Origin: Alphaproteobacteria bacterium
Lineage (GTDB): Bacteria; Pseudomonadota; Alphaproteobacteria; SMXP01
DNA length: 64,000 nucleotides
Assembly: GCA_965214255.1 (NCBI GenBank)
Contig: OZ243948.1
Coordinates: 1,433,885 to 1,497,884, forward strand
Direction of reading: 5' to 3'
Positions 1-64,000 of this stretch are shown here, one piece after another; positions within the stretch are counted from its first letter, which is position 1; every line of letters starts with the position of its first letter. Below the pieces are notes generated by a model. That model worked only from the letters and a program-made list of their open reading frames with translations. It was not told where the DNA came from and made no database searches. Both the position numbers and the translations under genes were made by a program.

Positions 1-608
1 AACGCGAACAGTTTTTCCCGAGGGTCGCGGTCGCGCTTGTACTGCTCGACGGCGTCGTCGGCGGTCTGCTTGGTGAGGCTGTTCTTCAGTTCGAAGGTGA
101 GGACGGGAAGGCCGTTGATGAACAGCGCGATGTCCAGCTCGCGCGAAGTCTCGTTCGCGCTGTAGCGCAGTTGCCGGGTGACGGTGAAGCGGTTCTGCTG
201 AAAACGCTCTTGCGCCGTCTCGTTGCCCGGGGACGGGGTGCCGTAGAACAGGTCGATCCGGTGGGCGCCGTGTTTGACGCCATCTCGGAGTACGTCAACG
301 GTCCCGCGCTTGGAGACTTCGCCGCGCAACCGGTCCAGGAACTTGCGGCGGGTGGGGCCGTCTTCCGAAAGGCTCAGAGACTCGGCGACACGAGGTTGCG
401 TCTCCCGGAGGAAGGCGGAGAGTTGGTGCAGGTCGACGCAGTGCTCCCGGTCGTAGTGGCGGTGACTGCCGGGTCTCCACCCGACGCCGCCAGGGGCCGC
501 GGACGTATCGAAGTCCGCCGCAGTGGCCGTCGGCTCGCACGGGTCGCCGGCCAGCGCCGTGCAGATCAGGCGTTCGAGGCCGCGTTCGGTGGTGTCTGTG
601 GTCGTCAT
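1..608 (-). CDS. hsdR: Type I restriction enzyme R subunit (HsdR), N-terminal part; gene runs off the window edge
   Basis: Minus-strand frame is open to position 1 with ATG at 608..606. Hand translation gives MTTTDTTERGLERLICTALAGDP... then ...RELDIALFINGLPVLTFELKNSLTKQTADDAVEQYKRDRDPREKLF, which is the conserved HsdR N-terminal region (D-x-x-L-F-x-N-G-x-P-x-x-x-x-E-x-K). It lies 5 bp downstream of orf256 in the same operon as hsdS and hsdM. Confidence 0.8.
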   Translation of the reverse strand, partial: MTTTDTTERGLERLICTALAGDPCEPTATAADFDTSAAPGGVGWRPGSHRHYDREHCVDLHQLSAFLRETQPRVAESLSLSEDGPTRRKFLDRLRGEVSKRGTVDVLRDGVKHGAHRIDLFYGTPSPGNETAQERFQQNRFTVTRQLRYSANETSRELDIALFINGLPVLTFELKNSLTKQTADDAVEQYKRDRDPREKLFA

Positions 609-613
609 GTCGC

Positions 614-1384
614 CTAGTTCAAGACGGCGACGAATTCGTCCGGTCGCGACCAGCACGAAACGGTGGATAAAGGCTCGATCATCTTGAAATCTTCATCGGA
701 CCAGACGTCGGACGTGTCGTCGAACAACGAAACGAACTCGTGGGCCTTCGGTCCTGCGGCGAGGTGATTCAGATCGTGCCAGACTGCCACCGCGTGCTCG
801 GAGACCCTGCGGGCCGCCGCACGGTTTCCGGTAGTCAAGACCAGAACAAGAGAACTTCGCCGCTCGGCGCGAACGTGAAAATCGATCGTCCAGCGATGCC
901 CCGAACGCCCGACCAGCTTCTCACCGGGTTCGAACTCAAACTCCCTCTCGGTAAGGAAGTCGGCGACGTCACCGGTAATAGACTGAACCGCCTGCGTTCG
1001 GAACGTGAACCACAGGTCGGATACGCGCAGGGCCGCCTGCGCGACCCGGGTGACGACCTCCGCAAGGTCGTCGCCGGGCCGACACTTCGCCTGAAGCATG
1101 CCCCGGCGGAACTCGATTCCATGCGTCACGCATGTATCTTCGATAAGCCGCGTCTGCTTCGGTGAGCGGCGCAACGACATGGACTGCATCCGAAGCCAGC
1201 CCGTGGTTTCGGCAAGGTCGCTCACCGTCACCCCGTTGTCATGGACTTGGCAGAAGAGATCGATGTTGTCGCCGTCCGGGTAGAGATAGGGCGTCCGAAT
1301 CCGTTGATGGTCTCCCTGCTCCGAGCAGGTGAACAAGGCGCCCAAGCGTTCCTGAAGATCACGGCAGATTTGGCTGGAGTCCAT
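614..1384 (-). CDS. Hypothetical protein (256 aa) encoded between hsdS and hsdR; no motif recognised
   Basis: ORF with ATG at 1384..1382 and stop 5 bp before the hsdR start. It is co-oriented and tightly packed inside the hsd operon. No signal peptide and no Walker, HEPN or Fic motifs were seen. Confidence 0.55.
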   Translation of the reverse strand: MDSSQICRDLQERLGALFTCSEQGDHQRIRTPYLYPDGDNIDLFCQVHDNGVTVSDLAETTGWLRMQSMSLRRSPKQTRLIEDTCVTHGIEFRRGMLQAKCRPGDDLAEVVTRVAQAALRVSDLWFTFRTQAVQSITGDVADFLTEREFEFEPGEKLVGRSGHRWTIDFHVRAERRSSLVLVLTTGNRAAARRVSEHAVAVWHDLNHLAAGPKAHEFVSLFDDTSDVWSDEDFKMIEPLSTVSCWSRPDEFVAVLN

Positions 1385-1423
1385 CAGAACATCTCACTTG
1401 GTTATCTTCTCGGCCAATGGAGT

Positions 1424-2875
1424 TCACACCGCCGCCGTTTCACGAGAGGCGTCGATATTGTCGGCTTCCGTCGGAGTCTCGTCAAGTCCGGGGTCGTCGG
1501 TCTCGTCTTCGGCGGCGAGGGGGTCGACCTGCGGCAGGGCCGCCGCCGCTTCGCGCACGTCTAGCTTGCCGGTGACGACATCGGCGACGAGGCGGGCGCG
1601 GTATTCGTCGAGCAGTTCGACTTCGCGGTCGGCGCGGGCGATGGCAGCGTCGATGTCGGCGGCAGCCTTGTCGAGATATGCGACGATGGCGGTTTGTTCG
1701 GGGAGGGGTGGTAAAATCACAGAGACTTTTTTCAACTCAGGCCAGTAAAGATTACGCTGTATTGTTCCTACCCCCTTGGAAAAAATCAGATATTGCGAAA
1801 CCATCAATTTTGTGCGTAGCAAGTAATTTGCATATACCGGATTCCAGCAATCGTTGAGACTTAAGACAATGTATGCTGGGCTTACTATTCCTTTGTATTG
1901 GGATACGCCTACCGATCCACGCCAAGCCTGTTGGTTGTTAAGAACAAAATCTCCCGGATCGACAGCTTGATAGTTAATCAAATCAACGCTTGTGGCATTT
2001 GCGCGCTTTTCTTCGACATCAGAAAACCTAACAACAGATTTATCCAGGTAGACGGAAAGAAGCTCTCGTTCCGGACAGTTACGCACGGACTTTAGATTGG
2101 AAACTGCACAGATCGGTAACACCTCCCAATGCGCCGGTACTTCCCCCAGCCATTCGACGCCGGAGTCCTTCATGGGCGCGTCGGGGTCGAGGCCGCGGGT
2201 GACGGCGCGGTGGACGAGGGCCTGCTTTTGCTCTTTGAGCAGAGCCACCAGCTTGCGCTTCGCCTTCGTGAGCCACCGCACCCGCCGGTCTATGTAGTCC
2301 AGATACCGCACGATGGCAGTTTGTTCATCCGGCGCCGTTGGAACCGCGACCGATATTTCTCGCATCCGAGCCTTCGACAAGTCCCACTGTCCAATACGAA
2401 CCCCATCTGAAGCCTTGTTGAAGCTAGGAACATACGCCTTTGATCTTATGGCCGTGTGAAAGAAGTCGCCATCGACTCCATGAAGGGCAAACACGAAGTA
2501 CGCGGGACTCACCAGCCCATTAAATTTCGACACACCATACGAGCCCTGCCACGCCTTCATCTTGTTCATGGCAAATTGACCTTGTTGAACGACCTTGTAA
2601 TTGCTTAGGTCGTCGGGAACGTAATTGTGGTTTTCGTCCCTATTGGAGAGGTCTCTAAGAATCACACCCTGTTCCCGCACCACTGATAGCAGAGGCAAAT
2701 CAGGCTGATTTCTAGTGACAACAGATCGGAGAAGGTGCCTTAGTTTCTTGATTTCCCAATGCGCCGGTACTTCGCCCAGCCACGCGACGCCGGAGTCCTT
2801 CATTTCGGGATAGGGTTCGAGTGTCTTGGCAACGGCTGCGGCCGTCGCTTCCACAGGTCGATCGGTCCCGGTCAT
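1424..2875 (-). CDS. hsdS: Type I R-M specificity subunit HsdS with two target-recognition domains
   Basis: The duplicated conserved segments KDSGVAWLGEVPAHWE and KDSGVEWLGEVPAHWE and the PEQTAIV motifs fit the two-TRD HsdS architecture. Preferred start is the ATG at 2875, which forms an ATGA overlap with the orf126 stop; the ORF track extends to 2902. Confidence 0.9.
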   Translation of the reverse strand: MTGTDRPVEATAAAVAKTLEPYPEMKDSGVAWLGEVPAHWEIKKLRHLLRSVVTRNQPDLPLLSVVREQGVILRDLSNRDENHNYVPDDLSNYKVVQQGQFAMNKMKAWQGSYGVSKFNGLVSPAYFVFALHGVDGDFFHTAIRSKAYVPSFNKASDGVRIGQWDLSKARMREISVAVPTAPDEQTAIVRYLDYIDRRVRWLTKAKRKLVALLKEQKQALVHRAVTRGLDPDAPMKDSGVEWLGEVPAHWEVLPICAVSNLKSVRNCPERELLSVYLDKSVVRFSDVEEKRANATSVDLINYQAVDPGDFVLNNQQAWRGSVGVSQYKGIVSPAYIVLSLNDCWNPVYANYLLRTKLMVSQYLIFSKGVGTIQRNLYWPELKKVSVILPPLPEQTAIVAYLDKAAADIDAAIARADREVELLDEYRARLVADVVTGKLDVREAAAALPQVDPLAAEDETDDPGLDETPTEADNIDASRETAAV

Positions 2876-3252
2876 GGAGCGGCATCCGCCTTGTACCGCC
2901 AACCGCGCTCCGTAGCGGCTACGGTGAGCCGTTTCGCCTTCTTTTCGACTTGCGTGTTGGAGCAGGCGGTGAAATCGATCAGCGCATGAGCGGGATGAGG
3001 CTCAGGATCGGGCTCAACCGGCAAGTCCTGCGCGGCACAGTCGCCACGGGAGACGGCGAGGACGCCGACCGAGGCGAACCCGAGATCTCCCGTGTAATAC
3101 GCCCAGGCGTCTTCAGCCGTAATCAGATCGCCGTCATAAACCGACAGACGCTTGCCGTCCTTGGGGAAAGGTTTGAACGCCTGGCTGGTCACGCGGCCTT
3201 TCTGTACCCAGGACGGGCTAACCTGACGATACAGCAAGGCGTCGTCGTTCAT
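2872..3252 (-). CDS. Hypothetical protein (126 aa), translationally coupled to orf375 upstream and hsdS downstream
   Basis: ATGA overlaps occur at both ends (3249-3252 and 2872-2875). Sequence: MNDDALLYRQVSPSWVQKGRVTSQAFKPFPKDGKRLSVYDGD...HALIDF. No recognisable family. Confidence 0.5.
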   Translation of the reverse strand: MNDDALLYRQVSPSWVQKGRVTSQAFKPFPKDGKRLSVYDGDLITAEDAWAYYTGDLGFASVGVLAVSRGDCAAQDLPVEPDPEPHPAHALIDFTACSNTQVEKKAKRLTVAATERGWRYKADAAP

Positions 3253-4376
3253 GACGCCTTGCCCAGGGTTTTCTCAAGTTTCTCAACGAGCCATGCCCAG
3301 GAATCGTCATCCTCGAGACCGAGCTCGCGGGTCTCTTCGTCGTCGGTCTCCAGGTCGAGTCCGTGCCATGTGCCGCGCTTATCGGCCAAGTGAATATCCA
3401 GCGACAAGTTCCACCGGTCGTTCGACCACTCGGCGCGAATGTCGCCTTCGGGAGTGGGATAGAGGTGCGGCAACACGGTTTCATCGGGATAATGAAGATC
3501 GCAGGCTCTTTCCAGCCAATCGACCCCGTCCGCCGGAGGAGCTTTGCCTTCCCCTTCCAGCCAGCCGTCCTTCAGCAGGCGTATCTCGTCGAGCCGCGCG
3601 CCGATGTCCAGAGGATCGAGGGCGTTGATGTGCTCGATGGAATCGAATCGGACCAATTTTCCGCCGCGATTCACGACGCCTACTCCTTGAATCAGAACCT
3701 TTTGCCCGGCCTGATAGCCGTTGAACACTTCCAATATGGTGTCTCGGTGTTGCGGAGCAATGGGCGCCGCCACCTTCTTGCCGTCAGGCAACTGCAACTC
3801 GAACCGCATATTGTCCTGATCCGCCTCCGGGACCAGGCCGCGAATGGCGGTCTCCTCGGCGATCTCCCGCGCCGAGGCGGATGCGTAGACCAGTCGTCGC
3901 CTGATTTCGCGGTCGAGTCTTGCGGGAGCAGGCCCGCTCCGCGTTCCGAATTCCATGGCTTCCCCTTCCCGAAGGCTTCGCCCCATCCGGTCGAAGTAGC
4001 TGAGCCATTTCTCGGGCAGGTAATCCGTAATTCCCTCTCCTTTTTCAGCGGCGGCAATGGCCGAAACGATCAAATTACGGGCCTTCTCGAAGTACTTCTG
4101 ATTCACCGGCGGAAACAGCGTCGGAGAGGCCGTAACCAGCGAGATCACGGGAACCGCGCTGCCGTCCTCGATGCCCGTCAGCTTCAATTCGATGCCGTTG
4201 GTAAATCCGCGCGGCGATCTTTTTCGGTCAGGATGGTCTTTGAGAAACTCGGTTTTCGCCACCTCGACGATCATCTCCTCAAGGACGGCCAGGTCCTTCA
4301 AAAACTCCAAGGGGATCGCCTTCCCTTCGAAGCGACTTCCGGTCAGCCTGGGTCGCATGAACTCATGTGCGCTCAT
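3249..4376 (-). CDS. Hypothetical protein (375 aa) within the hsd operon
   Basis: Long ORF with good codon periodicity that overlaps the fic stop by 14 bp and orf126 by ATGA. No catalytic motif recognised; the C-terminus is acidic (…LETDDEETRELGLEDDDSWAWLVEKLEK). Confidence 0.55.
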   Translation of the reverse strand: MSAHEFMRPRLTGSRFEGKAIPLEFLKDLAVLEEMIVEVAKTEFLKDHPDRKRSPRGFTNGIELKLTGIEDGSAVPVISLVTASPTLFPPVNQKYFEKARNLIVSAIAAAEKGEGITDYLPEKWLSYFDRMGRSLREGEAMEFGTRSGPAPARLDREIRRRLVYASASAREIAEETAIRGLVPEADQDNMRFELQLPDGKKVAAPIAPQHRDTILEVFNGYQAGQKVLIQGVGVVNRGGKLVRFDSIEHINALDPLDIGARLDEIRLLKDGWLEGEGKAPPADGVDWLERACDLHYPDETVLPHLYPTPEGDIRAEWSNDRWNLSLDIHLADKRGTWHGLDLETDDEETRELGLEDDDSWAWLVEKLEKTLGKAS

Positions 4377-5607
4377 CGTTCACCTCGACGGTTTCCCCGC
4401 CCGGACTCTCGCCCGCCAATCCCTCGCTCTCACGTTCCGGCGCGGCATCCAGTTCGGTTCCTTCATTGAGGATGGCCAAGTACCGGCCATAAGCGAACAG
4501 GCGCCCGTAGTGCCTTCCCGTAACTTCACGGACAATCCCGTAGTCGACAAGCCGGTCCATCGCCGATGAAACGGCGGGAAAGGAGAGCACCTTGCGCTTG
4601 CAAATCTCGGAAATGGAGAGGATCGGTCGTTCCGTCAGGGCCTGATGCACGAGCAAGGCCGAACCGGTGCGGCGGCCCCGCCTTTCTATGGCTTCCCTGT
4701 CTTTCATAAACATCTCGGACAGGCGGCGAGAGGTGGCGACCGCGTCTTCGGCGCCCACCCGCACGCTTTCGAGAAAGAAAGCCAGCCACGCTTCCCAGTC
4801 ACCGGTGCGGCGCACATGGTCCAACAAATCATAATACGTGCTTTGGCGGCGCTTGAAGTAAAGGCTCAAATACAGCAGCGGTTCCCGCAATACGCCGGAC
4901 CGACAAAGCAGAAGAACGATCAACAGCCGCCCGATGCGCCCGTTGCCGTCGAGGAAGGGATGGACGGTCTCGAACTGTACATGGGCGAGCCCCGCGCGGA
5001 TCAATACCGGCAGCCCGTCGTCCTCCGCGTTCAGAAAGCGCTCCAGGTCGGACATGCAGTCCTGCACGGCGGTATACGGCGGGGGCACGAATACCGCGTT
5101 GCCGGGCCGGGTGCCGCCAATCCAGTTCTGCGAACGGCGGAATTCGCCGGGCGCCTTGTTGCTTCCCCGCCCTCTCCGCAACAACACGCCGTGAATCTCG
5201 CGGATCAGACGATTGGACATCGGGAAGCCTTCCCGCAGGCGGCTCAGGCCGTGCTCCAGGGCGGCCACATGGTTCGAGACTTCGACGACATCGTCCAGCG
5301 GCACGCCGGACCTCTCCTGCGACTCATAAAGCAGGAGATCGGAAAAGGACGATTGCGTTCCCTCTATCTGCGAGGACAGGACGGCTTCCTTGCGTACATA
5401 GGCGTAAAGAAAGAGCGTCGAGTCGGGTAAAAACGCCGAGATGTTATCGAGCCGGCCGAGGGCGAGGGCCGCCGATTCGAAGGACTGTTGCAGAGCGCCG
5501 TCCAGGACGGGCGGGGGATCGGGCGGCAGCGGCGCAGGCAGAAAGGCGCGGACCCGTTCGCCCCCCGCGCTCGTGATTTCGTATCCGCCTATTTCTCCGC
5601 GCTCCAT
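4363..5607 (-). CDS. fic: Fic-family protein (adenylyltransferase/AMPylator fold) with an N-terminal inhibitory helix motif
   Basis: Canonical Fic motif HPFLDGNGRIGRLL (HxFx[DE]GNGRxxR). An upstream [ST]xxxE[GN] inhibitory motif (SSQIEG) is consistent with a class II arrangement. C-terminal region is wHTH-like. ATG at 5607..5605. Confidence 0.85.
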   Translation of the reverse strand: MERGEIGGYEITSAGGERVRAFLPAPLPPDPPPVLDGALQQSFESAALALGRLDNISAFLPDSTLFLYAYVRKEAVLSSQIEGTQSSFSDLLLYESQERSGVPLDDVVEVSNHVAALEHGLSRLREGFPMSNRLIREIHGVLLRRGRGSNKAPGEFRRSQNWIGGTRPGNAVFVPPPYTAVQDCMSDLERFLNAEDDGLPVLIRAGLAHVQFETVHPFLDGNGRIGRLLIVLLLCRSGVLREPLLYLSLYFKRRQSTYYDLLDHVRRTGDWEAWLAFFLESVRVGAEDAVATSRRLSEMFMKDREAIERRGRRTGSALLVHQALTERPILSISEICKRKVLSFPAVSSAMDRLVDYGIVREVTGRHYGRLFAYGRYLAILNEGTELDAAPERESEGLAGESPGGETVEVNDERT

Positions 5608-5686
5608 ATCGGATGAGTACCGAGTGATTTAAAGGAAATTGAATTTACCACTGTGAAATTAAAATTTCACGCAAAAAATTTAATTT
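5563..5686. repeat. Direct repeat copy A (~124 bp): AT-rich segment plus the first ~15 codons of fic
   Basis: About 92% identical to 5947..6069, including the stretch gagtaccgagtgatttaaaggaaattgaatttaccactgtgaaattaaaatttcacgcaaaaaatttaatt. Confidence 0.8.
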
Positions 5687-5743
5687 GCTGTAACCGGCAG
5701 TCCTTCGGGTTCCCGCTCCAAAGCCGGAATGCGGCTCCATATG

Positions 5744-5903
5744 TAACGCAGCCTTTCATACGGCAAGAATATGGTTCTATATGTTCGGCAGCCGTTCATA
5801 TAGCGGGCATTTGGGCCCATATGTAACGCAGCCGTTCATATAGCGGGAATGTGGACCCATATGTAACGCAGCCTTGAATATGGCGTTCTGTTGAGGCGGC
5901 CTT
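5744..5903. repeat. 4 x 40-bp tandem repeat, each unit containing CATATG/CATATA palindromic elements
   Basis: The units ggctccatatgtaacgcagcctttcatacggcaagaatat, ggttctatatgttcggcagccgttcatatagcgggcattt, gggcccatatgtaacgcagccgttcatatagcgggaatgt and ggacccatatgtaacgcagccttgaatatggcgttctgtt are directly adjacent. GC is about 45%. Confidence 0.8.
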
Positions 5904-5946
5904 GAACATTCATGCGGGACACTCCCCGACGATCTCGCCCGGCAGT

Positions 5947-6069
5947 CCCCGCGCTCGTGGTTTCGTATCCGCCTGTTTCTCCGCGCCGCATATCGGATGA
6001 GTACCGAGTGATTTAAAGGAAATTGAATTTACCACTGTGAAATTAAATTTTCACGCAAAAAACTTAATT
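5947..6069. repeat. Direct repeat copy B with a degenerate fic start (MRRGETGGYETTSAG) fused to an hsdM-3'-end-like tail
   Basis: Reverse-complement reads atg cgg cgc gga gaa aca ggc gga tac gaa acc acg agc gcg ggg, then act gcc ggg cga gat cgt cgg. This tail resembles the hsdM terminus gct gct ggg cga gat cgt cgg caa gta g. Copy B lies 40 bp downstream of the true hsdM stop. Confidence 0.7.
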
Positions 6070-6109
6070 CTCTACAAGTAAAACCTTACATCAAGACAGG
6101 TTCAGGTTC

Positions 6110-8083
6110 CTACTTGCCGACGATCTCGCCCAGCAGCCCCCCGCTCTCCCGTCCCAGCGCGAGGATGTCGCCTCGAATCTCCTCAAGGGAGCGCATCGGC
6201 TCCGGCTTGTAGAAGTGGCGCGTGAAGCTGATCTCGTAGCCGATCTTGACAGCTTCCGGGCGATACCAGGCGTCGGGCGCGTAGGGCAAGACCTCGCGCT
6301 TCAGGAACGCCTCTATGCCGCCCTTCTCGGTGAGCGGGACCTGCTCCGTGTCGCGCAGGTCCGGGTCCGGCTCGTACTCGACCACGGCGGGTTCGCCCTC
6401 GACGGTCGCCTCGAACAAGCCATGCAGAGGGTCCGCCCCCCCCCGCCTGTGGATCTTGCGGATGACGGGCGGCGCGTCCTCGGAGCGCGCGCCGGTCTCT
6501 TTGAGCGTCTTGATCTCCGCCGCCTTGCAGGCGCGGTTCGGGTCGGCGCCCTCGATGCGGAGCGGGCGCTCCACGACCACTTTCCAATACCCGAAAGCCT
6601 CGTTGTCGAAGATCCTGCTCCGCTCGGTTTCCTCGAAATCGAGGAACGCCTCGCAGATGCGCCGGATGTCGTCCTCGCCCAACTCGCAGTTCTTCTTGCC
6701 CAGATTCTTACGCAGGGGCCGGTACCACTCGGTCGCGTCGATGAGTTGCACTTTGCCCCGGCGGTGCTCCGGCTTGCGGTTGGTCAGCACCCAGACGTAG
6801 GTGGCGATGCCGGTGTTGTAGAACAGGTTCAGCGGCAGCGCGACGATCGCTTCCAGCCAGTCGTTCTCGATGATCCAGCGGCGGATGTTGCTCTCGCCCT
6901 GGCCGGCGTCGCCGGTGAACAGCGAACTGCCGTTGTGGACCTCGGCGATGCGGCTGCCGAGGGGCGTGTCCCGCTTCATCTTGGAGAGCAGGTTGACGAG
7001 GAACAGCATCTGCCCGTCGCTCGACCGCGTCACCAGGGAATATTCCGGGTCGTCGCCGTGTTGGATCATAAAGCGCGGATCGTGCATGTCCTTCTTGCCG
7101 CCCATGCGCTCCAGGTCCGTCTTCCAGCTTTTGCCGTAGGGCGGATTGGAGAGCATGAAGTCGAACGCGCGCGGGTGGGGGTAGGCATCGTTGGCCAGGG
7201 TGGAGTGTTGCGGGCCGCCCTCGATTTTATCCGCGTCATCGCCCTCGCCCTTGAGCATCAGGTCGGCCTTGCAGATCGCCGCGGTCTCCGCGTTGATCTC
7301 CTGGCCGTAGAGGTGCGTCGAGACCTGTTTCCCGCGTTCCGCGGCCAGTTCCTGCAGCGTCTGTTCCGCCAGGGTCAGCATGCCGCCGGTCCCGCACGCG
7401 CCGTCATAGAGAAGGTACGTGCCGGATTCGATCCGGTCGGAGATCGGCTGGAACACCAGCTTCGCCATCAGCCGCACCGCGTCGCGGGGCGTCCAGTGCT
7501 CACCGGCCTCCTCGTTGTTCTCCTCGTTGAAGCGGCGCACCAGTTCTTCGAAGATCGTACCGATGGCGTGGTTGTCGAGGCCCGGGAGCTTGATATCGCC
7601 TTTGGCGTCCTTGACGGGTTCCGGGCTCAGGTTCACCTTGGGGGAGGTGAATTTCTCGATCAAGACCCCGAGCGCGTCGGCGCGGCTCAGGCGGGGGATC
7701 TGGTTGCGGAACTCGAAGTTGTCGAGTATCTCCTGCACGTTCGGCGAGAATCCGTCGAGATAGGCCAAGAAGTCCGCTTCAAGTTGGTGCTGGTTGCCTC
7801 GCGCCCGCAGATCGTTGAGCGTGAATTGGGAGGTGTTGTAGAACGCCTGCCCCGACGCCTGGCGCAAGGCGGCGCTCTGGTCGACCAGACCGGCCCGGTC
7901 GAGACTGGCCTTCATGTCGAGGACCGCCCGTTTGGTGTCTTCGAGGACCGCGTCGAGACGACGCAGGACGGTCATCGGGAGGATCACGTCGCGGTACTTG
8001 CCCCGCGTGTAGAGGTCCCGGAGCACGTCATCGGCGATTCCCCAAATGTAGTTCGCAATCCACGTTACATCGCCGTTGGTCAT
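6110..8083 (-). CDS. hsdM: Type I R-M N6-adenine DNA methyltransferase subunit HsdM (long form, 657 aa)
   Basis: NPPYG catalytic motif (LSNPPYGKSW) and a SAM-binding region (LYDGACGTGGML). Neighbours hsdS and hsdR lie on the same strand. Confidence 0.9.
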   Translation of the reverse strand: MTNGDVTWIANYIWGIADDVLRDLYTRGKYRDVILPMTVLRRLDAVLEDTKRAVLDMKASLDRAGLVDQSAALRQASGQAFYNTSQFTLNDLRARGNQHQLEADFLAYLDGFSPNVQEILDNFEFRNQIPRLSRADALGVLIEKFTSPKVNLSPEPVKDAKGDIKLPGLDNHAIGTIFEELVRRFNEENNEEAGEHWTPRDAVRLMAKLVFQPISDRIESGTYLLYDGACGTGGMLTLAEQTLQELAAERGKQVSTHLYGQEINAETAAICKADLMLKGEGDDADKIEGGPQHSTLANDAYPHPRAFDFMLSNPPYGKSWKTDLERMGGKKDMHDPRFMIQHGDDPEYSLVTRSSDGQMLFLVNLLSKMKRDTPLGSRIAEVHNGSSLFTGDAGQGESNIRRWIIENDWLEAIVALPLNLFYNTGIATYVWVLTNRKPEHRRGKVQLIDATEWYRPLRKNLGKKNCELGEDDIRRICEAFLDFEETERSRIFDNEAFGYWKVVVERPLRIEGADPNRACKAAEIKTLKETGARSEDAPPVIRKIHRRGGADPLHGLFEATVEGEPAVVEYEPDPDLRDTEQVPLTEKGGIEAFLKREVLPYAPDAWYRPEAVKIGYEISFTRHFYKPEPMRSLEEIRGDILALGRESGGLLGEIVGK

Positions 8084-8128
8084 GGGCCGGGGTCTCGGAA
8101 GGGTGAAGGGCGCGGCGATCTTACCCGA

Positions 8129-8157
8129 CGGGCGCGGGGAAAACAGCCCCCCGCCCG
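8129..8157 (-). terminator. GC-rich hairpin downstream of the phosphatase gene (possible terminator, no U-tract)
   Basis: cgggcgcgggg-aaaacag-ccccccgcccg forms an 11-bp stem with one mismatch. It lies 20 bp past the stop at 8177. Confidence 0.25.
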
Positions 8158-8176
8158 ATACGATTCGACAGGGCGT

Positions 8177-8881
8177 TCAGCGCCGCCGGGCATGACGATA
8201 ACGCGCCGCCGGCGCGCCGTGGGCCTGGAGAAATCGAGGGTCGCCGCCGTCGAGAACGACGGCCGTCATGGCGCCGGAAAAATAGGCGCCGGTATCGATG
8301 CCGATTCGATTGGGCTTGAGTTCCGGGTCCGCACGGGGCGAATGGCCGTGCACCACCTTCACCGGAGCGCCCTTATAGGTGTAGGCGCGCTCGCTGTTCA
8401 AAAACCGATCCCTGATCCAGTAGAGATCGCGCGTTTTCTGATGCTCCAGATCGGTCTCCGGGTCGACCCCCGCATGGGCGAAATAGAAACCGTCCCGCAC
8501 ATGATGGGAGGCAAGGCCGGCGATCCAGTCGCGGTGAGCTTTCGGCACCTCCCCGCCGTAGCTTGTCAAAGTCTGCGCGCCGCCGTTGAGGAGCCACACA
8601 TGGCCGTGTTTTCCGGCGTAATAGTCCTCCATCAACGCTTCGTGGTTGCCTTTGAGGCATATTTCGTCGAACCCGTGCTTGGCGAGGGGTTTTTCCATCA
8701 GCAACCCGACGACGCCTGCGGAATTTTCGCCGCGGTCGATATAGTCGCCCAGATAGACGACGGTGCGCGCCCGCTCCCGATAATGCTCGGCCGCGTCTTT
8801 CGCTATCAGGTCCACGAGCCGGGCGAACTGGTCGAGCATGCCGTGAACGTCGCCCACGGCGTAGGTCACGCGCCGCGTCAT
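8177..8881 (-). CDS. Metallophosphoesterase, Ser/Thr protein phosphatase 1 / ApaH-like family
   Basis: Phosphoesterase motifs GDVHG, GDYIDRG and GNHE. Confidence 0.85.
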   Translation of the reverse strand: MTRRVTYAVGDVHGMLDQFARLVDLIAKDAAEHYRERARTVVYLGDYIDRGENSAGVVGLLMEKPLAKHGFDEICLKGNHEALMEDYYAGKHGHVWLLNGGAQTLTSYGGEVPKAHRDWIAGLASHHVRDGFYFAHAGVDPETDLEHQKTRDLYWIRDRFLNSERAYTYKGAPVKVVHGHSPRADPELKPNRIGIDTGAYFSGAMTAVVLDGGDPRFLQAHGAPAARYRHARRR

Positions 8882-8924
8882 GGGACTCTCCCGGTTCGGA
8901 CGATTTGTCGACTGCGCGCCATTC

Positions 8925-10637
8925 TCAGCGAATGAAACCGAGACTTTCGAGTTTGACGATCAGGCGGTGGGCCGCCAGATCGGGAGACAGTTGTTCCGTA
9001 TCTATGGAGATTTCGGGATTTTCGGGAACGTCGTAGGGGTCGCTGATACCCGTGAACTCCTTGATCAGGCCGGCGCGCGCCTTGGCGTAAAGCCCCTTTC
9101 GGTCCCGCCGTTCGCACACCTGCAAGGACGTCGCGACATAGGACTCCACGAAACCGCCGACGGGCTCGATCATCTCGCGCACCGCCCGCCGCGTCGCGGC
9201 ATAGGGCGCTATAGGCGCGCAAATGGCGATGCCTCCGTTCTTGGTGATCTCGCTCGCCACATATCCTATGCGCAGGATGTTGAGATCGCGGTGTTCTTTC
9301 GAAAAGCCCAGTTCGCTCGACAGGTTCTTGCGGACGATATCGCCGTCCAAAAGCGTGATCCGCCGCCCGCCGATTTCCATGAGCTTTATCATCAGAGCGT
9401 TGGCGACGGTCGACTTGCCCGACCCGGAAAGACCCGTAAAGAACACGGTGAAGCCCTGCTCGTGCCGCGGCGGATGGGTCTTGCGCAGTTCGCTGATGAC
9501 GGCGGGGAACGAAAACCAGTCGGGAACGTCGAGACCCTCGCGCAGCCGTCGGCGCATTTCGGTGCCCGAAATCTCGAGGACCGTCTCGTCGGACCCGGTC
9601 CGGTCCACCGGCACGTACTGGTTCCGCTCCCGGACATAGACCATCGCGCGGAACGGCACCATGGCGATGCCCAACTCGTCTTCGAACTTCACCATGAGGT
9701 CCTGAGCGTCGTAAGGACCGTAAAAATCCTTGCCGTTCCTGTCCTTCCCCGGGCCCGCATGGTCGCGCCCCACGATGAAATGCGTGCAGCCGTAATTTTT
9801 TCGGATAAGGGCGTGCCAAAGCGCTTCGCGCGGGCCCGCCATGCGCATCGCCAGAGGCAGCAGGCTCAGCGCCGTCGTTTGATCCGGGTATTGATGCAGC
9901 ACATGCTCGTAGCAGCGCACGCGAGTGAAATGGTCGACGTCGCCCGGCTTGGTCATGCCGACGACCGGATGAATGAGCAGATTGGCCTCCGCCTCGCGCG
10001 CGGCCCTGAAGGTCAGTTCCTGGTGCGCGCGGTGCATGGGATTGCGCGTTTGAAAGGCGACGACCCTGCGCCAGCCCAGCTTCTCGAAGCGGTCGCGCAG
10101 CTCCCGGGGGCTGTATCTCAAATGTTTGAAATCGTAATGGATCGGGGCCTGGACCCCGGCGAGGGCGCCGCCCAGGTAAACCGGATGGGCGCGATTGAAA
10201 AGATAGTTGACGCCGGGATGCGTGTCGTCGACGGTGCCGAACACCGCCCGGGCTTCGGATTCCTTGTCGGGCGTCCATTTCTCTTCGACTTCGAGGCTTG
10301 CGATATGGACCCCTTCACGGTCTCGAAGCACGAGGGTCTCGTCGATGTCGACCGTAGCGGCGAACTCCTCGGACACGTCCAGCGTGACGGGCATGGGCCA
10401 CAGCACGCCGCTGTCAAGCCGCATGTCTTTCAAGACGCTCTCGTAGTCGGCTTGTTTCAAAAAACCGTCGAGCGGCGAGAACGCCCCGTTGAGCAACAAT
10501 TCCACATCGCAGATCTGGCGCTCGGTCAAATCCCAGGACTTGAAATCAAGCGCCCGTTTCTTTTCGCGCTCCGCCTGCTCGGACGACAGATAAAGAATCT
10601 TGAGTTCGCCGCCGTGCGGCTCTTTGAAAGCCCCCAT
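8925..10637 (-). CDS. sat: Bifunctional sulfate adenylyltransferase (ATP sulfurylase) / adenylylsulfate kinase
   Basis: N-terminal ATP-sulfurylase region (FQTRNPMHRAHQEL) and C-terminal APS-kinase P-loop (GLSGSGKST). Confidence 0.9.
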   Translation of the reverse strand: MGAFKEPHGGELKILYLSSEQAEREKKRALDFKSWDLTERQICDVELLLNGAFSPLDGFLKQADYESVLKDMRLDSGVLWPMPVTLDVSEEFAATVDIDETLVLRDREGVHIASLEVEEKWTPDKESEARAVFGTVDDTHPGVNYLFNRAHPVYLGGALAGVQAPIHYDFKHLRYSPRELRDRFEKLGWRRVVAFQTRNPMHRAHQELTFRAAREAEANLLIHPVVGMTKPGDVDHFTRVRCYEHVLHQYPDQTTALSLLPLAMRMAGPREALWHALIRKNYGCTHFIVGRDHAGPGKDRNGKDFYGPYDAQDLMVKFEDELGIAMVPFRAMVYVRERNQYVPVDRTGSDETVLEISGTEMRRRLREGLDVPDWFSFPAVISELRKTHPPRHEQGFTVFFTGLSGSGKSTVANALMIKLMEIGGRRITLLDGDIVRKNLSSELGFSKEHRDLNILRIGYVASEITKNGGIAICAPIAPYAATRRAVREMIEPVGGFVESYVATSLQVCERRDRKGLYAKARAGLIKEFTGISDPYDVPENPEISIDTEQLSPDLAAHRLIVKLESLGFIR

Positions 10638-10830
10638 CGATCAGTTCTCCAAACGCACCAGGATCCGCCGCCGAATCGCTGCGCGAAGCGATAGTTTAGT
10701 TCCGGGGACAAGGCAAGCCGTTTTCCACAATTACTTGAGGAAACCCCGGCGCGCGGAGCGAAGATCGGCGATGGGCGCGCGCGGTCGAGACGGCTCCCGC
10801 CGTGACGTCAACGGCGGATGATATTGTCCG

Positions 10831-11307
10831 TCACGGCCTGTCGCCGGGGCCGTCCGCGGCCCGGTCGTCTTCACCGTCGTTCGACCGCCGTATCGGCGAC
10901 GCGGCGCGCCGCCAAGAGCCCCGCTCCACTCGATAGCGCCCGCGGGCGGAAAACGACTCGCCCGGCGGCTTCACGACCTCGACGAGCGCGCCGGCCAGCG
11001 AAATACAACTGCGGTGATTGAGCATATGGACGGATGTCTCGCCTCCCGTCGTCGCCCGGACAAGGACGGCCTGAGCGTCGTCGTCGCCGCGGCGGAAGCC
11101 TCGATTGCACACGGTCACGCCGCGGGCGCGGGCGCCCGTATCGACAATCACGGCGTCGTTCAGTTCGGTGACCGCCCAGGAATTCCAACCGCCGGTTGCA
11201 ATCCTGCTCAAGGCGACGGAGCGAAACGAGAGCGAAAACGAAAGCGCGACCGCGCCGAGCGCGATCACGACGGCGAAAACCGCCAAACACAGATTCACGA
11301 TCTTCAT
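10831..11307 (-). CDS. Hypothetical exported protein (158 aa) with an N-terminal hydrophobic signal-like segment
   Basis: MKIVNLCLAVFAVVIALGAVALS... is signal-like. The alternative overlapping frame 10871..11464 is arginine-rich and low-complexity, so it was rejected. Confidence 0.4.
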   Translation of the reverse strand: MKIVNLCLAVFAVVIALGAVALSFSLSFRSVALSRIATGGWNSWAVTELNDAVIVDTGARARGVTVCNRGFRRGDDDAQAVLVRATTGGETSVHMLNHRSCISLAGALVEVVKPPGESFSARGRYRVERGSWRRAASPIRRSNDGEDDRAADGPGDRP

Positions 11308-11478
11308 GAAAATGCCCTTCCCTGATAATGAACGGCTGTCGACTGCGGCGCCGGAAGCGGTCTCGAACCCGGTCGTGCAACCGGCCCCGAACGAGGACCG
11401 GATGGTGTTTCGGGGACATTAAATCATGCTTAAACATCCGCGAGCGACGGCGAGAGGCGCTCACGCCGAAGCGGCGTA

Positions 11479-12411
11479 TCAGGCGGCGGGGCGAAAGCCG
11501 AGCGGGAGCCCGGCGTCGGGGACGAAACCGTACATGTCTTCATCGGGCACCGCTGCGGCCACCACCTTGCGCACCTCCAGCAATTGGTGCAGGTCGATGC
11601 CCGTCTTGAGACCCATCGCTTCGAGCATGAAGACCAGATCTTCGGTGACGATGTTGCCGCTGGCGCCCGGCGCGAACGGACAGCCGCCGATGCCGCCGAG
11701 GGAACTGTCGATCGTGGTGACGTCTTCCTCGATCGCCGCCAGGACATTGGCGAGGCCCAGGCCGCGGGTGTTGTGCAAATGAATGCCCGTGACCGCGTCC
11801 GCGCCGACGGCGGCGCGCACCGCGCGGATCATGTCTTTGACCTGCTTCGGGTTGGCGTAGCCGGTCGTATCCGACAGTCCGACTTCGTCGCAGCCCGCCG
11901 CCATCAACTGCTCCGCAAGGGAAACCACCTTCGACTGCGGGATCTCGCCTTCCAGGGTGCATCCGAACGCCGTCGACAAGCCGCCTTCGAACTTGGGCCT
12001 CTCGTCGGCAGGTAGACCCCTCAGAAGCGCCGCGATGCCGCGCACCTCGTCCAACATCCGGGCGTGGTCGCGGTTGACGTTTTTGAGACTGTGGGTCTCG
12101 CTCACGGACAAGGGAATGGTGATCTTGTGGACGCCGGTTTTGACGGCGTTTTCGGCCCCCTTCAGATTCGGCACCAGCGCCGCGACGGTGAGGCCCTCGA
12201 TGGTGAGCGCATGTTCGACGACGGCCGCCGTATCGGCCAGTTGCGGCAAGATCCTGGGCGGCACGAAAGAGCCGACCTCGATTTCCGGAACGCCGGCCGC
12301 CGCTTCCGCCGCGATCCATGCCTTCTTGGCCTCGGTCGGCATGATGGAGTCGATGCTTTGGAGGCCGTCTCGCGGGCCGACTTCGCTGATCTCGATATCA
12401 ATGGCGCTCAT
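11479..12411 (-). CDS. Hydroxymethylglutaryl-CoA lyase
   Basis: Motifs EVGPRDGLQ, GGCPFAPGASGN and the HxH-type metal ligands typical of the HMGL-like TIM barrel. Confidence 0.85.
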   Translation of the reverse strand: MSAIDIEISEVGPRDGLQSIDSIMPTEAKKAWIAAEAAAGVPEIEVGSFVPPRILPQLADTAAVVEHALTIEGLTVAALVPNLKGAENAVKTGVHKITIPLSVSETHSLKNVNRDHARMLDEVRGIAALLRGLPADERPKFEGGLSTAFGCTLEGEIPQSKVVSLAEQLMAAGCDEVGLSDTTGYANPKQVKDMIRAVRAAVGADAVTGIHLHNTRGLGLANVLAAIEEDVTTIDSSLGGIGGCPFAPGASGNIVTEDLVFMLEAMGLKTGIDLHQLLEVRKVVAAAVPDEDMYGFVPDAGLPLGFRPAA

Positions 12412-12538
12412 GAACCTTTACCATGTCTCGTGAATGGATTAAGTGAAACTCCGCAAACGCGTTTTACCCCATGACGCCGCGCGACGGAAGCATATGTCAC
12501 TGATCCTTTGACCTGTTTTACCAAGGAACGAAGCCCCG

Positions 12539-13729
12539 ATGTCAACCGGTTCTGACCTGCCTTTGTCAGGAATTAAAGTCGTCGAATTCACCCACATGGT
12601 GATGGGTCCGACCGTCGGCGTCATACTTGCCGACCTGGGCGCCGACGTGATCAAAGTGGAGCCCCTGAAGGGCGACAATACGCGCCGCCTCATCGGGTCC
12701 GGGTCCGGCTATTTCCCGATGTACAACCGCAACAAAATGAGCGTTTGCCTCGACCTCAAAGCCCCGGAGGGCAACGAGGTCGCGCGCAAGCTCATCGAGC
12801 GGGCGGACATCATGATCGAAAATTTCCGTCCGGGCGCCATGGAAAAACTGGGATACGGATACGCCGACCTCGCGGCGGACAACCCCCGCCTGATCTATTG
12901 CTCGGCCAAGGGGTTCCTCGCCGGGCCTTACGAAAAGCGCACGGCGCTCGACGAGGTTTGCCAAATGATGGGAGGGCTCGCCTACATGACCGGGCCGCCG
13001 GGGCGGCCCCTGCGCGCGGGCGCGTCCGTGATCGACGTCACCGGCGGCATGTTCTCCGTGATCGGAATATTGGCGGCCCTTGAAGAGCGCCATCGCACGG
13101 GCAAGGGACAGGAAGTCAAAAGTTCGCTCTTCGAAACCACGGTCTATCTGGTCGGCCAGCACATGGCTCAATACGCCGTCACCGGCGCGCCGGCGAAACC
13201 CATGCCCGTGCGGGTCTCCGCATGGGCCGTTTACGACGTGTTCGAAACCAGGGACGAAGGCCAGGTGTTCGTCGGCGTGGTGAGCGACACCCAATGGAAA
13301 AAGTTTTGCGAATTTTTCGATCTCTCCGAATTCGGCAACGACCGGACCATGGCGGCCAACAACGACCGCGTCAAAAAACGCGACGTCATACTCCCGAAAA
13401 TCCGGGAGATGTTCAAAAAGTTCACGCGCGACGAACTGCTCGCCAAGCTCGAAGACATCGGTTTGCCGTTCGCGCCGATCATGCGGCCCGAAGACATGTT
13501 CGAAGATCCTCACCTGACGGCGTCGGGAGGGTTGTTGGACTTGACGATTCCGGGCGGCGATAAAACCAGATTGCCCGCCCTTCCTCTCGAAATGGGCGGC
13601 CAGCGTTTCGGCGTGCGCCGAGACTTGCCGAGGGAAGCGGAGCACAGCCGAGAAACCTTGAGCGCGCTGGGCTATTCGGAGGCGGAGATCGACAGGCTTG
13701 TCGCCGACGGCATCGTTCGGGTCGAGTAG
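12539..13729 (+). CDS. CoA-transferase family III (CaiB/BaiF-like)
   Basis: N-terminal LSGIKVVEFTHMVMGPTVGVILADLGADVIKVEP is the hallmark of family III CoA-transferases. Confidence 0.85.
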   Translation: MSTGSDLPLSGIKVVEFTHMVMGPTVGVILADLGADVIKVEPLKGDNTRRLIGSGSGYFPMYNRNKMSVCLDLKAPEGNEVARKLIERADIMIENFRPGAMEKLGYGYADLAADNPRLIYCSAKGFLAGPYEKRTALDEVCQMMGGLAYMTGPPGRPLRAGASVIDVTGGMFSVIGILAALEERHRTGKGQEVKSSLFETTVYLVGQHMAQYAVTGAPAKPMPVRVSAWAVYDVFETRDEGQVFVGVVSDTQWKKFCEFFDLSEFGNDRTMAANNDRVKKRDVILPKIREMFKKFTRDELLAKLEDIGLPFAPIMRPEDMFEDPHLTASGGLLDLTIPGGDKTRLPALPLEMGGQRFGVRRDLPREAEHSRETLSALGYSEAEIDRLVADGIVRVE

Positions 13730-13736
13730 GCCGCGG

Positions 13737-14369
13737 CTACCCTTGCGGGCCGATATAGACCCAGGGGCGGTCGGCCCGGTCTTTGCGCTGAAATTCCGAA
13801 ATCTCGTCCTTGTGCCGCAGGGTCGCGTCGATCATGTCGAGCCCTTCGAGCAGCATCCGTTTGTTGGCGGGCTCAATGTCGAACTCATAACTGCCGCCGT
13901 TGGGCGCGGTCACCCTGCCGTTGGGCAAATCGACGTGAATTCTGTTCGCTTGCGGGTCGGCGTCCACCTGGGCGGACAGGTCCTTGACCGCATCGTCGCC
14001 GAGCGCGATGGGCGCGATACCGTTTCTTACGCAATTGTTATAGAATATGGCGCCGAAGCTCGGCGCGATGATGGCGCGGATGCCGTATTCGGCAAGCGCC
14101 CAAACGGCGTGCTCGCGCGACGAACCGCAGCCGAAATTGGCGCCCGACAATATGATGCTGGCGCCGTCATAGGCCGGCCGGTTCAAGACGAACTGCGGAT
14201 CCGGTTCGCGGCCGCCGGGCTCGGTGTAGCGCCAATCCGCGAAAAGCCCTTCGCTCAAACCCGTCTTCGACACACGCTTCATCTCGCGCGAGGGGATGAT
14301 CGCGTCCGTGTTGACGTTGATGCGCAGGAGCGGCGCGGCGACGCCCGTATGTTCGACAAATTTCTCCAT
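13737..14369 (-). CDS. leuD: 3-isopropylmalate dehydratase small subunit
   Basis: LeuD-like sequence (…SGANFGCGSSREHAVWAL…), adjacent to leuC. Confidence 0.85.
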   Translation of the reverse strand: MEKFVEHTGVAAPLLRINVNTDAIIPSREMKRVSKTGLSEGLFADWRYTEPGGREPDPQFVLNRPAYDGASIILSGANFGCGSSREHAVWALAEYGIRAIIAPSFGAIFYNNCVRNGIAPIALGDDAVKDLSAQVDADPQANRIHVDLPNGRVTAPNGGSYEFDIEPANKRMLLEGLDMIDATLRHKDEISEFQRKDRADRPWVYIGPQG

Positions 14370-14373
14370 GTGA

Positions 14374-15780
14374 TCACAAGTACTTTCGAGGATCGGCGAT
14401 CCTGCCCTCGACGGCCGACGCCGCGACCATGGCGGGGCTCGCCAAATGCGAACGCGTCTTCGGCCCCTGGCGGCTTTCGAAGTTCCGGTTGGTGCTGCTC
14501 ACCACGCGCTCCTGAAAGCCCATCGCTTCGCCGCCCGCATAAAAACACATGGAACAGCCCGACTCGCGCCACTCGAACCCTGCGTCCTTGAAGATCCGGT
14601 CGATCCCCTCTTTTTCCGCTTCCGCCTTCACGAACGACGAGCCCGGCACGATGATCGCCTTGACGCCGTCGGCCACCTTGCGCCCTTTCAAGATCTCGGC
14701 GGCGATGCGCATGTCGCTGATCCGGCTGTTGGTACAGGAACCGATGAACGCGGCATCGATGGATAGAGTCTGCATGGGTGTGCCGGGTTGCAAACCCATA
14801 TATTCGAGCGCGCGCTCCATCGACGGGCGCGCGTTCTCATCGACGGCGTCTTCGGCGGGGTCCGGGACCGCGCCGTCGACAGGCACCGCATGCTGCGGGC
14901 TCGTGCCCCATGTGATCATCGGGCTTATGTCGGCGGCGTCGACCGCGAGTTCGTTGTCGAAGACCGCGTCCGAATCGGATTTCAGGCTGTTCCAATAGGC
15001 AACCGCCTTGTCCCAATTCTCGCCCTCGGGCGCAAAAGGACGCCCGCGAACATAATCGATGGTCTTGCCGTCGGGGGCGATGATGCCGCTGAAAGCGGAG
15101 AATTCGACCGCCATGTTGCACAAGGTAAAGCGCGCCTCGATCGCGAGCGCCTCGATGGCCGGGCCGGCGAACTCGACGGCATGGCCGCTTGCCCCCGCCA
15201 CGCCGTACTTGGCGATCAGATGCAAAATCATGTCCTTGGCGTAGGTCGCGGGGCCCGGTTGTCCGTCGAACGTCACGCGCATGGTCTTGGGTTTTTTGAG
15301 CTTCAGCGTTTTCGTCGCCAGCGCGTGCTCGGCTTCCGTCGAGCCGATGCCCCAAGCCAGGGCGCCCAACCCGCCCAACGTGGAGGTATGGCTGTCGGGA
15401 CAAATGAGCGTCACGCCCGGAAGAGCGATTCCCTGTTCGGCCGAGACCACGTGAACGATCCCCTGGCGCGGATCGCCCAAATCGAAGAAATGAATGCCCG
15501 CCGCTTGCGCCGCTTCGCGGGTGGTGCGAATAAAGGCGGTGCCGCCGGGCATGATCGTGTTGTCGTTTCGTCCGGGCAAAGTGTCGACGATGTGATCGAG
15601 CGTGCAAAACACATGCTCCGGATTCAGGATGTCTCTCCCCTCCGACTCGATGCTTTTCAGCGCGATGCTGCCGGTGCGCTCATGCAAGAAAATGCGATCG
15701 ATGTAGACGAGGTCGGTCCCATCATCGAGACGCGCCACCGTGTGCGCGTCCCAGAGCTTTTCAAACAGGGTTCGTCCCAT
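14374..15780 (-). CDS. leuC: 3-isopropylmalate dehydratase large subunit
   Basis: Aconitase-family motifs (DSHTSTLGGLGALAWGIGSTE, GSCTNSRISD). Start is taken at the internal ATG 15780 (MGRTLFEKLWDAH); the track ORF extends to 15798. Confidence 0.85.
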   Translation of the reverse strand: MGRTLFEKLWDAHTVARLDDGTDLVYIDRIFLHERTGSIALKSIESEGRDILNPEHVFCTLDHIVDTLPGRNDNTIMPGGTAFIRTTREAAQAAGIHFFDLGDPRQGIVHVVSAEQGIALPGVTLICPDSHTSTLGGLGALAWGIGSTEAEHALATKTLKLKKPKTMRVTFDGQPGPATYAKDMILHLIAKYGVAGASGHAVEFAGPAIEALAIEARFTLCNMAVEFSAFSGIIAPDGKTIDYVRGRPFAPEGENWDKAVAYWNSLKSDSDAVFDNELAVDAADISPMITWGTSPQHAVPVDGAVPDPAEDAVDENARPSMERALEYMGLQPGTPMQTLSIDAAFIGSCTNSRISDMRIAAEILKGRKVADGVKAIIVPGSSFVKAEAEKEGIDRIFKDAGFEWRESGCSMCFYAGGEAMGFQERVVSSTNRNFESRQGPKTRSHLASPAMVAASAVEGRIADPRKYL

Positions 15781-16110
15781 GCGGTTTCCCGGATCCATCT
15801 GACCTGCACGACCATATTCGGCTTGCCGAACGCGAGTAAGGCGATATTAGGCGCGAATGCCCGTCCTTCCAAGACCGCAAGCCAAGCGCAGCACGGATCG
15901 CGGCGCCGTGCTGCGCGGCGACCCCCGCGACAAATCATCTTATTGGCAGAGGGCTGTTGAGATTCCTAAGTATGAGGACGGCCAAGGCGTTCAAACCGCG
16001 CTCATCGGTTCCGATTTGACGACGAGGCGGGGGTGTCGTCCTTGAAGTTTGTCAAGGGACATGTTTTCTTGGCGACTCTTGAAATCGGACGGGAGCGAAG
16101 GATTTTAGCG

Positions 16111-17946
16111 GTGTCGGTGTCAGAGCCAAAAACGAACAACAAGACGCTGATCGATTGGGTCGATGACGTGGCCGCGCTCTGCAAGCCCGACGACATCCAC
16201 TGGTGCGACGGCTCGGAGCGGGAATACGAAGCTCTGTGCGAGCAATTGGTTCAAGCCGGAACCTTCACCAGACTGAATCAAGACAAGCGGCCGGATTCGT
16301 TTCTGGCGCGCTCCGACCCGCGTGACGTGGCGCGGGTCGAGGACCGCACGTTCATCTGTTGCCCGGCAAAAGACGACGCCGGGCCGACCAACAACTGGTG
16401 CGACCCGGAAGAGATGAAATCCAGGCTCAAATCGCTGTTCGACGGAGCGATGCGCGGGCGCACCATGTACGTCATTCCCTTCAGCATGGGGCCGCTCGGG
16501 TCCGACATCGCGCAAATCGGGGTCCAGATCAGCGACTCGCCGTACGTGGCCGTCAGTATGCGGGTCATGACGCGCATGGGCGACGGGGCGCTCGAAGCTC
16601 TGGGCAACGGGGATTTCGTGCCTTGTCTCCATTCGGTCGGCGCGCCCCTCAAGCCCGGTGAGAAGGACAGCCCCTGGCCGTGCAATCCCGACAACCGCTA
16701 CATCGCGCACTTCCCGGAAGAGCGCTCCATCTGGTCGTTCGGCAGCGGCTACGGCGGCAACGCGCTCTTGGGCAAAAAGTGTTTTGCCCTTCGTATCGCG
16801 TCGACCATGGCGCGCAAAGAAGGCTGGCTCGCGGAACACATGTTGATTTTGGGGGTCGAGTCTCCCGAGGGCGAGCGAACCTACGTGGCCGCGGCCTTCC
16901 CCAGCGCCTGCGGCAAAACGAACCTCGCCATGATCATTCCGCCCAAGGGCTTCGACGGGTGGAAGACGTGGACCGTGGGCGACGACATCGCGTGGATCAA
17001 ACCCGGGAAGGAAGGACGGCTCTATGCGATCAACCCGGAAGCGGGTTTTTTCGGTGTAGCTCCCGGCACGTCCATGAAATCGAACCCCGCCGCCATGCGT
17101 TCCGTGTCGCACAACAGCATCTTTGTCAACGCCGCCATGACCGAGGACGGCGACGTATGGTGGGAAGGCATGTCCGACGCGCCGCCCGCGCGGCTCATCG
17201 ACTGGCGGGGCCAGCCGTGGTCGCCCGACAGCGGCGGGACGGCGGCGCACCCCAATGCGCGGTTCAGCACGCCCATACGGCAATGTCCCAGCATCGATCC
17301 GGGCTGGGACGATCCTGAAGGAGTCCCCATCAGCGCCTTCATCTTCGGGGGGCGTCTGAGCAAGACATTTCCGCTGGTCCTCGAGTCCTTCGATTGGCGC
17401 CACGGCGTCTACCTTGCAGCGACCATGGGATCGGAAGCGACGGCGGCGGCGGAAAACCAGGCGGCCATCCGACGCGACCCCATGGCGATGCTGCCCTTCT
17501 GCGGTTACAACATGGGCGACTACTGGGCCCACTGGCTCACGTTCGGAGAGCAAATCACGAACCCGCCGAAAATCTATCGCGTCAACTGGTTCCGCAAGGA
17601 CCCGTCGGGCGCGTTTTTATGGCCGGGCTTCGGTCAGAACATGAGAGTGATACAGTGGGTGATCGACCGCGTTCACGGCCGGGCCGAGGCATCCGAATGC
17701 CCATTCGGGATGATGCCCAAATATGGCGACATCAACTGGCGGGGACTCGAGTACGGGTCGGACGCTTTCCAGGCTTTGATGTCGATCGACCGCGAGGAAG
17801 CCACGGCGGAAGCGGAGAATCAGCGGTCATTTTTCGACCGCCTCGAAACCAGACTGCCCCGGGAAATGGAACGGCAGCGCCATGCTCTGCTCGCCCGATT
17901 GGCAAGCGCTCCGCCCGTATGGCAGCCGCCGTTCGTCGAGTCATAA
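16111..17946 (+). CDS. pckG: Phosphoenolpyruvate carboxykinase (GTP-dependent)
   Basis: GTP-PEPCK signatures (…[11 protein letters not shown]…, [14 protein letters not shown]). The track ORF begins at GTG 16033. A GTG at 16111 with an upstream aagga gives an N-terminus of typical length, so the start is uncertain. Confidence 0.85.
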
Positions 17947-18090
17947 ACGGGACATTGAAACAAGCGACCCTTGAGGGCGCATTGATATCTCCCGCGGCAA
18001 ACATAAAGCGCCCCTCGAAGCGGGCTTCACAATCGCTTAACAATAAGTGATTAGATCGAGGGTGAACCGATATAAGGAGACGTCAGACCC

Positions 18091-19518
18091 TTGCCTCGAA
18101 TGCGAGCACGCAATTGCAAGATCGTCGCCACGCTCGGACCCGCGAGTGATCCGCCGGAGCGTCTCCAGGCTCTCTTTGAAGCGGGCGCCGACGCGTTCCG
18201 CATCAATTTCGGTTACGGCGGCCAGGACGATCACAAACGCCGCATCGACACCATTCGCGATGTCGAGCGCGAGGTGGGCCATCCCATACCCGTTATCGCC
18301 GACCTGCAAGGCCCCAAGATACGGGTGGGTACGTTCCAAGGCGGCGGTATCACACTCAAACGCGGCCAATCCGTCGCGCTGCAGGCGGCGGACGAAACGA
18401 CGTCGGAGGCATGCATCCCCCTTCCGCACCCGGAGCTTTTGGAAGCGATACGGCCGGGCGACGCCGTCAAACTCGACGATGGACGCCTCGAACTTTCGGT
18501 CACGGAAACCGGCGGCGGCAGTGTGACCGCAAAAGTGATCGTGGGCGGCACCCTGACGGACAACAAAGGAGTCAACGTCCCCTCGCGCATTTTGCCGATA
18601 TCGGCCTTGACACAAAAGGACCGCGATCATCTCGAGTTCGCGCTGGACACGCATGTCGATTTCGTGGCGCTCAGCTTCGTGCAAGATCCCGAAGACGTCA
18701 TCGAGGCGCAAAAGCTGATACAAGGGAACGCCAACATTCTCGTAAAAATCGAAAAACCGTCCGCAATCGACTCGCTCGACAAGATCATCTCGCTCGCGGA
18801 TGCGGTCATTATCGCGCGCGGCGATTTGGGCGTGGAGTTGCCGCCGGAGCGGGTTCCCACCGTCCAGCGCCAGGTCATCAGAAAGTGCCGCTCAGCCGGC
18901 AAGCCGGTTGTCGTGGCCACCCACATGCTCGAATCCATGATCGAGGCCCCGACGCCCACGCGCGCGGAAGCCTCCGACGTGGCGACCGCGGTTTATCAAG
19001 GCACGGATGCGGTGATGTTGAGCGCCGAATCGGCGGTCGGGCGTCATCCCGCAACGGCGGTCGCCATCATGGACCGGATCATCCAGGCGGTCGAAGCCGA
19101 CCCCGATCACTGGTCGTTTCTGGCCCGCCACGATCATCTGCCCAAGCCGACCTCCGAAGACGCGATCAGCTTGTCGTCACGCCAAGTGGTCAACCTGTTG
19201 AAGTGCAAAGCCATCCTGGCCTTTACAAATACCGGGTCGACGGCTTTGCGCATGTCGCGCGAGCGGCCTCAAACAAAAGTCTTCGGTCTCACTCCCAATC
19301 GAAAAATCGCGCGGCAACTGGCGCTGGCCTGGGGTATTCACAGCGTCATTACGGAAGACATTACGAACTTCGGCGAAATGGTGACGCGGGCCGAGGACGT
19401 GGCAACCGAGCACGGCGACGTGCAGGCCGGCCAGCTTATTGTCGTCACCGCCGGTATTCCGTTCGGGCGACCGGGAACCACCAACACGATGAAAATCATC
19501 CGTGTCGGCGACGAATAA
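18091..19518 (+). CDS. pyk: Pyruvate kinase
   Basis: CKIVATLGPAS N-terminus. The start is TTG 18091, 10 nt after aaggaga, or alternatively ATG 18100. Confidence 0.9.
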   Translation: MPRMRARNCKIVATLGPASDPPERLQALFEAGADAFRINFGYGGQDDHKRRIDTIRDVEREVGHPIPVIADLQGPKIRVGTFQGGGITLKRGQSVALQAADETTSEACIPLPHPELLEAIRPGDAVKLDDGRLELSVTETGGGSVTAKVIVGGTLTDNKGVNVPSRILPISALTQKDRDHLEFALDTHVDFVALSFVQDPEDVIEAQKLIQGNANILVKIEKPSAIDSLDKIISLADAVIIARGDLGVELPPERVPTVQRQVIRKCRSAGKPVVVATHMLESMIEAPTPTRAEASDVATAVYQGTDAVMLSAESAVGRHPATAVAIMDRIIQAVEADPDHWSFLARHDHLPKPTSEDAISLSSRQVVNLLKCKAILAFTNTGSTALRMSRERPQTKVFGLTPNRKIARQLALAWGIHSVITEDITNFGEMVTRAEDVATEHGDVQAGQLIVVTAGIPFGRPGTTNTMKIIRVGDE

Positions 19519-19560
19519 CCCGAGATAAGGCCGCCGTTTCCCGCGGGCCGTCAGACCGGA

Positions 19561-20439
19561 CTATTGCGGGCGTTCGGTGTCGGCAATGGCGACACGATGC
19601 ATCAGCCGATGGGCCGGATAGAAATCGTTGATGCCTTTGTGCACCGTGCAGCGATTGTCCCAAAATGCGATCGAGTGCTTTCGCCATTTGAAGCGCACGT
19701 GGAATTCGGGCTGCTTGATGTGGTCATAAATGTAATCGAGCACGGCCTTGCTTTCCGCCCCGGTGACATCCTTGATGTGAGAGGTCATGAGGGGATTGAC
19801 GAAAAGCGACTTCTTTCCGGTTTCCGGATGGGTGCGCACGAGAGGATGCTCGACCGGCGGCGTGCGCTTGTAAAAACTGGTATAGGCTTCCGGGCCGCGC
19901 TCGCTCAAGACGCCCGGACCCATGATGGCGACAAGATCGTGCACCGCCGTGAGGCCCGAGAGAAACCCTTTCATCGGCTCGGACAGCGCGTCATAAGCCG
20001 CCTGCATATTGCCCCAAACCGTGTCGCCGCCCTTTTCCGGGACGTCGAGCGCATACAACACGGAACACCTTGACGGAATCTCGACAAACGTATCGTCCGC
20101 ATGCCAGGTCACGTCGCTGCCGATCTGCGAATATTCGTCATATTCCTGAACTTTGACGTGGGGGTCGTTTTCGAGCGTCGGCACGAACCCCGCCTTTTGA
20201 AACTCTCCGAAGTGACGGGCGAACGCCTTGTGCTGATCGGGCGTGATGTCCTGGTCCCGAAAGAAAAGTACGAGATGCTCAAGCCAGGCCGACCGAATCT
20301 CTTTGACCGTTGCTTCATCGAGGGGCGCGGTCATGTCAACGCCGCTCACCTCGGCTCCCAATGTCCCGCCGACCGGCTGAACTTCAATATGTCGGTAGGA
20401 AGTCACAAGGATGGCCCCTCGACTCGGAATCCTCCGCAA
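19561..20439 (-). CDS. TauD/TfdA-family alpha-ketoglutarate-dependent dioxygenase
   Basis: HxD...H facial-triad context (WHADDTF … TVH). Confidence 0.75.
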   Translation of the reverse strand: MRRIPSRGAILVTSYRHIEVQPVGGTLGAEVSGVDMTAPLDEATVKEIRSAWLEHLVLFFRDQDITPDQHKAFARHFGEFQKAGFVPTLENDPHVKVQEYDEYSQIGSDVTWHADDTFVEIPSRCSVLYALDVPEKGGDTVWGNMQAAYDALSEPMKGFLSGLTAVHDLVAIMGPGVLSERGPEAYTSFYKRTPPVEHPLVRTHPETGKKSLFVNPLMTSHIKDVTGAESKAVLDYIYDHIKQPEFHVRFKWRKHSIAFWDNRCTVHKGINDFYPAHRLMHRVAIADTERPQ

Positions 20440-20466
20440 TCGTGATTGTCACACGTGTACAAGCCG

Positions 20467-21255
20467 TCACTCGTCTGCGGCGAGAGACGCAAACGCGGCG
20501 CCCTGCCAATTGTTCGCAGGGGCGTCGCCGTCCTGATAGAGTTCGAACGTCTTCTTGTTGGCATCGGCATCGCTGAGCGCGGCAACGAGCACGGCCGCGA
20601 CGTCCTTGCGAGGAATGGCGCCTCTGCTGTCGTCACCCTGATCGAACCTGAGACCGACCGTGCCGGCATCGTGTTGATAGCCTTCGAGCCCGCCGGGGCG
20701 AACGACGGTGTAGTTCAATCCGCTGGCGCGCAAATGATTTTCGCCTTTCAGCTTCCAGATCAAGACGTTGCTGAACATTTTGTTCAAGGGATTGTCGGGG
20801 CTGTCGTCGGTGGCGCCTTGGGACGATACGAGAACGAAGTGTTTCACGTTCGCCGCGACCGCCGCATCGATCAGGTTTTTGACACCGCCATAATCCACGA
20901 ATTCCGGCGAGTTCGGTCCCCGGGGTTCCTGTGACCCGATGGTGCAGATGACGTAGTCGGCGCCCTCGACGGCGGCGGTGAGAGTCGCCGGATCGGTGGC
21001 ATCGGCCCGGACCCAGTCATAGCCCGCGCCGACGCTTTGGGCCGCCCGTTCCGGGTTGCGCGTCATGCCGCGCGGGGTATAGCCGTCTTCGCTGAGGATC
21101 TCCATAACGTGGCGGCCGGTTTTTCCCGAGGCGCCCGCGACCAAAACCGTTCCCTTGTCTCTCTCGACGGACGCATCACCCATTCCAACGGCACCCTCCG
21201 TCAAAAGCAGGGAGGCCGCATAAGACAAAGCCAGCAGCTTGAAAGCTCTTTTCAT
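20467..21255 (-). CDS. NAD(P)-binding NmrA-like/atypical SDR protein with N-terminal signal peptide
   Basis: Internal ATG 21255 preceded by agggga. Signal MKRAFKLLALSYAASLLL, then the Rossmann motif VLVAGASGKTG. Paralog of the gene at 49790..50557. Confidence 0.7.
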   Translation of the reverse strand: MKRAFKLLALSYAASLLLTEGAVGMGDASVERDKGTVLVAGASGKTGRHVMEILSEDGYTPRGMTRNPERAAQSVGAGYDWVRADATDPATLTAAVEGADYVICTIGSQEPRGPNSPEFVDYGGVKNLIDAAVAANVKHFVLVSSQGATDDSPDNPLNKMFSNVLIWKLKGENHLRASGLNYTVVRPGGLEGYQHDAGTVGLRFDQGDDSRGAIPRKDVAAVLVAALSDADANKKTFELYQDGDAPANNWQGAAFASLAADE

Positions 21256-21445
21256 GTGAAGTCCCCTGGTCGTTTTTCGTTTCAACTGCTTCATGTCATA
21301 AATGAGCTTGGAGCGATCTGCAACCGGCCCGCTATCGTGATCGGCGGCGGAGTCACGATCGAGGCGGGAGCGCCCGAATGCGGAGGCGGAGACAGACTTG
21401 CGATCCGAGTCTAGTATGGGCTGAAATCCCGCAAAGGAGAGTCCC

Positions 21446-22507
21446 ATGATCATACCCTGGCAAGCGACTTGCATGCAGACCATCACATATATCGTCAACA
21501 AGACGTCGACGCGCGATGACGCGATGGCGATCGTCAACAAAAGCCTCGACCGGTGGATCGAACTCATCGGCGCGGCGGCGCGCGGCGATTCCAAGGGCGT
21601 CCTTCTGTTTCCCGAATTTGCGCTCACCGGCTTCCCTCTTTGGGAATCGGCCGACGAGTGGATCGAAAAGGCCTGCATCGAAATCCCGGGGCCCATAACG
21701 GAGCGCTTGCAGGAGCAGGCGCAGAAGTTCCGTATCCATATCGGCGCCAACTCCTACGAGCGGGATCCCGAATGGCCGGGCCGGTATTTCAATTGCTCTT
21801 ATCTTATCGACACGTCCGGCGACGTCATTTTGAAATACAGACGCATCAACACGGTTCATACGAACTCGCCTCACGATTTCATGGACAAATATCTGGACAG
21901 ATACGGCATCGAGGGCACCTTCCCCGTCGCCGACACGGACCTCGGCAAGATCGCCATGATGCCTTGCGGCGAGATCATGTACCCGGAGGCCGCCCGCATG
22001 TTCATGTTCCGCGGCGCCGAAGTGCTGCTGCACCCGACGAGCGACCACGGCGCAAGCGACCGCAATGCGTGGGAGTCGGCCAAGAAGGTGCGCGCGTCCG
22101 AAAACATGATGTACCTGGTATCGACCAATACGGGCGGCACCATGGACGCGCCCTACGGCGAGGGCACGACGGCCGGCCATTCCAAAATCATCGACTACAA
22201 CGGACAGGTGACGGCGACGACGGGCGCGCCCGGCGAGTCGACGGTGGCCGCGGCGGTCATCGATGTGGAGGGCTTGCGGCGCGCGCGTCAAAGCCCCGGG
22301 GCGCTCAACCGCCTGCTGCGGCAACGGGTCGACATCTACCGGCCGCTTTACAATTCGACGACCTTCTATCCGCCCAATCAATTCGCCGACGCGCCCATGG
22401 ACTCCAAAGAACGCATCATGGAAATCCAGCGCCAGGCGCTCGACAATATGGCGAGACGCGGAATCATCTCGCTGCCCGAGGACGCCAAACCCGAAGCGGC
22501 GGAGTGA
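21446..22507 (+). CDS. Carbon-nitrogen hydrolase (nitrilase/amidase superfamily)
   Basis: E-K-C triad context (LLFPEF…, …KYRRIN…, IAMMPCGEIMYPE). Confidence 0.8.
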   Translation: MIIPWQATCMQTITYIVNKTSTRDDAMAIVNKSLDRWIELIGAAARGDSKGVLLFPEFALTGFPLWESADEWIEKACIEIPGPITERLQEQAQKFRIHIGANSYERDPEWPGRYFNCSYLIDTSGDVILKYRRINTVHTNSPHDFMDKYLDRYGIEGTFPVADTDLGKIAMMPCGEIMYPEAARMFMFRGAEVLLHPTSDHGASDRNAWESAKKVRASENMMYLVSTNTGGTMDAPYGEGTTAGHSKIIDYNGQVTATTGAPGESTVAAAVIDVEGLRRARQSPGALNRLLRQRVDIYRPLYNSTTFYPPNQFADAPMDSKERIMEIQRQALDNMARRGIISLPEDAKPEAAE

Positions 22508-22633
22508 TGACCGGCTTCGGCCCGTTTTTCGAGGCCGCCGGTTGATCGAGCGTGCGGATCGGGCCTGAAGTCCGGTTGAATTTCATCGCGCATTGACGGT
22601 TGTTCAAGAGGAACGGTCACGGGAGAGGCGAAC

Positions 22634-23740
22634 ATGATCGTCGGAGTTCCGAAAGAGATCAAGGCGCACGAATATCGTGTCGGGCTGACGCCCGAGAGCG
22701 TGCGCGCGCTTGCGGACCGCGGTCACGACGTTGTGGTCGAAACAGGGGCCGGGGCCGGCATCGGCGCGGGCGACGCGGACTACGAAACCGCAGGCGCGAC
22801 AATCGCGGAAGACGCCGAACATGTTTTTGCCGCCGCCGGTCTCGTCGTCAAAGTCAAGGAACCGCAGCCTGCCGAATACGCGCTCTTGCAGCCTCGTCAA
22901 ACGCTCTTCACCTATTTGCATTTGGCCGCGGATCCCGTTCAAGCCGAAGCGCTCATGGCCTCGGGACTCACCGCCATCGCTTATGAAACGGTCACCGATG
23001 CGGACGGACGCTTGCCGTTGCTCACCCCCATGAGCGAAGTGGCGGGACGCCTGTCGGTTCAAGCCGGCGCGCATTTCCTGGAGAAAGCGCAAGGAGGCGC
23101 CGGGGTCTTGATCGGCGGCGTGCCGGGCGTGGCCCCCGCCGATGTCGTCATCATCGGCGGCGGAACGGCGGGAACGGAAGCGGCCAGAATGGCGTTGGGC
23201 CTGGGCGGCGAAGTCACCGTTCTCGACATTTCCCGCGCGCGGCTGGCTGAACTCGACGACCTCTTTTCAGGACGTGTGCAGACCGTCTTTTCGACCGCGG
23301 ATGCGCTCGAACGCCGGGTGACCGAAGCGGACCTCGTCATCGGCGCGGTTCTGGTTCCGGGCGCCGCGGCGCCCAAGCTGGTCAGCGGAAACATGATCAA
23401 AGCCATGCGCGAAGGGTCCGTGGTCGTCGACATCGCCATCGATCAAGGCGGATGCTTCAAGACGAGCAGGCCCACGACCCACGACAACCCGACATTCGTC
23501 GTCGACGGCGTCATTCATTATTGCGTGACGAACATGCCGGGCGCGGTCGCCAAAACCTCGACCTACGCCCTCAACAACGCCACGCTGCCGTTCGTCCTCA
23601 AGCTCGCCGATCTGGGCACGGAGCAAGCCCTCGCCCATGATCCTCACTTGGCGCACGGCCTCAACGTGCGCAACGGAGAGCTCGCGCATGAGGCCGTGGC
23701 GACGGCGCTCGGCAAAAAACTGGGGGTCGCGCCCAACTAG
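22634..23740 (+). CDS. ald: Alanine dehydrogenase
   Basis: MIVGVPKEIKAHEYRVGLTP N-terminus and NAD-binding VVIIGGGTAGTEAA. Confidence 0.9.
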   Translation: MIVGVPKEIKAHEYRVGLTPESVRALADRGHDVVVETGAGAGIGAGDADYETAGATIAEDAEHVFAAAGLVVKVKEPQPAEYALLQPRQTLFTYLHLAADPVQAEALMASGLTAIAYETVTDADGRLPLLTPMSEVAGRLSVQAGAHFLEKAQGGAGVLIGGVPGVAPADVVIIGGGTAGTEAARMALGLGGEVTVLDISRARLAELDDLFSGRVQTVFSTADALERRVTEADLVIGAVLVPGAAAPKLVSGNMIKAMREGSVVVDIAIDQGGCFKTSRPTTHDNPTFVVDGVIHYCVTNMPGAVAKTSTYALNNATLPFVLKLADLGTEQALAHDPHLAHGLNVRNGELAHEAVATALGKKLGVAPN

Positions 23741-23852
23741 CCATTTCCGTTGACTCCGCCCCGCTTCGCGGCTAGTACGGCGCCGTAAATCGGATGTGAA
23801 ACATATGGATAGCGGCCCGGAACGGACCGCACTGACAACAAGGTGATCTTCC

Positions 23853-24083
23853 ATGCGAAAAAGTAAGCGCGGCGGAAAGACCGTCTACCTTGATGACGTG
23901 AGCATCTGGTGGAACGAAGACACGGGCCAAATCCATATTAGCTTCGAAGGCAAAATCTCCACGGTAAGCCCCGATCCAAGCAGCGAGCGCGGGAACCAAC
24001 ACCTATTCCGGAAGTTGGCGGAGTGCCTTCGCGATGCCGGTGCGCCGCACCCGACGCCAGATAACGGTTGGTCAGGCGTATAA
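23853..24083 (+). CDS. Small hypothetical protein (76 aa)
   Basis: ATG preceded by aaggtga, located in an otherwise non-coding gap. No homology recognised. Confidence 0.3.
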   Translation: MRKSKRGGKTVYLDDVSIWWNEDTGQIHISFEGKISTVSPDPSSERGNQHLFRKLAECLRDAGAPHPTPDNGWSGV

Positions 24084-24099
24084 TTCGCTCTCGTTTCCG

Positions 24100-24888
24100 T
24101 TATTCGAGAAGTGTGCTTGAGGCCAATCCTGCGGCTGCAAACGCGCGGACAGCATCGCCAAACGACACCAGAATCGCTCGATAGTCCGGGTTGCGCTCCG
24201 GCTTCCATTCCGGGTGCCACTGTACGCCCAAAACGTAAGATTTCGCCGAAGACAGGGAAACGGCCTCTATGGTGCCGTCTTCCGCCATGGCTTCGACGTT
24301 CAGGCCGTCGGCCAACCGGTCGATTCCCTGTCCATGCAGAGAGTTCACGCGAAGGGTGGATTTACCCTCGAGAATGTCTTGCAAGACACCGCCGGGCGTC
24401 ACGTCGACCGTATGGGCGGGAGCGTATTGCACGTCGAGGGGGTCCGTGCGCTTTTCGCGGTGGTCGAATCGTCCGTCCTCTTCCTGCACATGTTGATGCA
24501 ATGTGCCGCCGAGGGCGACATTGAGTTCCTGAATGCCTCGGCAAATGCAAAGTATCGGAACGCCCTTATCAATCGCCGCCTTGATCAGCGGCAGCGTGAT
24601 CATGTCCCGTTGCCGGTCGAACACCATGTCGAGCCGCCAGGCATTCACGCCGTAATGCTTCGGATAAACATTCGTTGCGGCGCCGGTGAACAAGACGCCG
24701 TCGGCCCACGACAGGATATCGTCCGTGTCCAGAGGATTACGCGCGGCGGGCACGAGCACCGGCACGACGCCCGCGTGATCGCGAACGGCCTCGACATATG
24801 TCTCTCCCGCCGCATGATAGACGTGTTTGCCAACCTGTTTGGTATCGCACGGCACTGCGACCAGGGGTGTCCTCGTCTTGCGGCTCAT
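24100..24888 (-). CDS. Gamma-glutamyl-GABA hydrolase-like class I glutamine amidotransferase (peptidase C26, PuuD-like)
   Basis: GATase1 catalytic Cys context (ILCICRGIQELN) and a His near the C-terminus (WHPEW). Confidence 0.8.
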   Translation of the reverse strand: MSRKTRTPLVAVPCDTKQVGKHVYHAAGETYVEAVRDHAGVVPVLVPAARNPLDTDDILSWADGVLFTGAATNVYPKHYGVNAWRLDMVFDRQRDMITLPLIKAAIDKGVPILCICRGIQELNVALGGTLHQHVQEEDGRFDHREKRTDPLDVQYAPAHTVDVTPGGVLQDILEGKSTLRVNSLHGQGIDRLADGLNVEAMAEDGTIEAVSLSSAKSYVLGVQWHPEWKPERNPDYRAILVSFGDAVRAFAAAGLASSTLLE

Positions 24889-24929
24889 CGCCGGGCCCTC
24901 TCGACTGCAATTCGAAACGCGAACATATC

Positions 24930-26243
24930 TCAGTCGACGGATTTTAAAGCATCCGCGACGGATTCGAAAATGGCATCGATCTGATCGCGCTCAACGACCA
25001 AGGCCGGCGCGACGCAAACCGTGTCGCCGACCGTCCGCACCAAAGCGCCGTTGTCGAAACAATGTTGAAAAACGTCGGAGGCGCGCCGCGTCGGCGCGCC
25101 GGGCCGCGGTTCGAGTTCGATGGCGGCCGCCAATCCCAAATTGCGGACGTCGATAACATGGGGCGCGCCTTTGAGGGAATGGGCGGCCTCTTCGAAATAG
25201 GCGCTCATGTCGCGGGCGCGGTCGAACAAGCCTTCTTCACGATAGACTTCGAGCGTGGCGATGCCGGCCGCCGCCGCCAGGGGATGGCCGGAATAGGTGT
25301 AACCGTGAAACAATTCGATGCCCGGTTCGGGGCCGCTCATGAAAGCGTCGTAAATCTCTTTGCTGACGAAACAACCGCCGCACGGCACCGCCGCGTTGGT
25401 CATGCCTTTGGCGCAAGCGATCATGTCGGGCTGAACGCCGAACCGCTCGGCCGCAAACGAGGCGCCGAGGCGGCCGAAGCCGGTGATCACTTCGTCAAAA
25501 ACAAGCAGGATACCGTGGCGGGTGCAAATCTCGCGCAGCCTTTGGAGGTACCCCTTGGGCGGAACCAAAACGCCGGTGGAGCCCGCGACGGGTTCCACGA
25601 TCACCGCGGCAATGGTCGAGGCATCGTGGAGCGCCACGAGCCGTTCCAAATCGTCGGCGAGGTGCGCGCCCCATTCGGGCTGCCCTCTGGAGAAGGCGTT
25701 TTTTTCCGGATCGTGCGTATGAGCAAGATGATCGACCCCGGACAGGAGCGCGCCGTAATACATGCGGTTCTTGACCATGCCGCCGACGGAAATGCCGCCG
25801 AAGCCGACACCGTGATAGCCGCGCTCGCGGCCAATGAGACGGGTCCGTGCGCCGTCGCCGCGTATGCGGTGATAGGCGAGCGCAAGTTTGAGCGCCGTGT
25901 CTACGGCTTCCGAGCCCGAGGTGGTGAGAAAAATATGGTCGAGACCGGCGGGCGCCATCGCGACGAGTTGGGCGGCAAACTCGAAGGACCGGGGATGACC
26001 GAAGTTGAACGGGCTCGCATAGTCGAGCCGGTCCGCTTGCCGTTTGATCGCTTCGACGATCTTGGGATGGCAATGGCCCGCGTTGGTACACCACAAACCC
26101 GCGATGCCGTCGAGAATTCGGCGCCCGTCGGCGGACGTGTAATACATGCCTTCCGACGCGACCACCATGTTGGGGCGGGCCTTGTACTCCCGGTTGGCCG
26201 TAAACGGCATCCAGAGTTCTTCCAAGCTGTTGGGTAGACTCAT
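24930..26243 (-). CDS. Class III (omega) aminotransferase, PLP-dependent
   Basis: DEVITGFGRLG, with the PLP-lysine region typical of AT-III. Confidence 0.85.
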   Translation of the reverse strand: MSLPNSLEELWMPFTANREYKARPNMVVASEGMYYTSADGRRILDGIAGLWCTNAGHCHPKIVEAIKRQADRLDYASPFNFGHPRSFEFAAQLVAMAPAGLDHIFLTTSGSEAVDTALKLALAYHRIRGDGARTRLIGRERGYHGVGFGGISVGGMVKNRMYYGALLSGVDHLAHTHDPEKNAFSRGQPEWGAHLADDLERLVALHDASTIAAVIVEPVAGSTGVLVPPKGYLQRLREICTRHGILLVFDEVITGFGRLGASFAAERFGVQPDMIACAKGMTNAAVPCGGCFVSKEIYDAFMSGPEPGIELFHGYTYSGHPLAAAAGIATLEVYREEGLFDRARDMSAYFEEAAHSLKGAPHVIDVRNLGLAAAIELEPRPGAPTRRASDVFQHCFDNGALVRTVGDTVCVAPALVVERDQIDAIFESVADALKSVD

Positions 26244-26418
26244 CGTCGCTTCCCGTCCGACCGTTCAATCGGATCTCTCATCCCCCGGGCCGTTATATTG
26301 CACGTGACCTGAAAAGGCCGTTCGGAAACGCGCGGCACCGTGCCGGTCCCGAGCGCGACGATACCGGTCTCGGCGCGCAACCCGGCGGGCGGCGCGTCGA
26401 ACGAAGCCGCCGTCTCGT

Positions 26419-27858
26419 TCATGCCGCGTCCGGGCCGCTCCAGACCCAGCCATATTGAGTGTTGCTCGGGTCCGCGCCTTCGTGAATGTACTCCGCTTTG
26501 AGTTTGCTCAATCCGTCATCGGGAAAAGCGTTGCGCACCGCGTCGACGTCAACATCGAAAATCGCGGCGGCATTGAGACCCAAAATCCTTTCCTTGTCTT
26601 TGTCGGTAATCGGCGCATAACCGAACTCGGCTTGCATGTCTTCGGTAATTTGAAAGCGTCTGAACGCTTCGATCTGCCATTGGGGCGAGCCCCACCATAT
26701 CGAGTCGGTGCCCCAAATCACATGATCGACGCCGTAGGCTTTGATGACCTGACCCAAAAGATGGGCGCAAATCTTGGGATGCGTGATGACCGTGTGACCG
26801 AACGTCGTGCCCAATTCCATATAGACATTGGTCATGGAAGGATTGGCCTCCCGGTCGCGCACGAGATCCGTCGTCCATTCGAGATAGCCGTTCTCGCCGA
26901 TATAGTCGTCCGGGTCCTCCGGCAGTTCGTAGTTGGCCGCCTTGAATCCCGAGTGATAGACGATGAAATTGAGGTCCGGGTTGTCGAGCGCGGCCTTTTT
27001 GATGTCGCGCGGATGGGTGTAATCGACATTGGAGCCCGGCAGCGGCAGACCTTTGTGAACGCAATGATTCTTGATCCCGAGTTGGCGTGATTTGTCGTAA
27101 AGCGGATAGACCTTTTCTTCGTCATCCATGGTCCAAGGGTATTCGCCCTTGATTTGCATCACGCCGGTATAGCTTTTCCACGCGTCGATCTTGAGCTCCT
27201 TGACTTGGCGCTCCATCTCTTCCTCGACGTTGGCGATGTACGGCGCGAAGAAGCCGTGACTCATCATGCGTTGCGAGCCGGCGAGCGCATTGAGCGCATC
27301 GCGCGCGGCGACCATTTCATCGGCGCTCAAGACCCCCATGACTTCCGACGGCACGCCGCTGATGAGGGCGACGGACGTATCGCTGTCGAAAAAGACCTCC
27401 TTCGTATAGTTCTGAAATTGAAGGTCGCCCTTTTGCGGCTCGACCCCTTCCAAGTCCTTATTGAAGGCCGCCGAAAGCCTGCGGAAGAACAAAGGCTCCT
27501 GCGCATTGACGCCGACATGATGTGTTTGCACGTCGAACACGAACTGGTTTTTGGGCCAGAGTTCCCTGTAGGCGTCGAAATCGACCGCCTCGGCGGCATT
27601 CACTTTGAAATAACCGCCGAAAACGTCGTTCATCGCCATGAACGCGGCCGCCATGCCGCCGCTCGTGGCGAGGAATTGGCGGCGCGAAAGCCCCAGTTTT
27701 TTCGAATAGAGGTCAGCCAGTGTCGTAATGCGGTGCTCGACCCGCTTTTGGCGATTCGTTTGCGGCATCGGAAAATATTCTTCGTTGGATATCACTTGTG
27801 TGGGCAAAGGCGTCGCCCGCCCGGCGCGCCTGTCTTCCAAGTATTTCGGTATCCACAT
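26419..27858 (-). CDS. Amidohydrolase-2 family metal-dependent hydrolase with Tat signal
   Basis: Twin-arginine motif LSRRQFLATSGGMAAAFMA and amidohydrolase TIM-barrel His residues (…HCVHKG…, IVYHSGF…). ATG 27858 has a strong gaggaggg RBS, which leaves an unusually long ~55-aa region before the RR motif. Confidence 0.75.
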   Translation of the reverse strand: MWIPKYLEDRRAGRATPLPTQVISNEEYFPMPQTNRQKRVEHRITTLADLYSKKLGLSRRQFLATSGGMAAAFMAMNDVFGGYFKVNAAEAVDFDAYRELWPKNQFVFDVQTHHVGVNAQEPLFFRRLSAAFNKDLEGVEPQKGDLQFQNYTKEVFFDSDTSVALISGVPSEVMGVLSADEMVAARDALNALAGSQRMMSHGFFAPYIANVEEEMERQVKELKIDAWKSYTGVMQIKGEYPWTMDDEEKVYPLYDKSRQLGIKNHCVHKGLPLPGSNVDYTHPRDIKKAALDNPDLNFIVYHSGFKAANYELPEDPDDYIGENGYLEWTTDLVRDREANPSMTNVYMELGTTFGHTVITHPKICAHLLGQVIKAYGVDHVIWGTDSIWWGSPQWQIEAFRRFQITEDMQAEFGYAPITDKDKERILGLNAAAIFDVDVDAVRNAFPDDGLSKLKAEYIHEGADPSNTQYGWVWSGPDAA

Positions 27859-27957
27859 GGGTTCCCTCCTCGACCGTCTCTCCGGGCCGCCGACTCACGG
27901 AAAAGCATAACGCGCCGCACGCCGGTTACAAATCTCCGACGGCCGCCCATCGACGCG

Positions 27958-29475
27958 CTAGGCGCCCCATTTGGGCAGCGGGAAGTCCGCCACCGGGATG
28001 GTCGTGGTCTTTGCTTCCGTAAAGAAATGCAGACAGTCCTCGCCGCTGTCGCGGCCCACGCCGGAGTTCTTGTAACCGCCGAAGGGCGCGCGCAGTTCAC
28101 GGGTGATGGGCGTATTCACCCAGACCGTACCGGCGCGCAAGTCCCGAGACGCTTTCATGATCGTCGCGACGTCCTTCGACCAAATATATGCGACAAGCCC
28201 GTACTCCGTGGCGTTGGCGATAGCGATCGCCTCGTCCAGGTCGTCGAATTTCAAAAACGTCGCAAAAGGACCGAAGATCTCTTCCTGACAGACGCGGGTG
28301 TCGTTGCTGCGCGCAAGCACGGCGGTGGGTTCGACATAATAGCCGCGCCCGTGGGCGGCGGCGCGTTTGCCGCCGGTCAGCAGTTCCGCGCCTTCGCCCG
28401 TCGCGATGTCCACATAGGACAGAACCTTTTTCATATGACCCTCGAAACACAAGGGGCCGATCTGGGTGGCCGGGTCCATCGGGTCGCCCACGACGATGTT
28501 GGAACAGCGCTTGGTGAATTTGTCGATGAACTCGTCGGCGACGGCCCGCTCGACAAGAATGCGCGACCCGGCCAGGCATTGCTGACCGTTGCCGCCGTAA
28601 ATGCTGAGCAGCGATCCGTCAAGCGCGCGGTCCAGATCGGCGTTGGCGCAGATGATGTTGGCCGACTTTCCCCCCAATTCCAGCGCCACGGGTTTGAGAC
28701 CCTCACCGGCGCGCGACATGATCGCGCGGCCCGTGCCCGTCCCGCCGGTAAAGGACACGACGTCGACGTCCGCGTGAGCGACGAGCGCATCGCCGGTGAC
28801 ATGGCCGCGGCCGTTGACAAGATTGACCACGCCTTCGGGCAAGTCGGTTTCGTGCATGAGTTCGACCAGCCGCCTGAGCGAGAGGGGCGTGTATTCCGAC
28901 GGCTTGATCACGCAGGTATTTCCGAACGCGATACAGGATGCGATTTTCATGGAACACAGGCCGAGCGGCACGTTCCACGGACCGATGAGCGCGCCCACGC
29001 CGACGGGCTCCCGCGTCACATATGACACGTAGGGCCTGGTCTGATCGTAAGCGTCGCCTTGGGCCTGGCTCGCCACCTCGGCGAAATACTCGAAATTCCA
29101 GCCCGTGCGCGGGATCATCATGCCCTCGACGCTGAGCATGGGAAGGCCGGAGTCGAGAACTTCGAGAAAGGCGAGTTCCTGCGCGTGATCCAAAACGATA
29201 TCGCGTATCTGCAAGAGAACCTTCTTGCGCGCCGCGACGTCCATTGCCGGCCAAGGTCCGCCGTCGAATGCGGCGCGCGCGGCAGCCGCGGCGGCCGCGG
29301 CTTCATCGGCGTCGGCCTCGGCAAGAACGGTCAGGACGTCTTCCGTCGCCGGATTGATCGAGGGAATCTCGTGCGCGGCGCCAGAGTCGACGGACTCGCC
29401 GCCGATAAAGCTGGTGACGCGGGGCGGCACCGCAAAGGGAAACTCACCGGATTCAACCGCCGTCATGGTCATCAA
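27958..29475 (-). CDS. NAD(P)+-dependent aldehyde dehydrogenase
   Basis: ALDH catalytic Cys region (GQQCLAGSRILV) and Glu region (LELGGKSA). Confidence 0.9.
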   Translation of the reverse strand: MMTMTAVESGEFPFAVPPRVTSFIGGESVDSGAAHEIPSINPATEDVLTVLAEADADEAAAAAAAARAAFDGGPWPAMDVAARKKVLLQIRDIVLDHAQELAFLEVLDSGLPMLSVEGMMIPRTGWNFEYFAEVASQAQGDAYDQTRPYVSYVTREPVGVGALIGPWNVPLGLCSMKIASCIAFGNTCVIKPSEYTPLSLRRLVELMHETDLPEGVVNLVNGRGHVTGDALVAHADVDVVSFTGGTGTGRAIMSRAGEGLKPVALELGGKSANIICANADLDRALDGSLLSIYGGNGQQCLAGSRILVERAVADEFIDKFTKRCSNIVVGDPMDPATQIGPLCFEGHMKKVLSYVDIATGEGAELLTGGKRAAAHGRGYYVEPTAVLARSNDTRVCQEEIFGPFATFLKFDDLDEAIAIANATEYGLVAYIWSKDVATIMKASRDLRAGTVWVNTPITRELRAPFGGYKNSGVGRDSGEDCLHFFTEAKTTTIPVADFPLPKWGA

Positions 29476-29512
29476 TAAGGCTCCTTGCGCCGCGCGTCGT
29501 TACAGGACGAGT

Positions 29513-30712
29513 CTAGCTCATGACGTGAACGTTCGGAAGCCGTGAACCCGCCCATTGGGCTGTGGCGCGAGAGCCGCTCGATCGAGGGCGCGCCGGGGCC
29601 GGACCCGCCCGGCCCCAGTCTTCGGCTCCTTCCTCGATACGGCGGAAAAGTTCGGCGCTGAGGTTCTGCGCCTGTGCGAGTTGAGCGTCGGTCATGATCT
29701 TTCGCAGCGAGTCTCTGGCTTCCGCCGCTTTTTGATCTGGACCTTCGAAGACTCTATTGACTTCACCTTCCCGCGCAGCGGCAATGTTGAACCAGGCATA
29801 CGCCTGAACATAATCCTGCGGCACGCCCCAGCCCTCACGGTACATGACGCCGAGGTTGTATTGGGCCTGGGCCCCCAAAAACGCCCCATGCTCGGCGGAC
29901 TTGCGGAACCACTCCACGGCTTGAGCATAGCTCTGCGGCACACCCCGGCCTTGGGCGTACATGGTACCGAGTGTGTTTTGGGCGTGGGCCCCCAAAAACC
30001 CCCGCCCATGCTCGGCGGTCTTGCGGAACCACTCAAAGGCTTGGGCATCGCTCTGCGGCACGCCCCGGCCTTCGGCGTACATCCGGCCGAGTTCGCTTTG
30101 GGCACCGACATCCCCCTGCTCGGCGGCTTTGCGAAACCACTCAAAGGCTTGGGCGTCGCTCTGCGGCACGTCACTGCCGATGATGTACTTGAGGCCGAGC
30201 ATATATTGGGCGACGGCATAGCCCTGCTCGGCGGACTTGCGGTACCACGCCACGGCTTGGGCGTCGCTCCGCGGTACGCCCCAGCCATTGGAGTACATAC
30301 GGCCGAGGTTGTATTGGGCGGCGGCATCCCCCTGCTCGGCACCCTTTAGAGACCGCTCGGCGGCCTTGAGAAACCACTCAACAGCTTGGGCGTCGCTCTC
30401 AGGTACACCCTCGCCATATTCATACATTCTGCCGAGTTCAAGTGCGGCGCCCGCATGCTCCTGCTCGGCGGCCTTGCGGTACCACTCCACGGCTTGGGCG
30501 TCGCTCTCAGGCACGCCCTGACCTTGATAATACATGAGGCCGAGGTTGTACTGGGCTTCGGCATCTCCCTGCTCGGCCAAAGGCAGAAATTCCCTGTACG
30601 CGGCGTCGTAATCGCGTCGGTCGTAAGCGGCCAAACCGGCCTCAAGATCCGCCGCCGGGGCGACGGTCGTCCAGAGCAGCCACACCGACAGCGCGGCAAC
30701 GAATCGCCTCAT
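29513..30712 (-). CDS. Sel1-like repeat (TPR-like) protein with signal peptide
   Basis: At least 9 repeats of AQYNLGxMYxxGxGVPxSDAQAVEWYRKAAEQG, with matching internally repetitive DNA. Confidence 0.85.
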   Translation of the reverse strand: MRRFVAALSVWLLWTTVAPAADLEAGLAAYDRRDYDAAYREFLPLAEQGDAEAQYNLGLMYYQGQGVPESDAQAVEWYRKAAEQEHAGAALELGRMYEYGEGVPESDAQAVEWFLKAAERSLKGAEQGDAAAQYNLGRMYSNGWGVPRSDAQAVAWYRKSAEQGYAVAQYMLGLKYIIGSDVPQSDAQAFEWFRKAAEQGDVGAQSELGRMYAEGRGVPQSDAQAFEWFRKTAEHGRGFLGAHAQNTLGTMYAQGRGVPQSYAQAVEWFRKSAEHGAFLGAQAQYNLGVMYREGWGVPQDYVQAYAWFNIAAAREGEVNRVFEGPDQKAAEARDSLRKIMTDAQLAQAQNLSAELFRRIEEGAEDWGRAGPAPARPRSSGSRATAQWAGSRLPNVHVMS

Positions 30713-30745
30713 CTCACCCCATCTCTCTTCGCCGGCGCCATAGAG

Positions 30746-32662
30746 CTAAACCTTCCTGGTGCGCATCTCCGCAATTGAAATATCGGGATGCCAGGTCAGT
30801 TCGCCGCCCGGGCCCCAACGCTCGGTCCGGATGTCGAGAATATAGGGCTTGCCGTCCCGCGTGGCGTCGATGCCGCGGCGGATGGCGTTGCGCAAGTCGG
30901 ACGGGTCTTCCGCCACCTCGCCGTCGATGCCGAAGGCTTTGGCCATGTGGACGAAATCGACGTCCGGGTCGCCAAGATAGGTGACCAGGTCTTTTTTGGC
31001 CTTGCCCTGGTTGCCGCCCCATCCGAACGCGCGGTTCATATTGTAGCCGTGGTTGTTGTAAATGACCTGGAGAACCGGCGCGTCATACCGCGCCAAGCTC
31101 CAGAGCGCGTTCTGGAACATGAACGCGCCGTCGCCGCACATGGAAACGACCTGCCGGTCCGGCTGCGCAAGCTTGGCGCCCAGCGCGACGCCCGACCCCC
31201 AACCCAGAACTTCGCCGGGCGTGGGGCCCAGCATCATTTTTTTGTCGTCGGCAAAATCGAACCAGTCGGGCGCGCCCAACAACGGCTCGCCCACGACGAT
31301 GGCGTCGTCGTCGAGCAACTCGTTCAAATCGCTCGACACACGGGCCGTCGTCATGGGGGCCTTGTTCCATGTACGACGCGACCTCGCGACGCGCCTTTCG
31401 TGGGTTTGATCGGTGAAAGCCTTGATGCGCGCGAACCGCTCGGTTCGGATCAAGGCGATCCGCTCGGCGGTCGCGACCGATTTGACGGCGTCGATCAGAT
31501 CCTCGATGGCCGCGCGCGCCTCGGAGACGATGCTCACTTCGGTCGGATGATGGAGCGCCAGCTTCCTGGGCTCTATGGACACCTGAACATATTTGGCGTT
31601 CTTCGGCAGCGGCCCGGTCAATATGTAGTTGCTCCTCTCGGGAAACTGCGAGCCCAAGGCAATGAAAAGGTCGCAATCGCGCATATAACCGATGAACGGC
31701 GTATGCCGGCCCAGGAACAACGGATGCCGGCTCGGAAAGTCCGCAAAAGGACTCCAGCCCTGGGTGACGGGTACGGCCAACAGATCCGCAAGCTCGATCA
31801 TTTGCGGCGTCCCCTTGGACTTGGTCACCTCAAGGCCCACCATGATCAACGGATTTTCCGCTTCGACAAGCAGCCTGGCGAGTTCCGTTATCGCTTCGGG
31901 GTGGGCTCTGATGCCGGAGGCCACTTCGAATTTGTCCTGGGGTAAAATCCTTCCCGTCGCCTCCTGCTTGTAGAGATCTTCGTTGAGTTGCAGGAACGTG
32001 GGTCCGCCCGGCGCGGTGTGCGCAATCTGAATGGCGCGGCGGGTGAACTCGGGAACCCGCTCCGCGTCATACATCCGATAGCTCCACTTCATGAACGGGT
32101 CCATGACCTCTTGCCAGTCGACGAGTTCGATATTGCCGCGCCGCTCGGACGTCTCGCCGCTTTCGCGCGCCGTCATCACCAGCAGAGACGAGCGGTCGGC
32201 CATCGCGTTGTGGATGTTGCCGGCGGCATTGCCGAGACCGGGCTTGGGAATGATCACCGCCCCCACCTCGCCGCCGGAGGCCATGTGATACCCCTCGGCC
32301 ATGGCGACGCACTGTCCTTCGTTGGTGGCCAGGAAGTTCTTGATCTGCGGCCGGGTCACCACGGAATCGAAAAACTTGCCGATGCCGGCGCCGCAGCCGT
32401 GGAACAAATGGGTGATATCGGCTTCCAAAAGCGCTTCGCACAGAAGGTCCGCGCCGTTGCCCGTCACTTCGCGCGCGCCCCGGGCGTCGCGCTCGGGCGC
32501 GGAGGAGGGAGCGCCGGAGGGCATCTCCTGCGCCTTGAGTTGGGACATATTGCTCATGAGCGCTTCGGCGGAGGCCGCGGTCACGCCGAGGGCCGCCAAC
32601 TCTCCCATGAAACCGCGGCGAGAAATCTTGTCGTCGAGATATCGTTTGACGAGAGCTCTCAT
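30746..32662 (-). CDS. Thiamine-pyrophosphate-dependent enzyme (acetolactate-synthase/benzoylformate-decarboxylase-like) with an N-terminal twin-arginine signal
   Basis: TPP-binding motif GDGAFMFQNALWSLARYDAPVLQVIYNNHGYNM (GDG-x24-NN). Tat motif ISRRGFMGELAALGVTAASAEA. Confidence 0.8.
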   Translation of the reverse strand: MRALVKRYLDDKISRRGFMGELAALGVTAASAEALMSNMSQLKAQEMPSGAPSSAPERDARGAREVTGNGADLLCEALLEADITHLFHGCGAGIGKFFDSVVTRPQIKNFLATNEGQCVAMAEGYHMASGGEVGAVIIPKPGLGNAAGNIHNAMADRSSLLVMTARESGETSERRGNIELVDWQEVMDPFMKWSYRMYDAERVPEFTRRAIQIAHTAPGGPTFLQLNEDLYKQEATGRILPQDKFEVASGIRAHPEAITELARLLVEAENPLIMVGLEVTKSKGTPQMIELADLLAVPVTQGWSPFADFPSRHPLFLGRHTPFIGYMRDCDLFIALGSQFPERSNYILTGPLPKNAKYVQVSIEPRKLALHHPTEVSIVSEARAAIEDLIDAVKSVATAERIALIRTERFARIKAFTDQTHERRVARSRRTWNKAPMTTARVSSDLNELLDDDAIVVGEPLLGAPDWFDFADDKKMMLGPTPGEVLGWGSGVALGAKLAQPDRQVVSMCGDGAFMFQNALWSLARYDAPVLQVIYNNHGYNMNRAFGWGGNQGKAKKDLVTYLGDPDVDFVHMAKAFGIDGEVAEDPSDLRNAIRRGIDATRDGKPYILDIRTERWGPGGELTWHPDISIAEMRTRKV

Positions 32663-32801
32663 TTTTCTCTCCTTTGCTGCTTCCGGAACCGTCTCGCAAC
32701 TCCGGGCGGCGCGGTCACCGCAGAGAGCGGGCGTATACCAAGCGGATCAGACACGTCCAATGGATACTATGCATGGGTTTCGTAAAGGACAACCGTCGAA
32801 C

Positions 32802-33128
32802 CTAGTTCACGTCATCGGAAGCCGTCAAATAGGCGTAAATGTCGCCCACTTCGCCGTCGGTGAAGAGACCCGTGAAATCGGGCATGTAGGGGCTGCCGCC
32901 GGTGAGCAGCACCTCAAGATCGGCCAACTCTCCTTCGAAGACCTCAAGCCCCGACTTTTGGGCCCCGTGGCAGCGCTCGCAAAACTCGCCGTACAGGCCG
33001 GCGCCGTTGGCGGACTCGGCGGCGGCAGCCTTCGAGACGCCCAATCCCCGTTTCACGGACGGGGCCGACAGCCAAAGGCTCCACGCCAGGACCGAAGCCA
33101 AAACGACAAAGCCGACAGCCTTGCTCAT
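32802..33128 (-). CDS. Monoheme c-type cytochrome (periplasmic)
   Basis: CERCHG heme-binding site. Internal ATG 33128 gives the signal peptide MSKAVGFVVLASVLAWSLWLSA. Confidence 0.75.
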   Translation of the reverse strand: MSKAVGFVVLASVLAWSLWLSAPSVKRGLGVSKAAAAESANGAGLYGEFCERCHGAQKSGLEVFEGELADLEVLLTGGSPYMPDFTGLFTDGEVGDIYAYLTASDDVN

Positions 33129-33343
33129 GCTCGAATCCTCGACGCGAACCCCAAAACCCGGAAACCGGCCTTTTTCAATCTCACAAAGGCGTTTATACCT
33201 TCTTCGCGCGCCGCGCCGCAACGGCAGTTTCCGGATAGGCAACGCCAACCGGCCGGAGCGCAGCCGTGTCGGCACCCTCGCCGTGCGGGCGATGGATGAC
33301 AGTCATGGCGCCGAGAAGCCGTGCAAGAGGAAGGAACATCCCG

Positions 33344-33928
33344 ATGGATACGCAAGCCGTGTTTCATTATCTCTGCGAGAACCGCCGCAGCGCGGATGAC
33401 ATTCCCGATCACAAGGGACCGGGCGTATACGCCATCTTCGCCCGCTCAACCGGATGCTTGCCCGGCATCAAGCTGGAGAAAAGCAGACTCGTCTACGTGG
33501 GTCACGGCAAGGACCTCGCCGAGCGCACCGGCGACCATTTCACGGAGCAGAAGAGCGGCCGATCTACCCTAAGGCGGAGCCTCGGGGCGCTGCTCAAATC
33601 GGAGTTGGGCCTGAAGGCCGAACCCTGGTCGGGGGGCCGCTCGGAGAGTAACTATACAAATTATCGTTTCGCAGACAACGGCGAAGCGGACTTGAGCGCA
33701 TGGATGCGACGCGACCTCACATGTGCAATCTATCCCTTCAACGGCGACACGGAAACCCTTAAAAAACGGCTGAAAACCCTTGAGAAACAACTGATCGAGG
33801 AAAACGAACCGCCCCTCAACCTGAAAAGTTGGCCTAATCGTTATCCTAATCCTTATAAAGAGGAAATTGAGGAATTGAGGAAACAGTGCAGGGAAGAGGC
33901 GAAACGCACCCTTAGCGGCTCCGCGTAG
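33344..33928 (+). CDS. Stand-alone GIY-YIG nuclease-domain protein
   Basis: GPGVYAIFA…LVYVGHGKDLAERTGDHF resembles the GIY-(10-17)-YIG-(x)-R block (compare UvrC VIYVGKAKDLKKRLSSYF). ATG 33344 is preceded by aggaagga. The 3' third is low-GC. Confidence 0.6.
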   Translation: MDTQAVFHYLCENRRSADDIPDHKGPGVYAIFARSTGCLPGIKLEKSRLVYVGHGKDLAERTGDHFTEQKSGRSTLRRSLGALLKSELGLKAEPWSGGRSESNYTNYRFADNGEADLSAWMRRDLTCAIYPFNGDTETLKKRLKTLEKQLIEENEPPLNLKSWPNRYPNPYKEEIEELRKQCREEAKRTLSGSA

Positions 33929-34004
33929 GGCGGCCGTGGAAGCGGATTGAGGACGCCCTCCGGCATTCGGTTTTCAAACCCGGCGCGATTCGGCGGCGGC
34001 GGAT

Positions 34005-35153
34005 CTATTCCGCGGCTTGGGCGACATCCCTGGCAGGCACGCGGGGCACCACATCATGCACCCAGCCGTCGGGCGCGGCGCGGCGCGCGGGCGACGGAAC
34101 GACGCGGTAGTGATCGTCCGCCGCAAGCTCGGCCATGCGCCGCTTGTCGATTTGCCAGCCCCTGTCGCGCATACCGCGCATCACGCGCCAATAAGCCTGC
34201 CACAGGCGATCCTCGCGGTCGACGTGAATGGCCCGTTCGCTGGGCATGCTCGGCGCGCGCTTCGGCAAGACCGCTTCGGCAATGGCGCGGTCTTCGCGAA
34301 TATTCTTCAGATTGCGCTTCAGGTGCTCCTCATCCATGGACTCGTCGGTCATGAAATTCCGCGTGAACACCCAGCGCATATGCGTGGTCTCGTCGTCAAT
34401 CGGCGTCGACGTCTCGTAAAACACCATGCGCATGCCGGACCCCGCGCCGCCGATTTCGACATCGCCGCGCAGCGTCCAACCGGGAACGAAGAACGTAAAC
34501 CTGGAAACGACGGTGGGACGCTCCTTTTCGCGCACTTTGCCCCACTCGCCTTTCGGGCCGGGCGTCGATACTTCTATGAATGTCTTGAAGCCGTTTTCAA
34601 AAAACTCGACCTTGTGATCCGGCGGGCGATTGGGATTGTCGCCGCCGAACGGCGTGCCGTGGACGATCGGCAAATGAACGTGGTCGAAGTTGGACATTTT
34701 GGCGTAGTGATAGTTGCAATCCCAAATCTCTTCGTAGTGAAAATGACGAAATGCGGGATCGTCATATTGCGGCATGTCATAGATCGGCATGGCCGCGTCC
34801 GGGTCTTCGCCCAAAAAGGTCCAAATGAGACCGTATTTTTCCTGGGTCGGATAGGAATCGACGCGCGCCCGGTCGGGAATGTCCTTTTCCGGTCGTTCTT
34901 GCGACGGCACCATGACGCAGGCGCCGCTCGCATCGAAGCGCCAACCGTGAAACGGACACGCCACCGCGCCGTCGCCATGGCATGCGCCGTCGCCCAAATT
35001 GGCGCCTCGATGGGGACAAACGCCGCTCAAGCAAACGGCGCGGCCGTTCTTGTCGCGAAACAGCACGAAATCACGGCCGAGCATGCGCACATGCCGCGGT
35101 TCGTCCTTCAGGTTTTCGCCGGTCTCGGCAACATACCAGACGTTGGTGTACAT
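34005..35153 (-). CDS. Rieske [2Fe-2S] non-heme-iron oxygenase, alpha-subunit-like
   Basis: Rieske motif CPHRG…(16)…CPFHGW. The start is the internal ATG 35153. Confidence 0.8.
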   Translation of the reverse strand: MYTNVWYVAETGENLKDEPRHVRMLGRDFVLFRDKNGRAVCLSGVCPHRGANLGDGACHGDGAVACPFHGWRFDASGACVMVPSQERPEKDIPDRARVDSYPTQEKYGLIWTFLGEDPDAAMPIYDMPQYDDPAFRHFHYEEIWDCNYHYAKMSNFDHVHLPIVHGTPFGGDNPNRPPDHKVEFFENGFKTFIEVSTPGPKGEWGKVREKERPTVVSRFTFFVPGWTLRGDVEIGGAGSGMRMVFYETSTPIDDETTHMRWVFTRNFMTDESMDEEHLKRNLKNIREDRAIAEAVLPKRAPSMPSERAIHVDREDRLWQAYWRVMRGMRDRGWQIDKRRMAELAADDHYRVVPSPARRAAPDGWVHDVVPRVPARDVAQAAE

Positions 35154-35259
35154 GGGTCCGTCTCCTAAGTGATGGCCTGTTCCCCTGCCGCCTTTCGTTC
35201 TCGGGCCGCCGGTGAGCGGAACGGAACCCCACACCCCGCCGCTGGACGGCCAGACGGAC

Positions 35260-36174
35260 TTAGAAATGGTACTTCAGTCCCCCGGTTACGGTCCAGTTGC
35301 TTATCGCGTCCAGGTCCAAATCGGTCGTAAACGGCGTGGTGCCGTCCGCGCGGACCGGCGCGTGACTGCGGATCGATTCCCACAACTTGTCCTTTTCCTC
35401 AAAACCGCGAAAGCGGGTCCAGCGTATTTTCGTACCGATGGAAACATCGTCGCTGAGCGCGTAGTCGACACCACCCGCGACCTGAAAGCCGAAAGCGGTC
35501 CCCTCCAGATTCGTGTCTATAATGCTGACCGTACCGGCGGCGGCCCGCTGCCATTCCTCCGGGCCAAGATCCGCCTTGCGCGAAAAGCGGGCCTTGTAGC
35601 GCATTTCTATCAGGCCCAGCCCCACGCCGCCGCCGAGATAGGGCGTCCAACGAGACTCATTGCGAAAATCGTAGTAGACGTTGAAAAAGAAATGCTGGGC
35701 GCCGAAATCGTTAATGCCTTCCGAGGGCGGATCGTCCTCCCTCCATTCGCTCTGTTTGGTCGCGAGAGGGTCGTTCGTTCGCGACCCCAGGCTGACGGGC
35801 TTTTCTTCCGAACCCTGGCGACGGTTAAGATACTCCGCTTCGAAACGGAAACTGCCGAGCGCGTAACCGAAGGTCGCGGCGCCCGCAAAACCCGCACCCG
35901 GGCCGAAGCTGTTCGAGAAAAGCGCCGCGGGGTCGTTGTTCGTGCAAACGTCGTCGGTCGGGGCGTCGCCGGGGTCGGCGTAGAGAAGGGTATCGCAGCG
36001 CGTGGGGTGATTGACTCCCGACTGCGAAATACCGACATCCCCGGAGATCGAGACTCCCGCTTCAACGCCCACGTAAAATCCGTCTTCCGCGGCGCGCCCG
36101 TCCGCGGCCCGGAAAATCAGCAGCAAAAATCCGAGACAAACCCCGGGGAGATTTTCAAGATTGCGTTTGCTCAT
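35260..36174 (-). CDS. Outer-membrane beta-barrel protein (OmpA/OmpW-like porin family)
   Basis: Signal peptide, alternating amphipathic strands, and a C-terminal …GGLKYHF with terminal Phe. ATG 36174 is preceded by aaggaga. Confidence 0.7.
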   Translation of the reverse strand: MSKRNLENLPGVCLGFLLLIFRAADGRAAEDGFYVGVEAGVSISGDVGISQSGVNHPTRCDTLLYADPGDAPTDDVCTNNDPAALFSNSFGPGAGFAGAATFGYALGSFRFEAEYLNRRQGSEEKPVSLGSRTNDPLATKQSEWREDDPPSEGINDFGAQHFFFNVYYDFRNESRWTPYLGGGVGLGLIEMRYKARFSRKADLGPEEWQRAAAGTVSIIDTNLEGTAFGFQVAGGVDYALSDDVSIGTKIRWTRFRGFEEKDKLWESIRSHAPVRADGTTPFTTDLDLDAISNWTVTGGLKYHF

Positions 36175-36211
36175 CCCAAATATCTCCTTTTCGGAAATCA
36201 TCCCCGTTTCA

Positions 36212-37714
36212 TCACCTGCCGCCGAAAAACTCCGACCACTTTCCGTCGATGCGTTCGAAGGACTCGGGCGCATTCTCCTCCAGGAGCGTGCGCGAGTAAG
36301 GCGGCCAACCGGCGGGGCCGCCTTCATCCGGCAATTGCCGCGTGGCGTCGATCACCATTTTACTCGACAATCCGCGATGGGGAAGGCTCGGGTCCGGCGC
36401 GCGTTGCAGGGTTTGCGGAATGAACAGGTGCGCGCTCGGCTGCCAGCGCGCGCCGATCGCATGCAAAATCGAATGAGGGTCCAAAATATTGATGTCCTTG
36501 TCGACGACGATGACGGTTTTGCTGCCGAACGGCGTCGCCGCGATCGTCTGCCCGGTCTGAATGCCCTCGCCCGGCGCACGCTTGTCGATGGAGACGACGG
36601 CAAAGCCGAATGCGCCCGGCATCAAATAGTAGCCCGTCAAGTTGGGCAGCATGGCTTTGTAGCGAAAATACTCCGCCGCCAGTTGCGGACTCATGGGCAT
36701 GTCGTTGGTCACGCCGGTGAACGAGTTCATCACCCACGGCTGATGCCTGTGGGTGATCGCCGTAATATTCATGAAGAACACGCGGCTCTCCTCGGGGCCC
36801 ATATAGCCGTACATTTCCGCATACGGACCTTCCGGCTCCGACTCGTCGAGGGGGATTTCCCCTTCGATAATCATCTCCGCGGTCGCGGGTACGAGATAGT
36901 CGACGGTCTCGCATTTGACGACCTCGACCGGCTTGCCGCGCAAGCCCCCGGCGATGGCGAGTTCACTTTCGCCCAAGCCGGCCATCCGGTTGCTGGAAAC
37001 CGCAAACGTAATGGGGTCGGACCCGAAGGCGATGGCGCACGGCGCGACCTTCTCGCCGCGCCGCTTTTTGGCGTTCAGAATAAGCCAGCCGTGCTGTCCC
37101 GGCTGGGGGTTAACGGCGATCTTGTTTTTGCCTTTGAGCTGACAGCGGTAGGTGCCGACGTTGGGACCTATCTCTTCGTCATACAAAAACACCGACCCCA
37201 TATTGAGATAGCGGCCCGCGTCGGCCGGATTGTTCTTCAAAAACGCATATTGAAGAATGTCGATGTCATCGCCCGTATGAATCACCTCTTTACAGGGCGC
37301 CATGGAAGCGTCGATTTCGACGGGGTCTTCCGTCAGCCATTTGGCCGCCGCGTCCCGGCGTTTGCCGATCGCCTCGATAACGATTTTGTAAAGCTCCTGC
37401 TCGTCTTCCGTCTCCGTATCGAGACCGAAAGTCATGGCCTCGTCGACAAAACTGCCGTACGGGTTGCAGATAACGGGGCCTTCGCGCCACTCGCCGTCGA
37501 TTTTCAGGCGCTCGATCAGCAGAGCGGGCGCCCGGTCTTTGCCCAACCGGTCGATCATGCGATAGGCGAGCGCGGTCGCTTCATAAAAGTCCTGATCGAT
37601 TTCCGGGATGCGGACAAGCCGCCCTTCGGTCTCCAGCGCGTATATGTAATCGCGCATGGAGTCGTAGGGCCCGAGGTGAGGCTGATTGCCGGGGGAATGA
37701 GTACGAGAGGACAC
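36212..37714 (-). CDS. UbiD-family (prFMN-dependent) reversible decarboxylase
   Basis: Overall UbiD-like sequence (…ICNPYGSF…, …IIEGEIPLDE…). Confidence 0.8.
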   Translation of the reverse strand: MSSRTHSPGNQPHLGPYDSMRDYIYALETEGRLVRIPEIDQDFYEATALAYRMIDRLGKDRAPALLIERLKIDGEWREGPVICNPYGSFVDEAMTFGLDTETEDEQELYKIVIEAIGKRRDAAAKWLTEDPVEIDASMAPCKEVIHTGDDIDILQYAFLKNNPADAGRYLNMGSVFLYDEEIGPNVGTYRCQLKGKNKIAVNPQPGQHGWLILNAKKRRGEKVAPCAIAFGSDPITFAVSSNRMAGLGESELAIAGGLRGKPVEVVKCETVDYLVPATAEMIIEGEIPLDESEPEGPYAEMYGYMGPEESRVFFMNITAITHRHQPWVMNSFTGVTNDMPMSPQLAAEYFRYKAMLPNLTGYYLMPGAFGFAVVSIDKRAPGEGIQTGQTIAATPFGSKTVIVVDKDINILDPHSILHAIGARWQPSAHLFIPQTLQRAPDPSLPHRGLSSKMVIDATRQLPDEGGPAGWPPYSRTLLEENAPESFERIDGKWSEFFGGR

Positions 37715-38027
37715 AGATGACTCCCTGACGTCGTTGTCGGCCTTGGTCGCCGCCCTTTATATACGGCAGACCGCCCCAAGGAACCAAATATTGTGCCGTC
37801 GCCGCGCGGCGGACGCACGTTATGCGAAGCTGACGAATCGCAAGATGTCACGGACACAAGGCAAATCTCTCCGGCGGTTCACCGGCCGTGCCTCGCATCG
37901 TTTTCAGTCATCGGTCTTCACCGCTCGACCCGGCTTTCGACATTTGACAAGGTCGAATCAAGTGTGCGCTATTGATCGCTCAAGCGCCGCATCCAACCGG
38001 AAACTCATAAAGCCTAAGGAGACCGTC

Positions 38028-38879
38028 ATGACCGCATCTTCATCCGTCGTCAATCGCAGAACGGCGCTGGCGGCCGTCGCCGGCGCGGCGAGCGCAAGCC
38101 TCGTCACCGGCGCGCGGGCGGGGAACACGCTCGACTTGAACGACCCCGACGATCTCCTGACGGCCATCGCCAAAATGCGCGGCAGCACCGACGGGCGGGT
38201 GACCATGGGTTGGGTGATCGGCACACGCTACGCGGTGGTCGAAAGTCTGGCGACGCCCATGTGGAATATCCTGGCGGGTACGTTCAGCCGCTGCCAAAAA
38301 ATTTCCGAAGACACGTACGAAGTCAAAAGCATCGAAGTCGCCTATTTTACCGACCTCGAAACCGGCAAGTTGAAAGAGACGTGGAACAATCCCTTTACCG
38401 ATACCACGGTGGAACTCGAACGCACGCGCATGGGGCCGTCGACCTTCACCATGACCGCGAAGAGACTCACCGTTCCAAATCCGTCCGGCGAAGCCGCCGG
38501 AATGGTGATCGACCATGAATTCAAGCCTCCCGTCATCGTCGGCGACGACGTGTGGATCACGGAAGAGATTCAAGTTGACGGGCCGCCGTTCGGACCGGGC
38601 ATGCGCAAGTTCGCCTACAACGAAATGACCACTTATCACAGTACGCTGGACGAACTTTCCGATCCGGATTCGGGGGCCGTGTCGGCTTCGATTCAGTATC
38701 AGAGTCTGGTAAGCTTCAGGCCCTGGATGGCGTTCGGCGATATTACCGGCCATACCACGGGCCGCGGCAGCGGACGCCATATCGACAGCGTCGACAAGTT
38801 TCCCCGCTACTATTTGGAACTCACGGAAAAATACAACGCGGACGTGTTGAACGATCCGGTCGCCGTTCTGGAGGGTTGA
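38028..38879 (+). CDS. Tat-signal periplasmic hypothetical protein (DUF1838-like)
   Basis: ATG 38028 follows aggag. Tat signal VVNRRTALAAVAGAASASLVTGARA. Confidence 0.6.
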   Translation: MTASSSVVNRRTALAAVAGAASASLVTGARAGNTLDLNDPDDLLTAIAKMRGSTDGRVTMGWVIGTRYAVVESLATPMWNILAGTFSRCQKISEDTYEVKSIEVAYFTDLETGKLKETWNNPFTDTTVELERTRMGPSTFTMTAKRLTVPNPSGEAAGMVIDHEFKPPVIVGDDVWITEEIQVDGPPFGPGMRKFAYNEMTTYHSTLDELSDPDSGAVSASIQYQSLVSFRPWMAFGDITGHTTGRGSGRHIDSVDKFPRYYLELTEKYNADVLNDPVAVLEG

Positions 38880-38978
38880 TCCTCGACGGCAACCGGATCT
38901 CCGAAAACAACCCTATGGTCTTCAAGGCGTCACATTCGCTAAACTGCGGACCTGACCGTTAGCGAAAGAGAGCTTTAT

Positions 38979-39701
38979 ATGACCATCCGTTTCGCTGAGA
39001 CGATCACGAAAACGGGAGCATGGCTGATCGCCTTGACCGCCCTCGGCTTGGCGGCTTCGTGCGGAGAGCCGCAGGAGGAAGCATCGGCGGAAAGCACGGG
39101 CCGGGTCGCGGATGCGTCAAACCCTCTCGATGATTTCTGCGCCGACGCACAACGGCATCTCGCGGGCACATCGCTTGAGACCACAAATATCATCCACGAT
39201 AAATGGCCGGACTATACGGCCTCCAAGCCGGAAGTGGATGAAACCGAACTCGTGTCGCATCAATTCCTGTACCAAGAGGCCCTGCCAAACTCGGGCGCGC
39301 CTTACGTTAAAATCATTTCCTGCAAAACGAAATCGTCCGACCGCATCAAAACATTTCGCGGCGAGGACGCCGCAGGGGCGCAATCGTCATGCGGCGCCGT
39401 CAACCGACGCACCGTCGAGCGCGTCATCGACAGGCTCAAGTTGGATGACCCGCCAGAAATCATCTATGACGAGGACGACTCCGTGCTGATGGGGCCGCAA
39501 TGGCTTGAGCCCTGGCCCTACAAAGTCGCTTACGAGGATGAATCCGGCGCTCTTCACTTCAGAGGCAAGGGCATGCTGATCCCCTACAGCAAGCTCATCC
39601 CCATGCCCGACCGCTTCAAGGGCGTACACTATTGCCACTTGGTCGCCCCCGATTATGCGGAAGCCCTGCTAACGGGCAAAATCGAAGCGCCCGAACTCTA
39701 G
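38979..39701 (+). CDS. Putative lipoprotein
   Basis: Signal plus lipobox LGLAASCG. Confidence 0.6.
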   Translation: MTIRFAETITKTGAWLIALTALGLAASCGEPQEEASAESTGRVADASNPLDDFCADAQRHLAGTSLETTNIIHDKWPDYTASKPEVDETELVSHQFLYQEALPNSGAPYVKIISCKTKSSDRIKTFRGEDAAGAQSSCGAVNRRTVERVIDRLKLDDPPEIIYDEDDSVLMGPQWLEPWPYKVAYEDESGALHFRGKGMLIPYSKLIPMPDRFKGVHYCHLVAPDYAEALLTGKIEAPEL

Positions 39702-39770
39702 CTGCCGCGCCGAGTCCGGCGGCGGCTTGACGGACATGACGGAGCCTCAAACGAGTTCAAAAATCGAGTG

Positions 39771-40847
39771 TTACCGGCGCGGCTGTTTGCCGAAGAAGGG
39801 GGCAACGTCCCGGTTGGAAACCATATAGCAATTGACCAACATGGATAACATGTTGATACCGATCCGCTCGGCTCGCGGCTCCGTCCAGCTATAGGTCAAC
39901 TCCTTGATCCCGTCTTCGGTTCGTTCGAGAAGGTAAAGCACCAGCGAATTGCGCGTAAATGCGCCGACTTCGTTGTTGATGGGCCATTCCACGTTGCGCA
40001 GGATCACGCCGATCTCCCGCCCGTCCTCGGCTTCGAACCACTTGATGCCGCCCATATCGTGGAGATCACGGATTTCATAGCGGTCGAAAGGCTCGTCCCG
40101 GCCGCCGGAAACACCCGGAATATCCGCGTAACAGTTGAACGTCCGGGCGCGGCTCAATTGATACATGTCGCCGGCGGTATTTCCGTAAATCTGATTGCCG
40201 TCATCGTCGAAACCCCGCTGCAGCACCCACAGCGCGTCCGGGCTTAGAAACATGTGAAAATCGACATTCGCCTCACCGACGCCGGCCAGGTCGCGCCGGC
40301 AGGTCTTCAGGTCCGTGCGGCCGTTGAATTGACCGGGCTCGCGCCGCCACAACACGTCACAACCCTCTTCATAAAGGGCCGTCTCGGGCGTCAGACCGTC
40401 GAGTTTCGACAAATCCGAATGGGCGTCGGTGAGCGCCGCGTGTTCGGGGCCGTCATAAATGTACATTTTCATGCGCACGGCGTTCGCCCGATTGTCGACT
40501 TCAAGAGCGTAGATCCGGCGCAGATAGGGCTCGCCGTCTCTGCCGCGCGTCGCCTGAACCCAAAAGACATATGCGCCGAATGCGGGCAAGTCGATCCGGT
40601 CCACGGTCGCGTAAACGCGCGGGTGGCGAAGATCTTCGGTCAAATTGCGGCGCACATCGAAATAGTTTTGATTGGCGTTGTCATAGCGCCCCGGAAACAT
40701 CTCGGCGATGACCATAATATCCCGCTCGGCGGGCGTCCCGTCCTGTCCTTGTCCCCAAGCCGTTTGCGCTCCGGCGAGAATAAAAGCCGCCGCCGCCGCA
40801 ATCGCCGTTCCGATCATGTCGTCTCTCCCGATTTGGCGCCGAAACAC
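39771..40847 (-). CDS. Secreted hypothetical protein (358 aa)
   Basis: N-terminal signal (IGTAIAAAAAFILAGAQTAWG). No motif recognised. Confidence 0.55.
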   Translation of the reverse strand: MFRRQIGRDDMIGTAIAAAAAFILAGAQTAWGQGQDGTPAERDIMVIAEMFPGRYDNANQNYFDVRRNLTEDLRHPRVYATVDRIDLPAFGAYVFWVQATRGRDGEPYLRRIYALEVDNRANAVRMKMYIYDGPEHAALTDAHSDLSKLDGLTPETALYEEGCDVLWRREPGQFNGRTDLKTCRRDLAGVGEANVDFHMFLSPDALWVLQRGFDDDGNQIYGNTAGDMYQLSRARTFNCYADIPGVSGGRDEPFDRYEIRDLHDMGGIKWFEAEDGREIGVILRNVEWPINNEVGAFTRNSLVLYLLERTEDGIKELTYSWTEPRAERIGINMLSMLVNCYMVSNRDVAPFFGKQPRR

Positions 40848-41039
40848 GCCGATCTTTCCCGCCGCGAACGGGCCCGCGCGTCAAAGGTCGATTTCCAGCA
40901 AGACCTCATCGAGGGCGAATTGTCAACAATCGTTGCCATTCCCGCCGGTGCCGTGCTTAACTCCGGCCATCGCGGGGATATACTCCCCGCGTCGATCGAA
41001 TCGTTTGAAGCATTGACAGACTCAGGAGAGACGGCGGAA

Positions 41040-41228
41040 ATGACCGACATAACAGTCACCATCACCAAAGAGGAGTTGAGGCGGACCATTTCGGCCTTGC
41101 AACTCATGTTCGCGACGGACACGGAAGAAGCGGAACGCGAAAACCCGTCGCGGCCGGCCGAAGACCTCATCGCGGACGCGGAAACAACGCGTGCGCTGAT
41201 TAAAAAAATCAGAACGACTGCGAAATAA
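41040..41228 (+). CDS. Small hypothetical protein (62 aa)
   Basis: ATG 41040 lies 9 nt after aggagag and is the only non-overlapping part of the longer track ORF 40254..41228. Confidence 0.3.
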   Translation: MTDITVTITKEELRRTISALQLMFATDTEEAERENPSRPAEDLIADAETTRALIKKIRTTAK

Positions 41229-41252
41229 CACCGGATAAAGGAGTTTGGTATT

Positions 41253-42158
41253 GTGAGACCTCATGTAGAGATAGTTCAACAGACTGATTTATGTTGGCAC
41301 GCTGCGGAGTTGCCCCAGGGCTCTGGTCGGGTTGCGCAGCGCAATTTGTGTTACGACGAGGAGAACGGTGCGGCGTCGACCAAGCTTCGTTTTGATACGG
41401 ATTGGAACCGTGAGGGCGGGTATCACGAGGCTGACACGGAGTGGTATGTTTTGGACGGCGAGGTTCGTCTTGGCAATCATGTTCTGCGTCAGGGGTGTTA
41501 TTGGCGTGCTCCTGCGGGGTTTCGGATACCGGACATGTTTGTGAGGGAAGGCACCGAGGTGTTGCTGTTTCGGGAGTATGGGGACTGGGGGTTTTCGGTA
41601 TCCGACGATCACCGTGACAGGTTCATATCCCAGGGCGGGAACACTGCGTCCCGGAAGCCGGGCAAGCTTACGGTGATGGATTCGAACAAGATGACGTGGA
41701 TGCCCAACATTTTCGAAGGCGACACCCAGTGGGAGTTGATGCTCAAGATGCTCTACCGGGACCCGCCCAACGGAGAGGACATCACCAAGGGCTTCGTCAC
41801 GATCCTGTGTTGGGCCCCGCCCGGCTGGTCCGACAACCGCCTCATTCATCATCCCGTGTTCGAGGAGGCCTATACCATCGACGGGCACATGGAATACAAC
41901 TTCGGACGCATGGATCCGGGAACCTATTTCTTCCGGCCCGCCAAGGTCAAACACGGCCATTTCATGGCCGGTGAGGAAAAGGGCGCCACATGGATCTTCC
42001 GTCTCGACGGACATCTGGTCAACTGGGTTACCATCGAAGAGCAGATCAAGGTCATCGGAAAAGCCCTCAACTACGACCCCGCTACACAGGGACCCGTCAT
42101 CGCCGGACTCCCCGTCCGATCAAACTCAACCGGAACATGGAACCGCGATGGACAATAG
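41253..42158 (+). CDS. Bicupin-like hypothetical protein (paralog 1 of 3)
   Basis: Two cupin-like halves. Paralogous to 50661..51527 and 63400..64000 (MRPHVEIVQQTDLCW… / MPRPHIEFIQSQALPW… / MSNRVIEYLDLTKTSHEPL…). Confidence 0.55.
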   Translation: MRPHVEIVQQTDLCWHAAELPQGSGRVAQRNLCYDEENGAASTKLRFDTDWNREGGYHEADTEWYVLDGEVRLGNHVLRQGCYWRAPAGFRIPDMFVREGTEVLLFREYGDWGFSVSDDHRDRFISQGGNTASRKPGKLTVMDSNKMTWMPNIFEGDTQWELMLKMLYRDPPNGEDITKGFVTILCWAPPGWSDNRLIHHPVFEEAYTIDGHMEYNFGRMDPGTYFFRPAKVKHGHFMAGEEKGATWIFRLDGHLVNWVTIEEQIKVIGKALNYDPATQGPVIAGLPVRSNSTGTWNRDGQ

Positions 42159-42237
42159 TTGAGACTCGCTCAGGGCGCACGAACAAGAATGGAGGCAAAC
42201 GAGTTTTGCCTCCATTTCGCTCAGGCCTAAAAGCCGA

Positions 42238-42894
42238 TCAGTTCGACAGCACCGCCTCTTCACCACGAACCTGTTCCTGCGTCCATTCCCATGGATACTG
42301 CTTTTTGGGCGCCTGTCTCAAAATCAGGAACGGGGCCGGCGTCGATGTCGCCGTCATGAATTTCCAAAGCTTTTCCGTAAAGTCCTCGTCCTGCAAACTC
42401 AGCGCGTCTTCAGGCAAGTCGATATAAGGATCGTCGCCCTCCTCGCAGACATTGATGCTGCGGAAGAAAAGAATCTTGCCGGGCTCGTCCGGCATGAGCG
42501 CCCGCATACGGAACGACTCGTACATGTTGTCGGGCATGGCTTTCTTGGGACTGGTCCAGACGATCTCGTCGACCACCTCCGTGATGGTGATGCCGCCCTC
42601 TCCGGTTATCGGCGCCGCCAACGGACGCATCTTGGTTCGAATTTCCCAATCGTGATCGTGATGCGGGCGAACGCTGTTGATCTCCTCGGGGATCTTGACC
42701 CGCACTTCCTTGACCGGCGCGCCTCTGCACCCGTGCGTAACGAGAAGTTCGATATCGACCCTGTGTCCGGCGTAAGCCTCGGTTTTGGTCAGAAAATTAT
42801 GGCTCCAGGCGGAACCGGAAAGCAAAAGCCCGGCCCCTAAAACCGCAGCCGCGATGCTCAAAGACGCTCTCATTCTCCCTCTCCTCGCTTGCAT
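42238..42894 (-). CDS. YcnI-like (DUF1775) periplasmic protein, putative copper-binding
   Basis: Signal peptide cleaved just before His (…SGSAWS|HNFL…), giving an N-terminal His typical of the family. Confidence 0.45.
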   Translation of the reverse strand: MQARRGRMRASLSIAAAVLGAGLLLSGSAWSHNFLTKTEAYAGHRVDIELLVTHGCRGAPVKEVRVKIPEEINSVRPHHDHDWEIRTKMRPLAAPITGEGGITITEVVDEIVWTSPKKAMPDNMYESFRMRALMPDEPGKILFFRSINVCEEGDDPYIDLPEDALSLQDEDFTEKLWKFMTATSTPAPFLILRQAPKKQYPWEWTQEQVRGEEAVLSN

Positions 42895-42979
42895 CCCGTG
42901 TGGGCGTATTTTACCACACGGTCAGGCGCAATGCGACTATTACGGGTCTTGAGCGAACCCGAATCGGGAGCGAAGTATC

Positions 42980-44494
42980 ATGAGGACGCATCTTTCTTCA
43001 GCAAGACTGTCTTTTTTCCTTTTTGCGCTAGCCCTGAGCCTGCGGCCAAGCCAAGCCCGGGCCGCCGATCCCTTGGACGAGATCGACAGCGACTTGTTGC
43101 CGACAGTGGAGGAAATACACGCATGGCACGCCAGCAAAGACGAACGGGGGCCCACATTCGCCGGCAGCCCATCCTGGCTCAATTTCATGTCCATTGTCGA
43201 AACGGAATTGGCGTCGCGCGGCGTCGTGGACGTCATCAAGGACGCCTATTCTTATCCGCGGCAAACGACCTCGTTTTACTACGACGAGGGACAGTGGTCT
43301 CTCAAAATCGACGATGACGACATACCCGTCGCGTCCTACTGGGCCTATTCGGGCTCGACCGGACCCGAGGGTATAACCGCTCCCCTCGTTCTCTATGAGA
43401 CGGGGACGGCGCTCAATGAACTCGAAGGAAAAATCGCGATCTTTGAAGTGCCGGCGCTTCCCGATGAGCGACCGTCGATGTTTCAAGAGCCCGGTTACGA
43501 ATTCGCGACGGACGCCGACACGGTGACGAGCAATGCGGCGCTGAGTTCCGACCAATGGTACCAAACCAACTACGTCACGCGCTTCGGCCGGTTCGACGTC
43601 ATCGTCAAGGAAAGCCGCGCGGCGGGCGCGCTCGTCGTCTTTTCAATGGGTCCGGGACGCGCGGCCGGTCTCTATACGTTCCCCTTGCTGAACCCCGTTT
43701 TTATCGGCGCACCCGGTCTTTACCTGGACGCCGCCGCCGGGGCGCGCGTCAAGCGGGCGGCGCGGGACGGCAAGAGCGCAACGATGACCCTGCGGGACGA
43801 AATCGAACAAACCGAGGCTTACCTCTATACGGGCTTTTTGCCCGGCAAAGACTACGGTACCGATGATGACGAATACGTCTTCGTCATCACACACGCGGAC
43901 GGCCCCAATCTCACCCAGGACAACGGCGCCTTCGGCGTCATGTCCGTTGTCCGCTACATGTCGAACATCCCGCGAAGCGAGCGGCGGCGAACGCTGGCGG
44001 TCATGATCGATTCACAGCATTTCATGCCGCACCGGCACATGACCGACTGGTATGGGATTCATCCGGACATCGTCGAAAAGATCGTCGCGACGATAGGCAT
44101 CGAACATCTGGGCCAGCGGGAATATGTCGAGCGCGGCGGCGACTTCGTTCAGTCTGGTCTTCCGGAGCCCACCCTCGTCTTCGTTCAGGACAACGACTTT
44201 TTGATCGACGAAGCGATCGAAGCGGTCAAACGATTCGACTTGAGGCGCACCATGGTTCAGTCGCCGCCGCGCGGGGGTCAGGGGAACTGGTCCGGCATGA
44301 GCGACATAGCGGTCAAACGGAATTATCCCGGATACGGCATGAGCACGCTGATGAGCGCCTACTGGTCGACCCACGCGCGCCTCGACTCATTCGACGCCAG
44401 ACAATTCCGCAAACAACTGGGAGTCGCCGCTCACCTCACGGCGGTGCTCATGCAAGCGGACCTCGAAGACATGGCCATTGAAGCGAAAGACTGA
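42980..44494 (+). CDS. Secreted hypothetical protein (504 aa)
   Basis: Signal peptide LSFFLFALALSLRPSQARA. No motif recognised. Confidence 0.55.
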   Translation: MRTHLSSARLSFFLFALALSLRPSQARAADPLDEIDSDLLPTVEEIHAWHASKDERGPTFAGSPSWLNFMSIVETELASRGVVDVIKDAYSYPRQTTSFYYDEGQWSLKIDDDDIPVASYWAYSGSTGPEGITAPLVLYETGTALNELEGKIAIFEVPALPDERPSMFQEPGYEFATDADTVTSNAALSSDQWYQTNYVTRFGRFDVIVKESRAAGALVVFSMGPGRAAGLYTFPLLNPVFIGAPGLYLDAAAGARVKRAARDGKSATMTLRDEIEQTEAYLYTGFLPGKDYGTDDDEYVFVITHADGPNLTQDNGAFGVMSVVRYMSNIPRSERRRTLAVMIDSQHFMPHRHMTDWYGIHPDIVEKIVATIGIEHLGQREYVERGGDFVQSGLPEPTLVFVQDNDFLIDEAIEAVKRFDLRRTMVQSPPRGGQGNWSGMSDIAVKRNYPGYGMSTLMSAYWSTHARLDSFDARQFRKQLGVAAHLTAVLMQADLEDMAIEAKD

Positions 44495-44630
44495 ACGCAG
44501 ACCGCCGAGGCAAGACGCGCTCCGATATTTGCCCCCCTGCCGGCCAATTTGTGGCACACTCCGTCCGCCCGGTTCATAATGCTCCCGCGCATCCCGGCGC
44601 ACTCTCGCGAAACTCGGATGGAAACGACCA

Positions 44631-46301
44631 ATGTCCGCTTTGATTTCACGCCATATCGCCACGGTCGGCAGCCGCCAAGTTCATTACCGCCGCGCCGGAG
44701 ACGGCCCGCCCGTCATGCTGTTGCACCAGTCGCCTACATCGTCGCGGGAATACGTGCCGTTGATTACGGAACTGGCAAAGGACTTCACCGTCTTTTCGCC
44801 CGACACGCCGGGCAACGGGCTGTCGGACCCCCTGCCGATCGAAACCGTCACCATGAGCGATCTGGCAGACGCGGTCGCGGGTCTCCTCGACGAACTGGGC
44901 ATTGAAAAAATTCCCGTCTACGGCTTTCACACGGGCGCGCTCTGCGCTCTTGAACTGGCCCGCCGTCATCCGGACCGCATCGCGCTGTCCATTGTCAACG
45001 GCTACATTCAGATGGACGACGCCACGCTTCAAGATTTTCTCGATCATTATTTTGCGGAACTCCATGTGGATTGGAGCGGCAGTCATCTCGCCTGGATCTG
45101 GGCGCGCATGCGCGAACAATATATTTTCTTCCCGTGGTACAAGAAGGGCCTCGAACACCGCGGAAATTTCGATCTTCCGTCCAAAGAGCATATTCACGAC
45201 GCCGTCATGGAAATTTTGAGGGCGGGCGATCACTATCGCGGGCCGTACCGCTCGGCGTTCATGTTCGACGCGGCGGAAGCCGTGCAACAGGTCACGGCAC
45301 CGACCGTCATGATGTGCGCGCGCAGCGACGTGTTGTTCGCCTTTTTCGAGGTGATGCCGAAACCGGCGGACTGCGTGACCAAGCTCGCGACGGACTCCCA
45401 CGAGCACAGCGAGCGGGAACTCGTTCGGCTGTTCAAGGAAAACCCCTCTTCGGCTGCCGCGCCCGAGGTCGCCCCGACCAGGGCGATGGAAGGCAAAGTG
45501 TGGCGTGAATGTTTCGCCGTAAACGGCGGCACGCTCTACGGGCGGCGCAACACCGACGGTCAGGGACGCCCCGTCGTCATTCAGCATGCCTCCGCCGGGT
45601 CGAGCGCGGGTCAGGTGGATCTGATGCAGGCGTTCATCGGCAAGCGTCCGGTGATCGCCTTCGATTTGCCGGGCAACGGCGAAAGCGACAGATTGCTGGA
45701 CGCCGACGACATCACCGTCGCCCGACAGGCGGATTTCCTGGCTCAAGGCATTCGCGCCGCGGGCTACGACGAAATCGATATCATCGGCGACTGGGGCGGC
45801 GGAACCGTAGCGGTCGAACTCGCGGCGCAGAACCCCGATCTCGTCAAACACGTCGCCGCGCCTCACCTGATCGTGCTCGACGACGCCACCCGCGAGAGGT
45901 ACCTTGAGCACTATACGCCGCCCCTCGACATCGACGAATATGGCGGGCATATGCTCAAGGCGTGGGTCATCATCCGCGATCAGGAACTTTTCGCCCCCTA
46001 TTTCGAGCGCAAGCGCGAGAACATCATTCGCTCGCACGAGCCGCGCATAGATCCGCAACACGTTCATCTGCGCACGCTCGATCTTTTGAAATGCGCCGAT
46101 CTTTACGGCAAGTTCTACGCCGCACACTTCACCTACCCGGTCCTGGATCGACTGAAGCGGCTTGCCTGCCCGATTCTGATCGGCGATCCGGACGGTCCGG
46201 CCGCCGCGCTCGACTTGCCCAACGTCACGGCGCGAAAACTGCCCTATGGACCCGGCCCCGAACTCGCCGACGCCCTGCTCACATTCTTCGAAACCGCGTA
46301 A
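44631..46301 (+). CDS. Tandem-duplicated alpha/beta-hydrolase-fold protein (epoxide-hydrolase/dehalogenase-like) with variant nucleophile elbow
   Basis: Domain 1 has HQSPTSS…PGNGLSDP…YGFHTGAL, with His at the nucleophile position. Domain 2 has QHASAGSS…PGNGESD…IGDWGGG, which is GHDWGG-like. Confidence 0.7.
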   Translation: MSALISRHIATVGSRQVHYRRAGDGPPVMLLHQSPTSSREYVPLITELAKDFTVFSPDTPGNGLSDPLPIETVTMSDLADAVAGLLDELGIEKIPVYGFHTGALCALELARRHPDRIALSIVNGYIQMDDATLQDFLDHYFAELHVDWSGSHLAWIWARMREQYIFFPWYKKGLEHRGNFDLPSKEHIHDAVMEILRAGDHYRGPYRSAFMFDAAEAVQQVTAPTVMMCARSDVLFAFFEVMPKPADCVTKLATDSHEHSERELVRLFKENPSSAAAPEVAPTRAMEGKVWRECFAVNGGTLYGRRNTDGQGRPVVIQHASAGSSAGQVDLMQAFIGKRPVIAFDLPGNGESDRLLDADDITVARQADFLAQGIRAAGYDEIDIIGDWGGGTVAVELAAQNPDLVKHVAAPHLIVLDDATRERYLEHYTPPLDIDEYGGHMLKAWVIIRDQELFAPYFERKRENIIRSHEPRIDPQHVHLRTLDLLKCADLYGKFYAAHFTYPVLDRLKRLACPILIGDPDGPAAALDLPNVTARKLPYGPGPELADALLTFFETA

Positions 46302-46314
46302 GGGAGTATCCTAC

Positions 46315-47154
46315 ATGCAGATCGACCGTGGATTCGTTCGCATCGACGAAGGTCTCGTACATTACCGCCATTGCGGCGAGCCGAGCGATGCGCCGCCGCT
46401 TTACATGATTCACGCCTCTCCGGCGTCGTCCATTGCCGTCGCCGGTCTCATGGGACACCTGGGCGCGACGCGCAAAGTCTACGCTCCCGATACGCTGGGC
46501 AACGGCGATTCGGCGCCGCCCGCCCTCGACAAGCCGCAAATGGACTACTACGCGGAAACCGTGACGCGGGTGCTCGATGGATTGGGACTCGATCAGGTGG
46601 ACATGTTCGGCAGCCACACCGGCGCGCACATCTCTTCGGAAGTCGCCATTCGTTATCCAGACCGCGTGCGCAGACTCGTCTTCGACGGCGTCGCCATGTT
46701 CACCGAAGACGAGCGCCGCGAATGTTTGGAGAATTACGCGCCCGAGATGGCGCCCGACATTTACGGCAATCATCTCAACTGGGCGTGGCACTTCGTACGC
46801 GACCAGGGCGCGTATTTCCCTTATTTCAAACGGGACCCCGAGCATGTCCGCAGCGTACCCATGCCGTCCGCGGACGTGCTTCACGCCATAACCGTAGAAG
46901 TGATGAAGGCGATCCGCACCTATCACAAAGGCTACCGCGCGGCTTTCAGTCACAACATTCGCGAGCGGCTGCCGCTCATCGAGCAGACGACGTTTTGCAT
47001 GGCGTCGGACTCCGATCCTCTGAACCCGGGCGTCGATGAAACGGCGCGTCTCGTCAAAAACTCCCGCAAAGCGATCCTGCCGGGCGAAGAGACGCCCGAA
47101 GGCTTGGAAGCCAAGGCCGAAGCCATTCAACGGTTTCTTGATGACCATGACTAA
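46315..47154 (+). CDS. Alpha/beta-hydrolase-fold protein, single domain (paralog)
   Basis: IHASPASS…LGNGDSAP…FGSHTGAH. ATG 46315 follows agggag. Confidence 0.7.
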   Translation: MQIDRGFVRIDEGLVHYRHCGEPSDAPPLYMIHASPASSIAVAGLMGHLGATRKVYAPDTLGNGDSAPPALDKPQMDYYAETVTRVLDGLGLDQVDMFGSHTGAHISSEVAIRYPDRVRRLVFDGVAMFTEDERRECLENYAPEMAPDIYGNHLNWAWHFVRDQGAYFPYFKRDPEHVRSVPMPSADVLHAITVEVMKAIRTYHKGYRAAFSHNIRERLPLIEQTTFCMASDSDPLNPGVDETARLVKNSRKAILPGEETPEGLEAKAEAIQRFLDDHD

Positions 47155-47983
47155 CCCCGCTCCATTCGGCCCCGCGAACATCGTGCGGGACTACGGCGCT
47201 TACGAGCACGGACAGATCCATTTCCGGATCTCCAGGCCGGACGACCCGGCGCGCACGCCGCTCATGTGCTTTCACATGAGTCCGAGTTCGGGCCGCATTT
47301 ACGCGCGGCTTTTGAGTTATCTGGGGACGGACCGGATAGCGCTCGCTCCGGACACGCCGGGCTTCGGCGAAACGGACGTGCCGCCCCGCCCCTTGGAGAT
47401 CGAAGATTTCGCCGAAGCGAATTTCGGATTGCTCGATCAATTGGGTTTGACCGGTGAAGTCGATGTCATGGGGTATCATACGGGCTCTTTGACCGCTTCC
47501 GAGATGGCGCGCCAACAGCCGGGGCGCATCCGCCGCGTGATCCTGATCTCCGCTCCGATCTTCACGGAAACGGAACTCGAAGAATTTCGCAACGAGTACG
47601 CGCACCGCGAAGTCAAGGAAGACGGCAGCCATCTGGTCGACTTGTGGAAGGCCGTGCGCTTCTGGGGCGACAAAACGCAAACCCTCGAAAACGCCATGGA
47701 GCACTATGCCGAACATTTGCGCGGCGGCAAGAATTCCTGGTGGGGCCACCGCGCGGCCTTCAACTACAAACTGCAGGACACGCTGCCGCGGCTCGGTCAG
47801 CCCATTCTGGTCCTCAATACGGAAGACGATCTGCACGAGCACTCCTTGCGCGCCGCGACGCTCATGCAGAACGGACGCATCCGGGAACTTCCCGGCTGGA
47901 GCCACGGGTTTCTGGATATCCATACGCAAGAGGTCGACGCCCTTGTCCGCGCGTTTCTCGACACGGACGAGGTCTCTTCTTGA
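47141..47983 (+). CDS. Alpha/beta-hydrolase-fold protein, single domain (paralog)
   Basis: FHMSPSSG…PGFGETD…MGYHTGSL. The start overlaps the previous gene by 14 bp, or by 8 bp if ATG 47147 is used. Confidence 0.7.
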   Translation: MTMTNPAPFGPANIVRDYGAYEHGQIHFRISRPDDPARTPLMCFHMSPSSGRIYARLLSYLGTDRIALAPDTPGFGETDVPPRPLEIEDFAEANFGLLDQLGLTGEVDVMGYHTGSLTASEMARQQPGRIRRVILISAPIFTETELEEFRNEYAHREVKEDGSHLVDLWKAVRFWGDKTQTLENAMEHYAEHLRGGKNSWWGHRAAFNYKLQDTLPRLGQPILVLNTEDDLHEHSLRAATLMQNGRIRELPGWSHGFLDIHTQEVDALVRAFLDTDEVSS

Positions 47984-48010
47984 TAACGGCGGTTCGTCGT
48001 TCCGGGGCCC

Positions 48011-49613
48011 TTGCATATTGCGGTGTGTTCGACAATAAAAGCGTTTATGACGGACACGAGACCGACGGCGGCGACGGACCGCTTCACCCTTTTGACGGTC
48101 GCCATCGCCGCACTCGGCGCGGGACTCGTGCTGGGACGCGAGTTCACCTTCGGAGTGGTATTATTCTCGGATTCGGCGTCTCATATAGGCGCCGCCCGGA
48201 GTCTGCTGGCCGGGGAAGGACTTCTCAGATGGGACGGCAACCCTTATATTTCGTGGCCTCCTCTCTACCCCCTGCTTCTGGCCGCGGCCAGTTTGGGGAT
48301 ATTCGATCCCATCGCCGTCGCCGGCCCTCTCAACGCCGTCATTTTCGGACTGACTATTTTCATCGTGGGGCGGTATCTGCGGCAACGCCTGGCGTCCCGA
48401 TTCCTGGCGGCATGGGGCTGTCTGGCAACGGCCCTGGCGATCCCGCTGGTGACAATTTCGTCATGGGCGCTCGCCGATACCCTGTTGATCCTGCTGACGA
48501 CCCTGGCGCTCATTCAGACCGACAGGTTCCTGACCGAGGGCAAGACCCGGACGCTGGTCTGGGCGGCGGTGTTCAGCGCCCTGGCCTTGCAGTCCCGGTA
48601 CATCGGGGTTGTCGTGCCGGTTTTTATAGGGCTGCTGCTCCTCTTCCAGCGGGGGGGGGGCCATGGCCCGGAGAGCGGGGCGCGTCGCCGCTTGCTCTCT
48701 GATCGTGGCGGCGCCGACGGTCCTGTGGTTTCTGCGCAATCTCTTGACCGTCGGAGTGATCAAGAGGTACCGCCCGCCCGGCGGCGATCCTCTGATGCTG
48801 CTGCGGGATGTTTTCGACATCCTGTGGAGTTGGGCGCAAATCAATAGTGCTGCGGTGGTCCTGGCGTCGCTCGCCTGTATTTTCGTTGTCGTGCAATGGA
48901 GGCGTTTGACCGTTGCCGACTGGCGGCCTTTCTGGCTGTTCGCGGGTTTCGCGCTGACGTACCTCGTCCTGCTCATCGCGGTCTTATCGTTTCTGACCAA
49001 TGTCAACCCTCATCGTATAGGGGAGAGACAGATGATTCCGGTGTATATTCCACTCCTGATAGCCGTGGTGTTCGTGCTGGACCGTGTTCTCGACCATGAA
49101 CGAGAGAGGAAGCTGTTGGGAAGCGTCGGCGGCCTGCCGATCGTTCGAACGATGATGCCGGGAAAGAAGGGAAGCGCGCTGGCCGCCATTGTCATGATCG
49201 TTCTTTCTCTGGGAGCGGCGAGTCAGATATTTCCGAACGTCTCCGGCATTATCAAAGCAAACCGCGGCGAGATTTTCCTGGGGTTAAGCGGGCCGCGCTG
49301 GGCCGGTTCCGAGACGATGCGATACCTCCGGGAAAACCCCGTTGCGGGGGAAATATTGAGCAATACGCCATATCCTTTGTCGCTTTACCTCGGTAGAAAC
49401 TATAAGTATCCATCCTACCATTATATGCCGAAAGTCTCCCGGGGCGGGCTGGAGCGGCTATTGATCCCGGACGGCGCGTACATAATCTGGTTCTACAGAC
49501 CAACGTGGAACCGGCGTGAATATGTCTATGGCGGATCCGACCTGGAATTAATTCCGGGCCTGCAACCGGTGGCGGAACTGGCGGACGGTATCGTCTTCAG
49601 GGTGGCAAGGTGA
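48011..49613 (+). pseudogene. Polytopic membrane protein (GT-C/ArnT/PMT-like) split into two frames at a G10 homopolymer
   Basis: ORF 48011..48847 (frame 2) and ORF 48663..49613 (frame 0) are both multi-transmembrane. They join in-frame if the G tract at 48651..48660 is G9. Confidence 0.55.
48651..48660. repeat. Poly-G (G10) homopolymer at the frameshift site
   Basis: Sequence is ctcttccagc + gggggggggg + ccatgg. Confidence 0.9.
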
Positions 49614-49789
49614 ACAGACGCGCGGAGGGCGCCCGCGACGACCGGGGCGGTTCATCGTTCCGGGACGGTTGCATACCGGGGCGTGTTCAGCGACAAGGGT
49701 GTTCATGGCGGACGCGAGACTGACGGCAGTGGGATTCGCGCCATCGGCAGGGTGCGGCGCGCGCGTATCGGCGAGCGAGCCGCGCTCGC

Positions 49790-50557
49790 CTATCGCTCTT
49801 CGGAATTTTCCAACCGCTCGCGGATCTGACGATTGATCTCCTCGGCGCCGGGGCGCGTGTCTTTCACCGTCGGATCCACCGCGTTGTAGATTCGACCGAT
49901 GGTGCCGTCGTCTTCAAGCGCTTGAACCACGAGGAGCGCTACATCCGATCTCATTATGGAACCTGCCGGAGAGTTCGTCGGGAGCAACTCTCCCTTGCCC
50001 GTGGGCAGGCCGTCGATCAGACCGCCCGGGCGGATGATGGTGTAATCGAGGCCGCTGGCAATCAAGTGGTCTTCGCCGCGCCGTTTTTCGTACATGACAT
50101 TTCCCATGTAATCCCCCGGATCGGGCTTTTCGGTCGGCGCGTCGTCGACGCCGATGGCGCTCACCTGGATGACGCGTTTGACGCCCGCCGCCAGCGCGGA
50201 CTCGTTGATATTCCTGTTGCCGACATAGTCGGGCCGCGGTTCTCCGGGGCGGCCGCCCAAAGAACTCACCACCGCGGTGAACGAGCCGGACGCAAAGGCA
50301 GCCGCCACGTCGCCGTCGTTCAAGGCGTCACCCACGACATACGAAACGCCAAGCGGCTCCAAACCTTCAAGATTGGATGTGGGCCTGACAAAGACGGTGA
50401 CGTCCCGGCCCTGGCCGCGCAGCAGCTTTACCGTTTCAAGTCCGCAGCCGCTCGTGCCGCCGAATACGAGAATGCGGTCATCCGCCCGCGCCGACGTGAG
50501 CGCGGCGCCGAGACCGAGCGCCAAGCCGAAAATACTCGATATCCACTTTTTCAACAT
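49790..50557 (-). CDS. NAD(P)-binding NmrA-like/atypical SDR protein with signal peptide (paralog of 20467..21255)
   Basis: ATG 50557 has a ggagga RBS. Signal MLKKWISSIFGLALGLGAALTSARA, then ILVFGGTSGCG. Confidence 0.7.
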   Translation of the reverse strand: MLKKWISSIFGLALGLGAALTSARADDRILVFGGTSGCGLETVKLLRGQGRDVTVFVRPTSNLEGLEPLGVSYVVGDALNDGDVAAAFASGSFTAVVSSLGGRPGEPRPDYVGNRNINESALAAGVKRVIQVSAIGVDDAPTEKPDPGDYMGNVMYEKRRGEDHLIASGLDYTIIRPGGLIDGLPTGKGELLPTNSPAGSIMRSDVALLVVQALEDDGTIGRIYNAVDPTVKDTRPGAEEINRQIRERLENSEER

Positions 50558-50660
50558 GATGGGCATCTCCTCCATTTCCGAACGGGCCGTATTGCAGGGG
50601 CCGCGCAGACCGCCGTGACGACTCGCCGTTCGCCGGCCTTCATGTATTTATGTAAAAACG

Positions 50661-51527
50661 TCAGTAGCACAGTGTTTCGCGGCCGGGCGCGCGGCCGTAT
50701 CGTTCGAGTCCGGGCGGCAATACGGGGCGGTGTTGCGGCGTCCATGTGAAGCTTTCGTCGCCCTCGGGAGTTTCCGTTTCCAGCGGGCCGCCTTCGGTAC
50801 GGAACAGCATGAGGTTGCCGGTCTTGGATCCGAAAGGCCCGTGGCGCATGTGGGGCGGGCGCCAAAAATACGCGCCGGGCATCATGATACCCGTATCGCC
50901 CGCCATCTCGCCGGTGAGCAAATACATCTCTTCGACAACGGGATGCACTTCAACGACGCTGTTCCGCCACAGGGGCGGCGCCGAAATGATCCACGTTTGA
51001 TTCCCCGTGTAAGGATCGACACGGAGCACCAGATTTCCGAAGTCCGCGACGCCTTCGCCGAGCGCGCTGTCCGGATCCACGTTGAGCCTGGTTTGATCAT
51101 GCGAAAAGGACGCCGTCAGCACGTCGACGCGCTCGATGAGCAGGTCCGGGTCATATAATCCCGACGGCGCGGGGCCGGCCGCGGAAACGGGCTCGCCGGA
51201 GTAAAACGTCAAAACGACGGCGCCGTCCGGCGATTCCACCTCGGTGCGCGCATAGCCGGCCGGCAGATGGGCGTAACACATTTCACCGTAATCAATGTCA
51301 TTGATCTTCAGAGCGCCGCCCAAAACGAAAAGTTCCTCGTGAACGGGCACGTGTTCGACCGCACGCCTTCGCCAACCGGGCGGATATTTGACGAGCGTGC
51401 TGCCGGCCCCGCTGTCGGCGTCCCGGCTCAGGACTTTTACCTCCGTGTCTTCCAGAAGGCCGCCCCAGGGACTTTTCGTCCAGGGCAAAGCCTGCGATTG
51501 AATGAACTCGATATGAGGCCGCGGCAT
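50661..51527 (-). CDS. Bicupin-like hypothetical protein (paralog 2 of 3)
   Basis: See the bicupin paralog at 41253..42158. Confidence 0.55.
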   Translation of the reverse strand: MPRPHIEFIQSQALPWTKSPWGGLLEDTEVKVLSRDADSGAGSTLVKYPPGWRRRAVEHVPVHEELFVLGGALKINDIDYGEMCYAHLPAGYARTEVESPDGAVVLTFYSGEPVSAAGPAPSGLYDPDLLIERVDVLTASFSHDQTRLNVDPDSALGEGVADFGNLVLRVDPYTGNQTWIISAPPLWRNSVVEVHPVVEEMYLLTGEMAGDTGIMMPGAYFWRPPHMRHGPFGSKTGNLMLFRTEGGPLETETPEGDESFTWTPQHRPVLPPGLERYGRAPGRETLCY

Positions 51528-51604
51528 CGTTTCCTCTCTTGATCGATTCCTGGTCCCCGCCCGAAAGGCAAGACGCGGATTTTAGCACGAGCGCGCGCCC
51601 GCTT

Positions 51605-52984
51605 CTACGGATTCGAGCCCGAGCGGGACAGTTCGAGGCTCGCGTCCCAATCGGCGCGGAACGTTTTGGCCGCCGCGAAATAGTGTACGGCGGACCAGAC
51701 GCCCGCCGCGCTCATGACCGCGAGAAGCGCATAGCGCAACGACTCGTCGCCGTAGTCCGCGGCCAGGACATCGCTCAGAATGCCCACAACCTGCGGACCG
51801 AAGCCGAGACCGATGAGATTGACGATACACAAGGAGACGGCCGTGACGCTCGCGCGCATGCGCACGCTGGCGAGCCCTTGAAGGGACGCGCCGAACGGGC
51901 CCAGGTGAAGCGAATAGAGAATGACCGGAACGGACAATATCAACAGCGCCGCTTCCCGCACCGGATACCACAAGACGAGGGCGGCGAACGGCACGGACGA
52001 CAGGACCGCGGCGCCGGGCAGCCACAAATACCAGCGTCGATCCGACCGACTCAAGTGATCGGACCAACGCCCGCCGACAAGAGTGCCCGCCCCTCCGGCA
52101 AAGCCCACAACCAGGGCAAGCCAAGTGCCGATTTCACCGGTGGTCATACCGTGCGAGCGAACGAGAAACGACGGTATCCAGGCGAGTACGCAGCCGTAAT
52201 TGAGACTGACGAGACAAACGGCGGCCATCAAATGGCGGTAGGACGGGCTGGTGTAAAGATGTCGGACGACGGCTGCGAAAGAGGGAACCGACCGAGCCGC
52301 CGTCAAGCCGTCGGCGAGACCGCGCGTCGGCTCGCGCAATGTGGAATAGACGATGAACGCCAAAAGAAGCCCAGGGACCCCCACCACGAAAAAGGCCGTG
52401 CGCCAACCGAAGAACTCGTTGATCCAGCCGCCCGCCAAAAACCCGATCAGAACGCCCACGGGAATACCCAGCGTATATATGGAAAGCGCCGTCGCGCGCC
52501 TTTCCGGAGGGAAATAGTCCGAGATCAGGGAATAAGCGGGAGGGCTGCCGCCCGCCTCGCCGAAACCCACACCGACGCGCGCGAGCGCCAACTGCGCAAA
52601 ACTCTGGGCAAACCCCGAAAGCGCGGTCATGGCGCTCCAAACCGCGATGGCGATCGAGATGACGTTTTTGCGGTTCCAATGATCGGCTATGCGCGCGATC
52701 GGGATCCCCGCAAGCGCATAAAGAACGGCGAAGGCGATGCCGGTGAGAAAGCCGAGCTGCGTGTCGGAAAGATCGAGCTCCGCCTTGATGGGAGGAAGCA
52801 GAATCGCCAGGATTTGGCGGTCGATGTAATTGACCACCGAAACAACGAACAAAATCGCGATGACATAGCGTCTGTAGCCGTCCGTCACGAGCGGCGAGGG
52901 GTGTCTCGGCATGTTCGGCGCTTCGCTTGTCATAAGGCGCATGACGTCCTCGATCGTGGGTGCAACGGGCGCGTCTGCCGACAA
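51605..52984 (-). CDS. MFS transporter
   Basis: 12 hydrophobic segments and the MFS loop motif (…GIPIARIADHWNRKNV…). Confidence 0.85.
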   Translation of the reverse strand: MSADAPVAPTIEDVMRLMTSEAPNMPRHPSPLVTDGYRRYVIAILFVVSVVNYIDRQILAILLPPIKAELDLSDTQLGFLTGIAFAVLYALAGIPIARIADHWNRKNVISIAIAVWSAMTALSGFAQSFAQLALARVGVGFGEAGGSPPAYSLISDYFPPERRATALSIYTLGIPVGVLIGFLAGGWINEFFGWRTAFFVVGVPGLLLAFIVYSTLREPTRGLADGLTAARSVPSFAAVVRHLYTSPSYRHLMAAVCLVSLNYGCVLAWIPSFLVRSHGMTTGEIGTWLALVVGFAGGAGTLVGGRWSDHLSRSDRRWYLWLPGAAVLSSVPFAALVLWYPVREAALLILSVPVILYSLHLGPFGASLQGLASVRMRASVTAVSLCIVNLIGLGFGPQVVGILSDVLAADYGDESLRYALLAVMSAAGVWSAVHYFAAAKTFRADWDASLELSRSGSNP

Positions 52985-53097
52985 TGGTATAGCAAGATCC
53001 CGCCCTGCACGGGTTTTTAGCGGCGCTTTCCCATTTTCCGAAAGCCGACTAGAATGCGGTCCGGGTCAATGCGGACATGCTGAAAGGAAGGCGATCC

Positions 53098-53937
53098 ATG
53101 GTCGAGGCAAAGCGAATTGCGATCATCGGCAGCGGATCCGCATATACGGGCCGAAAGGAACCGCCTCCCTTGATCGCGGACATCGTCGGCGACGGCATCG
53201 TCGCGGACGTCGTCGAACCGCGGCTTCAAGCGTTTCCTTCCACGCCTTACGACCGCGGCATTGTACAACTGGCATATGTCGACTGCGCCATAGAAGCGGA
53301 AAAGGCGGGCTGCGACGCCCTCTATATCAATACGGTGGGGGACTATGGAATCGACGAAATGCGCTCGGCCGTGGACGTTCCCGTCGTGGGGGCCGGCGAA
53401 GCCACCATGCATCTCGCCGGCACGTTGGGAAGACGTTTTTCCATCGTGACGATCTGGCCCGCACGGATGAATTTCATCTATGACGAGCGGCTGCGCAGTT
53501 GCAACATGTCAACCAAATGCGTATCGGTGCGCAACGTGCTTGCGAACGAGGACGTGCCCGACGCCGAAAGCGCCTTGACCACGACGGAAAAACTGGGCGC
53601 CGGCGACGCGACTCTCGTCGACCGGGTGCTTATGGAAATCGAGCGCGCAAAAAAAGAAGACCGGGCCGACACGATCATGCTGGGATGCACGTGTATGGCC
53701 CCGATCAAGGCCGCGCTTGCCGTGCGCACCGACGCGCCGGTTCTGGACGCGATGACCTGCGGCTACAAAATGACGGAAACGGTGCTCATGCTGGGTCTCG
53801 GCCACAGCAGCATCGCGTTCCCGAAACCGGCCGCCGCAAATATCGCCGCCGTGGACAAACTCGTTTCCGGCGGCGGCATCGCCGATCTCGACGAGGAATG
53901 CGACGTCTGCCTGGTCCCTCGAACGGCCGCCGAATAG
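53098..53937 (+). CDS. Asp/Glu/hydantoin racemase-family protein (arylmalonate decarboxylase/maleate isomerase-like)
   Basis: ATG 53098 follows aaaggaagg. Two catalytic Cys contexts (…NTVGDYG…, …LGCTCMAP…). Confidence 0.7.
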   Translation: MVEAKRIAIIGSGSAYTGRKEPPPLIADIVGDGIVADVVEPRLQAFPSTPYDRGIVQLAYVDCAIEAEKAGCDALYINTVGDYGIDEMRSAVDVPVVGAGEATMHLAGTLGRRFSIVTIWPARMNFIYDERLRSCNMSTKCVSVRNVLANEDVPDAESALTTTEKLGAGDATLVDRVLMEIERAKKEDRADTIMLGCTCMAPIKAALAVRTDAPVLDAMTCGYKMTETVLMLGLGHSSIAFPKPAAANIAAVDKLVSGGGIADLDEECDVCLVPRTAAE

Positions 53938-53951
53938 TCGGCGCGTCCCGC

Positions 53952-55937
53952 TTAGAGCCGGCGGCCCAATTCGAGACCTTCCGTCACGGCAGCCCAAATG
54001 GAGCGCGGCGTCACGCAATCCCCGATCGCTTCGACACCGTCGGGAACCTCCGTTACCGCGGCGCCGGTCGCGAGCACGATGGCGTCGAACGGGCCCAAAT
54101 CTCTTCCGTCGATTGTGCGCGCCATGCCGTTTTCCACCCGATCGACGAGCGTGCTCGTGTGAATCGTCACGCCCGCGTCCGACATGCGTTTGGTGACGCT
54201 CTCGATTTCTACCGTGAATTGAAGATCGGGAAGGCCCAGACTCATGCGGTCTGTGGTGACCGTGACCGAACTCACGTCCGGCATGGCATTGATGGATTCG
54301 ACCGTCGACACCGAGGCCCAGCCGCTTTCCTCATCTATGACCAGGACCTTGCCCGACACCCCGCGGCGGCCGGCCAGAACGTCGCGTCCGTGAGGCAGAG
54401 TCTCCGTACCGGGAATACCGTCGAACAATTGCGGCCGGTTGCGCCAGACGTGAGTGTTTGCGGGTCTGGCCCCCGTCGCCCAAACCACCTTGTCGGCGCC
54501 GAGGGCCGCAGGATCGCTCACGCGCGCGCTCAAATGAACATCGACATTCAGACGTTCGAGTTCGCCTTCCCACCAAGCCAGCGCGGGGCGCATTTCGCCC
54601 CGATGAGGCGCTTCCGCCGCGAGACGGAACGCGCCGCCCAGCCTGGGTTCCGCCTCATAAAGCGAGACGCGGTGTCCGCGGGCGGCCGCGACGCGCGCGG
54701 CTTCCATACCCGCCGGGCCGCCGCCGACAACGGCGATGTCTTTGGGCTTACCTGCGGGCTTGGCGTCGGGCAGTTCGTATTCACGGCCCGCGCGCGGATT
54801 GATGATGCAGCTTGACGGGACCGCGCGAAACGCGAAGCCCAGGCATGCCTGATTACACGACATGCAGGGGCGTATGCGCCGCCGCTCGCCGCGCTCCAGT
54901 TTGGCTGTCCAATCGGGTTCCGCGATGTGAGCCCGCGCCATGGCTACGCAGTCCGCCTGTCCTTTGGCGATGACCTCCTCGGCCTCTTCCGGCGACTTGA
55001 TGCGGCCTGCGACGACGACCGGCACGGACAACTCCCGTTTGAATTTCGCCGCCGCGGGCGCCACATCGGCCCGCGCCCAATGCATGGGCGAAATCATTTT
55101 TTCAAACGTCCAGTTGGTCGCCGTCATGACACTGACGTAGTCGACGAGCCCTTTGTCGGCCAGCAGTTTCATGGACGGGACGGATTCGTCCAGTCCGTAA
55201 CCGTCGGGGTCGTGTTCGAGCAGGTGCTCGGCCGACGTGCGTACGGTGACGGCCGTATCGGAATCCGCCTCTTCCCGCACCGCTTCCAGCACCTCGACCA
55301 GAAACCGGCAACGGTTTTCGAGCGAGCCGCCATATTCGTCCGTGCGGCGATTGAGACGGGGCGACAGGAAAGCGCCCATCAGATAATCCGATGCGGTTTG
55401 CACTTCGATAACGTCAAGACCCGCCCGGGCGCAGCGGCGCGCGGCCATGCGGTACGCCTGCCTGATTTCAGCCAAGTCGTCCTTCGTCATTTCCTTCGGG
55501 ATATCGCCGGTGACGAACGACGGAACCGGCGACGGAGCAAGGGGCACGACTCCGTCAAAATGCGAGACATTGTGCCCGCAATGCCAAAGGATGAGCGAGA
55601 GGCGCGAACCTTCCGCGTGGACCGCTTCAGCCGCCTTGGCCAGCCCGTCGACGCAGTCCTCCTCCCACAATTGCGGCGACATGATCCCCATGACGGACGA
55701 CGGGTGAATCGGCGCCGACCCCATGCCGACGACCGCCGCGCCGCCTCGCGCGCGCTCTCGCAAATAGCCGATATAGCGGTCGCCCACCTTTTTGTCTTCG
55801 GTGCCCAGGTTCATGCTGTGTCCCGGAATGACGACCCGATTTCGAAACGTCAAAGGCCCCATCCGAATGGGCGACAAAAGATTGGGATAGGCGTCGGACG
55901 GCGAAGATTCCGCTACCGTCATATTCGTTTCCTTCAT
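53952..55937 (-). CDS. 2,4-dienoyl-CoA-reductase-like oxidoreductase (OYE-like FMN domain, 4Fe-4S Cys cluster, FAD/NAD(P) domain)
   Basis: Old-Yellow-Enzyme-like N-terminus, a CMSCNQAC iron-sulfur motif, and a C-terminal Rossmann motif (IAVVGGGPAGMEAA). Confidence 0.8.
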   Translation of the reverse strand: MKETNMTVAESSPSDAYPNLLSPIRMGPLTFRNRVVIPGHSMNLGTEDKKVGDRYIGYLRERARGGAAVVGMGSAPIHPSSVMGIMSPQLWEEDCVDGLAKAAEAVHAEGSRLSLILWHCGHNVSHFDGVVPLAPSPVPSFVTGDIPKEMTKDDLAEIRQAYRMAARRCARAGLDVIEVQTASDYLMGAFLSPRLNRRTDEYGGSLENRCRFLVEVLEAVREEADSDTAVTVRTSAEHLLEHDPDGYGLDESVPSMKLLADKGLVDYVSVMTATNWTFEKMISPMHWARADVAPAAAKFKRELSVPVVVAGRIKSPEEAEEVIAKGQADCVAMARAHIAEPDWTAKLERGERRRIRPCMSCNQACLGFAFRAVPSSCIINPRAGREYELPDAKPAGKPKDIAVVGGGPAGMEAARVAAARGHRVSLYEAEPRLGGAFRLAAEAPHRGEMRPALAWWEGELERLNVDVHLSARVSDPAALGADKVVWATGARPANTHVWRNRPQLFDGIPGTETLPHGRDVLAGRRGVSGKVLVIDEESGWASVSTVESINAMPDVSSVTVTTDRMSLGLPDLQFTVEIESVTKRMSDAGVTIHTSTLVDRVENGMARTIDGRDLGPFDAIVLATGAAVTEVPDGVEAIGDCVTPRSIWAAVTEGLELGRRL

Positions 55938-56194
55938 GCAAAAAACGGAGCGGCGACAAGTCGCGGCTCTTCTCGCCCGAAGTCCGACGGGAGTTCCGGG
56001 TCCACATCGAGTGTATACCTGTTTTAGCCTCGTCGATCACTTGTCATCGAACGGCGAGCGGGCGGAAGGGGAATGTCATGAATCGAGATTCGCTTCCGGC
56101 GGCCGTCACCGCCGAAACCCGGGCGGGAACGGCAGGCAAACAAAAGCCCGGCGGAGTCCGACTCCGCCGGGCTTTGTCGACCTCGGATCTTCGC

Positions 56195-58348
56195 CTAATT
56201 CAGCCTTGCCGTAATCCGGCCGCCGAAGCGGAGCGGGTCGGTCGGATAGAAGCGTCCGAACAGGATGGCGTCATATGCTTTTTCATTCGTGCAATTGCTG
56301 CATTCCATCGCAATGCGCCACCGGCCGTCCGCCAACTCGATCCCCGCCTGGGCGTTGGTCAAGACCTTGTTCTGGATGACGTCGTTCGCATTGCCTTGAG
56401 CGGCATAGTAGTCCGCGTGATAGCTCGCGTCGGCGGAGAGGAAGGCGTCAAACAGATCGTTGACCGGACGGCGATAATTGAAGCCCCAGTGCGCCGTCCA
56501 TTGCGGAAACTGCTTGAGATTGGGATTGCCGATCGTAAGCTGCGGACGCAGTTCGGTAAAGCCGCCCTTCTGATAGCCGGCGCTGGCAAACAGGTCGAGA
56601 CCTTCGATCATGCTGACGAAGAGTTCCCCTTCGATGCCGCTGACCCTCGAATCACCGGCGTTGAACTGGCCGAAGACGCTGCCGCCGCCGGCAAGGCCCG
56701 CCTGCGTGGCGGTGGTGACCAGATCCTTGTACGTGGTCCGGAAGCCGGTCAGGTTCAAGCGCACCTGATTGTCGAACCATTCCGACCGCATGCCGGCTTC
56801 ATACGAATTCACGTTTTCCTGACGGAAATCGAAGAAGTCCGAGGCGATGTCGATACGGTTGTTCCAACCCGGCGATTTGTGTCCGTTGGTGTAGGTGACG
56901 TAGAAATTGATATCGTCCGTCGCCTGCCATTGAATGCCGACCTTCGGATCGAATTCCCACGTCTCCAACTCTACGGGCACGCCCATGGCAATGAGGTCGG
57001 CCGTAAGCAGCGGGCCGGTACCGATTTGATAATCGATCTCCGTTTGCTTCTGCTCGTAGGTTACGCGGCCGCCGAATATCAGATTCACGTCGGGAACGAC
57101 CTCGTAGTCCAACTGCGAATAGAAGGCCACACTGTTGATATCCCAGTCGAGCTTGCGGTCAGCGGTATTGACGGGCGGCATGGTGCTATCGACGAATCCA
57201 TTGAAGTCGAGGATGCGCTGGTTGTTGGACTCGTTGATATAGAAGATGCCGCCGACCCAACTCATGTTGCGGTCGACGATCTCGAAATCGGCCGTGCCCT
57301 TGACCTCTTGCGTGAACACGTTCACTTCGGACTCCTGGTCGATCAGGAATCCGCCCTCGGGGAAAAAACCGGCCGCCAGCAGAGCCCCCGGATCATAGAA
57401 TTCACCCAGAAGCTCCATCTTCGTGTGACGATACGAGGTGATCGATTCGACCGCGACGGGGCTGCCGTCCCAACGCGCCGTCAAATTGAACCCGTAATCT
57501 TTGCCCCACGTGCCGAAATCGGGATCTTCCTGGCCCGGAGTCGTGTAACTAAACAGATCCTCGGCTCCGCTTGATGAACCGATCGGGCCAATATTGTCAG
57601 ATTCCGTGAAGTCGAACGACAAATCAAGCGTCAAAGAGTCGCTGGCCAGCAAGCGCCCCTGAAGCATGAGGCCCTGTTTGCCCTTTTGGTGAGACACGGC
57701 TCCCGGCACCGAAATATTCTCCTGATGACCGTCATCGCGCTCGAAGAAACCGGTCGCTTTGAGAAAAAGGTTATCCCGAACCGGCGCGTTGGCGGTGGCA
57801 AACAGATTCACTTCATTTTTGTTGCCGTAGCGAACGCTCATTCTACCGTAGAACTCGTCGCTCGGCTTTTTCGTAAAGACCTTGACCGCGCCGGCCGTCG
57901 CATTGCGGCCGTACAGCGTGCCTTGGGGGCCGCGCAGCACTTCGACGCGCTCAATGTCCAGGAACGAGACATTGTTGTTCAACTGCCGCGGGAAAACGAC
58001 GTCGTCCACATAGGTTTGAATGGGCGGATCGAAGCTCAACAGACTTTCGTCGTTGCCGACGCCGCGCATGAAGTAGGTGATATTGTTGTTTTGACCGACA
58101 TTGCGGTTTCCGATCAGGTTGGGCACCTGGCGGATCAAATCATGGGTGTCGAGGATCATGCGCTGCTGGATCTGTAACTCGCCCAAGGCCGTTACGGCGA
58201 CGGGAACGTCTTGCAAATTCGCCTCGCGCCGTTCCGTCGTCACGGTAATGACGCTTACCTGAGCCGATGCGGACACGGCGGCCAGACAGCCGCCCGCCAA
58301 CAGCATCGCGGCCGCGGAATATTTGAGCTTCGAAGTTTCTTTAATCAT
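56195..58348 (-). CDS. TonB-dependent outer-membrane receptor
   Basis: Signal peptide, TonB-box-like ISVITVT and plug motifs (…VEVLRGPQGTLYGRNATAGAVKV…). The C-terminus ends …ARLN rather than the usual aromatic residue. The start is the internal ATG 58348. Confidence 0.85.
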   Translation of the reverse strand: MIKETSKLKYSAAAMLLAGGCLAAVSASAQVSVITVTTERREANLQDVPVAVTALGELQIQQRMILDTHDLIRQVPNLIGNRNVGQNNNITYFMRGVGNDESLLSFDPPIQTYVDDVVFPRQLNNNVSFLDIERVEVLRGPQGTLYGRNATAGAVKVFTKKPSDEFYGRMSVRYGNKNEVNLFATANAPVRDNLFLKATGFFERDDGHQENISVPGAVSHQKGKQGLMLQGRLLASDSLTLDLSFDFTESDNIGPIGSSSGAEDLFSYTTPGQEDPDFGTWGKDYGFNLTARWDGSPVAVESITSYRHTKMELLGEFYDPGALLAAGFFPEGGFLIDQESEVNVFTQEVKGTADFEIVDRNMSWVGGIFYINESNNQRILDFNGFVDSTMPPVNTADRKLDWDINSVAFYSQLDYEVVPDVNLIFGGRVTYEQKQTEIDYQIGTGPLLTADLIAMGVPVELETWEFDPKVGIQWQATDDINFYVTYTNGHKSPGWNNRIDIASDFFDFRQENVNSYEAGMRSEWFDNQVRLNLTGFRTTYKDLVTTATQAGLAGGGSVFGQFNAGDSRVSGIEGELFVSMIEGLDLFASAGYQKGGFTELRPQLTIGNPNLKQFPQWTAHWGFNYRRPVNDLFDAFLSADASYHADYYAAQGNANDVIQNKVLTNAQAGIELADGRWRIAMECSNCTNEKAYDAILFGRFYPTDPLRFGGRITARLN

Positions 58349-58750
58349 CGGTTCCCCCGATCTTGACGAAAAAACTGGCTGGAACACCCCCGCCCCAACA
58401 GCGGACCTTGGACCCAACCCTCTGTCACGAACAAAACATCACGAGGCATGTCACGACCCCGTGAAAATACTTGAACTTGGAAACTCCCCCTCTTCAGCGG
58501 TCGCCTCCGCACGCGCACGGATTACTAAAAGCCAATCTATTACTTTAAGGTTAAAGAAAGCAATATGCGACGAATTTTGGAGAGAATTCCCAAGTGAGAC
58601 AATTTTGCAACAAATTTGTTATTGAATTGAAGCACAAGAGCGCTCGAAAATAAAGGGGCTCTCGGCAGCCTTGAGGTTTTGCATTCGCCGAAGCGTTGGG
58701 CCATTGTTTGCCGCACGCGTCCGCATCAAAATCCGGGAGTTCATGCAAAC

Positions 58751-60427
58751 ATGGCCGTATCTCAAATCGAACGGCATTTCGTGACGTTCGATAACCGTCA
58801 AATTCATTACCGCCGCGCCGGGTCGGGGCCGCCCGTCCTGCTCCTGCACCCCTCGATGCGTTCATCGGCCATTTACATATCGTTGATCGAAAGGCTCGCC
58901 GAACATTTCACCGTCATCGCCATGGACTCGCCGGGTTACGGCCTGTCGGATCATGTCCACATGCTAAAGCCCGAGATTCCGGATTTCGCCGACGGCGTCA
59001 TTCAATTCCTGGACACGCTGGGCATCGACAAAGTTGGCCTTTACGGCCAGCTCACGTCGGCAAAAATTGCGCTCGACCTGGCATGCCGCTATCCGGAACG
59101 CTTTACCGTCGTCGTTCTCGATAAATACCTCATGCATACCGAAGATGAGCGCCGCGACGTGCTGTTGAATTTTGCGCCCGAATTCAAGCCCGTTTGGGAC
59201 GGTCGGCACATGCTGCATGCCTGGACGTTCGTGCGCGAGCACGCCCACTCCTATCCCTGGCACCGGCAAACCGCGACGACGCGCATCGACGTGGACATGC
59301 CGGACGCCGACGGTCTTTATTTCGGGGTCATGAACTTTTTCCGGACGGGCCTTTTTTATCATCTGGGGCCAAGGGCCGCCTTCCGCTATATCGGCCAGCC
59401 TCGCGTTCACCAGATCAAGGCGAGGACATTTTTTCTGGGCACGCGGCTCAAACCGTTTGATACCCACCTTGAGCGTCTGCCCGAACTGCCCGGTCACGTC
59501 ACGGCGGAAATGGTGGAAGACGAAGCGCAATTCGAGTCGCGCCTGATGGAAATTCTGTCGGCGTTTCCCTCAAACGCACAGGTGCCGCCGGCTCCCGCCC
59601 CCGCGCCCCTCAAAGACCGATGCGTCAGCACGTATCTCGAAGGCGACGGCGGTCTTGTCCATGTGCGCCACAACCCTCACGGGTCCGGACGGCCATTGCT
59701 TCTGGTACACGGCGCCGGGTCCGCCGCGCGCATCGGCGAACGTTTGGCCGACTCATTGACGGGAAAGAGACCGATTATCGGAATCGACCTTCCGGGCCAC
59801 GGAGAATCCGACCCCCTCGCGAACATCGAAGCCGATACGGTGGCGGCTTATGCCTCATCCCTCGCGCAATCCGTCGATCGCTTGAACTTGACCGAAGTCG
59901 ACATCCTGGCGCTCGAAGGCGGCGGCTGCGTCGCCCTTGAGTTGGCCAATTTGAAACCCGGCTTCATAAAACAACTCGTCCTTTGCGACGTACTTTGCCC
60001 CGGCACCGAAGAATACGATGAATTTCGAACGCGCTATGCGCCGACGATCATGCCGGACGAACACGGCGGCTATTTGCTGCAAGCCTGGCATTTCATTCGC
60101 GACCAATATCTGTTCTGGCCGTGGTTCGATAAACGAAAAGAAAACTTTTTGTGGGAACCACCCTATGCGGAACTCGAGTTCGTGCATTCCAAAGTCGTCG
60201 AGCTTTTGAAATCCTTGAAGTCATTTCAGAGTTTCTATCGCAGTCAATTCGATTACCCGTTCGAAGAGCGGTTGCGCGGCAGCGCGGCGCCCCTGTCCGT
60301 TTACACGTTCCCCCATGATCCGAAGCTCGCCCATGCCGAACGCGCGGGCAGGGCCGCAGGCGTCGAACTCCGGCGCCTGACTCGCGAAATGAACTCCTGG
60401 GCCGAGGAAATCCATGCCCAGGGGTAG
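58751..60427 (+). CDS. Tandem-duplicated alpha/beta-hydrolase-fold protein (paralog of 44631..46301)
   Basis: LLHPSMRSS…PGYGLSDH in domain 1 and LLVHGAGSA…PGHGESDP in domain 2. Nucleophile-elbow positions are GQLTS and LEGGG. Confidence 0.7.
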   Translation: MAVSQIERHFVTFDNRQIHYRRAGSGPPVLLLHPSMRSSAIYISLIERLAEHFTVIAMDSPGYGLSDHVHMLKPEIPDFADGVIQFLDTLGIDKVGLYGQLTSAKIALDLACRYPERFTVVVLDKYLMHTEDERRDVLLNFAPEFKPVWDGRHMLHAWTFVREHAHSYPWHRQTATTRIDVDMPDADGLYFGVMNFFRTGLFYHLGPRAAFRYIGQPRVHQIKARTFFLGTRLKPFDTHLERLPELPGHVTAEMVEDEAQFESRLMEILSAFPSNAQVPPAPAPAPLKDRCVSTYLEGDGGLVHVRHNPHGSGRPLLLVHGAGSAARIGERLADSLTGKRPIIGIDLPGHGESDPLANIEADTVAAYASSLAQSVDRLNLTEVDILALEGGGCVALELANLKPGFIKQLVLCDVLCPGTEEYDEFRTRYAPTIMPDEHGGYLLQAWHFIRDQYLFWPWFDKRKENFLWEPPYAELEFVHSKVVELLKSLKSFQSFYRSQFDYPFEERLRGSAAPLSVYTFPHDPKLAHAERAGRAAGVELRRLTREMNSWAEEIHAQG

Positions 60428-60504
60428 AAACGGATGGAATATCGGCCCGATCCGCGATATTATGAACTGACGACAACCCACACTTCCTGCGAGAGTATTA
60501 AGCC

Positions 60505-61668
60505 ATGGCCAGCCAGTTTCGACACGCGGTTCTCCCGGAGGCCACGAGTGAAGAAGAAGCCCGGCAGGACTTCGTCTTGAGCTTAAGTCAACATTGCATG
60601 AACAACGTCATGCCCGGGATCTCTCCCCTTTACGAAAAGAGAGTTTTGCCGGAGATCAAGCGTGAAAAAGGCCGCGAGCCGGAAACGCGTCATGAAATCC
60701 GCAAGGCCATGCAACGCCAGCCGTACTATCAAATGGCAAGCTCCTTCCAACGCACGACGCAGGAAATGCTATGGAACTCCGTCGACGAAAGCGTGTTGCG
60801 TCAATTGCCCCATTTGATCGACAAGATGAAAAAGGTGACCGGCAGCAAGACCAAAGGGTCGCTGACGCTCGACCCCGGCTTTGAAATTCCCCGCTATATC
60901 AAAAACAACGATCATCATGTCATGCCGGGAGGATTTTCGGCCGACTTGTGCGAAAACGACATCACCGGCGGCGCCATGTACGACCGGGGCGTCTTTCTGT
61001 TCACCGACGGCATGTTCGGCGAAAAGAACGACAGTGTCGGCAAGGCCGGAGTCCGTTTCATCAAGACGTATTATCCCGACCTCAAACCGAACAGAATCCT
61101 CGACGTGGGCTGCGGTGTCGGCATGACGACAGTCCCCCTCAAGGAAGAATGGCCGGACGCGGAAGTCCATGGCATCGATGTCGGACCCGCCTTTTTGCGT
61201 TACGCCCATGCCCGCGCGGAAGAATTCGGCGCCGAGATTCATTTCCATCAGATGAACGGTGAAGGCACGGGTTTCGAGGACAACTCATTCGACCTCGTCA
61301 TTTGCTCGACCGTGTTTCATGAAACCTCGGTGCGCGCCGCGCAAAACCTCATCAAAGAAGCCCAACGCATATTGCGGCCGGGCGGCGTCTACGTTGTCGG
61401 TGAACAGCCGCCCTATGAGGGCAAATCGGCGTTCGAGCAATTCGTCGGCGATTGGGACACGTTCAACAACAACGAGCCCTTTTGGGCCAAGTGCCATGAG
61501 ACGGATTTTGTCGGGATCTGCAAGGATGCCGGCTTCGCGGAGGCATGGTCTTCCCTTGAAGACAGTGTGGGATCAACCAACGAACTCGAAGGCAAAATCG
61601 ACCCGGGCGAAATCGTCGGCACGGACCGCGGCGGCGGGACCTTTTGGTTCTTTACCGCGACGAAGTGA
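60505..61668 (+). CDS. Class I SAM-dependent methyltransferase with ~180-aa N-terminal extension (paralog A)
   Basis: Motif I ILDVGCGVGMTT. Post-I acidic residue, plus FDLVICSTVFHE and LRPGG. Confidence 0.75.
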   Translation: MASQFRHAVLPEATSEEEARQDFVLSLSQHCMNNVMPGISPLYEKRVLPEIKREKGREPETRHEIRKAMQRQPYYQMASSFQRTTQEMLWNSVDESVLRQLPHLIDKMKKVTGSKTKGSLTLDPGFEIPRYIKNNDHHVMPGGFSADLCENDITGGAMYDRGVFLFTDGMFGEKNDSVGKAGVRFIKTYYPDLKPNRILDVGCGVGMTTVPLKEEWPDAEVHGIDVGPAFLRYAHARAEEFGAEIHFHQMNGEGTGFEDNSFDLVICSTVFHETSVRAAQNLIKEAQRILRPGGVYVVGEQPPYEGKSAFEQFVGDWDTFNNNEPFWAKCHETDFVGICKDAGFAEAWSSLEDSVGSTNELEGKIDPGEIVGTDRGGGTFWFFTATK

Positions 61669-61713
61669 GTTAACTGCGGTATAAGGGTTCGGCAATCAAC
61701 GAGGCATCATGCA

Positions 61714-62877
61714 ATGGACAAACAATTCCAACACGCTCTGCTCCCCGCAACCAACAGCGACGAACAGGCCCATCAGGAGTTCGTCCAAAGCCTGCAGCAT
61801 TATTGCATGAGCGACGTCATGCCGGGCGTGTTGGCGGCGTATGAAAAACAAGTGCATCCCAGACTTGTGCGCGAATACGGCCGCGAGCCGGAAACCCGCC
61901 AGGAAGTGCGCAGGGAAATGGAGCGCCATCCCTACTACCAGATGGCCAGTTCATTTCAGCGGACCTCAAAGGAACTCCTTTGGGAGTCCGTCGACCAAAG
62001 CATATTGAGACAGTTGCCTGAACTCGTTGACAAGGCAAACGAATTGACCGGCGGCAAGACCAAAGGGTCTTTGACGCTGGATCCCGATTTGGAAATCCCC
62101 CGCTATGTCTTGAAAAACGACCATCACGTCATGCCCGGCGGGTATTCCGCGGAACTGTGCGACGGCGACATTGCGGCCGGCGCTTTGTACGACCGCGGCG
62201 CCTATCTGTTTGCCGACGGCCTCTTCGGCGAAAAAATGGACAATCTCGGCAAACTGGCGGTTTGGTTCATCAAAAAACATTTCCCCGAGATGAGGCCGGA
62301 GCGGATTCTCAAAATCGGCTGCAATATAGGCGCGTCCACGCTGCCCCTTAAGGAAGCGTGGCCGGAGGCGGACGTCCATGGCATCGATGTCGCGCCCGTC
62401 CTGCTTCGCTACGGGCATGCCCGCGCGGAAGATCTGGGGGTCGCCGTGCATTTTCATCAAATGGACGCCGAAAACTTGAAATTCGAAGACAACAGCTTCG
62501 ACATCGTCTACAGCGTCGCCACCTTCCATGAACTCAATCGACGGGCGGTCTCGAACGTGATCGATGAAGCCCATCGGGTATTGAAACCGGGCGGCGCCTT
62601 CGTGAACGGCGAACAGCCGCCCTACGAAGGCAAGCCGGCTTTCGAACAGTTTTTGGGCGACTGGGATACGCTTAACAACAACGAGCCGTTTTGGGGCGCG
62701 TTTCATGACATGGACGTAGTCGAGATGTGCCGAAAGGCGGGTTTCAGGAAAGCATGGGACGGTTACGGTCCGACGCTCACCTCGCTTGAGAACATGGAAG
62801 CGACGTTTGACCCATCCGAAATCGTCGGCACGGACCGGGGCGGCAGTGAATTATGGTTTTTCGCCGCTATAAAATAA
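61714..62877 (+). CDS. Class I SAM-dependent methyltransferase with N-terminal extension (paralog B, tandem duplicate)
   Basis: ILKIGCNIGAST and LKPGG. The sequence is collinear with paralog A over the full 387 aa. Confidence 0.75.
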   Translation: MDKQFQHALLPATNSDEQAHQEFVQSLQHYCMSDVMPGVLAAYEKQVHPRLVREYGREPETRQEVRREMERHPYYQMASSFQRTSKELLWESVDQSILRQLPELVDKANELTGGKTKGSLTLDPDLEIPRYVLKNDHHVMPGGYSAELCDGDIAAGALYDRGAYLFADGLFGEKMDNLGKLAVWFIKKHFPEMRPERILKIGCNIGASTLPLKEAWPEADVHGIDVAPVLLRYGHARAEDLGVAVHFHQMDAENLKFEDNSFDIVYSVATFHELNRRAVSNVIDEAHRVLKPGGAFVNGEQPPYEGKPAFEQFLGDWDTLNNNEPFWGAFHDMDVVEMCRKAGFRKAWDGYGPTLTSLENMEATFDPSEIVGTDRGGSELWFFAAIK

Positions 62878-62957
62878 GTTTGTCCGTTTATTTGACGGCC
62901 GCAAAATAAAATCTCCGAAGAGCCAATCCGGCTCATGTGGGTAGCCGAGGGATCATC

Positions 62958-63314
62958 ATGCTGGACAAGATACAAACGCCGCGCCACGCTCAGGGCCGTC
63001 GGCCTCAATATTTCGATGAAGCGCCGCTTGACCAACTGCACGCCATGATCATCGCCCTCACGGGCGAGGTTTCCGTTCTTGCCGACCGTATCGACACCGT
63101 CGAAGTTTTGCTGGACCAAAAAGGAACGATCAGCCGGGATGACATCGAAACTTTCGCCCTCACCGATGACATCAGAGAGAGGCGGCGCGAGAAAAGATCC
63201 AAATACATCGCCCGGGTGTTCCGCAGTGTGAGCGACGCGCGCGCGGCCATCGAAAAAAGCGAGTCCGACAAATCCTACGCTCAAACGATTGACGAAGATT
63301 CCGTGACGGGATAG
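62958..63314 (+). CDS. Small hypothetical protein (~118 aa)
   Basis: ATG 62958 lies 6 nt after gaggga. Confidence 0.4.
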   Translation: MLDKIQTPRHAQGRRPQYFDEAPLDQLHAMIIALTGEVSVLADRIDTVEVLLDQKGTISRDDIETFALTDDIRERRREKRSKYIARVFRSVSDARAAIEKSESDKSYAQTIDEDSVTG

Positions 63315-63399
63315 CCCGGTCTCATTCGTTCCGCCCGTTTCAAGCACGTGCTCGGACTTGAAACGAATTCAGACCAAACAAACCGAAGTGAGGCAGGAC

Positions 63400-64000
63400 A
63401 TGTCCAACCGCGTTATCGAATATCTGGATCTCACGAAGACGTCCCATGAGCCCCTTTTGGATCATGGCCTTCCCCTGGGCATGCGAGGGCGGCAGCTCAT
63501 GGATATCCCCTCGGGCGAAACCAGTTTTCTGGTACGGGTCGGTCCTCAGTGGCGCCGCGTCGAGACCGGGTACTACGACAAGGGTCTTGAAATTCTGGTC
63601 CTGGACGGGGCGCTCACCATCGCAGACCAGGAGCTTACGCGGACGTGTTTCAGCTACTTGCCGGCGGGCGCGAAGACGGGGCCTTGGTCGTCGCGGGGCG
63701 GGTGTGACATGCTCTTGATGTTCAAAGGCCCGCCCAACTTCGTTCAGTCGGACAGCGACGGGCCGGGCGTGAAAGCGGACCAGCGCATCGACTGCCTGGA
63801 TGCCAAGGCAACCCCTTGGAATGCCATGCCCGGCTACGAAGGACGCAGCCGGGAGGAAGCGGGTGGGATGCTCTCTCACAAAACTCTGTGCGAGGACCCG
63901 GAGACCAAAGCCTATACGTATTTGGTACGTCAAGGAGCGGGCTGGAGCGAGCCCAAGCTTGAAGCCCATGCCACCTGGGAGGAATTGATCCTTCTCGAAG
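63400..64000 (+). CDS. Bicupin-like hypothetical protein (paralog 3 of 3), truncated by window end
   Basis: ATG 63400. The N-terminus MSNRVIEYLDLTKTSHEPLLDHGLPLG is collinear with the other two paralogs. Confidence 0.5.
   Translation, partial: MSNRVIEYLDLTKTSHEPLLDHGLPLGMRGRQLMDIPSGETSFLVRVGPQWRRVETGYYDKGLEILVLDGALTIADQELTRTCFSYLPAGAKTGPWSSRGGCDMLLMFKGPPNFVQSDSDGPGVKADQRIDCLDAKATPWNAMPGYEGRSREEAGGMLSHKTLCEDPETKAYTYLVRQGAGWSEPKLEAHATWEELILLE

What the first reader, a model, noticed from the sequence alone, without database searches (positions are those of the whole stretch)
5563..6069. Duplicated junction: the fic 5' end plus its AT-rich leader is repeated and fused to an hsdM-3'-like tail
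Copy B (5947-6069) reproduces the AT-rich leader and the first ~15 codons of fic, with MERGEIGGYEITSAG changed to MRRGETGGYETTSAG. At the microhomology AGCGCGGGG it then switches to sequence resembling the last codons of hsdM (…GRDRRGV versus …GLLGEIVGK). Copy B sits 40 bp after the real hsdM stop. This looks like a recombination scar from insertion or duplication of the fic cassette. It means the operon promoter region is present twice.
Basis: seen in the sequence. Interest (0 to 1): 0.5.

Follow-up and report, generated by a model that had tools for sequence, protein, structure and literature searches.

The report
Stacked recombination scars between hsdM and fic
The repeat is real: the gap between a restriction-system methylase gene (hsdM) and an embedded SoFic-type defence gene holds leftover pieces of earlier gene arrangements, which hints at how defence genes get swapped into such operons, but the leftovers show no sign of a function of their own.

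Summary
On the minus strand, 123 nt (AT-rich leader plus fic codons 1-15) occur twice, at 5563-5685 (copy A) and 5947-6069 (copy B), with 117/123 identity. Copy B starts 40 nt after the hsdM stop. It switches to an hsdM-tail-like stretch (T', 5921-5950) at a G-run shared 12/13 by fic and hsdM.

It is not an assembly artefact. Two further conspecific strains (~97.7% nt identity), from three other assemblies, carry the same structure.

- A second, older hsdM-tail stub (T'', 5693-5735) lies just upstream of copy A. It resembles other alleles but not the resident hsdM.
- A 40-nt palindromic tandem array lies between the stubs and varies in copy number between strains.
- The two spacers are unrelated, so this is not a simple tandem duplication.
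- Only copy B keeps the ancestral -35/-10 context.
- The central tract of the two copies evolves in concert, which indicates gene conversion.

Best reading: two layers of illegitimate, displacement-type recombination between haplotypes of a Type I R-M operon with embedded cassettes. Related loci show hsdM stubs in front of other cassettes. I found no evidence that the scar has a function. Interest is modest.

The parts
6110..8083 (-). hsdM (Type I R-M methylase, 657 aa). Its last codons (...ESGGLLGEIVGK*) are the resident tail T.
   Evidence: Pfam HsdM_N + N6_Mtase. 98% identical to the hsdM of L149 and L151.
6136..6148 (-). G-run motif GAGAGCGGGGGGC in the hsdM tail. It matches fic GAGCGCGGGGGGC (5560-5572) at 12/13 and is the microhomology partner for junction J1.
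   Evidence: Coordinates and sequences; also visible.
6112..6141 (-). T: the resident hsdM tail segment that is repeated as T'.
   Evidence: the repeat finder family D3, 87% over 30 nt. BLASTN 90% over 31 nt, E 0.001.
6070..6109 (-). S: 40-nt spacer between the hsdM stop and copy B. It carries a promoter-like -35 TTGATG (6089-6094), a 16-nt spacer, and a -10 GAGAAT (6067-6072) that straddles the start of the repeat.
   Evidence: Collinear with the outgroup L150 region TTGACA-17-TAAATT. This is a consensus match only; the stricter scan finds no site.
5947..6069 (-). Copy B: AT-rich leader (5992-6069) plus a pseudo-start ATG (5989-5991) and fic codons 1-15.
   Evidence: 123-nt repeat, 117/123 identical to copy A. 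Present in L149, L151 and L152.
6037..6054 (-). Palindrome GTGAAAATTTAATTTCAC in the copy B leader (operator-like).
5941..5956 (-). J1: novel joint GAGCGCGGGG|ACTGCC between fic codon 15 and the hsdM tail.
   Evidence: The same joint is present in L151 and L152, where it is in frame.
5921..5950 (-). T': stub of the last ~10 codons of an hsdM (GLPGEIVGE), with the stop codon lost.
   Evidence: 26/30 identical to T. nhmmer with a profile of nine hsdM tails hits positions 123-146, E 0.01. Present in L151/L152; largely deleted in L149.
5836..5991 (-). 51-codon ORF that starts at the copy B ATG. Not conserved, so probably not a gene.
   Evidence: After residue 15 the ORFs of the three strains differ in frame and length (51, 60 and 55 aa).
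5722..5915. Tandem array of a 40-nt unit. TRF.8 copies at 5722-5873; I read one further degenerate unit by eye towards about 5915. Each unit has an imperfect palindrome (ATATGnAACG-n4-CGTTnCATAT). The last unit overlaps the start of T''.
   Evidence: TRF and the repeat finder; unit register. L149 has only 2 units. Two SPAdes contigs end inside the array. Not found elsewhere in the window, in the 150 loci held when one search was run, or in viral contigs.
5693..5735 (-). T'': older stub of hsdM codons about -24 to -9 (reads ..IPALEREPEGLP), from an allele that looks like the family consensus.
   Evidence: nhmmer profile positions 91-134: E 2e-7 in the intergenic region and 5.5e-5 in the whole window on both strands. 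30/40 to 33/43 identical to the tails of L028, L036 and L064 (32/44, 73%, to L002), with 0-1 of 1000 shuffles reaching the score. Not similar to the window's own hsdM tail (p 0.42). Also present in L149 at 9866-9907.
5679..5700 (-). J2: joint CTGCCGG|TTACAGCA-AATTAAA between T'' and the start of the copy A leader. It replaces the -35 and spacer seen upstream of copy B.
5563..5685 (-). Copy A: the leader (5608-5685) and first 15 codons of the intact fic gene.
5653..5670 (-). Palindrome GTGAAATTTTAATTTCAC in the copy A leader.
5617..5635 (-). Minimum gene-conversion tract in copy A. The matching tract in copy B is 6001-6019.
   Evidence: At CC/TG, the 8-nt indel and C/G, the two copies agree within a genome and differ between genomes. 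The flanking sites are copy-specific in both genomes. The outgroup gives the polarity.
4363..5607 (-). fic: a SoFic-type Fic protein (414 aa) with HPFLDGNGRIGR at residue 216 and SSQIEG at residue 78.
   Evidence: Pfam Fic_N + Fic. PADLOC SoFic model, E 1e-112, full length. PDB SoFic 3eqx, E 3e-31 over residues 45-382. Motifs.
1424..4376 (-). Rest of the operon: PDC-M32A (3249-4376), PDC-M32B (2872-3252) and hsdS (1424-2902).
   Evidence: PADLOC and Pfam Methylase_S.

Best explanation
The 502-nt gap between hsdM and the embedded SoFic-type fic gene is a two-layer recombination scar. I see no sign that it is a functional unit.

Read on the minus strand, the order is: hsdM (tail T) - S (spacer with the ancestral promoter-like -35/-10) - copy B (leader plus fic codons 1-15) || J1 || T' (last ~10 codons of an hsdM) - 40-nt tandem array - T'' (codons about -24 to -9 of another, consensus-like hsdM allele) || J2 || copy A (leader plus intact fic).

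Inferred history:
1. An older event (J2) joined a fic cassette, cut between its -35 and -10, to a truncated hsdM tail.
2. A later event (J1) brought in, or unequally recombined, a closely related haplotype with the simple order hsdM-S-leader-fic.
3. The left end of that event lay in homologous hsdM sequence. The right end was an illegitimate joint at the 12/13-nt G-run shared by fic codons 13-17 and the hsdM tail.
4. This displaced the old hsdM but left its last codons (T') and everything downstream.

This is the pattern of homology-facilitated illegitimate recombination, or 'displacement'. A sister-chromosome exchange between two such haplotypes would give the same product.

Since then:
- The two 123-nt copies have exchanged sequence by gene conversion at least once in each of two lineages.
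- The 40-nt array has changed copy number.
- One strain has deleted T'.

Likely consequence (inferred, not shown): transcription reaching fic starts at or upstream of copy B, or reads through from hsdM. It would cross a junk ORF and the hairpin array before the second leader.
For: Shown:
- The repeat and the joints are real.
- The same structure is found in three conspecific strains from four assemblies, so it is inherited and predates their split.
- S and X are not homologous, which argues against a plain tandem duplication.
- S plus copy B is collinear with the promoter-leader region of the closest outgroup, L150. The copy A context is not.
- T'' is a significant hsdM-tail match (E 2e-7 and 5.5e-5). 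It is unlike the resident tail and 73-77% identical to tails from other phyla.
- hsdM homologues lose similarity right after ...GLLxEIxG, where T/T' homology also ends. The L/L' homology starts at the first base of the AT-rich leader palindrome. Both ends of the non-homologous spacer therefore fall at natural module borders.
- Concerted evolution is seen. Copy-specific sites at both ends are shared across strains. A central tract (2-nt change, 8-nt indel, 1 substitution) groups by genome. The outgroup shows changes in both lineages.
- The copy-B ORF is not conserved beyond residue 15.

Analogues in unrelated lineages:
- L028: hsdM | hicBA | 290-nt hsdM stub | fic.
- L018: hsdM | fic | stub | AAA ATPase.
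- L020: hsdM | fic + PIN | stub | KAP NTPase | hsdS.

The mechanism is established elsewhere: HFIR and displacement arrays in T6SS and Rhs loci (PMC5361080, PMC3240628).
Against: - Neither 'parent' haplotype (hsdM-S-leader-fic alone, or hsdM-array-T''-leader-fic alone) was found. All three available conspecific strains already carry the composite.
- T' differs from the resident T by only 1 of 20 core bases. It could therefore come from the resident allele in situ.
- The order of events and the direction (incoming versus resident) are inferred.
- The origin of the 40-nt unit is unexplained. It gives no significant hsdM-profile hit.
- Retention of a 123-nt direct repeat only 261 nt apart in three strains, with ongoing conversion, could also reflect selection, which I cannot exclude.
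- In 64 other hsdM-family loci from IMG/VR no stub was found. Against the ~8 of those with embedded genes, the enrichment is not significant (p 0.2).
Confidence: 0.62

Rival explanations
1. In-situ tandem duplication. Replication slippage or unequal sister-chromosome exchange at the 12/13-nt G-run duplicated [hsdM tail-S-leader-fic codons 1-15]. The second spacer was later remodelled by deletion and by growth of the 40-nt array.
For: - The 12/13 microhomology sits exactly at the joint.
- The T' core is 19/20 identical to the resident T, and the copies are 95% identical.
- The array clearly expands and contracts between strains.
Against: - S and X show no detectable homology.
- The place where S' should be is occupied by T'', an hsdM-tail fragment that matches other alleles (73-77%) but not the resident hsdM (p 0.42). 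A local duplication cannot create that.
- Copy A lacks the -35 and spacer that copy B shares with the outgroup.
Confidence: 0.2
2. A maintained regulatory architecture. The duplicated leader (two operator palindromes 384 nt apart) and the hairpin array would be kept by selection. They might allow looping or autoregulation by the wHTH-containing SoFic-like protein, or attenuation between hsdM and fic-hsdS.
For: - The structure is retained in three strains, and the central leader tract is homogenised by gene conversion.
- AT-rich leaders with long palindromes are a family-wide feature of these fic genes: 69/79 are AT-rich, and 23/79 have long inverted repeats versus 3/79 in a coding control.
- The protein matches SoFic, deposited as 'FIC domain containing transcriptional regulator'.
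- The whole intergenic RNA folds somewhat better than shuffles (z -3.1).
Against: - The strains are only ~2.3% diverged, so retention is weak evidence.
- The leader differs between strains more than the flanks do: 6 substitutions in 78 nt versus 2.3%.
- The palindrome itself is mutated in copy A of L149.
- T' is deleted in L149, and the array copy number varies from 2 to 4-5.
- The copy-B ORF is not conserved.
- The leader RNA fold is unremarkable (z -0.4 to +0.3 in the window).
- There are no Rfam hits.
- Homologous loci with hsdM-fic manage with a single leader (L016, L064).
Confidence: 0.12
3. Footprint of a mobile element or site-specific cassette system (MITE, IS, integron-like) that inserted into the 5' end of fic.
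For: - A 261-nt segment is bounded by direct repeats.
- The fic cassette is found in many genomic contexts and phyla.
Against: - 123 nt is far longer than any transposon target duplication (established knowledge).
- No terminal inverted repeats were found.
- No other copy of the array or leader exists in 64 kb, in the loci held when one search was run (one conspecific hit only), or in IMG/VR.
- No recombinase or transposase domain was found in the genes scanned from 614 to 12411.
- The inserted segment is made of hsdM-tail pieces.
- Breakpoints differ between lineages.
Confidence: 0.04
4. Assembly artefact (collapsed or chimeric contig).
For: Short-read contigs of one strain break inside the array.
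Against: - Four assemblies agree on copy B.
- Three (window, L151, L152) share the J1/T' joint.
- Two (window, L149) span both copies, with strain-specific differences.
Confidence: 0.01

Closest known systems
Displacement / orphan-module arrays in Rhs, CDI and T6SS effector-immunity loci, proposed to form by homology-facilitated illegitimate recombination (Kirchberger et al. 2017, PMC5361080, and the Rhs and CDI work cited there)
   Same: - A conserved upstream gene serves as the homologous anchor.
- A new module arrives with its own copy of that gene.
- The old module is pushed downstream and keeps a stub of the conserved gene's 3' end.
- Repeated rounds stack stubs. This window has T' and T''. 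L018, L020 and L028 have a stub in front of the next cassette.
   Different: - The anchor here is the methylase gene of a Type I R-M system, and the modules are embedded defence cassettes (SoFic, hicBA, PIN, KAP or AAA NTPases), not toxin tips with immunity genes.
- In this window the newer layer contributed only a promoter-leader and 15 codons, not a working module.
- No experiment supports the mechanism in these uncultured organisms.
Homology-facilitated illegitimate recombination in transformation and conjugation (de Vries & Wackernagel 2002; Prudhomme et al. 2002; Meier & Wackernagel 2003, as cited in PMC5361080; Amarir-Bouhram et al. 2011, PMC3240628)
   Same: One end lies in homology (hsdM, which is highly conserved). 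The other end is a joint at a short G+C-rich microhomology (12/13 nt here).
   Different: It is inferred from sequence only. An intrachromosomal or sister-chromosome unequal exchange between two haplotypes would leave the same product.
Microhomology-mediated tandem duplication (slipped-strand or unequal crossing-over)
   Same: There are direct repeats, a single novel joint at a microhomology, and later copy-number change in the 40-nt array.
   Different: The two units are not collinear. S and X are unrelated, and X contains a foreign-allele hsdM stub.
Defence systems embedded in Type I R-M, BREX, DISARM and Hma operons ('guilt by embedding', Payne et al. 2024, bioRxiv 10.1101/2024.01.29.577857); SoFic as a single-gene defence system (PADLOC model)
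   Same: The operon is hsdM - SoFic - PDC-M32A/B - hsdS - PDC-M24B, all on one strand.
   Different: A term search of that preprint found no occurrence of 'recombination', so it seems not to address how cassettes get in. The scars here bear on that question.
Concerted evolution of short intragenomic repeats by gene conversion
   Same: Paralogous copies share derived states within a genome, including an 8-nt indel, in a contiguous tract. The flanking sites stay copy-specific.
   Different: The repeats are only 123 nt long and 261 nt apart, and they are non-coding or pseudo-coding.

Membership tests
Simple tandem duplication | Two adjacent units that are collinear over their whole length | tested here: not met
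   T/T' and L/L' align, but the spacers S (40 nt) and X (235 nt) do not. The shuffle tests gave p 0.43 and 0.90.
Simple tandem duplication | A single novel joint at a microhomology | tested here: met
   J1 lies at GAGCGCGGGG|ACTGCC. The fic and hsdM motifs match 12/13. A second joint, J2, also exists.
Displacement / HFIR-type orphan-stub array | A conserved upstream anchor gene shared by the recombining partners | tested here: met
   The best 120 hsdM homologues listed are 80-84% identical, apart from the 98% conspecific. Conservation ends at ...GLLxEIxG.
Displacement / HFIR-type orphan-stub array | A stub of the anchor gene's 3' end retained in front of the displaced module | tested here: met
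   T' (E 0.01) and T'' (E 2e-7 and 5.5e-5) with an hsdM-tail profile. Analogous stubs occur in L018, L020, L028 and L029.
Displacement / HFIR-type orphan-stub array | Stubs derive from alleles other than the current anchor gene | tested here: inconclusive
   T'' meets this: it is 73-77% identical to other alleles and unlike the resident tail. T' does not clearly meet it: it is 19/20 identical to the resident core and shares CTGCCGG with T''.
Displacement / HFIR-type orphan-stub array | Existence of the parental arrangements, or an observed recombination event | tested here: not met
   No conspecific strain with a single-layer arrangement was found in the genome, metagenome or protein collections.
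Site-specific cassette system (integron or shufflon type) | A recombinase gene at the locus and conserved recombination sites at cassette borders | tested here: not met
   No recombinase domain was found in the nine ORFs from 614 to 12411. Breakpoints differ between lineages. No inverted repeats flank the segment.
Transposable element / MITE | Terminal inverted repeats, a short target duplication and multiple genomic copies | tested here: not met
   There are no TIRs and the 'duplication' is 123 nt. The leader occurs exactly twice and the array once in 64 kb. The array was found in none of the loci held when one search was run, apart from conspecific L149, and not in IMG/VR.
REP/BIME-like extragenic palindromes (for the 40-nt array) | Imperfect palindromic unit | tested here: met
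   The unit carries ATATGnAACG-n4-CGTTnCATAT.
REP/BIME-like extragenic palindromes (for the 40-nt array) | Dispersed in many intergenic regions of the genome | tested here: not met
   It occurs only at this locus in the 64-kb window. The rest of the 2.79-Mb genome could not be read.
Known structured RNA (Rfam) | A match to a covariance model | tested here: not met
   No hit at E <= 1 in 5000-6700, and none at gathering score in the whole window. The leader fold has z about 0.
SoFic-type Fic defence protein (for the gene whose 5' end is repeated) | Full-length match to the SoFic model and structure, the HxFx(D/E)GNGRxxR motif and the N-terminal (S/T)xxxE(G/N) motif | tested here: met
   PADLOC SoFic E 1e-112, model positions 6-359 of 361. 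PDB SoFic E 3e-31. HPFLDGNGRIGR at 216 and SSQIEG at 78. Defence activity was not tested.
Sigma-70 promoter (claim that the promoter is duplicated) | -35 and -10 hexamers at 16-18 nt spacing upstream of both copies | tested here: not met
   The tool's threshold gives 0 sites. A looser scan finds TTGATG-16-GAGAAT only upstream of copy B, at the position of the outgroup's TTGACA-17-TAAATT. It finds none upstream of copy A.

The most novel reading that the evidence does not exclude
The hsdM 3' end may act as the recurrent recombination arm through which embedded defence cassettes (SoFic, hicBA, PIN, KAP or AAA NTPases) are stacked into this widely transferred Type I R-M family. Each new hsdM+cassette segment would displace the old hsdM and leave its tail as a stub in front of the older cassette. 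'Embedding' would then arise by displacement rather than by insertion. This window would be a two-layer example. The stubs would give a readable record of the order in which cassettes were acquired.
Probability: 0.35. Interest if true: 0.55.

Novelty: new variant of a known kind. Interest (0 to 1): 0.33.

Why it matters
Taken alone, the repeat is a harmless leftover. Its anatomy is still informative: hsdM-tail stubs, a fic 5' fragment, a joint at a 12/13-nt microhomology, and the same kind of stub in front of other cassettes in unrelated MAGs. Together these give a concrete and testable account of how defence genes become nested inside Type I restriction-modification operons. A term search of the main paper on embedded defence systems found no mention of recombination. 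The case also gives a practical warning. Short-read assemblies break at this spot, and gene callers will report a spurious 51-codon ORF. The functional fic gene may also depend on a promoter about 460 nt upstream of its start codon.

Tried and rejected
- Rfam, on the region at E <= 1 and on the whole window at gathering score: no hits.
- Consensus promoter and terminator scan of 5400-6300: 0 sites.
- RNA folding of the leaders: z about 0 for both window copies, -2.1 for one L149 copy, so no conserved structure is evident.
- Homology between the two spacers S and X: none.
- Homology of X to the hsdM-fic linkers of eight other loci and of outgroup L150: none, except the stretch that turned out to be the hsdM stub T''.
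- The 40-nt unit as an hsdM-derived sequence: no significant profile hit. Only its last ~20 nt resemble the start of T''. Its origin remains unknown.
- The 40-nt unit elsewhere: absent from the rest of the window, from the 149 non-conspecific loci held, and from IMG/VR.
- Copy B as a remnant of a distinct functional allele: its R2, T6 and T11 are common states in homologues. The outgroup, however, shows that copy B simply has more derived changes than copy A. Inconclusive.
- Copy-B ORF as a conserved small protein: rejected.
- Search for single-layer 'parent' haplotypes: the genome contigs and metagenome-contig scans gave nothing closer than 76% for fic. The protein searches gave only two other conspecific strains, both already composite.
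- Generality of the stubs: 0 of 64 IMG/VR hsdM-family loci carry a downstream copy of their own tail, and 0 of 70 give a second profile hit. The stubs are therefore not a general feature of hsdM loci. The contrast with fic-linked loci is significant only against the whole control set (p 0.0009), not against the ~8 control loci that have embedded genes (p 0.2).
Full report
**Locus.** All genes here lie on the minus strand.
- hsdM: 6110-8083 (HsdM_N + N6_Mtase).
- A 502-nt gap.
- fic: 4363-5607 (Fic_N + Fic).
- Two genes that match the PADLOC candidates PDC-M32A and PDC-M32B: 3249-4376 and 2872-3252.
- hsdS: 1424-2902.
- A DUF1828 / PDC-M24B gene: 614-1384.

The Fic protein is SoFic-like. It matches the PADLOC SoFic model at E 1e-112 over the full length, and PDB SoFic 3eqx at E 3e-31 over residues 45-382. 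It carries HPFLDGNGRIGR and the N-terminal SSQIEG motif. This is a Type I R-M operon with embedded defence cassettes, an arrangement described in general by Payne et al. (bioRxiv 10.1101/2024.01.29.577857).

**Checking the observation.**
- The two copies, 5563-5685 (A) and 5947-6069 (B), share 117 of 123 bases, without gaps, BLASTN E 7e-51.
- The leader core occurs only twice in 64 kb; 100 shuffles gave 0 matches.
- Copy B begins 40 nt after the hsdM stop.
- After GAGCGCGGGG it continues with 30 nt that match the end of hsdM at 26/30 (T', 5921-5950, versus T, 6112-6141), with the stop codon lost.
- Both partners of this joint carry nearly the same 13-mer: fic GAGCGCGGGGGGC and hsdM GAGAGCGGGGGGC.
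The resemblance is at DNA level only. In a sister strain the joint is in frame.

**Not an artefact, and older than the strains.**
- The window's fic and hsdM proteins are identical to cluster members recorded on a 2,787,154-nt contig.
- The protein search found one 98%-identical Fic on an independent ENA contig, L149. It is syntenic and 97.7% identical over 9.8 kb of flank. L149 has both copies.
- A third strain is represented by two SPAdes contigs, L151 and L152. These carry hsdM, S, copy B, the joint and T', and then stop inside the tandem array, as short-read assemblies do at repeats.

**Concerted evolution of the two copies.**
- In a four-way alignment, the outer sites are copy-specific and shared across strains. 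These are AATTAA[A/G], ATG[GA/CG]G, AAA[T/C]AGG and GAAA[T/C]CACG.
- A central tract groups by genome instead: CC versus TG, an 8-nt indel, and C versus G.
- The nearest outgroup, L150 (fic 81% identical, homologous leader), has TG, no insert, and C.
- So the window lineage changed both copies at one site, and the L149/L151 lineage changed both copies at the other two. That means at least two gene-conversion events.

**What lies between the copies.** The 261 nt between B and A are not foreign filler.
- A profile built from the last 147 nt of nine non-conspecific hsdM genes hits two places in the gap. T' is at 5949-5926 (profile positions 123-146, E 0.01).
- The stronger hit is T'' at 5735-5693 (profile positions 91-134). 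It scores E 2e-7 in the gap and 5.5e-5 against the whole window on both strands.
- T'' reads ..IPALEREPEGLP, against the family's ADILALE(K/R)ETEGLL.
- It is 30/40 to 33/43 identical to the tails of L028, L036 and L064, and 32/44 (73%) to L002. It is not similar to the window's own unusual tail GDILALGRESGGLL (score 14 versus 13.4 in shuffles).
- L149 has T'' too.
- Between T' and T'' lie four good units and one degenerate unit of a 40-nt sequence with an internal palindrome. L149 has two units and has lost most of T'.
- The array is unique to this locus in everything I could search, and its origin is unexplained.

**Why this is not a plain tandem duplication.**
- The spacer before copy B (S, 40 nt) and the segment before copy A (X, 235 nt) are not alignable.
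- S plus copy B is collinear with the outgroup's promoter-like region. L150 has TTGACA-17-TAAATT and the window has TTGATG-16-GAGAAT at the same distance from the ATG.
- Upstream of copy A, the -35 and spacer are replaced by T''.
- Homology between T and T' stops at ...EIVG, exactly where all hsdM homologues stop resembling each other.
- Homology between the copies starts at the first base of the AT-rich leader palindrome.
- Both edges of the non-homologous part therefore fall at module borders. That is expected if two different haplotypes of 'hsdM - linker - fic' recombined.

**Proposed mechanism (inferred).**
1. An older event (J2) fused a fic cassette, cut between -35 and -10, to a truncated consensus-like hsdM tail.
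2. A later event (J1) placed a closely related hsdM-S-leader-fic(5') segment in front of it.
3. One crossover of that event lay in hsdM homology. The other was an illegitimate joint at the 12/13-nt G-run.
4. The old hsdM's last codons (T') were left behind.

This is the logic of homology-facilitated illegitimate recombination and of the 'displacement' arrays of Rhs, CDI and T6SS loci (PMC5361080; PMC3240628). I put this at about 0.6. An in-situ slippage duplication with later remodelling is at about 0.2. It explains J1 well but does not explain T'' or the loss of S.

**Is the scar functional?** I found nothing that says so.
- The ORF starting at copy B differs in frame and length in the three strains.
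- There is no Rfam match.
- The leader RNA fold is unremarkable.
- There is no consensus promoter or terminator at the tool's threshold.
- T' and the array vary or are deleted between strains.
- A maintained two-operator design cannot be excluded. AT-rich, palindrome-bearing leaders are typical of this fic family (mean GC drop 0.17; 69/79 loci; long inverted repeats in 23/79 versus 3/79 in a coding control). The protein is of the wHTH-bearing SoFic type. I give this 0.12.

**Related loci.**
- fic homologues of 60-76% identity occur in MAGs of more than ten phyla.
- Where they sit next to this hsdM family, the hsdM-fic gap ranges from about 102-112 nt (L016, L064) to 1.4 kb. It holds hicBA, a hicB remnant, an RHH antitoxin-like ORF (read by eye from the sequence) or long tandem repeats.
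- Three of eight such loci carry an extra hsdM 3' stub, always directly in front of the next cassette:
  - L028: hsdM | hicBA | 290-nt stub (96%) | fic.
  - L018: hsdM | fic | stub | AAA ATPase.
  - L020: hsdM | fic + PIN | stub | KAP NTPase | hsdS.
- Stubs also accompany fic where no R-M system remains (L029, L041, L047).
- As a control, none of 64 hsdM-family loci from IMG/VR has a downstream copy of its own tail, and none of 70 gives a second profile hit. Most of those have hsdS immediately after hsdM.
- The contrast is significant against the whole control set (p 0.0009) but not against the roughly eight control loci with embedded genes (p 0.2). The general 'stacking by displacement' idea is therefore a lead, not a result.

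**Verdict.**
It is a scar, but neither a cassette duplication nor a duplicated promoter.
- The kind of event is known. Its occurrence as layered hsdM stubs in an R-M operon with embedded defence genes is, as far as my searches show, not described.
- Interest is modest.

Noticed in passing
L020:7989-8079; L018:7298-7440; L028:5690-5832; L029:7199-7299; L041:4089-4187; L047:5577-5675: hsdM 3' stubs sit directly in front of successive embedded cassettes (KAP NTPase, AAA ATPase, fic). They also accompany fic in loci with no R-M system left: L029 lies next to TldD, and L047 lies next to shikimate dehydrogenase and has an hsdS head fragment after fic. A control set of 64 IMG/VR hsdM loci has none.
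   Followed up: partly
L001-L148 (region upstream of each fic match): fic homologues of 60-76% identity occur in MAGs of more than ten phyla. Nearly all have an AT-rich leader of about 120 nt (mean GC 0.17 below the locus), often with long palindromes of the type TTATTGTAATTTA...TAAATTACAATAA plus a second TTATTGA...TCAATAA. This looks like a portable promoter/operator. The window's leader uses a different palindrome.
   Followed up: partly
P0152, P0162, P0174, P0195, P0197, P0200, P0210, P0218, P0230, P0235 (hsdM homologues of 759-837 aa): Some hsdM homologues read through ...GLLxEIxG into the next cassette's ORF (one has a DUF262 domain hit; others carry a sequence I read as PIN-like). All homologues lose similarity at exactly that point.
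   Followed up: partly
window 614-2902 versus L149:12733-14895: Between conspecific strains the hsdS target-recognition regions are swapped; only the conserved parts align. The gene after hsdS also differs (DUF1828 / PDC-M24B here, DUF6978 in L149). The flanks are 97.7% identical.
   Followed up: partly
window 2872-4376: The two genes between fic and hsdS match the PADLOC candidate system PDC-M32 (A: E 3e-145; B: E 2e-51). They have no Pfam domain, and no homologue of the 375-aa gene was found in the 80 fic loci from genomes.
   Followed up: no
L020:5204-5845: Three tandem copies of a 242-nt unit (92-96% identical) fill the hsdM-fic gap of a Nitrospirales MAG. They contain REP-like GTCATTCCCGCG...GCGGGAATCCAG hairpins.
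   Followed up: no
window 2124-2173 and 2754-2803: A 50-nt direct repeat (94%) lies inside hsdS. It is the usual internal repeat that separates the two target-recognition domains.
   Followed up: no
window 1-12500: No hsdR-sized ORF lies next to the operon. The genes upstream of hsdM are a metallophosphoesterase and a bifunctional ATP sulfurylase / APS kinase. The restriction subunit may be elsewhere or beyond the window edge.
   Followed up: no
L150:637-651: The closest outgroup fic (81%) has an in-frame TAA at codon 5 (ATG CAG CGC GGA TAA). Its gene was therefore called from a later ATG. This may be a pseudogene or a read error in a Logan contig.
   Followed up: no

What the first reader, a model, noticed from the sequence alone, without database searches (positions are those of the whole stretch)
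5744..5903. Four perfect-register 40-bp tandem repeats with CATATG palindromes between the two promoter copies
The region is low-GC for this genome. Each unit carries catatg…catata elements. Tandem iterons like this in an operon leader usually bind a regulator, or they mediate copy-number (phase) variation of promoter spacing. Repeat number could tune expression of the fic-hsdS-hsdR operon.
Basis: seen in the sequence. Interest (0 to 1): 0.5.

Follow-up and report, generated by a model that had tools for sequence, protein, structure and literature searches.

The report
Variable 40-bp operator-like array of SoFic
The four 40-bp repeats are real and belong to the movable promoter region of a SoFic-type anti-phage toxin gene: a related array with the same 40-bp period but 0 to at least 7 copies sits before the same gene in unrelated bacteria, so it is probably a set of docking sites for the toxin's own DNA-binding domain.

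Summary
Four units lie in exact 40-bp register at 5722-5882. They are imperfect copies (71-76% identical) and one is degenerate. They sit between two copies of the AT-rich fic promoter.

The array is not a feature of the type I restriction operon. It is a cis element of the SoFic (Fic plus winged-helix) defence cassette. A 97%-identical strain has 2 units instead of 4. Rhodothermales genomes, whose SoFic genes have quite different neighbours, carry a homologous array against the same promoter. There the period is also exactly 40 bp and the copy number runs from 0 to at least 7.

Each unit has a conserved 27-bp imperfect dyad (CCATrTTnAAGGCTGssTTrCrTATGG) and a 13-bp spacer that is not conserved. 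No copy was found elsewhere in the window, in 80 other fic loci (apart from one weak pair), or in the viral, genome or metagenome scans.

Published work shows that SoFic and CccR dimers bind their own promoters. My reading of the published S. oneidensis promoter sequence finds boxes 39-40 bp apart. About 20 of 71 array-less fic promoters have direct repeats 39-41 bp apart.

Best reading (about 0.5): an expandable array of SoFic operator sites that tunes autoregulation. Binding and any effect on expression are inferred, not shown.

The parts
5722..5882 (-). Array of four 40-bp units, read on the minus strand, which is the direction of fic. Units are 5882-5843, 5842-5803, 5802-5763 (degenerate) and 5762-5723. 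Each has a 27-bp dyad core and a 13-bp spacer.
5883..5909 (-). Truncated distal unit ATGTTCAAGGCCGCCTCAACAGAACGC. Its AAGG lies 28 bp, not 40, from that of the next unit. It starts at the stop codon (TGA, 5912-5910) of the hsdM fragment.
   Evidence: Read. It resembles the Rhodothermales consensus by eye and has no separate statistical support.
5688..5706 (-). Possible degenerate promoter-proximal unit GAAGGACTGCCGGTTACAG. Its AAGG lies 50 bp, not 40, from that of the last full unit.
   Evidence: Read, by eye only.
5608..5687 (-). Active AT-rich fic promoter and leader (copy A, 30% GC). It holds near-palindromic boxes AAATTAAATTT (5676-5686) and AAATTCAATTT (5636-5646) exactly 40 bp apart, and the palindrome GTGAAATTTTAATTTCAC (5653-5670) between them.
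4363..5607 (-). SoFic-type Fic protein, 414 aa: Fic_N, Fic core with HPFLDGNGRIGR, the inhibitory motif SSQIEG, and a C-terminal domain that aligns to the SoFic winged-helix domain.
   Evidence: (PADLOC SoFic 1.3e-112)
5947..6069 (-). Copy B: a second fic promoter plus the first 45 nt of a different fic allele (MRRGETGGYETTSAG...). It is 95% identical to 5563-5685.
5921..5950 (-). 30-nt fragment of an hsdM 3' end, 87% identical to 6112-6141. It is joined to the fic fragment at a GCGGGG microhomology and is absent from L001.
6110..8083 (-). hsdM, the type I methyltransferase, the gene upstream of the array.
614..4376 (-). Genes downstream of fic: PDC-M32A (3249-4376), PDC-M32B (2872-3252), hsdS (1424-2902) and PDC-M24B/DUF1828 (614-1384).

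Best explanation
The array is a variable-number tandem array of operator-like sites. It belongs to the SoFic (Fic plus C-terminal winged-helix) anti-phage cassette and lies just upstream of the cassette's own AT-rich promoter.

Each 40-bp unit carries a conserved 27-bp imperfect dyad, CCATrTTnAAGGCTGssTTrCrTATGG, and a 13-bp spacer that is free to vary.

Most likely, dimeric SoFic binds the units through its winged-helix domains. The array would then extend the gene's autoregulatory operator and hold extra toxin dimers next to the promoter. Units are gained and lost by slippage or unequal recombination, which would shift the expression set-point of a toxic gene from strain to strain.

Shown here: the array itself, its exact 40-bp period, conservation of the core across very distant hosts, its fixed position at the sofic promoter, its copy-number variation, and its absence elsewhere.

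Inferred: that SoFic binds it, and that binding changes expression.
For: 1. A homologous array in an unrelated setting. An HMM built from the window units alone hit L051 100-150 nt upstream of fic (E 0.0016). L051, L022, L088, L089, L090 and L091 (Rhodothermales-clade SoFic) all have units at exactly 40-bp spacing against the AT-rich promoter.
2. fic is the only shared gene. The neighbours there are IrrE/M78, DUF4411 and a STAND NTPase, with no hsdM.
3. Footprint pattern. Columns 1-27 are well conserved (most columns 0.8-2.0 bits, lowest 0.58), while columns 28-39 carry 0.1-0.7 bits apart from column 29. The period is identical in both lineages.
4. Dyad symmetry of the core. 85% of cells are symmetric, against at most 62% in slid registers.
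5. Copy-number variation. 4 against 2 units in strains 97% identical. In Rhodothermales the counts are 0, 2-3, 3, 5, 6 and at least 7.
6. The protein is a SoFic with the C-terminal domain.
7. Literature. SoFic dimers bind their own promoter DNA sequence-specifically (bioRxiv 10.64898/2026.07.09.737422). CccR represses its own gene through two boxes 36 bp apart centre to centre and leaves a 46-nt footprint (PMC9755527).
8. My reading of the published S. oneidensis promoter sequence. CATGTCGAT boxes lie 39 and 40 bp apart, and TGTATAGATA boxes 40 bp apart.
9. In 71 array-less fic promoters, direct 9-mer repeats peak at 40-41 bp: 19 loci, against about 0.6 per distance in shuffles. The window promoter's own boxes are 40 bp apart.
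10. The unit is not dispersed.
Against: - No binding or expression data exist for this array.
- SoFic of S. oneidensis bound best to the 100 bp nearest the start codon, not to distal DNA.
- The array core differs from the AT-rich promoter boxes. A weight matrix from the array's left half found only 6 sense-strand hits in promoters, against 3.9 +/- 2.1 in shuffles.
- Ten related Rhodothermales-clade loci, and L087 (Fic 81% identical to the window's), work without any array, so it is dispensable.
- Unit 3 of the window is degenerate, which suggests relaxed constraint.
- The units are head-to-tail, whereas a two-fold symmetric dimer is expected to prefer inverted sites. The internal dyad only partly answers this.
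- CccR is a distant relative (E 2e-13), and its dimer geometry differs from SoFic's.
- The 40-41-bp peak is inflated by shared ancestry of the promoters, and a coding control also shows peaks.
- Copy numbers from short-read assemblies are unreliable (N gap in L090).
Confidence: 0.5

Rival explanations
1. Neutral minisatellite. The array is a by-product of slippage or unequal crossing-over in a recombination-scarred intergenic spacer. Its 40-bp period would simply be inherited from the 40-bp-spaced direct repeats of the promoter. It would have no function of its own.
For: Copy number is very unstable, and many related loci have none. Unit 3 is degenerate. The surrounding region shows duplication, gene fragments and gene conversion. 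Array-less loci keep a single proto-unit, ATTCAAGGCnnCG, fused to the first promoter box. Tandem arrays keep their period without selection.
Against: The 27-bp core is kept between lineages whose spacers, promoters and flanks have diverged to random levels. The proximal unit is far better conserved than the neighbouring intergenic DNA between L051 and L022. The array stays at the same place relative to the promoter in two unrelated genomic contexts.
Confidence: 0.2
2. Binding sites for a host factor other than SoFic, such as a nucleoid protein or a global regulator, or a structural insulator between read-through from hsdM or promoter copy B and the active promoter.
For: The core is GC-richer than the AT-rich promoter boxes and unlike them. 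In the window the array separates two promoters.
Against: The hosts are phylogenetically distant, and only fic is shared between the loci. A host factor would have to be conserved in all of them and leave sites nowhere else in the DNA examined.
Confidence: 0.1
3. Recombination or integration site used to move the SoFic cassette into new loci, such as the 3' end of hsdM.
For: The array lies at the upstream edge of the cassette, next to an hsdM 3' fragment. In L019 and L029, hsdM C-terminal pieces are duplicated around fic.
Against: No recombinase lies beside the array-bearing loci. The transposases seen in L094 and L095 are in array-less loci. In Rhodothermales the loci with and without the array share both flanks, so the array is an internal polymorphism and not a junction. 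The junction in the window lies at a GCGGGG microhomology outside the array.
Confidence: 0.07
4. A transcribed element: each unit forms an RNA hairpin in a leader and acts on transcript stability, attenuation or translation.
For: The dyad tolerates G-T positions, which would be G-U pairs on the sense strand. In the window, promoter copy B could transcribe through the array.
Against: Folding energy is not unusual (z -1.6 sense, -0.9 antisense). There is no Rfam match. The inner pair 10-16 is broken in 14 of 22 units without compensation. The implied loop is 1-3 nt. In Rhodothermales the array lies upstream of the only promoter, facing a divergent gene, so it is not in a leader.
Confidence: 0.05
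5. A control element of the type I restriction-modification operon, for example methylation-dependent or spacing-dependent phase variation of hsdS/hsdR expression. This is.
For: It sits inside a type I operon. The unit contains AAC-N6-GTT, which has the form of a bipartite type I recognition site.
Against: Homologous arrays occur with no type I genes nearby. L087 and other hsdM-fic loci lack it. No controller protein gene is present.
Confidence: 0.05

Closest known systems
Autoregulatory operators of Fic-winged-helix proteins: CccR of Yersinia pseudotuberculosis (PMC9755527) and SoFic of Shewanella oneidensis (bioRxiv 10.64898/2026.07.09.737422)
   Same: The protein family is the same (SoFic-type Fic with a C-terminal winged-helix domain). 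The repeated or dyad boxes lie in the gene's own upstream region. Box spacing is about 36-40 bp, and the CccR footprint (46 nt) is close to one unit in length.
   Different: The known operators have two to five boxes inside or next to the core promoter, and no tandem array has been described. Here 2 to at least 7 head-to-tail 40-bp units lie upstream of the promoter, their number varies, and the core sequence differs from the AT-rich promoter boxes. Binding has not been tested.
Plasmid iterons with their Rep initiators (winged-helix proteins that bind direct repeats as monomers and inverted repeats as dimers to autorepress)
   Same: Head-to-tail arrays of protein-sized sites lie next to the gene of a winged-helix protein. 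Variation in site number has a titration-like logic.
   Different: There is no rep gene, origin, DnaA boxes or AT-rich unwinding element. The period is 40 bp, not about 22 bp. The associated protein is a toxin and enzyme, not an initiator.
Promoter-associated variable-number tandem repeats of contingency (phase-variable) loci
   Same: Repeat number differs between close strains, and the repeats lie upstream of a gene whose dosage matters.
   Different: Classic cases use 1-9-bp units between or near the -35 and -10 elements, or inside coding sequence. Here the units are 40 bp, each with a conserved dyad, and they lie upstream of the core promoter.
Defence genes embedded in type I restriction-modification operons (PADLOC PDC systems, PrrC-like insertions)
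   Same: The window shows hsdM-[SoFic]-[PDC-M32A/B]-hsdS-[PDC-M24B], with recombination scars at the insertion point.
   Different: This describes the setting, not the array. The array travels with SoFic and also occurs outside restriction operons.

Membership tests
Autoregulatory operator of a Fic-winged-helix (SoFic/CccR-type) protein | The adjacent gene encodes a Fic protein with a C-terminal winged-helix DNA-binding domain | tested here: met
   PADLOC SoFic model at 1.3e-112 over residues 19-381. The alignment to SoFic structures (3eqx, 9tc*) runs through residues 45-382, which includes the C-terminal domain.
Autoregulatory operator of a Fic-winged-helix (SoFic/CccR-type) protein | The sites lie in the gene's own upstream or promoter region | tested here: met
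   In the window the array lies 115-275 nt upstream of the fic ATG and about 35 nt from the AT-rich promoter. In Rhodothermales loci it is flush against the promoter.
Autoregulatory operator of a Fic-winged-helix (SoFic/CccR-type) protein | Repeated or dyad-symmetric boxes with spacing suited to a dimer | tested here: met
   27-bp dyad core, 85% symmetric. Period exactly 40 bp. For comparison: CccR 36 bp, S. oneidensis boxes 39-40 bp.
Autoregulatory operator of a Fic-winged-helix (SoFic/CccR-type) protein | The protein binds the sites and changes transcription | not testable with these tools
   This needs EMSA or footprinting and reporter assays.
Autoregulatory operator of a Fic-winged-helix (SoFic/CccR-type) protein | The array boxes share the recognition sequence of the promoter's own boxes | tested here: inconclusive
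   There are resemblances by eye (ATTCAA in both in the window, GTTA in both in Rhodothermales). The weight-matrix scan of 76 promoters gave 6 sense hits against 3.9 +/- 2.1 in shuffles.
Plasmid-type iterons | An adjacent rep gene and origin features, with a period of about 17-22 bp | tested here: not met
   The neighbours are hsdM and fic, with no Rep family hit. The period is 40 bp.
Dispersed intergenic repeats (REP/BIME/MITE) | Many copies scattered through the genome with no positional association | tested here: not met
   No other copy in the 64-kb window and none in 80 fic loci outside fic promoters except one weak pair. Exact scans gave 0 in genome contigs, 0 true hits in metagenome contigs and 0 in viral contigs. 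The complete host genome could not be scanned.
CRISPR array | Conserved repeats separated by unique spacers of similar length, usually with cas genes | tested here: not met
   The 13-bp spacers are nearly the same within an array. No cas gene was found among the neighbours annotated at 614-13729.
Phase-variable promoter repeats (contingency locus) | Repeat number varies between closely related strains | tested here: met
   4 against 2 units at 97% flank identity. 0 to at least 7 in the Rhodothermales clade.
Phase-variable promoter repeats (contingency locus) | The repeat tract lies within the core promoter or coding sequence, so that unit number switches expression on and off | tested here: not met
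   The array lies upstream of the AT-rich promoter boxes, and its period is not a multiple of 3.
Restriction-modification controller (C-protein/C-box) element | A C-protein gene, and association with the RM operon | tested here: not met
   No such gene is present. The array occurs without RM genes in L022 and L088-L091.

The most novel reading that the evidence does not exclude
The array is a docking rack. It would keep a strain-specific number of SoFic dimers bound and catalytically silent, or poised, beside their own gene. DNA binding would control the AMPylation/deAMPylation balance, as DNA does for Coxiella CbFic2. Phage-induced changes to host DNA would then release or activate a pre-loaded toxin pool. 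On this reading, unit number sets the abortive-infection threshold and not merely transcription.
Probability: 0.1. Interest if true: 0.8.

Novelty: new variant of a known kind. Interest (0 to 1): 0.6.

Why it matters
SoFic is a widespread single-gene anti-phage toxin that AMPylates EF-Tu. How cells hold it in check is an open question.

The array is a conserved cis element that travels with the gene, has footprint-sized units and varies in copy number. If it is an operator array, it would be:
- a natural, tunable autoregulatory or titration device for a toxic defence gene;
- a marker of cassette ancestry across phyla;
- a ready test substrate for the recently reported promoter binding by SoFic, since 1, 2, 4 and 6 units can be compared directly.

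It also shows that type I restriction operons take up such cassettes with their own control regions intact.

Tried and rejected
- Exact scans for the unit found nothing useful. Genome contigs gave 0. Metagenome contigs gave 0 with a strict pattern; a lenient two-core pattern gave 5 hits, all unrelated low-GC repeats. Viral contigs gave 0 in three scans.
- The window's exact Fic protein is not on record.
- Rfam found nothing at gathering threshold and only chance-level hits at E up to 10. The window has no tRNA.
- RNA folding of either strand is not unusual.
- The sigma-70 promoter and terminator scan found nothing at 5400-6300, not even for fic, so it is uninformative here.
- blastn-short of the intergenic region against all loci matched only the fic 5' coding sequence.
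- I asked whether the unit derives from the 40 nt after the hsdM stop in copy B, or from L087. There is a resemblance by eye, but nhmmer gave no support, so it remains speculation.
- The weight-matrix test of whether the array box equals the promoter box was not significant on the sense strand.
- Plasmid-borne homologues (55-59% identity) have TTATTAAAGG or TTAATTAA boxes spaced 20-32 bp as well as 40 bp. The 40-bp spacing is therefore not universal in the wider family.
- CRISPR, iteron, REP, attachment-site and C-box readings were rejected on defining features (see the membership table).
- A literature search found no description of such an array.

Full report
**1. The observation**

The repeat is real. 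Tandem Repeats Finder reports period 40, 3.8 copies, 76% matches and no indels at 5722-5873. The repeat finder gives 40-bp start-to-start spacing. A 24-nt probe from one unit finds three matches where shuffles give none.

Read on the minus strand, the direction of the genes, the units are 5882-5843, 5842-5803, 5802-5763 and 5762-5723. The core-to-core spacings are 40, 40 and 40.

"Perfect register" is correct, but the copies are imperfect, and unit 3 has five core mismatches. A truncated unit (5883-5909) and a possible degenerate one (5688-5706) flank the four. GC is 48.7%, against 60.5% for the window.

**2. The setting**

All genes here are on the minus strand:

| Coordinates | Gene |
|---|---|
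| 6110-8083 | hsdM |
| 5608-6109 | 502-nt intergenic region holding the array |
| 4363-5607 | Fic protein, 414 aa |
| 3249-4376 | PDC-M32A |
| 2872-3252 | PDC-M32B |
| 1424-2902 | hsdS |
| 614-1384 | PDC-M24B / DUF1828 |

No hsdR gene lies between position 1 and hsdM.

The Fic protein matches the PADLOC SoFic model at 1.3e-112. It aligns to the SoFic crystal structures through its C-terminal domain. It has the catalytic motif HPFLDGNGRIGR and the inhibitory motif SSQIEG. The locus is therefore a type I restriction operon with defence cassettes embedded in it.

**3. Scars around the array**

- A 123-nt stretch (5563-5685), made of the AT-rich fic promoter plus the first 45 nt of fic, is repeated at 5947-6069 with 95% identity.
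- The upstream copy encodes a different fic allele (MRRGET... against MERGEI...).
- That copy is joined, at a GCGGGG microhomology, to a 30-nt fragment of an hsdM 3' end (5921-5950). The fragment's reading frame ends in TGA at 5912-5910, exactly where the truncated first unit begins.

My inference is that an incoming segment (hsdM end, array, promoter, fic) recombined into a resident hsdM-promoter-fic locus. On that view the array arrived as part of the incoming cassette.

**4. A close relative**

L001 is an ENA metagenome contig whose Fic is 98% identical. It is 97.7% identical to the window over 9.8 kb upstream and 96.4% across fic and PDC-M32.

L001 has the same promoter duplication but only two units, and it lacks the 62 nt that hold the hsdM fragment. 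In each strain both promoter copies share a strain-specific 8-nt indel, which points to gene conversion between the copies. The hsdS target-recognition domains are mosaic between the two strains.

**5. Search for the unit elsewhere**

- Exact scans found no true match in one genome per species, in JGI metagenomes or in viral contigs.
- The rest of the window has no copy.
- Among 80 fic loci from species-representative genomes, the core and the window's promoter sequence were absent at up to 3 and 6 mismatches.

**6. The key result**

An HMM built only from the window and L001 units hit L051 at E 0.0016. L051 is a Rhodothermales MAG, and the hit lies 100-150 nt upstream of its fic start. L051 has three units at 40-bp spacing against the AT-rich promoter, and L022 has two to three.

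I then fetched relatives of the L022 Fic:

| Locus | Units |
|---|---|
| L088 | 6 |
| L091 | 5 |
| L090 (same Fic protein as L091) | at least 7, either side of an assembly gap |
| L089 | 3 (two scored by the core pattern, third by eye) |
| L092-L097, L103-L106 | 0 |

The array-less loci keep a single proto-unit, ATTCAAGGCnnCG, fused to the first promoter box.

Every array has a period of exactly 40 bp. The neighbours in these genomes are IrrE/M78, DUF4411, a STAND NTPase and an outer-membrane protein, with no hsdM. The only gene common to all array-bearing loci is fic. The array is therefore a cis element of the SoFic cassette and not of the restriction system.

**7. Anatomy of the unit**

Across 22 non-redundant units, columns 1-27 are well conserved: most carry 0.8-2.0 bits and the lowest carries 0.58. 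Columns 28-39 carry 0.1-0.7 bits, apart from column 29 at 1.0.

The consensus is CATgTTaAAGGCTGssTTrCrTATGG followed by 13 variable bases. The spacer is GTCCACATTCCCGC-like in the window lineage and AGCGAGGCGGACGC-like in Rhodothermales, which is no better than random similarity. The cores, by contrast, agree at about 20 of 27 positions.

The core is an imperfect dyad centred on column 13. It reads CCATrT..AAGGC.GCCTT..rTATGG and is most regular in L090/L091. In the symmetric register 85% of cells pair, against at most 62% in slid registers. The inner pair 10-16 is broken in 14 of 22 units without compensation. Folding energies are ordinary. In Rhodothermales the array lies upstream of the only promoter. 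An RNA role is therefore unlikely.

**8. Link to what is known**

- CccR is a Fic-HTH toxin (PDB 7XUX, E 2e-13 to this protein). It represses its own gene by binding AGATAATCAT-N26-ATGATAATCT, which puts the boxes 36 bp apart centre to centre, and it leaves a 46-nt footprint (PMC9755527).
- SoFic dimers, but not monomers, bind their own promoter DNA specifically, best in the 100 bp nearest the start codon (bioRxiv 10.64898/2026.07.09.737422).
- In Coxiella CbFic2, DNA binding drives dimerisation and enzyme activity (PMC10628234).
- I read the S. oneidensis promoter sequence given in that preprint's Table S2. CATGTCGAT boxes lie on the sense strand at 191, 230 and 270 (39 and 40 bp apart), with inverted copies at 162 and 242. 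TGTATAGATA boxes lie at 45 and 85 (40 bp apart), with inverted copies at 62 and 102. This is my own reading, not the authors' claim.

**9. A family-wide spacing**

I examined the 120 nt upstream of the ATG in 71 non-redundant fic loci without arrays. Direct 9-mer repeats (at most 1 mismatch) peak at 40 bp (6 loci) and 41 bp (13 loci). Almost every other distance has 3 loci or fewer, block shuffles give about 0.6 per distance, and there is a second peak at 30 bp (8 loci).

The boxes resemble GTTATTG or TTATTAAG and lie near -80 and -40. The window's own boxes, AAATTAAATTT (5676-5686) and AAATTCAATTT (5636-5646), are exactly 40 bp apart.

Two caveats apply. The promoters are homologous, so the counts are not independent, and a coding control also shows peaks. 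More distant plasmid homologues space their boxes 20-32 bp apart as well as 40 bp.

**10. Interpretation**

The facts in hand are:
- a conserved dyad core with a free spacer;
- a fixed period that equals the promoter's own box spacing and is close to the footprint of a related dimer;
- a constant position at the sofic promoter in unrelated genomes;
- a protein family known to bind its own promoter.

Together these favour an expandable array of SoFic-binding sites that extends the autoregulatory operator. Unit number would change by slippage or unequal exchange.

I put this at about 0.5. Binding is untested, and the array core does not demonstrably match the promoter boxes. The array is also dispensable in many relatives, and one unit here is decaying.

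The main rival is a neutral minisatellite whose period is inherited from the 40-bp box spacing (0.2). Less likely are another binding factor (0.1), a recombination site (0.07), an RNA element (0.05) and a restriction-operon control element (0.05).

**11. Novelty**

Autoregulation of Fic-winged-helix toxins is known. I found no description, in the literature searched, of a tandem, copy-number-variable array of 40-bp operator-like units that moves with the SoFic cassette across phyla. I class it as a new variant of a known kind and rate its interest at 0.6.

Noticed in passing
window 5563-5685, 5947-6069 and 5921-5950: The fic promoter plus 45 nt of a different fic allele is duplicated and fused to a 30-nt hsdM 3' fragment at a GCGGGG microhomology. 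In each strain both promoter copies share a strain-specific 8-nt indel, which suggests gene conversion between the copies.
   Followed up: yes
window 614-8083: A type I restriction operon with embedded defence cassettes: hsdM, SoFic, PDC-M32A/B, hsdS, PDC-M24B. No hsdR lies between position 1 and hsdM. Against L001, the hsdS target-recognition domains are mosaic, and a DUF6978 gene is present only in L001.
   Followed up: partly
fic loci L002-L081 and L092-L097, 120 nt upstream of the ATG: SoFic-family promoters carry two direct-repeat boxes (GTTATTG or TTATTAAG types) near -80 and -40. About 20 of 71 loci have strict 9-mer repeats 39-41 bp apart, and there is a second peak at 30 bp. An inverted box often lies near -23.
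   Followed up: partly
S. oneidensis SoFic upstream 300 bp (Table S2 of bioRxiv 10.64898/2026.07.09.737422): The published promoter fragment holds CATGTCGAT boxes 39 and 40 bp apart and TGTATAGATA boxes 40 bp apart, each with inverted partners. The preprint text I read (abstract, DNA-binding passages and Table S2) does not mention this periodicity.
   Followed up: partly
L006 1555-1625 and L008 2279-2341 (minus strand): Two weak array-like units 41 bp apart (ATTGTTAAATGCTGCGTTTAATAT and ATTTTCAAAGGCAGCGTTTAATAT) lie between a DNA ligase gene and a DEAD-box helicase gene, 4.4 kb from fic, in Nitrospirales MAGs. They could be chance, a relic or a second target.
   Followed up: partly
L019 3814-7530; L029 3035-5940: In other genomes fic sits inside or beside duplicated hsdM C-terminal fragments. 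This suggests repeated cassette exchange at the hsdM 3' end.
   Followed up: partly
L021 5204-5845; L038 4539-5101; L031 5444-5517: Other, unrelated tandem repeats lie upstream of fic: 242 bp x 2.7, 70 bp x 8 and 36 bp x 2.1.
   Followed up: no
L094, L096 and L097 compared with L095 (about 150 nt upstream of fic): A 15-bp tandem duplication, GATGATGTGCAAGG, is present in two copies in three contigs and one copy in L095, although all of these except L097 encode the same Fic protein.
   Followed up: no
window 29816-30469: The 108-129-bp tandem repeats are coding repeats of a Sel1-repeat protein (ORF 29513-30712, minus strand; Pfam Sel1, 7 stretches).
   Followed up: yes
window 33266-33928 and 33752-33883: Short low-complexity tandem repeats fall at the 3' end of a GIY-YIG nuclease-domain ORF.
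   Followed up: no
L103 4130-4167: A second Fic gene starts about 1.5 kb downstream of the first in this Rhodothermales-clade contig.
   Followed up: no

What the first reader, a model, noticed from the sequence alone, without database searches (positions are those of the whole stretch)
44631..47983. Array of alpha/beta-hydrolase-fold paralogs with a His-for-Asp/Ser substitution at the nucleophile elbow
Three adjacent genes (one with a tandem domain, two with a single domain) share the signature HxSPxSS … PG(N/F/Y)G(L/E/D)SD … G-x-H-T-G. The nucleophile position is His in three domains (GFHTG, GSHTG, GYHTG). The tandem partner domains read IGDWGGG, which is GHDWGG-like (epoxide-hydrolase type), or LEGGG. 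The last two genes overlap by 8-14 bp. This is either a non-catalytic binding family or unusual chemistry. I do not recognise it as a named family.
Basis: seen in the sequence. Interest (0 to 1): 0.6.

Follow-up and report, generated by a model that had tools for sequence, protein, structure and literature searches.

The report
Alpha/beta hydrolases with histidine elbow
Three adjacent genes encode members of a large, unnamed branch of the alpha/beta-hydrolase fold, so far seen only in uncultured aquatic and sponge-associated Proteobacteria, in which a conserved histidine sits where these enzymes normally carry their catalytic serine, cysteine or aspartate, so they probably use chemistry nobody has yet tested.

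Summary
Genes g1 (44631-46301, two domains), g2 (46315-47154) and g3 (47141-47983) are alpha/beta-hydrolase-fold proteins. Their G-x-H-T-G histidine sits at the nucleophile elbow. This is shown by HMMER alignments to solved enzymes, where the His falls on the catalytic Asp or Ser, and by confident AlphaFold models with a strand-His-helix junction.

The His is not a local accident. It is kept in 120/120, 118/120 and 118/119 homologues of the three genes, and in 114/132 strong domains of 50%-identity representatives. The family has about 1,070 clusters at E<=1e-30, and all 80 genome loci recovered are MAGs.

The family descends from the epoxide-hydrolase/dehalogenase branch. g3-type domains also keep the triad Asp and His. 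g1N- and g2-type domains keep only the Asp.

In the g1 C-terminal domain 'IGDWGGG' carries Trp, not Asp, at the elbow. That Asp is not conserved and the domain looks degenerate. 'LEGGG' belongs to a different gene (58751-60427).

Domains commonly occur as fused tandems or adjacent pairs, which suggests (pseudo)dimers. The function is untested. I favour a real enzyme with His-based, non-covalent catalysis (about 0.4) over a metal site or a non-catalytic protein. It is a new variant of a known fold.

The parts
44631..46301 (+). g1: 556-aa two-domain alpha/beta-hydrolase-fold protein. The N-domain has a His elbow and the C-domain is degenerate.
   Evidence: ORF and ENA gene call. Pfam Abhydrolase_1 matches in two stretches. 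AlphaFold pLDDT 95.2 and pTM 0.92. The two-domain architecture is kept in 120 orthologues.
44922..44936 (+). g1 N-domain nucleophile elbow G-F-H100-T-G.
   Evidence: The His aligns on the Asp nucleophile of epoxide hydrolases. It lies at a strand 94-99 / helix 101-112 junction. It is His in 118/120 orthologues.
44724..44744 (+). g1 N-domain oxyanion-loop motif H-Q-S-P-T-S-S. It corresponds to H-G-x-P of epoxide hydrolases and HGNPTSS of haloalkane dehalogenases.
   Evidence: Alignments. S34, P35, S37 and S38 are conserved.
45084..45101 (+). g1 N-domain cap motif H152-L-A-W-I-W157. Together with Y206-R (45246-45251) and D233 (45327-45329) these are invariant in orthologues.
   Evidence: Invariant columns. 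D233 aligns on the catalytic Asp of esterase Est1 (second matched stretch).
45786..45800 (+). g1 C-domain degenerate elbow G-D-W388-G-G. Trp is at the nucleophile position.
   Evidence: Register from hmmalign. The helix starts at 389. W is kept in 98/120 orthologues and D387 is variable.
46315..47154 (+). g2: 279-aa single-domain paralogue of the g1 N-domain type. It has elbow G-S-H101-T-G at 46609-46623 and acid D234 at 47014-47016, and no triad His.
   Evidence: GSHTG or GTHTG in 118/119 homologues, and GSHTGAH is invariant.
47141..47983 (+). g3: 280-aa single-domain paralogue with a complete His-Asp-His set. It has elbow G-Y-H113-T-G at 47471-47485, D229-D230 at 47825-47830, H255 at 47903-47905, cap H164..W169 at 47630-47647 and W201-G-H203-R at 47741-47752.
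   Evidence: Full-length alignment to chloroperoxidase L puts H113, D229 and H255 on its Ser, Asp and His. AlphaFold pLDDT 91.6. Invariant columns. 918 homologues were found.
58751..60427 (+). Fourth paralogue, outside the finding. It is a two-domain protein 34% identical to g1. Its elbows are G-Q-L-T-S (Leu, 59045-59059) and A-L-E-G-G (Glu, 59909-59923).
   Evidence: Related tandems next to methyltransferases in other genomes keep GSHTG in the N-domain, so this copy has lost the His.
60505..62877 (+). Two class-I SAM methyltransferase paralogues, 60505-61668 and 61714-62877, 60% identical. Homologues lie within 10 kb of His-elbow hydrolase genes in 14 of 80 loci.

Best explanation
g1, g2 and g3 belong to an uncharacterised clade of the alpha/beta-hydrolase fold. 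The clade arose from the Asp-nucleophile branch (epoxide hydrolases, haloalkane and fluoroacetate dehalogenases). In it the elbow Asp has been replaced by an invariant His inside G-x-H-T-G.

I think the His-elbow domains are working enzymes, not dead ones. In this reading the elbow His acts as a general base or proton shuttle. It is held by the conserved acid Asp after strand 7, and in g3-type domains also by the triad His after strand 8. It activates water or a substrate group in a single step, without the covalent ester intermediate of its ancestors. A retained cap pocket (His164/152, Trp169/157, and His or Tyr at 203/206 followed by Arg) grips an oxygen or anionic group of a small polar substrate. 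The invariant Ser of H-x-S-P may take part.

The proteins act as two-domain units: homodimers, adjacent heteromeric pairs or fused tandems. In g1 the second half (Trp elbow, no triad) has become a purely structural partner.

What is shown: fold, elbow position, conservation, ancestry, and the pairing and fusion pattern. What is inferred: catalytic competence, the general-base role, the cap pocket role, dimer formation and substrate type.
For: - Fold and elbow position.
- Ancestry: the best sequence matches are epoxide hydrolases and dehalogenases, with shared N-terminal and H-x-x-P-x-S-S / D-x-P-G-x-G-x-S-D motifs. The nearest structures to g1 are fluoroacetate dehalogenase and epoxide hydrolases. 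Those nearest to g3 include Cif, haloalkane dehalogenases and esterases, with TM 0.7-0.79.
- Purifying selection on the active-site positions: H113, T114, D229, D230, H255, S47, H164, W169, W201 are invariant or nearly so at about 45-50% overall identity. The elbow His is kept in 114/132 divergent representatives.
- Contrast within the same protein: the g1 C-domain lets these positions drift. This shows what a dead domain looks like in this family.
- H203 and H255 co-occur (148 both, 84 neither, 46 mixed).
- The cap His/Tyr spacing matches the His/Tyr ring-opening pair described for Cif-like epoxide hydrolases (PMC8244358). This is a positional analogy only.
- Pairing: 27 loci have fused two-domain genes and 25 have adjacent same-strand pairs, out of 75 loci. 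The g1 model has pTM 0.92 across both domains.
- Recurrent neighbours on the same strand within 300 bp are SDR and NAD(P)-binding oxidoreductases (8 and 11 loci). That fits small-molecule metabolism.
Against: - No biochemical datum exists for any member.
- A His side chain at the elbow next to the triad His is sterically unusual.
- The triad His is present in only 58/132 representative domains, and g1N and g2 lack it. No single mechanism fits all subtypes.
- Genomic context is heterogeneous, and g1 orthologues sit alone in unrelated neighbourhoods. No pathway can be read off.
- The model coordinates could not be inspected, so distances between H113, H203, H255, S47 and D229 are unknown.
- Conserved non-catalytic alpha/beta-hydrolase families do exist (neuroligins and others, PMC3531081).
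Confidence: 0.4

Rival explanations
1. Metal-site variant. In g3-type domains the elbow His113, the triad His255 and the cap His203 (possibly with His164, Glu145 or Asp229) form a His-rich metal centre such as Zn, Fe, Mn or Cu. The fold would then become a metalloenzyme or a metal-binding protein.
For: Up to four or five conserved His and carboxylates occupy canonical active-site positions. H203 and H255 co-vary strongly. A His-Asp second-shell pair (H255-D229) is typical of metal sites (established knowledge). A copper-binding DUF1775 (YcnI-like) protein and cupins are encoded nearby, although these are not conserved neighbours.
Against: g1N- and g2-type domains and more than half of the divergent representatives lack H255 and often H203, yet still keep the elbow His. 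No geometry could be measured. I found no report of a metal-dependent catalytic centre at this position of the fold. The copper and cupin neighbours recur in only 2-3 of 80 loci.
Confidence: 0.2
2. Non-catalytic family. The His-elbow domains are ligand-binding, scaffolding or regulatory proteins (pseudoenzymes). The His is kept for structural or binding reasons, as in NDRG or neuroligin-type members of the fold.
For: The canonical nucleophile is absent everywhere. The triad His is missing in g1N, g2 and many representatives. The family readily generates plainly degenerate domains: the g1 C-domain with a Trp elbow, and the 58751-60427 paralogue with Leu and Glu elbows. g2 gives a marginal Pfam Ndr hit (23.8 against 23.3 bits). 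There is no consistent metabolic operon.
Against: Near-invariance of His113, Thr114, Asp229 and, in g3-type domains, His255 across hundreds of sequences at about 45-50% identity is what an active site shows. The contrast with the drifting g1 C-domain argues that the His-elbow domains are under a different, stronger constraint. The Ndr match covers only profile positions 62-128 of 283.
Confidence: 0.25
3. Relocated nucleophile. The invariant Ser/Thr of the H-x-S-P oxyanion loop (S47 in g3, S34 in g1) is the true nucleophile, and the elbow His is its general base. This would be a permuted Ser-His(-Asp) triad that forms a covalent intermediate.
For: The position is Ser or Thr in 102 of 123 aligned representative domains and is invariant within each of the three subfamilies. 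In haloalkane dehalogenases the equivalent residue (Asn of HGNPTSS) points into the active site beside the nucleophile (established knowledge, not tested here).
Against: This rests purely on positional reasoning, with no geometry available. Ala, Asn, Phe and Val occur at this position in some representatives that keep the His. The residue may simply be structural.
Confidence: 0.1
4. Mis-assigned elbow or annotation artefact. The real nucleophile is a canonical Ser or Asp elsewhere, or the genes are decaying pseudogenes.
For: None found.
Against: Alignment to solved enzymes, two high-confidence models, motif scans and conservation in more than 350 homologues all place His at the elbow. The reading frames are intact with strong third-position GC bias. 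Identical genes are present on independent assemblies.
Confidence: 0.02

Closest known systems
Epoxide hydrolases of the alpha/beta-hydrolase fold, including Cif-like enzymes (such as 7ac0, 9c2g, 1ehy, Cif 3kd2)
   Same: They give the best sequence matches to g1. They share the N-terminal strands, the position of the H-G-x-P loop, the D-x-P-G-x-G-x-S-D strand-4 motif and the elbow register. They are among the nearest folds. The cap carries a His and a Tyr-Arg at spacings like the His/Tyr ring-opening pair of Cif-like enzymes (PMC8244358). This last point is an analogy and has not been verified structurally.
   Different: The Asp nucleophile is replaced by His. H-G-x-P becomes H-x-S-P, with the Gly lost and Ser in place of the aromatic residue. 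The triad His is absent in g1N and g2. NCBIfam and Pfam give no epoxide-hydrolase-specific hit.
Haloalkane and fluoroacetate dehalogenases (DhaA, LinB, RPA1163)
   Same: HQSPTSS resembles HGNPTSS. Fluoroacetate dehalogenase is the top structural match for g1. The g1 C-domain matches dehalogenases best in sequence. Fluoroacetate dehalogenase works as a homodimer (established knowledge), which parallels the paired and fused domains seen here.
   Different: There is no Asp nucleophile. The halide-stabilising Asn and Trp next to the nucleophile are replaced by Ser and Thr. NCBIfam dehalogenase scores are far below their cut-offs (92.8 against 241, 56.8 against 265, 46.4 against 466).
Serine esterases, perhydrolases and non-haem chloroperoxidases (1a88, 1zoi, 8pi1, 4uhc)
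   Same: They give the best full-length sequence and fold matches for g3. Its H113, D229 and H255 fall exactly on their Ser-Asp-His triad.
   Different: The Ser is replaced by His. The oxyanion loop and the cap are different.
E. coli RutD and tomato MKS1 (elbow G-H-A-L-G)
   Same: Both are alpha/beta-hydrolase-fold proteins without a canonical nucleophile that are still regarded as enzymes. [quoted passage not shown] MKS1 is a decarboxylase that works without a nucleophile.
   Different: Aligned to g1-g3, the RutD His is one residue before the nucleophile position and the central residue is Ala. RutD is only 17% identical to g3. The RutD model scores 76 against a 238.5-bit cut-off. The central His in G-x-H-T-G is therefore a different arrangement.
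NDRG / Ndr family (PF03096), non-catalytic alpha/beta-hydrolase-fold proteins
   Same: g2 and some homologues give marginal Ndr hits over the strand-4 to elbow region. Both lack a canonical nucleophile.
   Different: The match covers only about a quarter of the profile, at the threshold. Ndr proteins are eukaryotic and, from memory, carry Gly at the elbow. The His elbow and the conserved Asp/His set are absent there.

Membership tests
Alpha/beta-hydrolase fold superfamily (Pfam Abhydrolase_1 / Abhydrolase_6) | Profile match above the curated threshold | tested here: met
   PF00561 scores 98.8, 49.8 and 35.8 bits against a 25.8 cut-off for g1, g2 and g3.
Alpha/beta-hydrolase fold superfamily (Pfam Abhydrolase_1 / Abhydrolase_6) | Eight-stranded sheet with a strand-5 / sharp turn / helix-C elbow, and an inserted cap after strand 6 | tested here: met
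   AlphaFold models have pLDDT 91.6 and 95.2 with the expected order of elements. Foldseek gives TM 0.7-0.79 to many solved members.
Alpha/beta-hydrolase fold superfamily (Pfam Abhydrolase_1 / Abhydrolase_6) | Canonical catalytic nucleophile (Ser, Cys or Asp) at the elbow | tested here: not met
   The residue is His in g1N, g2 and g3 and Trp in g1C. Many accepted members of the fold also lack this feature, so fold membership stands but 'canonical hydrolase' does not.
Alpha/beta-hydrolase fold superfamily (Pfam Abhydrolase_1 / Abhydrolase_6) | Acid after strand 7 and His after strand 8 | tested here: inconclusive
   g3 has both (D229/D230 and H255 aligned on those of 1a88). g1N and g2 have the Asp only. 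g1C has neither conserved.
Epoxide hydrolase (alpha/beta type) | Asp nucleophile in sm-x-D-x-sm | tested here: not met
   His replaces the Asp in the alignment to 9c2g and 7ac0. In g1C the Asp is one residue out of register and not conserved.
Epoxide hydrolase (alpha/beta type) | H-G-x-P oxyanion motif with an aromatic x | tested here: not met
   The motif is H-[QAM]-S-P in all three genes and H-[MLSA]-S-P across the family.
Epoxide hydrolase (alpha/beta type) | Two cap residues (Tyr/Tyr, or His/Tyr in Cif-like enzymes) that polarise the epoxide | tested here: inconclusive
   Conserved cap H152 + Y206 (g1N) and H164 + H203 (g3) lie at comparable spacing. Sequence alignments to epoxide hydrolases stop before the cap, and the model coordinates could not be inspected.
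Haloalkane dehalogenase | NCBIfam equivalog score above cut-off, and the catalytic pentad Asp-His-Asp/Glu plus the halide-binding Asn/Trp | tested here: not met
   Scores are 92.8/241, 56.8/265 and 46.4/466. The nucleophile Asp, the Asn of HGNP and the Trp after the nucleophile are all replaced.
BioH / pimeloyl-ACP methyl ester esterase (the name JGI gives the homologues) | TIGR01738 score above cut-off and a Ser nucleophile | tested here: not met
   Scores are 45.2, 15.8 and 20.8 bits against a 206.95 cut-off, and there is no Ser at the elbow. The JGI name is the generic COG0596 label.
RutD family | TIGR03611 score above cut-off, a G-H-A-L-G elbow and rut operon context | tested here: not met
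   The score is 76.1 against a 238.5 cut-off. The elbow register differs. There are no rut genes nearby.
Ndr family (PF03096) | Full-length profile match above threshold | tested here: inconclusive
   g2 scores 23.8 against a 23.3 cut-off but covers only profile positions 62-128 of 283. g1 scores 14.9, below the cut-off, and g3 has no hit.

The most novel reading that the evidence does not exclude
The G-x-H-T-G proteins are a fourth catalytic class of the alpha/beta-hydrolase fold, after Ser, Cys and Asp. In this class the elbow histidine itself does the chemistry. It would act either as a covalent N-nucleophile (for example forming an acyl-, alkyl- or phospho-histidine held by the oxyanion hole) or as a ligand of a catalytic metal together with His203 and His255. 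The class would be abundant in uncultured aquatic and sponge-associated Proteobacteria and would operate as hard-wired asymmetric dimers.
Probability: 0.2. Interest if true: 0.85.

Novelty: new variant of a known kind. Interest (0 to 1): 0.6.

Why it matters
The alpha/beta-hydrolase fold is one of the largest and most engineered enzyme scaffolds. Its textbook rule is a Ser, Cys or Asp nucleophile at the elbow.

This family breaks that rule. It has about a thousand 50%-identity clusters, several copies per genome, and an invariant His in the nucleophile position. All current pipelines label it 'alpha/beta hydrolase' or 'pimeloyl-ACP methyl ester carboxylesterase'.

If the His is catalytic, the family adds a new mechanistic option to the fold. 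It would also point to unknown metabolism in abundant uncultured Alpha- and Gammaproteobacteria, including sponge symbionts. The fused tandems with one degenerate half would be a natural model of how an active/inactive heterodimer evolves from a homodimer.

If the proteins turn out to be non-catalytic, this would still be a large bacterial pseudoenzyme family and would need re-annotation.

Tried and rejected
- Alternative elbow. Motif scans find no other G-x-[S/D/C]-x-G at a strand-helix junction, so this was rejected.
- g1 C-domain as an Asp-nucleophile epoxide hydrolase. Rejected, because the Asp is out of register and not conserved.
- Curated family assignment. Pfam and NCBIfam give only generic or sub-threshold hits.
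- Solved relatives. Sequence and profile searches of the PDB find only canonical enzymes at about 20% identity or less. Foldseek gives the same picture.
- AlphaFold database search. The afdb50 library was unavailable.
- Literature. Five searches for a His at the nucleophile position or a GxHxG motif found nothing apart from the ESTHER remark on RutD. The RutD paper itself is not held. Alignment shows the RutD His is at position -1.
- Conserved operon.
  - The methyltransferase link holds in 14 of 80 loci, several of which share the same gene order.
  - The upstream 504-aa secreted protein and the downstream PMT_2-like genes have no counterparts in the 80 loci.
  - g1 orthologues elsewhere are solitary.
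- Promoter and terminator scan. The result is no better than shuffled sequence.
- Active-site distances. Model coordinates are not exposed by the tools, so I could not measure them.

Full report
**What is there.** The region holds three co-directional genes.
- g1 runs from 44631 to 46301 (556 aa).
- g2 runs from 46315 to 47154 (279 aa).
- g3 runs from 47141 to 47983 (280 aa).

The ORF list allows longer upstream starts for g2 and g3. Gene calls on two independent ENA contigs that carry identical genes use the shorter starts. With these starts g1 and g2 are 13 nt apart, with AGGGAG before the ATG. g2 and g3 overlap by 14 nt. All frames show the third-position GC bias of real genes in this 60% GC genome. 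The three proteins are paralogues, 31-33% identical pairwise. g1 consists of two such domains. All pass Pfam Abhydrolase_1.

**Is the histidine really at the nucleophile elbow?** Yes, on four lines of evidence.
1. In HMMER alignments to solved enzymes, 'vyGfHtGa' of g1 lies on 'vvGhDyaa' and 'viGhDwGg' of epoxide hydrolases 9c2g and 7ac0. The His therefore lies on the Asp nucleophile.
2. 'mGyHtG' of g3 lies on 'iGHStGG' of chloroperoxidase L 1a88. That full-length alignment also puts g3 D229 and H255 on the catalytic Asp and His.
3. AlphaFold models built from family alignments are confident: g3 has pLDDT 91.6 and pTM 0.90, and g1 has pLDDT 95.2 and pTM 0.92. They place H113 between strand 107-112 and helix 114-125, and H100 between strand 94-99 and helix 101-112.
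4. No other small-x-[Ser/Asp/Cys]-x-small motif sits at a strand-helix junction.

**Is it more than chance?** The His is kept in the following samples.

| Sample | Elbow His kept |
|---|---|
| g3 homologues, G[YF]HTG | 120/120 |
| g1 orthologues | 118/120 |
| g2 homologues | 118/119 |
| Strongly matching domains among the 150 best 50%-identity representatives | 114/132 |

A profile search of 1.84 billion 50%-identity representatives finds 1,069 clusters at E<=1e-30. In the representative domains the elbow His accompanies Thr114 (117/132), Trp169 (122/132), Asp229 (108/132) and the H-x-[S/T]-P-x-S loop.

All 80 genome loci recovered are metagenome-assembled genomes. They come from Alphaproteobacteria/Rhodospirillaceae, Gammaproteobacteria including Candidatus Foliamicus, Steroidobacteraceae and Lysobacterales, with several loci per genome. 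No source gives a specific name.

**Subtypes.** Aligning 170 domains from the loci to the g3 profile separates three types.
- **Type A (g3).** It has H-[MLSA]-S-P-S, G-[YFM]-H-T-G, Glu145, His164..Trp169, Trp201-Gly-His203, Asp229-Asp230 and His255. The canonical triad positions read His-Asp-His.
- **Type B (g1 N-domain and g2).** It has the same elbow His, cap His/Trp, Tyr-Arg instead of His-Arg at 203, and the acid Asp. It has no His after strand 8.
- **Degenerate partner domains (g1 C-domain).** The elbow reads G-x-W-G-G, the oxyanion-loop motif is eroded and there is no triad His.

In g1 orthologues the elbow Trp388 is kept in 98/120. The preceding residue varies (T, Y, M, D, H...). The model starts helix C directly after Trp388, just as it does after His100 and His113.

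'LEGGG' belongs to a fourth paralogue at 58751-60427, which is 34% identical to g1. Its two elbows carry Leu and Glu. Related tandems in other genomes keep GSHTG, so this copy has lost the His.

**Ancestry.** The N-terminal half is recognisably that of the Asp-nucleophile branch.
- 'HYRRAG.GPPV.LLHQSPTSS' compares with 'HYV..G.G.PL.LLHGWPQSW' and HGNPTSS.
- 'PDTPGNGLSD' compares with 'PDLRGLGDSE'.

The highest NCBIfam hits are dehalogenase, enol-lactonase and AcoC-type models, all far below their cut-offs. Foldseek puts fluoroacetate dehalogenase and epoxide hydrolases first for g1. For g3 it gives a mix of esterases, perhydrolases, Cif and dehalogenases.

The cap keeps a His (152/164) and a Tyr or His followed by Arg (206/203). 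Their spacing recalls the two ring-opening residues of epoxide hydrolases and the His/Tyr pair of Cif-like enzymes (PMC8244358). I could not verify this structurally, so it remains an analogy.

**Organisation.**
- Of 75 loci with called genes, 27 contain a fused two-domain gene and 25 contain two family genes adjacent on one strand with a gap of 60 nt or less. Together these make 43 loci.
- Fusions include A-A tandems, sometimes two in a row, and B-degenerate tandems like g1.
- The g1 model has pTM 0.92 over both domains, with a confident linker.
- This is the pattern expected if the functional unit is a dimer of two such domains. The partners would be supplied by one gene (homodimer; single genes dominate in the Foliamicus-like group), by two adjacent genes or by a fusion.
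- The g1-g2-g3 trio itself recurs only in the closest relative (L003, 77% identity). g1 orthologues in two other genomes stand alone in unrelated neighbourhoods.

**Context.**
- In the window the trio lies after a secreted 504-aa protein with no family match. It lies before a membrane PMT_2-like glycosyltransferase that is split into two overlapping frames.
- Neither neighbour recurs in the 80 loci.
- The recurrent immediate neighbours elsewhere are an SDR (8 loci) and an NAD(P)-binding Rossmann protein (11 loci). The latter resembles the window gene at 49790-50575.
- A 390-aa class-I methyltransferase, homologous to the window pair at 60505-62877, lies within 10 kb in 14 of 80 loci. Several of those loci share the same gene order.
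- The DUF4437 bicupins, of which the window has three, recur in only 2-3 loci.
- No pathway can be inferred.
- The promoter and terminator scan is uninformative.

**Mechanism.** Nothing has been measured, so this section is inference. I favour a working enzyme for three reasons.
- The canonical active-site positions are among the most conserved in the His-elbow domains.
- The same positions drift in the partner domain of the same polypeptide.
- The cap pocket inherited from epoxide hydrolases and dehalogenases is retained.

Replacing a carboxylate nucleophile with an imidazole removes the alkyl-enzyme ester route. The simplest alternative is that the elbow His acts as a general base. It would be oriented by Asp229 directly (type B) or through His255 (type A). 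It would activate water or a substrate group while the cap residues hold an oxygen or anion.

The variants are a permuted Ser47-His113 dyad, a covalent N-nucleophile, or a His-rich metal site. H203 and H255 co-vary (148 both, 84 neither, 46 mixed). That number is inflated by shared ancestry.

The non-catalytic rival remains serious. The triad His is absent from more than half of the divergent representatives, and the family readily produces dead domains.

**Comparison with what is known.** The fold definition allows Ser, Cys or Asp at the elbow and lists non-catalytic members (PMC3531081). The only literature hint of a His there is that paper's remark on E. coli RutD (G-H-A-L-G). Aligned to g1-g3, the RutD His is at position -1 and the central residue is Ala. 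RutD is therefore not the same arrangement. Five full-text searches found no description of a G-x-H-x-G elbow.

**Verdict.** This is a large, consistently mis-annotated, uncharacterised variant of a known fold. It is not a new fold or system. Interest is moderate to high for enzymologists and low for everyone else until an activity is found.

Noticed in passing
window 58751-60427: A fourth family member: a two-domain paralogue 34% identical to g1. Its elbows carry Leu (GQLTS) and Glu (ALEGG) instead of His and Trp. It lies directly upstream of two methyltransferase paralogues. It looks like a copy in which both domains have lost the family's His.
   Followed up: partly
window 60505-61668 and 61714-62877: Two tandem class-I SAM methyltransferases, 60% identical. 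Each has an unassigned N-terminal region of about 190 aa. Homologues lie within 10 kb of His-elbow hydrolase genes in 14 of 80 loci, and several of those loci share the order SDR, tandem hydrolases, methyltransferase, tandem hydrolase.
   Followed up: partly
window 41253-42158 (+), 50661-51527 (-), 63358-64000 (+, runs off the end): Three DUF4437 / ChrR-cupin-like bicupin paralogues, 27-29% identical, scattered among the hydrolase genes. No NCBIfam family matched the one tested (41253-42158). They rarely neighbour the hydrolase family in other genomes (2-3 of 80 loci).
   Followed up: partly
window 48011-48847 and 48663-49613 (ENA calls correspond to 48047-48853 and 48801-49619): A PMT_2-like membrane glycosyltransferase appears split into two overlapping reading frames directly downstream of g3. 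The same split is present on independent ENA contigs. It is either a genuine frameshift or pseudogene, or two separate genes.
   Followed up: no
window 39771-40847 (-): A 358-aa protein with a signal-peptide-like N-terminus and a CpeT/CpcT (phycobilin lyase family, DUF1001) domain, in what appears to be a non-photosynthetic proteobacterial genome.
   Followed up: no
window 42238-42894 (-) and 42980-44494 (+): Divergently placed upstream of g1 are a DUF1775 (YcnI-like, copper-binding family) protein and a 504-aa protein with a signal-peptide-like N-terminus and no Pfam or NCBIfam match. The latter has no homologue near the hydrolase family in the 80 loci.
   Followed up: partly
window 49790-50575 (-); loci L009, L010, L019, L020, L027, L061, L065, L066 and others: An NAD(P)-binding (NAD_binding_10) protein with a hydrophobic, signal-like N-terminus. 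In 11 loci, including several Rhodospirillaceae MAGs, it lies on the same strand within 300 bp of a family gene, typically directly downstream of the hydrolase pair. A leader on an NAD(P)-binding Rossmann protein is odd.
   Followed up: no
L005 (contig CAXQNK010000073.1): A 63%-identical homologue pair sits on a contig binned as Nitrosopumilus sp. (an archaeon), while every other locus is proteobacterial. This is probably a mis-binned contig.
   Followed up: no
window 36212-37714 (-) and 37734-38879 (+); 53952-55937 (-): A UbiD-family decarboxylase, a DUF1838 protein and an Old-Yellow-Enzyme/FAD two-domain oxidoreductase lie in the same neighbourhood, together with a TonB-dependent receptor (56195-58417) and an MFS transporter (51605-52984). 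The region looks like a patchwork of uncharacterised small-molecule catabolism genes.
   Followed up: no
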